The position numbers were made by a program, and so were the translations under genes. A model generated the notes under the pieces. It was not told where the DNA came from. It did not search any database and was given only the letters and a program-made list of their open reading frames with translations. Below, in pieces: positions 1 to 28,733 of a DNA stretch of 28,733 nt (position 1 is the first letter of the stretch; each line of letters opens with the position of its first letter). Origin of the DNA: a virus (lineage: Duplodnaviria > Caudoviricetes); the IMG/VR virus record IMGVR_UViG_3300031519_010894, positions 1-28,733 of that record, one strand, 5' to 3'.

Positions 1-105
1 TACCCCTTGGCGACCACTGCGCCAAATCGTTGCCTGTGTCGGGAGGTCTCGGCTACTTTAATGGCTTGCCGGATTATGGACATACTTAAATCGGTAGTTG
101 CGAAT

Positions 106-309
106 TTAATGAATTGTTTCTTTGGGCAAATCGATAGTCGCGGGGAGCATCTCTATGATTTGGGCGATGTAGTCTGCTTTGCCGATGACCATACCGGGGA
201 TTTCGTCGTCATCGTCAAGCAGCTCAACATGGGGGATTGCCATTTCCCACCCCAAGTCCCTGCAAGCATCGACAAGTCTGAGGATTTGTTCCTGTTTGGT
301 TAGTGGCAT
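106..309 (-). CDS. Small hypothetical protein (67 aa)
   Basis: ATG ORF with protein-like composition, co-oriented with the neighbouring leftward genes. Confidence 0.6.
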   Translation of the reverse strand: MPLTKQEQILRLVDACRDLGWEMAIPHVELLDDDDEIPGMVIGKADYIAQIIEMLPATIDLPKETIH

Positions 310-434
310 GTGGAGATTCTAGCACCTTATTAAGGCCCGATAAATCGCGAGGGGATTTTTTGTCGAGCAGGGGGGGGGAATTAGTCTCTTGAAAAAATCC
401 GCCCAGATTAGTGCGTGAAGGGTGCGGGGAATAT

Positions 435-656
435 TTAGTGCAAATCCAAGAAGGGATTTTTCAACTTTCCATCTGCTTCTCCAAGTGCATCCCCTAGCCT
501 TATCAGAAACATTGCTGCACCCATTATGATCCGTGAGCCTTCTTCTTCCGAATACACTCCCGCAGCCACGTTCGATCTAACTTCTCCAAAAAGCTTTTCG
601 GAAGCTTCGCTGATTGCGTTGCCAAATGCGACATCTGAACTATTAGAATCCGACAT
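435..656 (-). CDS. Small hypothetical protein (73 aa, MSDSNSS...)
   Basis: ATG at 656 lies just after the nuclease stop at 665, so it is preferred over the overlapping start at 740. Confidence 0.55.
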   Translation of the reverse strand: MSDSNSSDVAFGNAISEASEKLFGEVRSNVAAGVYSEEEGSRIIMGAAMFLIRLGDALGEADGKLKNPFLDLH

Positions 657-664
657 TGCGCGAC

Positions 665-1204
665 CTAGCTTACGTAGCCTAGCCCTTTTAGGGCTGGTCC
701 CAATTTTTCCCAGAAGCCACTGCCGCTTCTGGGCGCCCAAGGCTCTCGTTTCCCGCCAAAGTAGGGGACCGCATGTCCTTCGTCTATCATTGCTTGGTTG
801 ATATTAATACCATCCGCGAATACGATAGCGATCACACGGCCAAATTTGCCGCGAGGCTTATTCTTATCTACGCAAAGCTCAATACGATTTGCTCTCGCCA
901 AGAGCCCGGTGAGTCTTTTTTTGGCGGCGATGCCTGCTGATTTTTCCTCTAGGTTCTTGGTGCGGGATTCAGGAGTGTTAATACCGTACATTCGGATTTT
1001 CACATCTTCCAATGTGACACTAAACCCCAAGTAGATATCCACCACCAAGGTATCCCCATCGGTAACTCGCTCGACAGACGCAGGGTATTTCGAGCAGGAA
1101 ACTTCGTTGAGTTCCACAATCGCCGAAGCTTGGCTTGGGGATAGAATGTATATCAACGAAAATAAAAATAGTGACGCAGCTCTATTTTGATACTTTTTCT
1201 TCAT
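665..1204 (-). CDS. Thermonuclease (SNase-like) with N-terminal signal peptide
   Basis: Motifs VTDGDT, IRMYGINTPE, GKFGRVIA and NINQAMIDEGHA. The N-terminus is basic then hydrophobic and ends in A-S-A. Confidence 0.88.
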   Translation of the reverse strand: MKKKYQNRAASLFLFSLIYILSPSQASAIVELNEVSCSKYPASVERVTDGDTLVVDIYLGFSVTLEDVKIRMYGINTPESRTKNLEEKSAGIAAKKRLTGLLARANRIELCVDKNKPRGKFGRVIAIVFADGININQAMIDEGHAVPYFGGKREPWAPRSGSGFWEKLGPALKGLGYVS

Positions 1205-1566
1205 TGGTCATATAGTACACCCTTGCGATTGACCTTTGCAAACTTAGGTATCCGCAATATGAGATCGTGATCCCCGCTAAGAACAGGGGTTATTATTTTT
1301 TTCTTTATTTCTTCAGCGGTCGTGCCGATAGCTTCAGCCAGAGCCTTAAAGCTAAAGCAGTATTCTTCTTCATCGGAGGCGAACCACTCCATCGCAGCCT
1401 CGCGATCTCGGGCGTCTTTCGATATTAAATCTTGGAAAGACAAGAATAATAGTTCAAACATCATATATTGCTCAGAACTGGTGTCGTATCTGGATTCGCT
1501 TACGTCGCTTGAGCACCCTATTCCTGCGACTTTTCTGATTATGATTTCCCTATTTACAATGGGCAT
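1201..1566 (-). CDS. Hypothetical protein, paralog 1 of a helical 'E..L..D..A..W...SF...G' family
   Basis: EQYMMFELLFLSFQDL...AAMEWF...FSFKALAEAIG aligns by eye with 6201..6749 and 16221..16601. GAGG lies upstream of the ATG, and there is an ATGA overlap with the nuclease gene. Confidence 0.75.
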   Translation of the reverse strand: MPIVNREIIIRKVAGIGCSSDVSESRYDTSSEQYMMFELLFLSFQDLISKDARDREAAMEWFASDEEEYCFSFKALAEAIGTTAEEIKKKIITPVLSGDHDLILRIPKFAKVNRKGVLYDQ

Positions 1567-1584
1567 AAGATCCTCGGTAGTTAT

Positions 1585-1645
1585 ATTTTATAAAGTTGGC
1601 GCAACTTCACCAATAGAGCAACTGATTACGCCAATAGTAAGTTGG
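1585..1645 (-). promoter_or_regulatory. Putative promoter/operator region for the leftward 1566 gene
   Basis: Palindrome AAGTTG-GCG-CAACTT (1593-1607), CCAATAG repeated at 1610 and 1631, and an AT-rich -10-like TATAAAAT on the minus strand. Confidence 0.4.
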
Positions 1646-1652
1646 ACTTCCC

Positions 1653-2183
1653 TTAAGTGCGCTTAGCTTGGGTTAACCGGAGCTGCTCGATTAAGGACGC
1701 GGTGGGGTTCATCCCTGCGGGGCCAACGATCAGCCTATCCCCATACTTATAATCGCGAATCTTGCTGTTCTTGATAAAGTCTTCTCGGCTAATCCATCCA
1801 AAAATATCAAGCGCACGAAAATGTTTGTCGCTCGGGTACACCAAGATTCCAATATCTTCCTTGAACTCATCTGGGTTCGCGGATTGCAGGGCGAAATCCC
1901 AGCCCCTTTTTTTTCGGAATTTCACCGAAGCAGTGCGACCATCCGATAGGGTGAGGTCGCCCTTGTTCTTGTCGCCGCCCGTCAGAAGCTCCCAGTTGAG
2001 AGAGGCCCCGAGTAGCCTTGCCGCCGCAAACTCGGCCCGCATTCCTTCTAAGTGAATCTGGAGATCGGACTTGCTGGGATCAAACCTTTTGCTTTGCACG
2101 TTCCGGGATTCTTTATTAAGCTGCCGCTCTTCCGCCTTGCCCCGAATTTCCACATCTTCCGCCGCCGTTATTTCGTATAACAC
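1653..2183 (-). CDS. Hypothetical phage protein, possible PD-(D/E)XK nuclease-like fold
   Basis: GTG start with a GGGGAGG RBS. The pattern GMRAE(helix)...GDL...SVK resembles the E...D...(D/E)xK motif, but the last acidic position is Ser. Confidence 0.55.
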   Translation of the reverse strand: MLYEITAAEDVEIRGKAEERQLNKESRNVQSKRFDPSKSDLQIHLEGMRAEFAAARLLGASLNWELLTGGDKNKGDLTLSDGRTASVKFRKKRGWDFALQSANPDEFKEDIGILVYPSDKHFRALDIFGWISREDFIKNSKIRDYKYGDRLIVGPAGMNPTASLIEQLRLTQAKRT

Positions 2184-2213
2184 GCTTCCCCTCCCCGCTA
2201 GCCTATTTCACGT

Positions 2214-2228
2214 TTATTGAACCAATAA
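2214..2228. promoter_or_regulatory. Palindromic operator-like site between divergent genes
   Basis: TTATTG-AAC-CAATAA sits in the gap between the leftward 2183 gene and the XRE gene. Confidence 0.35.
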
Positions 2229-2286
2229 GTCCAAAGGTGTAGCCTAGGATAAAACACCCGTCAAACGAAAGCCCAGGGAGGGCGCT

Positions 2287-2586
2287 ATGGCACAATCCAC
2301 ATTCGGAGTAATCATTCGGAACCTACGGGAAGACGCTGGAATTTCCTTAAGAAAATTATCCAAACTGGTAGAGATGAGCCCCGCGTACCTCTCGAAGCTG
2401 GAGCGGGATCTTCTTCCTCCCCCTAGCGAGGATTATATTTGCGCGATGGCCGAGGTTCTTGAGACGGACCCCGATATCCTTTTGGCAAAGGCGGGGAAGG
2501 TGCATCCCGACATCATCCAAAAAATCGTAGACAGCCCAAGTATCGCGAGTCACATTCGGGAGGGGTTGTACACGGGGCCAGACTAA
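2287..2586 (+). CDS. XRE/Cro-CI family helix-turn-helix regulator
   Basis: FGVIIRNLREDAGISLRKLSKLVEMSPAYLSKLERD...PPS is a classic HTH_3 pattern. GGGAGG RBS. Confidence 0.92.
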   Translation: MAQSTFGVIIRNLREDAGISLRKLSKLVEMSPAYLSKLERDLLPPPSEDYICAMAEVLETDPDILLAKAGKVHPDIIQKIVDSPSIASHIREGLYTGPD

Positions 2587-2588
2587 GG

Positions 2589-3272
2589 CTAGTCGCGGGG
2601 TTTGAACTTGGACTCAATGTGGGCGCTGATATTCTTTATCTTTTGAGCAATTTCAACCCAGCCCTCCGCATTCACGGCGTTCTCCAAGAAAGTGGCAATC
2701 ACATCATCGGGGGTAGTGGCAATTTCGGAAAGGGAGTTAGCAAAATCTAAGGCCAGCGACACGGCGCCTTTTTCGTACTTATTGCTGCCCTCAAGCTTCA
2801 TCTCGTCGCGAAACTTTCTAACCGAGTACTTAGGGTTATTAATTTTATTCTCTTCAGCGATTTCGAGAAGTTTAATCGCGGGCTCTCCGGTTCTAGTAGC
2901 CGCATCGGCTGCGGCTTCATAGAAGGAAATTTCCTTAAGGTAGAACTTTGCATCTTTCCCAAGTTCTTCAAATCGGGGAAGAAGTATTTCTCTGTATATT
3001 TTCCCAAGTCTAGAAATTCTGCTCTTGTGCATCTCGAACATCTTAGCAAGCTCTTCGGTTACGGACTCGCCAGGCCCTGCTTTTTCTTGCGCCAGCCCTA
3101 CACAAACAGCCATACTCATCCAAGAACCTTGGAAAACATCTCGAACTTGCTTAAAGGCTTCGGCGATAGTTTCAACCGTAGCGCTGCTTAGTGCTTCCTT
3201 TACTTCGACGGGATTAATAACCCTGTCAACATAGGAAACGCCATCAAAGAATTGAAGGTGCTGGTTATCCAC
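2589..3272 (-). CDS. Hypothetical protein with HTH-like segment (LmbU-like pattern, tentative)
   Basis: 227 aa ORF with an HTH-like ELAKMFEMHKSRISRLGKIY followed by ISFYEAAA...LLEIAEEN...YSVRKFR. Confidence 0.6.
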   Translation of the reverse strand: MDNQHLQFFDGVSYVDRVINPVEVKEALSSATVETIAEAFKQVRDVFQGSWMSMAVCVGLAQEKAGPGESVTEELAKMFEMHKSRISRLGKIYREILLPRFEELGKDAKFYLKEISFYEAAADAATRTGEPAIKLLEIAEENKINNPKYSVRKFRDEMKLEGSNKYEKGAVSLALDFANSLSEIATTPDDVIATFLENAVNAEGWVEIAQKIKNISAHIESKFKPRD

Positions 3273-3479
3273 TTAGTGCTTGCTCCCACCATCGCGGTTC
3301 ATCATTGCCGCAGTCCCGGCCTTGGCTATAATGTCCTGAAAAGTAGAAGCGGCATCTGATGCCATCTTCTGCTGATTCTGGTGCCCCCGGAGCCCGGCGA
3401 TTAAGGCAAACGCCAGTACCATAAGGCCCAAGGAGCCAATCCCGGTTACAAATCCAAGTAAGAAAAATGTCCATTCCAT
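3273..3479 (-). CDS. Small membrane protein (68 aa)
   Basis: ATG at 3479 with GAGGG RBS, and a hydrophobic N-terminus WTFFLLGFVTGIGSLGLMVLAFALIAG. Confidence 0.65.
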   Translation of the reverse strand: MEWTFFLLGFVTGIGSLGLMVLAFALIAGLRGHQNQQKMASDAASTFQDIIAKAGTAAMMNRDGGSKH

Positions 3480-3582
3480 AAAACCCTCTCTTGAGTTGCA
3501 TTCCATTTCGAGTATAGTAGAATGCCCACTTAATATAAAATATATCATCTCTTGGATTAGAGCACAACGACAAGGAAAGCGG

Positions 3583-4698
3583 ATGGAAGAAATCCCGAGA
3601 CTAGATGCCATTTTACCTCAAATGGCGCGTGCAGAAAAAGCGAAGGAAGATGAACATTTCCTTTACCGCCCCAGGGTATCTAACTCTGGCGCATGCCCCA
3701 GAGCGCTGACTTATGCAGCTCGCGGCTACGAAGCGAGGCCCCACTCGGGCCGGATGGCCCTTCTTTTCGAGGACGGTAATGTTCACGAAGAAGTTACTAT
3801 TAACTGGCTTAAGAAAACCGATTACAGGGTTTCCCACAATCAGTTAGGTCTGGATATAGCTGAGATAGAAGGAGCCCCCGAGGGGGAGTGGCATTGCGAC
3901 TTTTGCAAGCGCGACATCCCCCTCAGCATGCTGCATGGTCATATCGATGGGCTTATTATGACCGATGACATCTCGCTGTTGTTCGAGCATAAAGGTCTCG
4001 GCCAATTCGCATTTGACAACTTAAACAACGAAGCGCCAGTTGGGTACATTGGGCAGTGCTGTGCTTACATAGTTGGCCTCTGCAATAGGGGTATGGATTT
4101 CGACCAAGCTGTACTTATCGTAAAAAATAAAAATACTTCCGAGTACCGCCAAGTTAATATTACTTACGATAAGGAAATGGACCAAGCGGTTGCTTATAAT
4201 ACTTGGAATGGAGAAACGACCTACCATTACGATGTGTTAAAGCAGGTTATTGACTTGCACCAAGTTGTGGAAGAGCACCGACAGAAGGGTGAAGATTCAT
4301 TCCCCGATAGACCTTACGAAGCTTCCGATTGGCATTGCCGTTTCTGTCGATACTCAGATACCTGCTGGGGCGGTTACGCTGAGGAATTTTCGGGATACAA
4401 GGCCGTTGAAGAAGTCCCAGACACAGATGAGCTATGTGGATTGCTTGCAAATCTAGATGAAGTTAAGTCTAAAGAGAAGCTTATGAAATCTGAGTCTTCG
4501 GATCTTAGGGCGAGAATTATTGCTAGGATAAGCAGCCTTGGGATAAAGTCTGGGAAGTGCGGAGATGTGAAGTTTACAATGAAGAGCTTCAATAAAAAAA
4601 CTGTGGATAACTCCCTTATCCCAGAAGCTGTATTGGAAAAAGCAACGAAGTTTAAGACAATACAGACATTAACGACAAAGCGGATGAAAGGACTGTAA
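3583..4698 (+). CDS. Cas4-like PD-(D/E)XK exonuclease (phage recombination nuclease)
   Basis: N-terminal S..GACPR, G..HE, HIDG...FEHK, Q..AY, and C-terminal CRFCRYSDTC (1+3 Cys pattern of Cas4/AddB Fe-S clusters). Start at ATG 3583 after AAGGA. Confidence 0.82.
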   Translation: MEEIPRLDAILPQMARAEKAKEDEHFLYRPRVSNSGACPRALTYAARGYEARPHSGRMALLFEDGNVHEEVTINWLKKTDYRVSHNQLGLDIAEIEGAPEGEWHCDFCKRDIPLSMLHGHIDGLIMTDDISLLFEHKGLGQFAFDNLNNEAPVGYIGQCCAYIVGLCNRGMDFDQAVLIVKNKNTSEYRQVNITYDKEMDQAVAYNTWNGETTYHYDVLKQVIDLHQVVEEHRQKGEDSFPDRPYEASDWHCRFCRYSDTCWGGYAEEFSGYKAVEEVPDTDELCGLLANLDEVKSKEKLMKSESSDLRARIIARISSLGIKSGKCGDVKFTMKSFNKKTVDNSLIPEAVLEKATKFKTIQTLTTKRMKGL

Positions 4699-4700
4699 AA

Positions 4701-5705
4701 GTGGCTACAATAGAGTTCAACCCAGTAAAAGCAGAAAGAAAAAATGCCAAGGCTCGCATCGCGTGCTGCGGGCCTGCGGGCGCAGGAAAGACCCATAGCG
4801 CACTACGGCTAGCGGGGGAGCTTGGTGAAAAGATCTTGCTGATCGACACCGAGAACCACTCTGGCGAAATGGAGGCAGGAAAGCCCGGAATCCCCGAGTA
4901 TTTTGTTTTCCCGATTGAGCCTCCTTTTGATCCTAATAAGTTCATTGAGGCAGTTAAGGCAGCCGAGGAAAATGATTTCGATGTGGTGATTATAGATTCG
5001 CTTTCTCACGCTTGGGCGGGGAGCGGCGGGCTACTCGATCAGCAAGGCAAGATCGCAGATCGTGGGACAAATTCCTTCACTGCTTGGCGTCAGATTACTC
5101 CTAAGCACAACGCCCTAGTTGACTCGATGCTCCAAAGCTCCTGCCATATTATTGCTACAATGCGCAGCAAGCAGGAGTATGTCATCGAGGAGAACGAGCG
5201 AGGGAAGAAAGCTCCTAAGAAGGTTGGCCTTGCTCCGGTGCAGCGTGAGGGACTTGAATACGAGTTCACCATTGTTTTCGATATTGATCAGAAAACACAT
5301 ACCGCAGTTTCCACAAAGGACAGAACTTCCTTGTTCCCACCCGATAGCTCATTTGTACTCAGCAATGAGATAGGGCAAAAAATAAAAAACTGGCTGGAAG
5401 CAGGCGGGACCCCCGCCCCCGAGGAGCTGCCTGCCCCGGTAAAGGCAGAGAACAAAAGCGCAGAGGAAACTAGCCCTAAAGTCAAAGAGGGTGAAAGTGC
5501 TGAGGCTAAAGAAAAGCCGCTTAACAAGGCGGAGAAGAACAAGCTCGTGGCCCTGGCTAAAGACTGCGGGTACGAGGATATTAAGAAAGCGATATCGTTA
5601 TTCTTAGGTGAGATTGACGGACAAATTACTAGGGCCGATGCTAATAAGCTTGCCGCGAAGATGAAGGAATCCGGGCAGGGGTCTGCTCAGGAAGTGCCCT
5701 TTTAG
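4701..5705 (+). CDS. Sak4-like/AAA_24 P-loop ATPase (single-strand annealing protein)
   Basis: Walker A GPAGAGKT, IDTE, Walker B IIDSLSH, HIIATMRSK and EYEF. It lies between the exonuclease and SSB. Confidence 0.85.
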   Translation: MATIEFNPVKAERKNAKARIACCGPAGAGKTHSALRLAGELGEKILLIDTENHSGEMEAGKPGIPEYFVFPIEPPFDPNKFIEAVKAAEENDFDVVIIDSLSHAWAGSGGLLDQQGKIADRGTNSFTAWRQITPKHNALVDSMLQSSCHIIATMRSKQEYVIEENERGKKAPKKVGLAPVQREGLEYEFTIVFDIDQKTHTAVSTKDRTSLFPPDSSFVLSNEIGQKIKNWLEAGGTPAPEELPAPVKAENKSAEETSPKVKEGESAEAKEKPLNKAEKNKLVALAKDCGYEDIKKAISLFLGEIDGQITRADANKLAAKMKESGQGSAQEVPF

Positions 5706-5726
5706 AGGGATGAATAGGAGATAGTT

Positions 5727-6113
5727 ATGTCGAGTTATAATAGTATTACAATCGTTGGGAATCTTGGCCGTGACCCTGAGCAGCGCTCTATCGGGGACGG
5801 TGATCGGAGCGTAACCTCATTCCCCGTTGCGACTTCGCGTAAATATAAGACGCGGGACGGGCAGGACAAGGAAGACACCCAGTGGCACTCCGTCCAAGTT
5901 TGGGGGCCTCAAGGTGACAATTGCGCAAAGTACCTTAATAAGGGCAGCTTAGTTTTGGTTAGCGGAGAAATGCGCTACCGCAAATACACAGGCAAGGACG
6001 AGGTCGAACGTATCTCTGCGGAGATTAGCGCAGATAAGGTTCAGTTCCTTAACGCCCGAAATGGCGGCGGCAACGAAAAGACAAACCCAAGCGAGGGTGA
6101 TTTGGACTTCTAG
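5727..6113 (+). CDS. ssb: Single-stranded DNA-binding protein
   Basis: N..IVGNLGRDPE, TQWH, YLNKGSLVLVSG and an acidic C-terminal tip DLDF. AGGAG RBS. Confidence 0.96.
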   Translation: MSSYNSITIVGNLGRDPEQRSIGDGDRSVTSFPVATSRKYKTRDGQDKEDTQWHSVQVWGPQGDNCAKYLNKGSLVLVSGEMRYRKYTGKDEVERISAEISADKVQFLNARNGGGNEKTNPSEGDLDF

Positions 6114-6133
6114 TATTAGCATTGCCGAAGTCG

Positions 6134-6173
6134 ATAGGGGGGGCGGCATAAGCTGCTCCCCCTATTTTTTTTT
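6134..6173 (+). terminator. Rho-independent terminator after ssb
   Basis: Hairpin ATAGGGGGGGCGGC-ATAA-GCTGCTCCCCCTAT followed by a T-run. Confidence 0.85.
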
Positions 6174-6200
6174 GCGTAGGTTGCTATATTGACTGACTAA

Positions 6201-6749
6201 ATGCCAAAAGGAGTAGACTATGATGCTAGATGCAGAAAGTATCGAGCAAGATTAACGCGCAACGGGTGTGTTTATCACTTAGGTTATTTCGCAAAAGAAG
6301 AAGATGCCATAAAAGCTAGGTTAGATGCGGAACGCCAACACAATCGTGGTTCTAAGATCAAGTATCTTCATAGTTACTCAACTTCTTCCCTTCCCGTCGA
6401 AGTAGAAAATGATTCATATCTATACTTCCTATCCTTCAGCGGCGATAATCAACCAGAAAATCCTGAGAGGAGCTTAAGACTGGCCGTACTTGTTCAAGCA
6501 ATAAAAGATGCATTAACAAGCAAAAGACCAGAGGATCAAAAAAATGCGCGACTCTGGTTTAGAGGAAAAATAAAGAGTGAACCTACTTATTCGTTCGTAG
6601 AGATATGTGAGGTGCTAGGGTTAAGCCCGAACTTTGTACAGCGAGGGATGAAAAAGGCCAACCGGAATAAAAAGAAAACTCTTCAATCACTAGGGAGAAG
6701 ACTCGTTAGATCCACAAGGCCGGTGAGTGAGCAAAATGAACAAGGATGA
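6201..6749 (+). CDS. AP2-like DNA-binding domain fused to paralog 2 of the helical family
   Basis: N-terminal KGV.Y...KYRARL...YHLGYF..EEDAIKAR..AE is the AP2-like motif of phage HNH-AP2 proteins. C-terminal PERSLRLAVLVQAIKD...ARLWF...YSFVEICEVLG. Confidence 0.8.
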   Translation: MPKGVDYDARCRKYRARLTRNGCVYHLGYFAKEEDAIKARLDAERQHNRGSKIKYLHSYSTSSLPVEVENDSYLYFLSFSGDNQPENPERSLRLAVLVQAIKDALTSKRPEDQKNARLWFRGKIKSEPTYSFVEICEVLGLSPNFVQRGMKKANRNKKKTLQSLGRRLVRSTRPVSEQNEQG

Positions 6750-7224
6750 TCTAATCAAAGGGTTCGTAGACGGCAACTCTGACGTAGGCCAGTACGCCTC
6801 CAAGAATAAAATCTCGGCCCACAAGCTTCGCAAGATGGGCCGAGAAGTCTTGGGGGAAAAGGGCTGGATAGATGCGGTCACTTCAAAGAAGAAGAAGCAG
6901 TCTCAGTATGTCCTAGGTCGATCCTTCGAGTACAGGACCAGGGACATCTTTGAGAAAGCTGGCTATTTTGTTTTTCGGTCCGCGCAGTCCAGGGGGGTTG
7001 CAGATTTAATAGCCTTCAAGAAGGGTGAGGTTTTATTCATTCAGTGCAAGCGAAGCGGGGGCATAGATAGGGCGGAAGTTAATAAGCTTTTGAATCAATG
7101 TATAGAGATTGGGGTAACCCCACTTCTCGCCGAAAGACCAGACGGCAGGGAAACCAAACTATACGAAATTCATCGGGAAAACGGCAAGATAAAAAAAGAG
7201 CTATTCGAAATTAAGGATCAATAA
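6736..7224 (+). CDS. Hjc-like (archaeal-type) Holliday junction resolvase with N-terminal extension
   Basis: GRSFEY...GYFVFRSAQSRGVADLIAFKKGEVLFIQCK matches the Hjc PD-(D/E)XK pattern. The start could also be 6727. Confidence 0.8.
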   Translation: MNKDDLIKGFVDGNSDVGQYASKNKISAHKLRKMGREVLGEKGWIDAVTSKKKKQSQYVLGRSFEYRTRDIFEKAGYFVFRSAQSRGVADLIAFKKGEVLFIQCKRSGGIDRAEVNKLLNQCIEIGVTPLLAERPDGRETKLYEIHRENGKIKKELFEIKDQ

Positions 7225-7828
7225 GGAAAATCGCACAGTCTTCTATCTCGCCCCTGCTCCAAGTCCATACCCCAGCATCGGCGTAAAGCTTCCTTGCTTC
7301 TCTGTACTCCGCCACGGGCATTGAGCATTTTTTGATTTGTCTTTGGTAGAATATTTTTAAGTTGTTCGGTAGTTGCTCGTAGCTAGGCCAGTTGCTCTCC
7401 ATGCACATGTCGGTGATCAAGACTGGGACGTTTGCATTCTCCAAGCAGATATTGAAGAGCATCCTGTGGTCAAAGTGCCCATATTCTCCAATTGGGTTAT
7501 GAGAGAATATGTAGTCTGTTTTTATTTCAGCCACTCTCGTCGCGATGTCGGAGTATACGTCGGCAAGAAGGGGAGGGTTGGCCTGCCTGGATGGGGTTTT
7601 GTAGAACCCGGAGTTGTAATCAATGCAGGTGAGTTGGACATTATATCTTTGGCAAAGCTCCTGAAGTGGCTCCTTCCTCCTTCTACACCATTCCCTTTCA
7701 GGATTGTTAGCATCGGTAGAGCACATTATTATTTTGACATCGTAGCTATCGTCAAAGAATATCGGCCAACCCCAAAGTATCTCATCGTCGGGGTGTGCCA
7801 TCACCATTGTAATCGACTTATTGCTCAT
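7211..7828 (-). CDS. PIG-L/LmbE family N-deacetylase
   Basis: Metal-binding motifs AHPDDE and HNPIGEYGHFDH. Confidence 0.88.
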   Translation of the reverse strand: MSNKSITMVMAHPDDEILWGWPIFFDDSYDVKIIMCSTDANNPEREWCRRRKEPLQELCQRYNVQLTCIDYNSGFYKTPSRQANPPLLADVYSDIATRVAEIKTDYIFSHNPIGEYGHFDHRMLFNICLENANVPVLITDMCMESNWPSYEQLPNNLKIFYQRQIKKCSMPVAEYREARKLYADAGVWTWSRGEIEDCAIFLIDP

Positions 7829-8321
7829 CTATAATTTTCCTAACCTCGGTCATTGCATCACTCCAGCTACCATTGAATATTATATATTTTATTTTAAGCT
7901 CATTTAGCAAATCAATTGTTTCCGAATACAAATTTAAATAAGACGGGCCATATTCTTGACCTGCAGAGAAGTCATCAATTAGCAAATCAACATCTAATCC
8001 AGAAAGGAATCTAGGCTTTTCAATTGAACTCTTAACTATATTAATAGAGTCAAATTTAAATTTGTGAAAATTTAGCCAGTCTTCAGTTATGCTAAATGCA
8101 TCTTCAAAGTTTCTAGCTGATAGTATGTGGACCTCAGACTTTTCTGATATTTCACTTATCGACTCTACCGAATAAGGGAGTGGTTCATCCTTCATTATTT
8201 CCGCCCTAGTAAAAGCACTGGGGTGAATTGAATTTCCGGGAAACTTTGGCAGTGCCCATTTTTGGATTCTTATCCAGTGGTTGTTAAGCGTACTGTCTAA
8301 ATCAACATATACTTTTTTCAT
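7818..8321 (-). CDS. HAD-superfamily phosphatase (5'(3')-deoxyribonucleotidase-like)
   Basis: Motif I VYVDLDSTL, motif II ILSAR, motif III Lys (IEKP) and motif IV LIDD. Confidence 0.82.
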   Translation of the reverse strand: MKKVYVDLDSTLNNHWIRIQKWALPKFPGNSIHPSAFTRAEIMKDEPLPYSVESISEISEKSEVHILSARNFEDAFSITEDWLNFHKFKFDSINIVKSSIEKPRFLSGLDVDLLIDDFSAGQEYGPSYLNLYSETIDLLNELKIKYIIFNGSWSDAMTEVRKIIDEQ

Positions 8322-9312
8322 ATTGTTCCTTAAGGGAGGAATAAGCCATGTCGAAAACCTTTTCCTTATTTAGCCAAATATTATAGTACACGGGAATTTC
8401 TTTTCTTAGGAGCTTCTCCTCTTCTTGAAGAAACTTAACAAGGTCCGGGTAGCTTGGGTTGTAAAAAGGAGGATCCCAATCTGAGTACCCAGTAGAGTAA
8501 CCCGGCTGCACTTCTAGGAAATATGGGTTAAGGTCTTTGTCCATTATTACATCGACCCCTTGATGATTTAGCCCCAAGCTTCCAACTGAATCTACTATCA
8601 TATCGTGATAGTTTTCGCAGAACTCTTGGCACATCTTGTTCCAGTATATGAACTCCTCGCGCATATCAGGGCGGAACTTGCCGGTGATTGCGACCCATTC
8701 ATCTCGACTTGAAATCCTTGCGTATCCGCAAATTACCTTGGATCCAGCGACTATGATCCTGAATGAGTGATTGTACTTTCGACCAGAGATAGTGTCAATC
8801 AGCTTCACGCACATGGCGCGAGTCCCCGGTGTGGATACCGAAGGATTGTTCTTTAAACCCAAACAGTCATTTGCCGCTCGAAGGGCGCCGTTGTTTTCCA
8901 GAACTAACCAAGAACCCTTCCCTGTATTTTCGTTGTTCACCCGGATAAGATAGGGCGGCTCAATTCCCGAGATTGAAAGTTTTTTCTCGAACTCGTCCAG
9001 CGAATCAAACGCGAACGAGTCGGGGCAGGGTATACCACATTCCTTCCATTTTGAGAAAGCGGCATCTTTTGCATGGGAATACTTGAAAGCTGAAGGCTTG
9101 TTGACATTAAATCTGAAGCTTGATTCCCGAACGGCAATAATTTTCGCAGTATCCTCACTTGTAAATTCGGTATTTGGGCGCCAGAAACAAACATCTGCAC
9201 TTGGCAGATCTTTAATCTTTTGGAATTCTCGTAAATTGCCAAAGTGCTTTTCAAGCATCTGACGCTCGAATACTCTCCACCGAACACCGTCATTAGCGTA
9301 ACTAACTACCAT
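8302..9312 (-). CDS. ATP-grasp ligase (RimK/GshB-like), paralog B
   Basis: K...F..W...GIPCP, PYLIRVNNENTGKG, FRIIVAG and SLGLNHQGVDVIMD...YFLEVQ. Confidence 0.78.
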   Translation of the reverse strand: MVVSYANDGVRWRVFERQMLEKHFGNLREFQKIKDLPSADVCFWRPNTEFTSEDTAKIIAVRESSFRFNVNKPSAFKYSHAKDAAFSKWKECGIPCPDSFAFDSLDEFEKKLSISGIEPPYLIRVNNENTGKGSWLVLENNGALRAANDCLGLKNNPSVSTPGTRAMCVKLIDTISGRKYNHSFRIIVAGSKVICGYARISSRDEWVAITGKFRPDMREEFIYWNKMCQEFCENYHDMIVDSVGSLGLNHQGVDVIMDKDLNPYFLEVQPGYSTGYSDWDPPFYNPSYPDLVKFLQEEEKLLRKEIPVYYNIWLNKEKVFDMAYSSLKEQYEKSIC

Positions 9313-10174
9313 CGGATAGCTCCTTTGCGAATTCTACGTACTGAGAATTATCCCCTGAATATGTAAAGAACTGATAATATGGGCTGTTAGAGTTTAGACC
9401 ATATAGTTGCCAGCGACTAGCAATCTCGTATGGAACTTCAGACTTGGGGATAGTTATTGCTGGGGACTTCAAATCGCCGACTATTGAATCCTGAAATATC
9501 TCACAAAGGATAGACGAGTTAGATTCTATTCTATATGCGAGATCTTCTAAATCAAATACACGAACCCTATCTAACAGATCTTTAAATACCAAGGGGGACG
9601 CGGTTGTTAGGGTCTGGTTAAGGTTCGAATATTCTAGATGCAAGCCTAAGTTTAGGACGGAAAAATTGCGACCGCCGCCTAGCAAGCTTTCGAACCCTCG
9701 GCGAATACCAACAATTGCTATCCCGGGCAGTCCGCCCAGTTGCTTGTTGCTGCAGCTAATAAAAATCTTAGCTTCGCTTGGTATAGGGTAATAAGGGAAA
9801 GAGCTTACGCAGTCGCAAATATCCCCTCCCGAATAATAGGTAGAGGAAGAGGTTTCGAGAGTGCAAGCAAGTTTGAGAACCTCCCCCGATGAAGATGAAT
9901 TTTTTAGTGGATTTTCTCTCAGGGCTATTTCAGCCCATCTCTTGTGGAACTTGCCCTTGGGAGGGATTACTTCTATCCGTCTACGGGTAGAGGCTATGGA
10001 TGCTTCAATCCCGAGGGTGGCACTTCCAGGGATTAGCGCAATATTGAAGTCTGCGAGTTTGAATTTTTCAGAAAGCTCGGTTTTCAAATCGCGATAAGTA
10101 TTTATAAACTGCGTATCGCGATGAGAATAAGATACCTCATGGTTTATTTTTATATCTGGATTTGGACCAAACAT
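9302..10174 (-). CDS. PLP-dependent class-V aminotransferase-like protein (PhnW/AGT-like, short)
   Basis: FGP, SHR..F, GSATLGIEA, ETSS, DCVSS and SCSNKQLGGLPG with the Schiff-base Lys. Confidence 0.8.
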   Translation of the reverse strand: MFGPNPDIKINHEVSYSHRDTQFINTYRDLKTELSEKFKLADFNIALIPGSATLGIEASIASTRRRIEVIPPKGKFHKRWAEIALRENPLKNSSSSGEVLKLACTLETSSSTYYSGGDICDCVSSFPYYPIPSEAKIFISCSNKQLGGLPGIAIVGIRRGFESLLGGGRNFSVLNLGLHLEYSNLNQTLTTASPLVFKDLLDRVRVFDLEDLAYRIESNSSILCEIFQDSIVGDLKSPAITIPKSEVPYEIASRWQLYGLNSNSPYYQFFTYSGDNSQYVEFAKELSDGS

Positions 10175-11135
10175 CGTACCGCTTTCTCAGGGCTTCATAA
10201 GCAATATTAAAGTGGGCTTCCTTGTCGAGCCAGTTGTCGTAGTACTCAGGGATTTCACGGTACAAGTCGTTTTTCTCGTTAACCAGCCAGTCAACAAGCT
10301 CTTTGGGCTTGTATGGGTTCCAGAATGGCGGGGTGGTCCGGTTGGTGTCTCCGCAGAAGTAGAAAGGTTGCACCTCAATAAAGTATAAATTTTCCTCTGA
10401 GTCTAATATTAGATCTACGCCTTGGTGATCTAAGCCAAGAGAAGATACGGCCCTGCATATCTCGTCGTTATTATCTTTGACTATTCTTTGTATTCGCTTA
10501 TTTTCCTGAAGCCAAATGCTTTTGTGGGACTCTTTAAATTTGGCTGTTATAGCTAGCCAGCTGTCGCCAATTCTAGCATATGCACTAACCACCTTGTCCC
10601 CAGCAACTGCAATACGATATGAAATATGACGGCCTTCTCTTCTGGTGTCCACGAATTGCACAGCGAACATTCTAGGTGTGTAGCCTCCTCGACTCATTCT
10701 ATCGGAAATCAACTTCGGCAAACACAACTCCAAATCGGCATCAGATTCTATAAGGTAAGTTCCTTCGCCCGTTGCTAGGTTGTTTAGCCGAATCAGGTAT
10801 GGGAACTCTAATCCAGATTCTTCTATTTGTTCTCGACTAGCGAATTCTACAAATTTAGGGTGCGGTATGCTGTTTGATTTCCAGTTACCAAAACACTCAA
10901 GCTTGCAAGCGGTATAAGGAAATCCATCCATTGAGTTCACCACAAAACTCCTTGGGTGCATTCTTTTTTCTTCTGATAAATATTGAAGGGACTGACTTAG
11001 CGTTATTCCCTCGGTGTTGTTTCTTATTATAAGGACATCGCCCCCAGATAAAATATTTTCTCCAAAATTTTTAACGCAAGCCTGAAGTTCGCCAGGCCTC
11101 CAGTACGGATTATTACCAATGGTCGAGAAGCTCAT
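10137..11135 (-). CDS. ATP-grasp ligase (RimK/GshB-like), paralog A
   Basis: FPYLIRLNNLATGEG, YRIAVAG and SLGLDHQGVDLILD...YFIEVQ. ATG 11135 forms an ATGA overlap with the upstream stop. Confidence 0.78.
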   Translation of the reverse strand: MSFSTIGNNPYWRPGELQACVKNFGENILSGGDVLIIRNNTEGITLSQSLQYLSEEKRMHPRSFVVNSMDGFPYTACKLECFGNWKSNSIPHPKFVEFASREQIEESGLEFPYLIRLNNLATGEGTYLIESDADLELCLPKLISDRMSRGGYTPRMFAVQFVDTRREGRHISYRIAVAGDKVVSAYARIGDSWLAITAKFKESHKSIWLQENKRIQRIVKDNNDEICRAVSSLGLDHQGVDLILDSEENLYFIEVQPFYFCGDTNRTTPPFWNPYKPKELVDWLVNEKNDLYREIPEYYDNWLDKEAHFNIAYEALRKRYDVWSKSRYKNKP

Positions 11136-11872
11136 TTTAATTCTCGCTCCCACCATAGTTTAACTTCTGGGTGTCCTGCATGCACGGCGATAGGCGTTTC
11201 GCACTTAACTTCGCTCCTGCAGACAAGCCAGTTTTCGCACAATGCATATGGGCTAGTTTTTTTACGCCAAATAGCTCTAGCTAAAGATGCTTGCCCCCTG
11301 CTGGGCATAAATTCTTGTTCATCAATAATGCAATCTAGAAAAGAACTAGACTTACTATTGTAGAAAATTACCCCCATATTTAAAGCTGTCATCCCCCTAG
11401 GCATCTCCCTAAGCGCACCAAGGTCCATTGGTCCCACATCAGCGCCAATGTCCAAGTCCCCCATGGGGGAGGCCGTGCGATCGTCGGTAGGAGCAAAAAT
11501 AAATCTGCGCGGGTTCTGTGCCATAGCGATGCCAAAATTTTCCGCTATGTCAAAACCGTTATTAATAAACCTGTTAACTACATAAACATCGTTGTCTAGG
11601 TATAGGGTGTTTCGGAATGCGGATTTTTTAAGGGCGTGCAGCCTGAAGAGGCTGCTGTTCCTGTTCCCCCTTCTCTCATCAAAATTAACAGTTTTGTACT
11701 TTGTCACATGGTCTTGACCTAGGTCGGGTATATCGATGTCGGACCAGACATTTATATCTATATCGCCTATGTATTTTCGGACACTGGATATAGAGTTTCC
11801 CAAATGTCCATTGTCCAAGTCTCTGCTTCCACAAAGGACATATACGACACCTCTGGATTTATGCGCCGTCAT
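11132..11872 (-). CDS. GT-A fold glycosyltransferase-like protein (GT8 / nucleotide-diphospho-sugar transferase-like)
   Basis: RGVVYV, SISSVRK, TLYLDND (DxD), LNMGVIFY, GQASL and a C-terminal VH. AAGGAG RBS before ATG 11872. Confidence 0.7.
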   Translation of the reverse strand: MTAHKSRGVVYVLCGSRDLDNGHLGNSISSVRKYIGDIDINVWSDIDIPDLGQDHVTKYKTVNFDERRGNRNSSLFRLHALKKSAFRNTLYLDNDVYVVNRFINNGFDIAENFGIAMAQNPRRFIFAPTDDRTASPMGDLDIGADVGPMDLGALREMPRGMTALNMGVIFYNSKSSSFLDCIIDEQEFMPSRGQASLARAIWRKKTSPYALCENWLVCRSEVKCETPIAVHAGHPEVKLWWERELK

Positions 11873-12905
11873 CAGTGACTCCTTTAAATAAATATAGGTA
11901 ATCGAGAGACCGGCGCCGCCATGTCCAGTTTTCTTCAATTTCCTTACGGGCCGCTTTGCCCATCTCGGATACAAGATCGTCGGAATGAGCCAACTTAGAA
12001 AGGAAGCCGCAAATCTCCTTTACCGAAGTTTTAGCTTCTAACTCAGTTTGCCATCCGCTAGCAATAAATCCATTTTCCCCATGAGTGATCAGCTCTTCAA
12101 TGCAGCCATTTACCGTACTAACTACGGGGACTCCGCAGGCGCTTGCCTCGAAGGCTGGGTTAGGTGTTCCCTCAGAGTACTTGTGGCTTGTGCTGAGGTA
12201 AACATCTAGACCATTGTAAAACTCCCGCATTTCGTCTTGGGATTTTAGCGAATTGGTATCCATGGAATTTACGCGATGAACCACAAATTCGATATCTTCT
12301 CCTGAAAGATTGAGCATTACTTTTTTTAGTACCGCATCGAATCCTTTAAAATCTATAGTATGGCCACTGGCCTTGTTTCGGATCGAGCCCACCCAGCCCA
12401 CACGTAGCTTTTTAGATTTTCGGTCAGTTGATTTTTCTATGCAGAATTTATTTTCATCTACTCCGTTCATGCACAGCGCGGGGGAATCCACCCCCCAGGT
12501 TTTTAGCTGCTTCCAGAGGGAGGGCGAAACTGCCCCCGATCTCTTATAGGCCCTTGCGGTATTAGGTACATTTGCCCAGGCGGAATGCATGAATTGCCAA
12601 CTTGTGAGAGTAGATACTACGTTAGTAAGCTCGCTCGCGTGTATGGGTTGCAATGTACAGCCGAAGTTCATTGGCTTATCCCCCGAAAAATCAATAAGAT
12701 AATAAAAAAATCCAAGGAATAAAGCCACGTCGTATTGATGAAGCTCTCGAATGCCATTGCTCTCTGCGGCCTTACTAAATTCTTTATGGTATCTAATCTC
12801 GGTATCAAAATTAATTAAATTTTGCTTAAGGGCAGCTGCCTTATGGGCGTATGCCCATCCTGGGAAATCTACTAAAATCATAAGCGATTTATTTGAGCAT
12901 GTCAT
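11859..12905 (-). CDS. Glycosyltransferase family 4 (GT-B)
   Basis: NGVD...F, VGWVG, KG, and the EX7E signature EGTPNPAFEASACGVPVVST, followed by ENGF and C-terminal WTW. Confidence 0.92.
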   Translation of the reverse strand: MTCSNKSLMILVDFPGWAYAHKAAALKQNLINFDTEIRYHKEFSKAAESNGIRELHQYDVALFLGFFYYLIDFSGDKPMNFGCTLQPIHASELTNVVSTLTSWQFMHSAWANVPNTARAYKRSGAVSPSLWKQLKTWGVDSPALCMNGVDENKFCIEKSTDRKSKKLRVGWVGSIRNKASGHTIDFKGFDAVLKKVMLNLSGEDIEFVVHRVNSMDTNSLKSQDEMREFYNGLDVYLSTSHKYSEGTPNPAFEASACGVPVVSTVNGCIEELITHGENGFIASGWQTELEAKTSVKEICGFLSKLAHSDDLVSEMGKAARKEIEENWTWRRRSLDYLYLFKGVTDDGA

Positions 12906-13100
12906 AATTTAAAGTTTTCTTTTCTTTCAAATTGGCTAAGCTTCGATCATTAACTTTATCACAAAAAAAATAATAGAGACACCCGTGCAGGAAGTCTTCA
13001 GGCGGCCACTCCCCAAAAAAACAAAGACAATCGTTTGAACCAAGAAAGCAATCGTGAAACACTCCCCTATCTCGGGAAAAGCAACAGAGGGGGGCAGGGC

Positions 13101-13883
13101 ATGGCGAATGGGGCTAGATTGCTTGACGAATGGGCGAATCCGCAGTTTCTTGCGGCTCCCCGCAAGAGTAGGGATTTGTATTTCTTCCTGCTGACCGCGA
13201 CTCCACCAGCCGCACCCATGGGCCTTATCTGGTGCCAAGGGGACAAGGGGCTGCCAAGCCTCGCTCGAAAGGCCCAGATTTCGATCCCGACCGACATCTT
13301 GGCGCTAGAGAAGATCGGATTCGCAAAGCACGATGCCAAGGCGGGACTGATTTTTCTCAATCGAGCAGTGCGCCGGGGATTCATCCAGAGCTATTCTTTG
13401 CGCAATGTCAACTCTTGGAAAAAGAGATTCGCTGCAATCCCGAATTCTCCCCTAAAGGAAGAATGGCGAACCGAGATTGTAAATGCCTCAACCGAATATC
13501 CTAAGAATATCGCTGCTAAAATCCAGCAGCTATTCGCCAGCGAGCAAGAGCTAGGGGGCGCTTCGAATGGGAAGTCCCCGCAAGCTGTTGAGATAGTTCG
13601 ATATTTTGCGGACACTTTTGCGGAGAAGGGCTATGGCACCTATGTGGCAAATTGGGGCAAGGAAGTCCAAGTAGCAAAAGAGATTCTCGGGGTTATTGGG
13701 TTCGAGGATATTAAGATGCGGATAGATTTATACTTCAAAGATGAGTGGCTTTCACAGATGGCCTCATTGGACTTTATGTCATTTAGGAGAAATATAAATA
13801 AATTCGCAAAAAGCGCAAGTTCTATGCCAACTAAGAAGGACCTTGAGGGGTATTGGGCTATTGTTAACAAGGGTGAAAAATGA
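13101..13883 (+). CDS. Putative phage replication initiator / replisome organiser
   Basis: N-terminal W.NPQF...LYFFLLT...GL wHTH-like pattern and a helical C-terminal domain. It lies directly upstream of the primase-helicase with an ATGA overlap. Confidence 0.55.
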   Translation: MANGARLLDEWANPQFLAAPRKSRDLYFFLLTATPPAAPMGLIWCQGDKGLPSLARKAQISIPTDILALEKIGFAKHDAKAGLIFLNRAVRRGFIQSYSLRNVNSWKKRFAAIPNSPLKEEWRTEIVNASTEYPKNIAAKIQQLFASEQELGGASNGKSPQAVEIVRYFADTFAEKGYGTYVANWGKEVQVAKEILGVIGFEDIKMRIDLYFKDEWLSQMASLDFMSFRRNINKFAKSASSMPTKKDLEGYWAIVNKGEK

Positions 13884-15715
13884 GCTTAAGGAATAATATA
13901 ATATCGTATTTGGACTCTAAGGGCTGGCGATACTTGGAACAGGGTGGAGAGATTAGGCTTAAGAAGTGCCCCTTTTGTGATTCTACATCGCGGGCTCCTT
14001 TCTCTATTGATCCGCATGAGGGTTATGCAAAGTGCCATAGGTGCGACTGGAAGGGGGGGTTATCTCTGCTCAAAGCTTCGCAAGGGGATCTGGTTTCCTC
14101 GGCGGCTTCTTTCACCGCTGGAAAGAAGAAAGAGATAGTTAAGCCTCCCCCTTCTATCATGGAGAAGTTCCATAGGGAATTCATGGAGGACGAAAGCACG
14201 CTGTCCTCCTATTGCAAATGGCGAGAGCTGCTCCCGGAAACCGTAGCGAAATTCAAGATTGGTTTCGACAGGAGTAATGGAGCCATAGCCTTTCCTTACT
14301 ACCTAAAAGGGGAACTTATTTCCATAAAGCTTAAAAAGAAAAAAGCGGATGGATCAAAGTTCATAACACGGTGGACTCCACCGGGGGGAACGGGCGGCAA
14401 GAGTAGATCCACTCTATTTAATGTTGATTTACTTACTGGCAACGAGACAGTCTATATAGTCGAAGGGGAAGAAGACTGTATGGTCCTATCACAATCCGGC
14501 TTAAAGAATGTTGTGAGTGTCCCGAATGGTGCTCAGTCCTGCGTTGGGGATTTCTTGGATGCAGTGGAGCCCTTTGAAGATATTGTCATATGCTTTGATG
14601 AAGATGAGGCTGGGCGAACGGGCGCAGCTAAGCTCGCATCGGCATTGGGCGAGGCCAGATGCCGAGTTGCAAATCTGCCAGAGGGAGTCCTCATAGGAGA
14701 TACTGGCAATACGGCAAAGGACATAACCGACTTCGCAAAGGCTGGGAAATTATCCGAAGCACTGGATCGGATCGAGAATGCGGAGGGCGAAGCTCCAGAG
14801 TCAATTCGCCACATAAGTTCATTTGTTGAGGAGTTTAGAGACAGCTTTATAAATGGGCCAAGGGACAGGGGCGCCACTACTGGATTCCCGAGCTTGGACG
14901 ACCTTATCGGAGGAAGGCGCACCGGAGAGGTTACTGTCGTCTCCGGGAACACAGGAAGCGGCAAGAGCACCTTTTGCTTAAATACTGCGCTGAACATAGC
15001 GGCCACAGGGGAAGCGGTTCTGCTGGGGAGCTTCGAGCAAACGATTCCTGCGATTATGCGAAAGATGGCTCAAATGGTTTCAGGGCGGTGGTGGAGCTTG
15101 AGGGAAGATGACTTGGGCAAAGTCATGAGCATAGATGACTTGGACAAGGTGGTTAAAGTATTCTCGGAGATACCCCTGTATGTGATTAATGTATTTGGCC
15201 AAATGCATACGGAAGAGTTTACGGAGTGCGTAAAGTTTGCTCGAAGGAGGCTCAAGGTTAAGACTGTGATCTTGGACCACATTCACTTCATGCTCAAGCA
15301 TGATCGAGCCGATTCTGAAAGAATTGAAATTGACAACACTATGCTAACGCTAAAGCAGATGACTATTGAGCGCGATCTTTCTTGCTACGTAGTCGCGCAC
15401 CCCAGGAAGAAGCAAGACGAAAACCCAGTTATTGGCATTGAGGACTTTAGGGGGTCAAGTTTCATTAGCCAAGTGGCAGATAATGTTCTTGTGGTATGGC
15501 GAGACAGGGACATCGCCAAACTAGATCCGACGATGGGCCGGGCGGAAATCCACTCATTGAAATGTCGTTCAGAGTCGGGGTCGGAAGGGAAGATTGATAT
15601 GGCATTTTCTTATTCGGGCCAGAAATTTGTCGATCACAAAACAGAGTACATAAAGCCCGTTTGGGACGGGGGTGGAGAGGAGGATGATGATGAGTACATT
15701 GAATCTAGCTTCTGA
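13880..15715 (+). CDS. T7 gp4/Twinkle-like bifunctional primase-helicase
   Basis: Zn ribbon CPFC...CHRC, TOPRIM IVEGEED, SVPNGA and FDEDEAG, and SF4 helicase GNTGSGKST, ILDH, AHP and RGS...Q.AD. Confidence 0.95.
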   Translation: MSLRNNIISYLDSKGWRYLEQGGEIRLKKCPFCDSTSRAPFSIDPHEGYAKCHRCDWKGGLSLLKASQGDLVSSAASFTAGKKKEIVKPPPSIMEKFHREFMEDESTLSSYCKWRELLPETVAKFKIGFDRSNGAIAFPYYLKGELISIKLKKKKADGSKFITRWTPPGGTGGKSRSTLFNVDLLTGNETVYIVEGEEDCMVLSQSGLKNVVSVPNGAQSCVGDFLDAVEPFEDIVICFDEDEAGRTGAAKLASALGEARCRVANLPEGVLIGDTGNTAKDITDFAKAGKLSEALDRIENAEGEAPESIRHISSFVEEFRDSFINGPRDRGATTGFPSLDDLIGGRRTGEVTVVSGNTGSGKSTFCLNTALNIAATGEAVLLGSFEQTIPAIMRKMAQMVSGRWWSLREDDLGKVMSIDDLDKVVKVFSEIPLYVINVFGQMHTEEFTECVKFARRRLKVKTVILDHIHFMLKHDRADSERIEIDNTMLTLKQMTIERDLSCYVVAHPRKKQDENPVIGIEDFRGSSFISQVADNVLVVWRDRDIAKLDPTMGRAEIHSLKCRSESGSEGKIDMAFSYSGQKFVDHKTEYIKPVWDGGGEEDDDEYIESSF

Positions 15716-16001
15716 CTGGAGAGCGATCCGGGTAAAGAGTCCAGCCGGGGTTTGGTACATCGCGAGAACCCACGATGACGCGGTCAAAATGAGGAAGGGT
15801 AATCGCCTAAACGAAGACGGGGAGAATAGGGCTAGAGCTGTTTTTTTCAGAGAGGAGCTAAATCATTCCCTTCCGATGCTTGAGTCTTTAACCGCTGCGG
15901 ATAGGCAAAGTTGGTTAGGGGAAATCATCCAAATCAAAGAGATAATGCAGGCTGCGACCGTCACGAAGGTTACCGTAAAGGAAATTAATTATTCGGGTTA
16001 G
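15690..16001 (+). CDS. Hypothetical protein
   Basis: GGAGG RBS before the tandem ATGs at 15684-15692. Overlaps the helicase stop. Confidence 0.65.
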   Translation: MSTLNLASDWRAIRVKSPAGVWYIARTHDDAVKMRKGNRLNEDGENRARAVFFREELNHSLPMLESLTAADRQSWLGEIIQIKEIMQAATVTKVTVKEINYSG

Positions 16002-16137
16002 CATAGCTATCCTCCCGACAAGAAACTGGGCCAAACAAGAAATAGTAATTATCATTAGCGTATGGAATTTTTTTATCCACAAGGAATCCTCCGTATAGAA
16101 GTTCTCCTTTGGAATTTCTTTTCCATTCACTATTCAT
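15985..16137 (-). CDS. Possible small hypothetical protein (50 aa, MNSEWKR...)
   Basis: It fills the otherwise empty 16002-16220 gap, but there is no clear RBS. Confidence 0.25.
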   Translation of the reverse strand: MNSEWKRNSKGELLYGGFLVDKKIPYANDNYYFLFGPVSCREDSYANPNN

Positions 16138-16220
16138 ATATGCCATTAAGCTTGATGGCTTCCCGGTTTCAAAATTTAGCATTAACAAAAATATAAGTCC
16201 GATACTTGGGTAGTCAATAA

Positions 16221-16601
16221 ATGCAAGAGCTAGAAAAAAAAGATAAAGATAAAGAGAAGAAAAAGCCTTTACCAAAGTGGAAGCAGGGCTTTAATATAGT
16301 CTACTCCGCCGATGAGCATTGCGCCGCCCACAGGGCCCCATACAATCCGGCGAAAAAGCCTGAGCTTTCCATAAGGAGCGCGGTATTGGCAAATGCACTC
16401 GGCGACTTTGCCTTAGGGGAAGGGAAGGCTTACGTTGAAGCCCTTAGCTGGCTTAAGGGGGATTCTAAGTCGATGCCTGGTTATAGCTTCATCGACATAT
16501 GTGACGCTTTCGGGATATCATCCGATGCCGCAAGGGAATCTATATTAAAAGAGACACATGGGCGTGCCCGTCTTAAGAACATAGTAGGAAGGTATAACTA
16601 G
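16221..16601 (+). CDS. Hypothetical protein, paralog 3 of the helical family
   Basis: PELSIRSAVLANALGD...ALSWL...YSFIDICDAFG aligns with the C-terminal half of 6201..6749. Confidence 0.8.
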   Translation: MQELEKKDKDKEKKKPLPKWKQGFNIVYSADEHCAAHRAPYNPAKKPELSIRSAVLANALGDFALGEGKAYVEALSWLKGDSKSMPGYSFIDICDAFGISSDAARESILKETHGRARLKNIVGRYN

Positions 16602-16930
16602 TGCCGGATTCAAGGAACACCGAATATTATAAGAAAATTCAAAGTAAGCATGGTGAAGATTATTCAGATATGCAAAACAAGATTGCAGAAAAATGCGACA
16701 GCATAAAGGCCCTCTTAATAGATAAAAATAAAAAGTATGGGAACAGCGCAACTTCCCCTTTGAGAATTTTCAGCAACGGAGGCCCGATAGAGGGGCTCTT
16801 GGTGAGGTGTGACGATAAGCTTTCGCGGATAAAAACTACGGGGCTGAAGGATTCAGGAGAGGACCAAGTGATTGACCTCATAGGGTACCTCGTCTTAATA
16901 TCGATACAAACAGATTCAGAAACAAAATAA
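16601..16930 (+). CDS. Nucleotide modification associated domain 1 (Nmad1/DUF1599-like) protein
   Basis: Signature KNKKYGNS...VRCDDKLSRI...D.VIDLIGY. Confidence 0.75.
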   Translation: MPDSRNTEYYKKIQSKHGEDYSDMQNKIAEKCDSIKALLIDKNKKYGNSATSPLRIFSNGGPIEGLLVRCDDKLSRIKTTGLKDSGEDQVIDLIGYLVLISIQTDSETK

Positions 16931-17019
16931 ATGCATCAGGCAAATTGCAGTTGGCAAATCAACATTGACTTACCAGGCCCCAGTTGGCAGAACTGCTTCT
17001 TTAACTTAGGGGATTTCTA

Positions 17020-18948
17020 ATGGTAAGCAGCATTCTTTCAGAAAAGTTTTTAGGCGGTTATTCGCAGAAGTCTCCACCCTTTGGGGGTAATGGCCTTGGG
17101 TATTTGGTCTACAAAAGAACATACGCAAGGGAGATAGAAGAACTTGGCATTAAGGAGGAATGGTGGCAGACCGTTGCGCGGTGCGTAGAGGGCGCTCAGG
17201 CAATTGGGGCGGACTACTCCCAAGCGGAAGCTGAGCGGCTTTACGATTATGTTTTTAATCTAAAAGGCTCTTTCTCGGGAAGGGCGCTTTGGCAACTCGG
17301 TACCAACATGATCGATAAGTTCGGCGGGCCATCGCTCCTCAACTGTTATTTCACAAATATCGAGGATATAAAAGACTTTGAATTTCTCATGACGCACCTC
17401 ATGTTAGGGGGCGGCGTCGGCTTTTCGGTTGAGCGGTCAAGTATACACTCATTTAAAAAAATTAAAACCGCCGTTGTTATTAATCATAAGAAAACTAATG
17501 ACGCTGATTTCATTGTCCCTGACAGCAGGCAGGGATGGGCTGCATTATTGAGCAAGGTATTAACGGCGTTCTTCGAGACAGGGGACTCCTTCTCTTACTC
17601 CACGATTCTGATTCGCGGCAAGGGCGCAACCCTCAAAACATTCGGGGGAACGGCGAGTGGGCCTGAGGTTCTCATTGAAGGCATTGATGATATTTGCGGA
17701 ATATTAGCAATGCGAGAAGGTAAGAAAATTCGGTCCATTGATGCTCTTGATATCTGCAATGTAATTGGGAAAATTGTTGTTGCTGGTTCGGCAAGACGCT
17801 CCGCGCAGATAGCGGCAGGGGACCCGGATGACTATCTGTTTTTGCGGGCTAAGCGTTGGGACAAAGGTAATATTCCTGCGTACAGAGCCAATAGCAATAA
17901 CTCAATTCTGGCAGACAGCTTTGATGAGATTATTGAAGAAGTATGGAATGGCTACATGGGGAATGGGGAACCTTACGGTCTCCTCAACCGAAAGCTAGCA
18001 CGGCAGTACGGTCGCCTCGGGGAGAAGGTGAACGATTCGAAAGTAATAGGCACAAACCCGTGCAGCGAAATTTGGTTGGAGGATGGAGAGAACTGTAATC
18101 TGTCCGAAATATTCTTGCCTAGGGTTGAATCCAGAGAAGAACTTTATGACCTGAGCAAACTTCTTTACAAGACACAGAAAGCCATTACCTCACTGCATTT
18201 CCCGTTCGCAAAGACCAGGGAGACAAGTTATCGAAACCGAAGACTTGGGCTTGGCATAACTGGGTGGCTGCAGTCTTCCAAATCACAGATTGGCTGGCTT
18301 GATGGATGCTACAAGAGCCTCAGGAAGTTCGATGAATCTTGGTCCAAGAAAAAAGGAATAAATAAATCAATCAAGCTCACGACAGTTAAGCCCTCAGGCA
18401 CGCTTAGCCTTTTGCCATTTGTTACCCCGGGGATCCACCCGGGTTATTCTAGGTACTTTATCCGGCGAGTTAGGATTGGCTCCCATGACCCGCTAGTAAA
18501 CATCTGCAGAGAACTAGGGTATCCCGTTAAGTTTGACCGAGGAATTGATGGGCGAGAGAACCCCTTGCTCTGCGTAGTAGAGTTCCCATGCGAGTATCCA
18601 GAGGGAACAGTTTTAGCAAGCAGCCTTACGGCAATTGATCAATTGGAGTGGGTGGTAAAAGCTCAAACTCTCTGGAGCGACAATGCAGTAAGCGTAACTG
18701 TTTACTACAAAAAAGAAGAACTACCCGGTATCAAAGATTGGTTAAAGGAGAACTATGGCAAGAAGGTTAAATCCGTATCCTTCTTGCTCCATGCGGACCA
18801 TGGGTTCGAGATGGCACCATATGAGCCCATATCAAAGGAGGAGTACGAGAAGCTAAAGAGCAAAATTACGCCCATAAGCAGAGTTGATGAAGTTGGCGAG
18901 GATGATTTGGGAGTAGAGTGCGATGGCGGGGCATGTCCAATCAAGTAG
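17020..18948 (+). CDS. nrdJ: Class II (adenosylcobalamin-dependent) ribonucleotide reductase
   Basis: VYKRTYAR, GRALW, LLNC, GGGVG, RRSA, NPCSE, TTVKPSGT and C-terminal CDGGAC. No beta-subunit gene is adjacent. Confidence 0.93.
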   Translation: MVSSILSEKFLGGYSQKSPPFGGNGLGYLVYKRTYAREIEELGIKEEWWQTVARCVEGAQAIGADYSQAEAERLYDYVFNLKGSFSGRALWQLGTNMIDKFGGPSLLNCYFTNIEDIKDFEFLMTHLMLGGGVGFSVERSSIHSFKKIKTAVVINHKKTNDADFIVPDSRQGWAALLSKVLTAFFETGDSFSYSTILIRGKGATLKTFGGTASGPEVLIEGIDDICGILAMREGKKIRSIDALDICNVIGKIVVAGSARRSAQIAAGDPDDYLFLRAKRWDKGNIPAYRANSNNSILADSFDEIIEEVWNGYMGNGEPYGLLNRKLARQYGRLGEKVNDSKVIGTNPCSEIWLEDGENCNLSEIFLPRVESREELYDLSKLLYKTQKAITSLHFPFAKTRETSYRNRRLGLGITGWLQSSKSQIGWLDGCYKSLRKFDESWSKKKGINKSIKLTTVKPSGTLSLLPFVTPGIHPGYSRYFIRRVRIGSHDPLVNICRELGYPVKFDRGIDGRENPLLCVVEFPCEYPEGTVLASSLTAIDQLEWVVKAQTLWSDNAVSVTVYYKKEELPGIKDWLKENYGKKVKSVSFLLHADHGFEMAPYEPISKEEYEKLKSKITPISRVDEVGEDDLGVECDGGACPIK

Positions 18949-20428
18949 CGAAATAGCGCTAATAAGAGATTTAGCATTTGCAATTAGCGAATGTGATAAG
19001 ATACTATTAATTGATGATAACAACAATGGCAAATTCTGCAACAGCATCGATACGGCAGTCGGGGACGAACTATGCTTTGCTGTCCGACCACATGCCGGTG
19101 TGGTTACTCTGGATTTTGACGAGCCTGGGGATCTCAATTTAGTCTTTGATGAAATTGTTAGTTATATTAGGGGCTTGGGGGGCAGGCCGGTCATTGTTGC
19201 TAGCGGCACTGTCGGGCATCTCCACTTGTTTTGCAGGATAGATGACGAAGAAATACAAACAGACATAAGAGACTTCCTATCATCCAAGGGTGTTTCTAGA
19301 TGGCTAAGGGTTAATACTTTCATAAGACCCCCATTGTCTCCGCATAGGGCAGGCTTACCAGTATCCCTGGTTGAGCCAGGATCTCCCCAGAGAGCATTAG
19401 CGCTCTTAGGGAAGTCTATTATAAAAAAAGATTTACCTAGTGATATGCTTATGAAAATTAAGTATGGACTATTAAATCAAAATCAATACAGCAGCGGATC
19501 GGAGCTGACGCAAGCCATAGTAAACTCGTGCTATCTAAGCGGCTATACTCTCGAGGAAATTTTCGAACTTTTATCAAGGTCTGAGAATAGAGGTGGGAAC
19601 TCGCTTAAGAAGAGGATAAAGGAGCGAGGGCATTCAAGGGCTATGGGGTGGCTGTCCTTAAGTTATGATAAGGCCAGCAGGTTTATAACTGCAAACAATT
19701 TGGAAGAGATTAGAAAATGGTCTTCTTCTATATGTGATCAGATATCCAGATTAGAAATAAATGGCAGGAGAAAGATATCGCTAATAAAAATCTTCATGGC
19801 GCACATAGACGTTGCCAGTCGGGCACGATCTTACAAGTACAACGCTAGCGTTAGGCAGTTGGCGGTTGCCTCCTCCGTTAGCTCCATTGTCACAGTGAGC
19901 AGAGCGAACAAGCAGCTTCAGGAACTCGGGATAGTGAAACGGATCACGGTGGGTCGAGAAAAGGTCGCTAGCTCTTGGGAGCTATCCTGCTCAAAAGGTG
20001 GCCTACGTGATACACTAGGTTCACCTTGTAGTACAAGCAATAACCATGAGGGGTGTGGGTATGATGTATCATCAGGGATACATTTTGATCACGATGCCTT
20101 CAGATACTCCTACGGGAGCAAGAGGGGGCTTGGGGCAGCCGCCGCTATTATTTTGGGGTGCCTGTTACAGTCAGATGGGGTCAGGGTCGCGCAGGTTTGC
20201 CGCCTAACGGGACTTTGCCGCAGCACGGTGGTCAGGGGGCTGAACCGGATGGAGGGCTTCTCCTTGGCCAAATCTGAGGGGTTCCTGTGGACAGCGGCGT
20301 CTGGGAATATCGATGCTCGCCTCGACCGAGTTGCGGAAGAGTTGGGCTTGCTAGGGGCCAGTGCCAATCAGAGCGAGAAGTATCGTGAGGAGCGTGAAAA
20401 TTACTTGGCTAGGTATTCTCTGCGATAA
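18923..20428 (+). CDS. Putative prim-pol (AEP-like) replication protein with helical and HTH domains
   Basis: TLDFD (DxD) and ASGTVGHLHLF (SG..GHxH), a helical SGSE...GYTLEEI segment, and two HTH-like segments (SVRQLA...TVSRANKQL and VAQVCRLTGLCRSTVVRGL). Confidence 0.6.
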   Translation: MAGHVQSSSEIALIRDLAFAISECDKILLIDDNNNGKFCNSIDTAVGDELCFAVRPHAGVVTLDFDEPGDLNLVFDEIVSYIRGLGGRPVIVASGTVGHLHLFCRIDDEEIQTDIRDFLSSKGVSRWLRVNTFIRPPLSPHRAGLPVSLVEPGSPQRALALLGKSIIKKDLPSDMLMKIKYGLLNQNQYSSGSELTQAIVNSCYLSGYTLEEIFELLSRSENRGGNSLKKRIKERGHSRAMGWLSLSYDKASRFITANNLEEIRKWSSSICDQISRLEINGRRKISLIKIFMAHIDVASRARSYKYNASVRQLAVASSVSSIVTVSRANKQLQELGIVKRITVGREKVASSWELSCSKGGLRDTLGSPCSTSNNHEGCGYDVSSGIHFDHDAFRYSYGSKRGLGAAAAIILGCLLQSDGVRVAQVCRLTGLCRSTVVRGLNRMEGFSLAKSEGFLWTAASGNIDARLDRVAEELGLLGASANQSEKYREERENYLARYSLR

Positions 20429-20955
20429 ATAGAAACAAACGCGCAAACTGCGTTCGCCATCGCGTTCCCCGTGGTCATCCCCGCCTTATCCAACGCGCCC
20501 CCCTTCAGGGTCTTCTTGAATACGGATAGCATCCCTTGGGTCCCATGCTTTTCAATCATTAGATCGCATAGCTTTTCGATTTTGATTCCTGCCATTCTTT
20601 CGAACTCGCTTGCGAACGGGCTTGGTTCAAATTTTGATTCCCAAAATTGAGGCCTATTATGAAGCCACTCCATTTGGTAATTAGGTGGAGCCGCGTCAGG
20701 CTGGGTGGTGTGGCAGTTGTGGCATAACAACAAATAATTGCTGGGGTGATCGGAGCCTCCCCTGCTGAATGCTTCGATGTGAGCTTTCTCCAGGGATCCC
20801 GAAACGGTCTTCCTGCATGCCCAGCAAGTAGTTGTTGCATACTTGATAGGAATATCTTTCTTCTTTAATAGCCGTGTTTGTGATATGCTTATAGAAGATG
20901 CAGAAGGAGGCTTTCGCCTTCTTTTTTTTTCTTTTTTATTAAGTGATATTATCAT
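20401..20955 (-). CDS. HNH endonuclease
   Basis: CWAC...AHIEAFSRGGSDHPSNYLLLCHNCH, a Zn-binding HNH pattern. Confidence 0.88.
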   Translation of the reverse strand: MIISLNKKEKKRRRKPPSASSISISQTRLLKKKDIPIKYATTTCWACRKTVSGSLEKAHIEAFSRGGSDHPSNYLLLCHNCHTTQPDAAPPNYQMEWLHNRPQFWESKFEPSPFASEFERMAGIKIEKLCDLMIEKHGTQGMLSVFKKTLKGGALDKAGMTTGNAMANAVCAFVSIYRREYLAK

Positions 20956-21005
20956 GGGCTAGTTTCCCCAAGGGAAATAAGCAAGTATAACGTTGGGGAT
21001 TTACT

Positions 21006-21275
21006 ATGCCTATAATTAGACTATTTATTGCAAACTTGGATTACGACACCAAAGAACTTGAAATCAGAAAATTCTTCAAGGACGTGGGACGCCCCACGGT
21101 TATTAATATAATTAAAGACAAAAAAACGGATAAGCCGAAAGGCTTTGGATTCATTACCTTAGACACGATGAATAAACCGGAGGACTGCTGGCGAAACAAG
21201 CTTCAGGGCAAGGAGCTTAATGGCAGACCAATCCATATTGATTTTGCCTTACCTAAGGTTGAAAAAAAGGATTAA
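21006..21275 (+). CDS. RRM (RNP-1) RNA-binding protein
   Basis: RNP2 LFIANL, RNP1 KGFGFITL, DKKTDKP loop and LQGKELNGRPIHID. Confidence 0.9.
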   Translation: MPIIRLFIANLDYDTKELEIRKFFKDVGRPTVINIIKDKKTDKPKGFGFITLDTMNKPEDCWRNKLQGKELNGRPIHIDFALPKVEKKD

Positions 21276-21280
21276 ATAAA

Positions 21281-21637
21281 ATGTCAAATGAAACCGATAA
21301 TGCGGGCAAGAAGGATACTAAATTCAAGCCTGGAAACAAAGCAGCAGCGGGAAGTCGATCCGGGGGCCGCCGCCCTAAGGAGATAACCGAAGCTCTTGAT
21401 GGGTATACCTTAGAGGGGATGGCCATGCTTTGGCAAGTCGCAAATGACCCGGATCATGAATGGCATAAGAAGTTTGGGTTCGATGCCCTTAAGAATTTAG
21501 TCTCACATTGTGCGCCTAGGCGTAAGGAAATTTCCGGGGGAGAGGGCGGGCCCGTAGAGATATCTTTAGCGAACATGTTCTACGGGAACTCAATCCCTGA
21601 CGAAGATACTGGTAATTCGGAAGAAAATTCTGAATAA
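21281..21637 (+). CDS. terS: Putative terminase small subunit
   Basis: N-terminal KFKPGN...GGRRPK and C-terminal EISGGEGGPVEI. Located directly upstream of TerL. Confidence 0.65.
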   Translation: MSNETDNAGKKDTKFKPGNKAAAGSRSGGRRPKEITEALDGYTLEGMAMLWQVANDPDHEWHKKFGFDALKNLVSHCAPRRKEISGGEGGPVEISLANMFYGNSIPDEDTGNSEENSE

Positions 21638-21646
21638 TCATTTTCA

Positions 21647-23086
21647 ATGAATGGAATAAACGGGGAGATCGGAGAAAGGCTGAAGCAGTACAGGACCCAC
21701 CCTGCGGCTTTTGCCAAAGACGTATTCAATGTCGAGCTAGACCCGTGGCAAATCGAAGCCATGGATGCGACCGCAAATAATCAAAAGGTAGCGATTGCGG
21801 GTTGCACTGGAGTTGGAAAAGATTTCCTAGCTGCGAACTTAATATGGTGGTTCCTATGCACCCATGATTACCCAAAAGTTATTTGCACGGCAGTAAAAAA
21901 AGAAACGTTAACGGACAACCTATGGGGTGAGATGTCCCGGCTTCAGCGGCGTTCTAAGTTAATCCAAGAGTTGTTCATGTTTGGGATGACTAAAATTGCA
22001 GCCAAGGGCGCTGAAGAGGAATGGTTCGCTGTAGCCAGAACAACCTCGAAAAAGTATTCAGCAGGAGGCGGGAATGCCCAGGCTGAGGGCTTGGCCGGTA
22101 AATATGCCGACGACACATTGGCTGTTGTTGATGAAGCCTCAGGCGTAGATGATGCGAACTTTGATGCCCTTGAGGGCAGCGCAAATACCCCCCGAAGAAA
22201 AATGCTGGTAATTGGGAACCCCCTTCGCCGAACTGGAAGGTTTGCGAAAATATTCTTAGATCAAAGGTTTGGCGACGGATGGTACAAGCAGCACGTTAGC
22301 TACTTGGATTCGTCTAGGACTTCGGGCACTCCCGAGGTTAGGGCCATTAGGGAAAGATGGATTGAGATGTATGGCAAGGATTCGGCTTATGTCCAAGCTC
22401 GAGTGTTTGGCAGGTTCCCACAGTCGAGCACTGACGACACAGTCTTTAGCCGCCAAGAAGTCCAGCTAGCCATGGATCGCGAAGTAGAAGAGGACGTTGA
22501 GCAGCCTATCTGCATAGGGATTGATGTCTCAAGATTTGGGACCGACGAAACTGTTTATATAGTACGCCGGGGTATGAAGATGCTCGACATGGTTTGCGAG
22601 TCGAAAACAGATGGGCCGCAAGTAGTAGGGCGGGCGATATCCCTAGCTGGCAAATGGGCTAAATCTTGGGAAGACCCTCAGAATGTCGTTGAGTTTCGGG
22701 TGGACGAAACCGGGCTTGGGGGCTCGGGGGTAGTTGACCCCCTCGTGGAGCAAGGGTGGATGGTCCGAGGGGTGCATAATGGTTCAAGGTCATACATGCC
22801 CGATGACTATTATAACCTTGGCTGCGAGCTTTGGATGGAGGACGGCAAGGACGTAGTGCAATCTTGTTCGATTATAGAAGACGAGATTCTTGCTAACCAA
22901 TTGGAAATTAGGCAGTATAGGTTTACAGGCAAGGCAAGACAAAGAAGACTTCTAACAAAAGATGAAATGCGGAGGAGCGGGATAGGTAGTCCCGACAGGG
23001 CCGACGCATTTATATTAGCGTTCGCAAGTTCTACAAAAATTGGCCTTGGAGAAGCCGCGCTACAAGATTCCATATCATTCTTATAA
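21647..23086 (+). CDS. terL: Terminase large subunit
   Basis: Q motif LDPWQ, Walker A GCTGVGKD, Walker B VVDEA, GNP, and RNase H-like GIDVSRFGTD, VDETG and SPDRADA. Confidence 0.95.
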   Translation: MNGINGEIGERLKQYRTHPAAFAKDVFNVELDPWQIEAMDATANNQKVAIAGCTGVGKDFLAANLIWWFLCTHDYPKVICTAVKKETLTDNLWGEMSRLQRRSKLIQELFMFGMTKIAAKGAEEEWFAVARTTSKKYSAGGGNAQAEGLAGKYADDTLAVVDEASGVDDANFDALEGSANTPRRKMLVIGNPLRRTGRFAKIFLDQRFGDGWYKQHVSYLDSSRTSGTPEVRAIRERWIEMYGKDSAYVQARVFGRFPQSSTDDTVFSRQEVQLAMDREVEEDVEQPICIGIDVSRFGTDETVYIVRRGMKMLDMVCESKTDGPQVVGRAISLAGKWAKSWEDPQNVVEFRVDETGLGGSGVVDPLVEQGWMVRGVHNGSRSYMPDDYYNLGCELWMEDGKDVVQSCSIIEDEILANQLEIRQYRFTGKARQRRLLTKDEMRRSGIGSPDRADAFILAFASSTKIGLGEAALQDSISFL

Positions 23087-23087
23087 T

Positions 23088-25115
23088 ATGTTTGAAAAAA
23101 TAAAAAAAACTTTCGGGATACAGCAAAAAGAAGAGCGGACCGATGCCGCTTTAGTCCAAGCTTTTTTGCGTGGGGACGATCTTCCTTTTCAAGGCCAAGG
23201 TACCTTTGACCACGGGGTGCAAGACCCATATAGTCAAAACATTGCAGTCTTTCGCTGTATTAATATTATCTCAAGCTCTCTTAGTAGGGTTCCTTTGCGC
23301 TTAATGCGCAGGGGGCGGGAGATTAATAACGGCAAAGTTTATAATTTGCTAAACAAGCCCAACTCGGTTCAGAATAGAATTGAGTTTATAAACATGCTCC
23401 TTACCCAGCTGCATATATCTGGGAATGCTTTCGTTTATCTTGACGGCAGAAACTCCGAAGGCGTACCTAGATCCTTAATGCTGCTTCCTCCCGAGTCGGT
23501 ATCCCCAATTAAGGGCGCTAGTATTTATGACTTAGAGGGATGGCGTTTGAAAACTGGCGCTCGCGACACGGTAGATATCGAAAGCTCTGATGTAATCCAC
23601 GTCAAGTATGCGGCAAATCCGCAAGATCCAATTATGGGGATTGGTCCCTCCTCTATCGCTAGCTTGGCGGTGGATACTGATTTTGCAGCAGCTGTTTACA
23701 ATAGAAGTGTAATGAAAAATGGGGGCCTTCCTTCTGGAATTTTATCCTATAAGGGACCAGGAAAGTTAACGGAGGAGATGAAGGAGGAGATCCGGCAGAG
23801 CTGGTATCGAACCTATGGTTCCCCAAGGGCATCCTCGCGGCTTGCGGTTACTAATTCAGATTGGACGTTCCAACCAACGGGAACAAGCCAGAAAGAAATG
23901 GAGTTCCTTGAAGCTCGCCGGTGGAATTTGATGGACATTGCACGAGCCTACAATGTTCCTGTGATGTATTTGAACGATGACTCTACTAGCGCAACCAGCG
24001 AAGCTAGCATCACCATACAGCGCAGGATGTTTTACGAAGAGAATCTAATTCCACTAGCTAGGAAGCTTCAGGAAATTATAACTTCAGAGTTTCTTGTCAA
24101 GGTTGACAATATGCTGAGTCTCGAGTTTGATTTCTCCAACATTGCAGCCCTTCAAGTTGACTACAATGAAAGAGTTAAGGCTGGGCAGGATTTGCAAAAG
24201 ATGGGGTTCAGCATAAACCAAATCAATGAAAGACTGGAACTTGGATTAAGGGAAGAACCTTGGGGGGATGAGCATTTAGTCCCCGTGAACATGGTTCCTG
24301 CCCAGGATGTAGTTGATCACGATGTGCATCTTCCTTCGGGCGAGTCTGGCGAAGACCTTGTGGATTCCCCCGCAAAATCATTGGAAGGGACCGAAACGGC
24401 GTCTCTGCGCTGGTCCGTCTTGGCAAAGGGCGCGCAGCAAATCGAGATAAAATGTACTAACAAGATGAGGCGACTCTTCTTGAAGCAGAGGGCTTCGGTC
24501 TTGAAGGCGGTGGCTAGGGCGGAGCCTGAAGATTTAGCTTCGGTAAATAAAGCGGTTAGAGAAATTGACTCATCCGCATTTGCTGAGGCGATAGTGCCTT
24601 TTCTGATATCTAGTTACAGCGAGGGCAATATTTCAGCTTTCTCCGGGGTTAAGGAAATTGAGGGCATCACCCCCGTGGAGGGGGAGCTGGTCATATCAAG
24701 CGCGACAAGATATTGCGCGGAACGCTACGATTCTCTGACGAGTCTTTGCGAAGAGGCGAAGGATTTAGTCGAGCAAGAGATTAGTTCAGGACTTTCGCTT
24801 GGAGAGTCGTTGGAGGAAGTCCAGAAAAGAGTTAGGCAAACTTACAATATTATTATTGGAAGATCGAAAATGGTTTCAAGAACAGAAGTTTTTGCAGCCA
24901 GTAATTTTGCACGATATCGCTTTTTGGAAAAAGAAGGCAGCGTAAGCAAGGTCGAGTGGCTTTCTGGTCTTTGCCGGAATCATGGACCAATAGTCGGTTC
25001 TGCCAAGGTTGGGGAAAGTTTTCAAACTGGGCTGATTCACCCAGGCGAAGGTGGGGAAAGTGAAGATCAGAATATTGGGTGTAGCTGCTTGATTGCGGCG
25101 GCCCCAGAAGCCTAG
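23088..25115 (+). CDS. HK97-family portal protein fused to a C-terminal MuF-like minor head domain
   Basis: Portal motifs AVFRCINII, LLNKPN, GNAF, GIGP, NGGLPSGIL, IARAYNVP and INQIN. The C-terminus RSKMVSRTE...KVEW...H...HPG...IGCSC is MuF-like. Confidence 0.88.
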   Translation: MFEKIKKTFGIQQKEERTDAALVQAFLRGDDLPFQGQGTFDHGVQDPYSQNIAVFRCINIISSSLSRVPLRLMRRGREINNGKVYNLLNKPNSVQNRIEFINMLLTQLHISGNAFVYLDGRNSEGVPRSLMLLPPESVSPIKGASIYDLEGWRLKTGARDTVDIESSDVIHVKYAANPQDPIMGIGPSSIASLAVDTDFAAAVYNRSVMKNGGLPSGILSYKGPGKLTEEMKEEIRQSWYRTYGSPRASSRLAVTNSDWTFQPTGTSQKEMEFLEARRWNLMDIARAYNVPVMYLNDDSTSATSEASITIQRRMFYEENLIPLARKLQEIITSEFLVKVDNMLSLEFDFSNIAALQVDYNERVKAGQDLQKMGFSINQINERLELGLREEPWGDEHLVPVNMVPAQDVVDHDVHLPSGESGEDLVDSPAKSLEGTETASLRWSVLAKGAQQIEIKCTNKMRRLFLKQRASVLKAVARAEPEDLASVNKAVREIDSSAFAEAIVPFLISSYSEGNISAFSGVKEIEGITPVEGELVISSATRYCAERYDSLTSLCEEAKDLVEQEISSGLSLGESLEEVQKRVRQTYNIIIGRSKMVSRTEVFAASNFARYRFLEKEGSVSKVEWLSGLCRNHGPIVGSAKVGESFQTGLIHPGEGGESEDQNIGCSCLIAAAPEA

Positions 25116-25179
25116 CAATTTGCTTGTTTAGCCTTTAAAATTATTGAAAAGTGAACATTGAGCCTTTGCTCAATACGAA

Positions 25180-27030
25180 ATGGGTGAAATTATGTCGGGA
25201 AAATCCGCTACTATGAACAATAGCCAGTCTGAGATGGGTGGTCAAATGAAGCCAGGAGGGGAGCCTTCGGAGTTTAGTCGGGCAAACTTAGTTGAGGACT
25301 TGGGGATTGCGGCGCCATCTGGCGACCTGTCAATTGACTTGGACAACAACAAGAAAGTTTTGCTTGAAAGGGGGATTACCATCAAGCACGCTCAAGCCGA
25401 GCCAGACATGGGCAAGGGCGTAGTCCAGTTTATTGCTTCTACTGAAGGGGTTAAACGGGACGGGAACCGTGTCCGTAACGATGGTTGGTCTTTTGATAAC
25501 TTTGCCAAAAATCCACAATTCTTGTGGTGCCACGATTACAGCTCTCTCCCCATTGGAAAGCACGTTGATTGGAAAGTGGACAAAGTAGATGGAGAACCTG
25601 TTCTCCGCCTTTGGAGTCAGTTTTGTTCGGAAGACCTTTACCCATTCGCCGACAAGGTTCGGAAGATGTACGAAGAGGGCTTCCTTCGAGCCGGATCAAT
25701 CGGTTGGATCCCTTTGAAGTATGAAACAATCGTAGACAAGAACGGGTATGCCGTTGGTTACGACTTCTTAGAAAATGACTTGCTTGAATTTTCGGCTGTC
25801 CCTGTGCCATCTGACCCGAATGCTTTAATTGAAGCAGTACAACGCGGAGTGCTTTCCTCCGAGGACATGGAAAGGCTTGTGGCTAACCGTAAGTCTAAAG
25901 ACAACTTAAATCTTTCTTATCGGCTTACCAATCAAGAGCATTCCGCAGGAGCCGTTTCGGACAAAGAGGTGACTATTGTGAATGTTGAAGAAGATATCAT
26001 TGATCCAATTGTGGCAGAAGGCGTTGAGCAACGAGCCTCAGGAAATAAGATAGGCCGAGGATGCGAAGCCGACCTTAGCGAAGAAGTTGAAGTTTCCGGC
26101 AAGGTTGAATCTGAGTTGCGAGGCGACGCGCGGGCCGAAGTTTCTGCCCCGGAAGAAACGATAGAAGCCGCTGAAGCCCGAGACGAAATTGAAACAGAAG
26201 AGTCTCGGCCTCATGCCCCAGAGCACGTTGAAACTGAGGAAGATAAAGAGGGCGAAGAGGGCGAAGAGGGCGAAGAAGACGAAGAAGACGAAGAGCGCGG
26301 GGGGATGGACGACGGGGACAGCGTAAAAGAAAAGCTAGTCTACGTGTTGCAGGAAGCAAGTAAGGACTTCACTACAAAAATTGTTTCCGCAGTCATGGAA
26401 GTCGTGGCTCTTGATGAAGATGGCGGGCGGTCGGGAGAGGCTTGCGGCGAAGATGAAACTGGCGCGGCTGAGGATTGCTCTGCCGAAGAAGAGCGCTCAA
26501 GCGAAGATGCTCCAGCCGAGAAGACCGACGCGGAGCTTTTGCTCGATCAACTGGTTTCAGCAGACGCGCCATATGTTCATTCGGCGGAGGAAGAAGCTGA
26601 AACGAGGATTGGGGCAAAAATGTCTCGCGAAAACAAAGACCGCTTGGGCCGATGCCGAGATGTTTTGAAGGATGTGGTTACGGAGATTGATAAGCTGATG
26701 GAGGAGCGCGACAGCGTTGAAAAGATTGACGATGAGCCGATGGACGGTGAAGCTCCAGAGGCAGACGAAGCTAAGATGAGCGTTTCGGAGGATTCAGTTG
26801 AGGCAGGGCTGGACTGGGCTCGAGCAGCAGATATGGCTGCTCTTATTAAGAAAAATCTAGGTCTGGTTGAGCCGGAAAAAACTCCGGGGATCTCATCGGA
26901 GTCCGTGCATGGCCGGGCGCAAGATATTCTAGCTGCACTTGGCGGAAAGCCCTCAAGCAAAGTTGAGAAGCATGAAGTTAAGTCGGACTATCTTAAGGAG
27001 CTTGTTAGGCGGGTCAAATCTCATAAGTGA
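25180..27030 (+). CDS. HK97-type prohead protease with long acidic C-terminal (scaffold-like) extension
   Basis: FIAST...RDG, NPQFLWCHD, PIGK, GSIGW and LLEFSAVPVPSDPNA, followed by about 380 Glu/Asp-rich residues. Confidence 0.88.
   Translation: MGEIMSGKSATMNNSQSEMGGQMKPGGEPSEFSRANLVEDLGIAAPSGDLSIDLDNNKKVLLERGITIKHAQAEPDMGKGVVQFIASTEGVKRDGNRVRNDGWSFDNFAKNPQFLWCHDYSSLPIGKHVDWKVDKVDGEPVLRLWSQFCSEDLYPFADKVRKMYEEGFLRAGSIGWIPLKYETIVDKNGYAVGYDFLENDLLEFSAVPVPSDPNALIEAVQRGVLSSEDMERLVANRKSKDNLNLSYRLTNQEHSAGAVSDKEVTIVNVEEDIIDPIVAEGVEQRASGNKIGRGCEADLSEEVEVSGKVESELRGDARAEVSAPEETIEAAEARDEIETEESRPHAPEHVETEEDKEGEEGEEGEEDEEDEERGGMDDGDSVKEKLVYVLQEASKDFTTKIVSAVMEVVALDEDGGRSGEACGEDETGAAEDCSAEEERSSEDAPAEKTDAELLLDQLVSADAPYVHSAEEEAETRIGAKMSRENKDRLGRCRDVLKDVVTEIDKLMEERDSVEKIDDEPMDGEAPEADEAKMSVSEDSVEAGLDWARAADMAALIKKNLGLVEPEKTPGISSESVHGRAQDILAALGGKPSSKVEKHEVKSDYLKELVRRVKSHK
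26248..26295 (+). repeat. In-frame 9-bp tandem repeats (EGE x3, EDE x2)
   Basis: (GAGGGCGAA)3 followed by (GAAGACGAA)2. Confidence 0.85.
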
Positions 27031-27035
27031 TAAAT

Positions 27036-27064
27036 TTGACAGTTTTATAAAATTGTTATAAATT
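27036..27064 (+). promoter_or_regulatory. Sigma70-like promoter for the capsid gene
   Basis: TTGACA (27036-27041), a 17-bp spacer and TAAATT (27059-27064). A near-palindrome ACAGTTTTATAAAATTGT overlaps the spacer. Confidence 0.55.
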
Positions 27065-27181
27065 GCAATTGGCTGGTAATCGGCAGCTTTAGCTGCAGCG
27101 AATACACCGTCAAGTTCATTTAGACTTAGAAGATAAGACAAATAAAGATCAAACCATTTATCAATTGAAAGGATAATTAAA

Positions 27182-28414
27182 ATGGCTTCAGAAAAAAATG
27201 TAATTATTCGTGGCGGCGAAGACGAAAATCTTCACACCATGATGGAGGTCCTTGAGGGGATTTCCGCTCGTACTAAGGAACTGGGCGATGTAGGTAGTGA
27301 TGTTGACGATCTCAAAGGGGCTATTGAGCGTCTTTCGGCTCGTTGTGACCAGCTTGATAAAGAGCTGCCCCAAGGGCAGAAGGTGTTCGCGGCGGAGACT
27401 CCGGGCAAAGATTCGGCCCTTCGTGAGTTTGGCAGCACAATTTCTAGCGCATGGCGGCTCAAGCACTACGGTCGTGCGGGCGGAGCTGCTGGTAACGATG
27501 GCGATGCGACCACCGGGGGCGGCGTCCTTGTGCCGCAGATCACCTATGACAAGGTTGCTCGCATTGTAGAGGAGGCTTCGATCATTCGTAACATTGCTAC
27601 GATTGTGCCGATGTCCTCCAACACGATGGTGATGCCAACCCGATCCAGTGGGCCTTCCGTTTCTTGGCTCGCTGATCAGGGCGCTGCGCAGGCGACCAAA
27701 ACTTCGGTCGTGTTCGACAACCCGACGCTTTCCAGCAAAACGCTGATGGCGATTGACGAAGTTTCGGCTGAGCTGGACGAAGATTCCATTGTTGCCCTTG
27801 AGCCCTTCTTCGCTCAGATGTTTGCGGAAGCGGTTGGTAAGGAAGAGAACAAGCAGGCTTTCAATTCTTCTTCTCCCTTCACTGGCGTTGCCTCTGACAG
27901 CAACATTACCTCCGTCGAGTTTGGCAACGATGGCCAGGCCTTTGGCAGCGTTTCTCACTCTGACCTTGTTAACCTGCAGTATACCGCAGATCCCAAGGTT
28001 ATCCACAAAGGAACCTTCATCATGCACCCTGATGCTTTTAAAGAGTGTGTGAACTTGAAGGACTCCAACGGTCGCCCGATCTATGCTTCGGCATGGTACG
28101 GTGGTGGCCCGGCTACGGGCGCAGCTCAGCCCAACGAGCCGGTCTCGCAGCAGGCGCAGGCTTCGATCCTCTTGGGTCGCCCTGCTTACCTGACGGAGAC
28201 AATGCCGACTAGCGCAGCGAGCGCAATTTTCGCTGTGTTCGGCGACTTCAGCAAGTTTGCCTTCGGTGATCGCAAGCAGATGACCATTGATTGGTCGGAT
28301 CAGGTTTACTATGAGCATGGTAACCTGGCGCTTCGTGTCCGTGAGCGTATCGCAATGAAGACCCTGATTACAGGGGCCTTCTCGCGACTGGCTGTCGGTA
28401 ACGGCGGCAACTAA
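27182..28414 (+). CDS. Major capsid protein, HK97 fold
   Basis: Coiled-coil N-terminal delta domain, GGVLVP, VSAELDEDS, LKDSNGRPIY, ILLGRP, FGDFS and R.RER. AAAGGA RBS and strong codon bias. Confidence 0.96.
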   Translation: MASEKNVIIRGGEDENLHTMMEVLEGISARTKELGDVGSDVDDLKGAIERLSARCDQLDKELPQGQKVFAAETPGKDSALREFGSTISSAWRLKHYGRAGGAAGNDGDATTGGGVLVPQITYDKVARIVEEASIIRNIATIVPMSSNTMVMPTRSSGPSVSWLADQGAAQATKTSVVFDNPTLSSKTLMAIDEVSAELDEDSIVALEPFFAQMFAEAVGKEENKQAFNSSSPFTGVASDSNITSVEFGNDGQAFGSVSHSDLVNLQYTADPKVIHKGTFIMHPDAFKECVNLKDSNGRPIYASAWYGGGPATGAAQPNEPVSQQAQASILLGRPAYLTETMPTSAASAIFAVFGDFSKFAFGDRKQMTIDWSDQVYYEHGNLALRVRERIAMKTLITGAFSRLAVGNGGN

Positions 28415-28416
28415 AA

Positions 28417-28439
28417 ACTAAGTCTAATTTAGACTTAGT
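28417..28439. repeat. Perfect 10-bp inverted repeat just after the capsid stop
   Basis: ACTAAGTCTA-ATT-TAGACTTAGT. Confidence 0.8.
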
Positions 28440-28444
28440 GTCTG

Positions 28445-28484
28445 GAGGGGTGCAGGGGTATTTCCTTGCACCCCTCTTTTTTTT
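28445..28484 (+). terminator. Rho-independent terminator after the capsid gene
   Basis: Hairpin GAGGGGTGCAGGG...CCTTGCACCCCTC followed by T8. Confidence 0.9.
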
Positions 28485-28517
28485 GACCGGCTTCGAAAGA
28501 TGAGGTAAAATATAAAT

Positions 28518-28712
28518 ATGAGAGTTAAATTAAAAGAGAAGCTAGATACTTCAATTGGCCCTAGGGAAATTGGGGAGGTAGACTTGCCGAAGGAGGAAGC
28601 TCTTAGCTTAATCCGCGACAACAAGGCGAGCTTGGCATCGCCCCCGGGGCGCTTTCTCGCTGGGGGGCGTGGTGTCCTGGACCGAATGCTGAAGACAATC
28701 TTGACTCGATAG
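28518..28712 (+). CDS. Small head-module protein (64 aa)
   Basis: The pattern MRVKL...GEVDLPKEEALSLIRDNKA resembles small genes that follow HK97-type capsid genes. Confidence 0.6.
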   Translation: MRVKLKEKLDTSIGPREIGEVDLPKEEALSLIRDNKASLASPPGRFLAGGRGVLDRMLKTILTR

Positions 28713-28733
28713 GCGGATTGCGTTGTCTTTCAA

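Follow-up and report, generated by a model that had tools for sequence, protein, structure and literature searches.

An inserted, modular phage gene cassette that may amidate acidic sugars with a small amino-alcohol

In the HS:2 capsule of Campylobacter jejuni, the PLP enzymes Cj1436/Cj1437 are proven to make an amino-alcohol phosphate, the ATP-grasp ligase Cj1438C couples the amine to a sugar acid and the HAD enzyme Cj1435 dephosphorylates (available sections of PMC11800397), and Cj1432N is a GT4 enzyme that adds GlcA (the same sections and those of PMC11800379). This amidation chemistry is known from a bacterial capsule; we found no description of it for phages, nor, in a literature search with thin coverage of subscription journals, of the gene cassette reported here. 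Few of the common sugar-gene clusters of phages have a known target, and the cassette offers a tight, soluble core of three enzymes plus a two-gene module. It consists of seven minus-strand ORFs at 7211-12905 of a 28,733-nt stretch of uncultured phage DNA (the whole of which we call the window), in the order GT4, GT-A, ligase A, PLP class V, ligase B, HAD, PIG-L, as an earlier note on this DNA had described (Table 1). We read it, at a probability of roughly 45%, as an inserted modular set whose triad of ligase B, PLP enzyme and HAD phosphatase likely attaches a small amino-alcohol by an amide bond to the carboxyl of an acidic sugar, which probably belongs to a glycan of the phage particle.

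Table 1. Features of the window, in order of position, with the basis of each assignment
Feature	Position	Strand	Basis or remark
Hjc-type resolvase	6727..7224	+	PF01870; left flank of insertion site
PIG-L family de-N-acetylase, GT-A partner	7211..7828	-	PF02585 E 5.5e-8
HAD phosphatase, core	7818..8321	-	NT5C-like PF06941 E 6e-4, under cut-off
ATP-grasp ligase B, core, predicted amide-forming	8302..9312	-	RimK/LysX/ArgX-like fold
Short class V PLP enzyme, core, predicted amino-alcohol phosphate maker	9302..10174	-	profile and fold
ATP-grasp ligase A, RimK-like accessory paralogue	10137..11135	-	PF08443 E 1e-5
GT-A fold glycosyltransferase, GT77/GT8-like	11132..11872	-	Atlas features and structure
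GT4 (GT-B) glycosyltransferase, variable part	11859..12905	-	PF13692 E 1e-13; PF00534
Right-flank gene ahead of primase-helicase	13035..13883	+	homologues 45-52% in L014, L145-L147
HK97-type major capsid protein, putative glycan carrier	27182..28414	+	PF05065
64-aa ORF after capsid gene	28518..28712	+	54% and 45% identical ORFs in L153 and L154

Likely start codons (ATG 11872, behind AAGGAG, for GT-A and ATG 11135 for ligase A) give overlaps of 14, 4, 38, 11, 20 and 11 bp between consecutive genes, so the earlier description of 4-38 bp overlaps holds. The seven fold or family assignments made in the note all stand on profile, structure-model and motif evidence, as does its remark that no protein has an obvious membrane segment (the 19-residue hydrophobic window maximum is 1.26 across all seven). 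GC content is 43.6% in the cassette and 47.8% in the remainder. No promoter scores above chance, and promoter and terminator counts differ from those of shuffles by no more than about 1.5 sd.

The cassette is an insertion, and its site is empty in three close relatives (L145, L146 and L147), where the resolvase directly adjoins the right-flank gene. This agrees with the antisense insertion proposed from the first reading, which had also recognised the resolvase at one flank (Hjc-type by PF01870); the right-flank ORF at 13035..13883, called a replication initiator there, has no family match. The closest relative, the independent contig L014, has this cassette in the corresponding position, plus two additional genes; an assembly artefact is therefore excluded as the source of the arrangement.

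Every one of the 33 loci with flanks of 3 kb or more on each side (the well-flanked loci) contains ligase B, a class V PLP enzyme and a HAD protein, encoded on one strand within 2.1-3.8 kb; after 90% dereplication the triad is complete in 22 of 22 groups. Because the loci were collected with the ligase, its own 100% presence is by construction. In P0009, P0013, P0014 and L092 the HAD domain is fused behind ligase B. The cassette is modular, with a constant triad and variable sugar genes; this is conserved co-occurrence rather than scattered parts, and the earlier idea of a coupled sugar-modification cassette of phages is upheld by its conservation across related loci. Relatives are mostly in phages, with only two loci in GTDB genomes, no match among 50,697 GenBank phage records and no cultured carrier; one homologue, P0148, is from V. 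cholerae. Profiles were needed to find relatives, since viral contigs gave no match to the single sequences of ligase B or the PLP enzyme. UDP-glucose dehydrogenase, NeuB, NeuA or Maf-like genes accompany the triad in 26 of 33 loci (17 of 22 groups). A recognised acid-sugar gene is absent from the other seven, which include L014 and the complete phage G007, and from the window, and this counts against our reading; the host could supply the acid sugar where the locus has none. A methyltransferase-like neighbour, c31, was considered as a serine kinase and dropped as unsupported, since a PDB sequence search gave nothing clear.

The two-gene module consists of GT-A and PIG-L, both present in 11 of the 33 loci and both absent from 22. 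GT-A has an Atlas TM of 0.74 to PF03407 and a DND motif with an invariant Asp (D95); PDB sequence search gave chance matches only, and no relationship is detectable to the other GT77-like neighbour, c3. In PIG-L, residues H12, D14, D15, E16, D120 and H121 are invariant (n = 15 sequences). This distribution bears on the scheme that the note had placed at the core, in which GT4, phosphatase, deacetylase and ligase act in turn as in mycothiol synthesis. In a pathway of the mycothiol or bacillithiol kind, GT4 would form a conjugate of GlcNAc, which HAD and PIG-L would then unmask; with amino acids attached by both ligases to the amine so freed, the product would be a soluble metabolite or a peptidyl amino-sugar. 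Every enzyme type it calls for is present in the window, and ligase A is never found without ligase B and, flanks permitting, comes with GT-A and PIG-L. However, PIG-L is missing from 22 of 33 triad loci, 8 of the 11 loci that have it carry a single ligase, and across the well-flanked set it follows GT-A, not GT4; the window's GT4 subtype is itself found in one locus and missing from the other 32. The models of these pathways fall far below their cut-offs (MshA 26.9 vs 462.5, MshB 12.1 vs 224.35, BshA 40.1 vs 273.7 bits). MshC is Cys-tRNA-ligase-like, and no NCBIfam match to an MshC/BshC-type cysteine ligase appears among the seven genes at E <= 1. Since the invariant unit is ligase B, PLP enzyme and HAD, at times with the HAD and ligase fused, the mycothiol logic is unsupported as the core, and we consider such a pathway very improbable. 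The related claim that the ligases act on a freed amine survives for ligase A, whose clade keeps company with ligase B, GT-A and PIG-L, but not for ligase B of the triad.

The PLP enzyme belongs to class V by profile and fold (fold type I). K144, at the Schiff-base Lys position, and D121, at the ring-binding Asp position, are present in 120 of 120 homologues, as are H18 and R19, which align with H41-R42 of E. coli SerC, a phosphate-binding pair. Class V aminotransferases such as SerC, PhnW and AGT use an Arg on the last strand to hold the alpha-carboxylate of the substrate. This Arg, present in every one of 30 cellular class V enzymes, aligns to column 268 of the PLP family, which holds Q in 97 sequences, S in 11, H in 9, a gap in 3 and R in none (n = 120), a match that comes from one joint alignment (with the Arg of six cellular enzymes) and the last-strand position and that is unreliable by hhalign and by the SerC alignment. 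The family tree is a quick tree. Outside phages, plasmids yield one homologue (30.5% identical), which belongs to a Vibrio nigripulchritudo cluster where no ligase or sugar gene is annotated, and the profile matches one of 401 genomes of the class of G012, namely G012 itself. A phosphonate route was considered because PhnW/AepZ models score weakly on the cassette (24 vs 360.8 bits); it was set aside, PEP mutase being absent among the annotated representatives of the neighbouring genes, the set that the check covered.

The model of ligase B has an ATP-grasp fold (pLDDT 95), with ArgX 3vpb as best match (Z 21.5, rmsd 3.4, 269 aligned). Its family comprises 132-145 proteins at 90% clustering, with K82, R124, R185, R199, D254, E267 and Q269 invariant. 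Ligase A is 38% identical and keeps the same residues; it forms a clade of its own (n = 16, support 1.0) whose every member stands beside a B copy, always with GT-A and PIG-L where the contig reaches far enough, and a second ligase is found in 3 of 33 well-flanked loci. Scores to TIGR00768 (RimK alpha-L-glutamate ligases) are 21.1 and 25.2 bits, below the cut-off of 143.4. Neither window ligase matches TupA in Pfam at E <= 0.05, and RimK is the best match. The HAD motifs are intact, with D7-x-D9-x-T11, R70, K102 and D116-D117 invariant (n = 30 sequences); a PDB sequence search with HAD gave nothing clear.

ArgX, LysX and RimK act on protein carboxylates, not sugars, and that they are the nearest solved folds counts against our reading. 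It favours one in which ligase B amidates carboxylates of virion proteins (Glu, Asp or the C-terminus) with the amino-alcohol phosphate, the hydroxyl freed by HAD then anchoring glycans that the variable glycosyltransferases of the phage build. The constant triad beside varying sugar genes would suit such an anchor, as would G007, where only one GT4 stands beside the triad, and the seven loci lacking an acid-sugar gene. On the other side, the fold similarity comes at only 12-18% identity, and a shared acidic C-terminal tail is not seen by eye in the capsid and tail proteins of G001, G003, G007 and the window. A protein acceptor would be unexpected in the Wzx/Wzz-type polysaccharide loci that hold cellular copies, and close relatives have capsid-linked glycosyltransferases while three relatives have no cassette at the site. 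We think a protein anchor unlikely; if true, it would be an undescribed protein-glycosylation linkage, spread among phages, with an amine maker shared with QueC/DpdA base modification.

For the amidation of an acidic sugar, our preferred reading, we infer all substrates, the order of steps and the target as follows. The triad agrees with the capsule amidation established in C. jejuni, except that its ligase is from a different family, and the reading gains support from the acid-sugar genes beside the triad and from the cellular copies in polysaccharide loci. The PLP enzyme would make an amino-alcohol phosphate. Decarboxylation of host phosphoserine to ethanolamine phosphate is the most likely route, transamination to serinol phosphate the next. 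Ligase B, with ATP, would activate the carboxylate of a uronic or nonulosonic acid and couple the amine to it, and HAD would strip the phosphate from the amide product. In the second module, GT-A may add an N-acetylhexosamine that PIG-L deacetylates to a free amine, which ligase A may acylate unless it amidates a second acid instead. GT4 may provide the acid sugar, its donor possibly being a uronic acid. If this is true, phages tune glycan charge by capsule-type amide chemistry with a ligase family of their own, and the PLP enzyme may be a class V decarboxylase.

The PLP family is also found in 18 phage loci without the ligase, in 13 of which it pairs with QueC-like and DpdA-like genes; near the PLP enzyme of the ligase loci such genes occur in none of 11. 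It would appear from these counts that the PLP enzyme is an amine maker that swaps carboxylate-activating partners. The earlier suggestion of an amine supplied by this enzyme is probably right. If true, one amine maker that serves a glycan ligase in some phages and a DNA-base ligase in others would be a clear case of modular reuse. The same pairing favours a role in protecting phage DNA from restriction, through hypermodification by an amidated sugar or base; DNA is one target named in the earlier note. Several cassettes lie among replication genes, the window is only 39% of its genome, and a weak QueC-like gene lies some 12 kb away from the ligase in G008, a partial carrier. Moreover, acid sugars such as Kdo may be borne by phage DNA too (available part of bioRxiv 10.1101/2023.12.21.572611), a point against our reading. 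But TET/JBP, ThyA-type hydroxymethylase and QueC are each found in 0 of 3 complete carriers (G001, G003 and G007). QueC and DpdA-like genes are absent from these and from the window by local profiles with working controls, the DpdA profile having found eight loci outside its seed. Described DNA glycosyltransferases, in the accounts available in part, accompany a 5mYOX or ThyS gene, and cellular copies of the cassette lie in polysaccharide loci. DNA is thus a less likely target, since the three complete carriers have none of these genes and since QueC/DpdA-like genes accompany the PLP family only in the absence of the ATP-grasp ligase; the earlier proposal is weakened accordingly, and we hold it to be improbable.

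Gene position favours a virion glycan as the target. Relatives of the capsid protein at 83-89% identity have five glycosyltransferase genes just downstream: in L153 and L154 the genes GT2, GT4, GT2, GT2, radical SAM and GT32 directly follow the capsid gene, and the counterpart of the 64-aa ORF immediately precedes this cluster. The equivalent cluster of the window would lie past the contig end. A large tail gene precedes the cassette, in the same orientation, in G001, G003 and G004, and in G001 and G003 another Maf-like gene lies two genes past the probable capsid gene. Against a virion target, the window and L014 have the cassette amid replication genes, in antisense and on the strand opposite the structural genes, and in G007 it lies ahead of the primase. 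The same amidation could instead act on O-antigen or capsule repeat units of the host at the cytoplasmic face, blocking rival phages. Cellular copies belong to loci for surface polysaccharides (L048, L050, L051, L055, L062 and L094), which also encode Wzx, Wzz, Wzi or a bacterial sugar transferase; the cassette of the window is an antisense insertion of lower GC, and large phage sugar clusters have been interpreted as O-antigen modifiers (available part of PMC7824862). Yet the cassette holds no membrane protein, flippase or lipid-carrier transferase, it closes the run of tail genes in G001, G003 and G004, and no integrase is found within the 28.7 kb (the IMG/VR record being a 39% complete genome). 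Many carrier loci also hold Maf-like transferases, whose targets are protein Ser/Thr (available part of 10.1101/2020.06.03.131540). A host-surface target seems doubtful to us.

Among known systems, virion glycosylation in mycobacteriophages (Freeman et al. 2023, cited in PMC12619734) likewise uses phage-encoded soluble glycosyltransferases, and relatives of the window have such genes among capsid and tail genes; the available part of PMC12619734 mentions no amine-making, ligase, phosphatase or deacetylase step of the kind predicted here. The 7-deazaguanine systems of phages (FolE/QueD/QueE/QueC and DpdA; PMC6884629, bioRxiv 10.1101/2023.04.13.536721) have genes that the same PLP family neighbours in other phages, and the available parts of these papers name no PLP enzyme; the ATP-grasp carriers differ in having such genes near 0 of 11 loci and in 0 of 3 complete genomes. 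Mycothiol (MshA/A2/B/C) and bacillithiol (BshA/B/C) synthesis shares with the window a GT4, a phosphatase, a PIG-L deacetylase and a ligase, but the phage ligases are ATP-grasp enzymes, and PIG-L and GT4 lie outside the conserved core.

RimK, LysX and ArgX (PDB 4iwx, 5k2m and 3vpb) are the closest solved folds to ligase B (Z 20-21.5), and the phage ligases have weak RimK Pfam and TIGR00768 matches; identity is nonetheless 12-18%, and the neighbours of the phage ligases belong to sugar pathways. Ligases of the RimK/LysX/ArgX type have an E-x-N motif, where the phage ligases have E-V-Q. The C. jejuni uronamide pathway, as far as its available description goes, shares with the cassette its trio of enzyme classes and the glycosyltransferases next to it; many relatives of the cassette also have UDP-glucose dehydrogenase or nonulosonate genes, and the GT4 of the window adjoins the trio. 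Its ligase Cj1438C is TupA-like, whereas the phage ligases are RimK/ArgX-like. Cj1436/Cj1437 are class I/II PLP enzymes, in contrast to the short class V enzyme of the phages, and the phage cassette adds GT-A with PIG-L and a second ligase.

The 28.7-kb window encodes a terminase, portal, HK97 capsid, primase-helicase and ribonucleotide reductase of tailed-phage type, and its phage record is about 39% complete. Reading of the ORFs confirms a run of seven minus-strand genes, neighbors overlapping by 4-38 bp. The families an earlier note had assigned to all seven proteins hold up (by Pfam, profile, fold and Atlas look-alikes), and no hydrophobic segment is present in any of them. GT4, PIG-L, HAD and ligase A are assigned through Pfam, the PLP protein is class V by profile and fold, GT-A has Atlas look-alikes of the GT77/GT8 kind, and the AlphaFold model of ligase B matches ArgX, LysX and RimK. 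Catalytic motifs are invariant in the family alignments. The cassette is an accessory insertion, because in three relatives (primase-helicase 74-77% identical) the resolvase adjoins the right-flank gene with nothing in between; in locus L014 the cassette occupies the same site as in the window.

Features of the window and of related loci, with coordinates in each sequence
Sequence	Position	Strand	Feature
Window	6727-7224	+	Hjc-type resolvase, left flank
Window	7211-12905	-	Seven-gene cassette
Window	13035-13883	+	Right-flank gene, before primase-helicase
Window	16601-16930	+	Small phrog_1485 gene; family member in L089 matches DUF1599, "nucleotide modification associated domain 1"
Window	18923-20428	+	501-aa gene downstream of ribonucleotide reductase; C-terminal winged-helix matches, no PHROG family; homologues in close relatives at 44-49%
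Window	27188-28318	-	376-codon open frame antisense to capsid gene; probably shadow of the real gene
L031	6828-7964		~380-aa gene upstream of PLP gene in tail-linked cassette; methyltransferase-like start and ParB/Srx-like WDGxHR motif (by eye); no match in Pfam or PDB
L097	9642-10784		As L031
L096 (G001)	9007-9684	+	Maf/sialyltransferase-like gene, two genes past probable capsid gene
L099 (G003)	6458-7111	-	As L096
L113	6886-15554		Vibrio nigripulchritudo plasmid: PqqD, CPBP protease, ABC transporter, methyltransferase, PLP homologue, AAA protein, IspG; adjoins AHL synthase
L153	6858-12108		Close relative, post-capsid cluster: GT2, GT4, GT2, GT2, radical SAM, GT32
L154	11529-16809		As L153
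L186 (carrier record G008)	1616-4961		Run of 2OG-oxygenase-like ORFs (by eye) around QueC-like gene

A single-sequence search finds 132 proteins of the ligase B family and a profile finds 145, with 55 representatives (50% clustering) scoring below 1e-30. The profile leads to 94 loci, of which 12 are viral, 80 metagenomic and 2 genomic; excluding the window's own record (L013), and 60 of the other 93 with less than 3 kb on one flank, leaves 33. Ligase, PLP enzyme and HAD phosphatase occur together in 33/33, a count that is 100% by construction for the ligase, whose profile collected the loci, but not for PLP and HAD. Eleven of these loci have GT-A together with PIG-L and the other 22 have neither; 3 have two ligases, and 1 has the window's GT4 subtype. 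After 90% dereplication the core triad remains in 22/22, with the GT-A/PIG-L pair present in 8 and absent in 14, and the window-type GT4 in 1. The cassette therefore consists of a core triad and a GT-A/PIG-L pair, with the second ligase optional and the GT4 variable. Ligase A belongs to a separate clade of 16 (support 1.0), every member beside a ligase B copy. Five 496-aa family proteins have the length of ligase-HAD fusions, and the fusion is read directly in three. Other variants include a longer PLP gene product (474-488 aa in L030, L086 and P0121, the last a PLP-methyltransferase fusion) and a longer HAD (354-358 aa in L035 and L043). Record G011 (L010/L174; locus 20% GC) has seven in-frame TGA codons inside the ligase match, and is probably a phage in which TGA encodes an amino acid.

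In Campylobacter jejuni, the ethanolamine and serinol amides of the capsule arise by a proven route that combines a PLP enzyme, an ATP-grasp ligase and a HAD phosphatase in a glycan locus. As described in PMC11800397, Cj1436 decarboxylates phosphoserine, Cj1437 transaminates DHAP, Cj1438C couples the amine phosphate to the carboxyl of a glucuronate that is already part of the chain, and the phosphate is taken off by Cj1435. Among neighbors of ligase B (80 clusters of 325 annotated, through representatives) are NAD epimerases, UDP-glucose dehydrogenase, NeuB, CMP-sugar synthetases, Maf/sialyltransferase-like proteins, GT2, GT4, GT77, methyltransferases and 2OG oxygenases; 26 of the 33 well-flanked loci have an acid-sugar gene. 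We place the probability that the cassette makes a sugar-acid amide at about 0.65.

The PLP family has His-Arg in 120/120 homologues at the position of SerC H41-R42, a site that binds a substrate phosphate. Column 268, matched by a joint alignment (insecure there) to an Arg invariant in 30/30 cellular class V enzymes, has Arg in 0/120; because this carboxylate-anchoring residue appears lost, a decarboxylase would be likelier than a transaminase, by our estimate at about 55 to 30. A PLP-profile search gives 29 viral loci, 11 with ligase and HAD and 18 without ligase. QueC-like or DpdA-like genes (the latter label based on one sub-threshold TGT match plus motif likeness) occur in 0/11 of the former, within the sequence those loci cover, while 13/18 of the latter have both. 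Because QueC activates the carboxylate of CDG, the PLP enzyme pairs with one of two carboxylate-activating ligases, and the survey lends independent support to an amine-supplying role. The 13 loci (L159, L160, L165, L166, L168, L169, L175-L180 and L182), often joined by FolE, QueD, QueE or ParB-domain genes (L160 and L165 additionally have a small HAD-like ORF), are candidates for an undescribed 7-carboxy-7-deazaguanine amide in DNA. The Vibrio plasmid cluster is a third context for the family, which also has homologues in Vibrio cholerae isolates (P0148, 25 contigs) and a Marinifilaceae bin (P0180).

DNA is a less likely target of the cassette: the complete carrier phages G001, G003 and G007 have no TET/JBP, ThyA-type, QueC or DpdA-like genes, though a handle of some undescribed chemistry may exist. 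Described DNA glycosylation is accompanied by 5mYOX or ThyS genes, according to bioRxiv 10.1101/2023.12.21.572611. DNA methyltransferase and ParB-domain genes do occur elsewhere in G001 and G003. In G001, G003 and G004 the cassette, with a Maf-like gene first, shares its strand with a large tail gene and lies downstream of it; a second Maf-like gene stands two genes past the probable capsid gene in G001 and G003. Two relatives (capsid protein 83-89% identical) have, directly downstream of capsid, one radical SAM and five glycosyltransferase genes, a candidate virion glycosylation cluster, and the window terminates in the small ORF that precedes this cluster in relatives. Tail-linked cassettes, Maf-like genes near capsid and post-capsid glycosyltransferases point to a virion glycan, which, given sugar-acid amide chemistry, is quite likely the target. 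Mycobacteriophages are a known case of virion glycosylation (cited in PMC12619734). An amide-linked amino-alcohol anchoring glycan to virion proteins is improbable.

Speaking against a virion target, the window's cassette lies antisense among replication genes, that of G007 sits before primase, and the cellular copies must have surface polysaccharide as their substrate. Six loci look cellular (Wzx, Wzz, Wzi or a bacterial sugar transferase nearby); one of them comes from a Marine Group III euryarchaeote bin. The family is uncommon in cellular genomes (GTDB genomes and genomes of one carrier's class) and has no match in cultured phage records (GenBank phages). Large phage sugar clusters have been interpreted as host O-antigen modifiers (PMC7824862).

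Literature searches, their coverage mostly outside subscription journals, found no description of the seven-gene cassette. Iyer et al. 2009 reportedly treat ATP-grasp ligases in sugar loci and may cover related neighborhoods. The mycothiol logic suggested in the earlier note is not supported for the core: NCBIfam models of MshA, MshB and BshA score far under cut-off, and the cassette is neither a mycothiol nor a bacillithiol pathway. Cj1438C is TupA-like (PMC11800379), whereas the phage ligases, by Pfam, are not. The cassette is real, conserved and testable, predicted to work like the C. jejuni capsule pathway but not a member of it.
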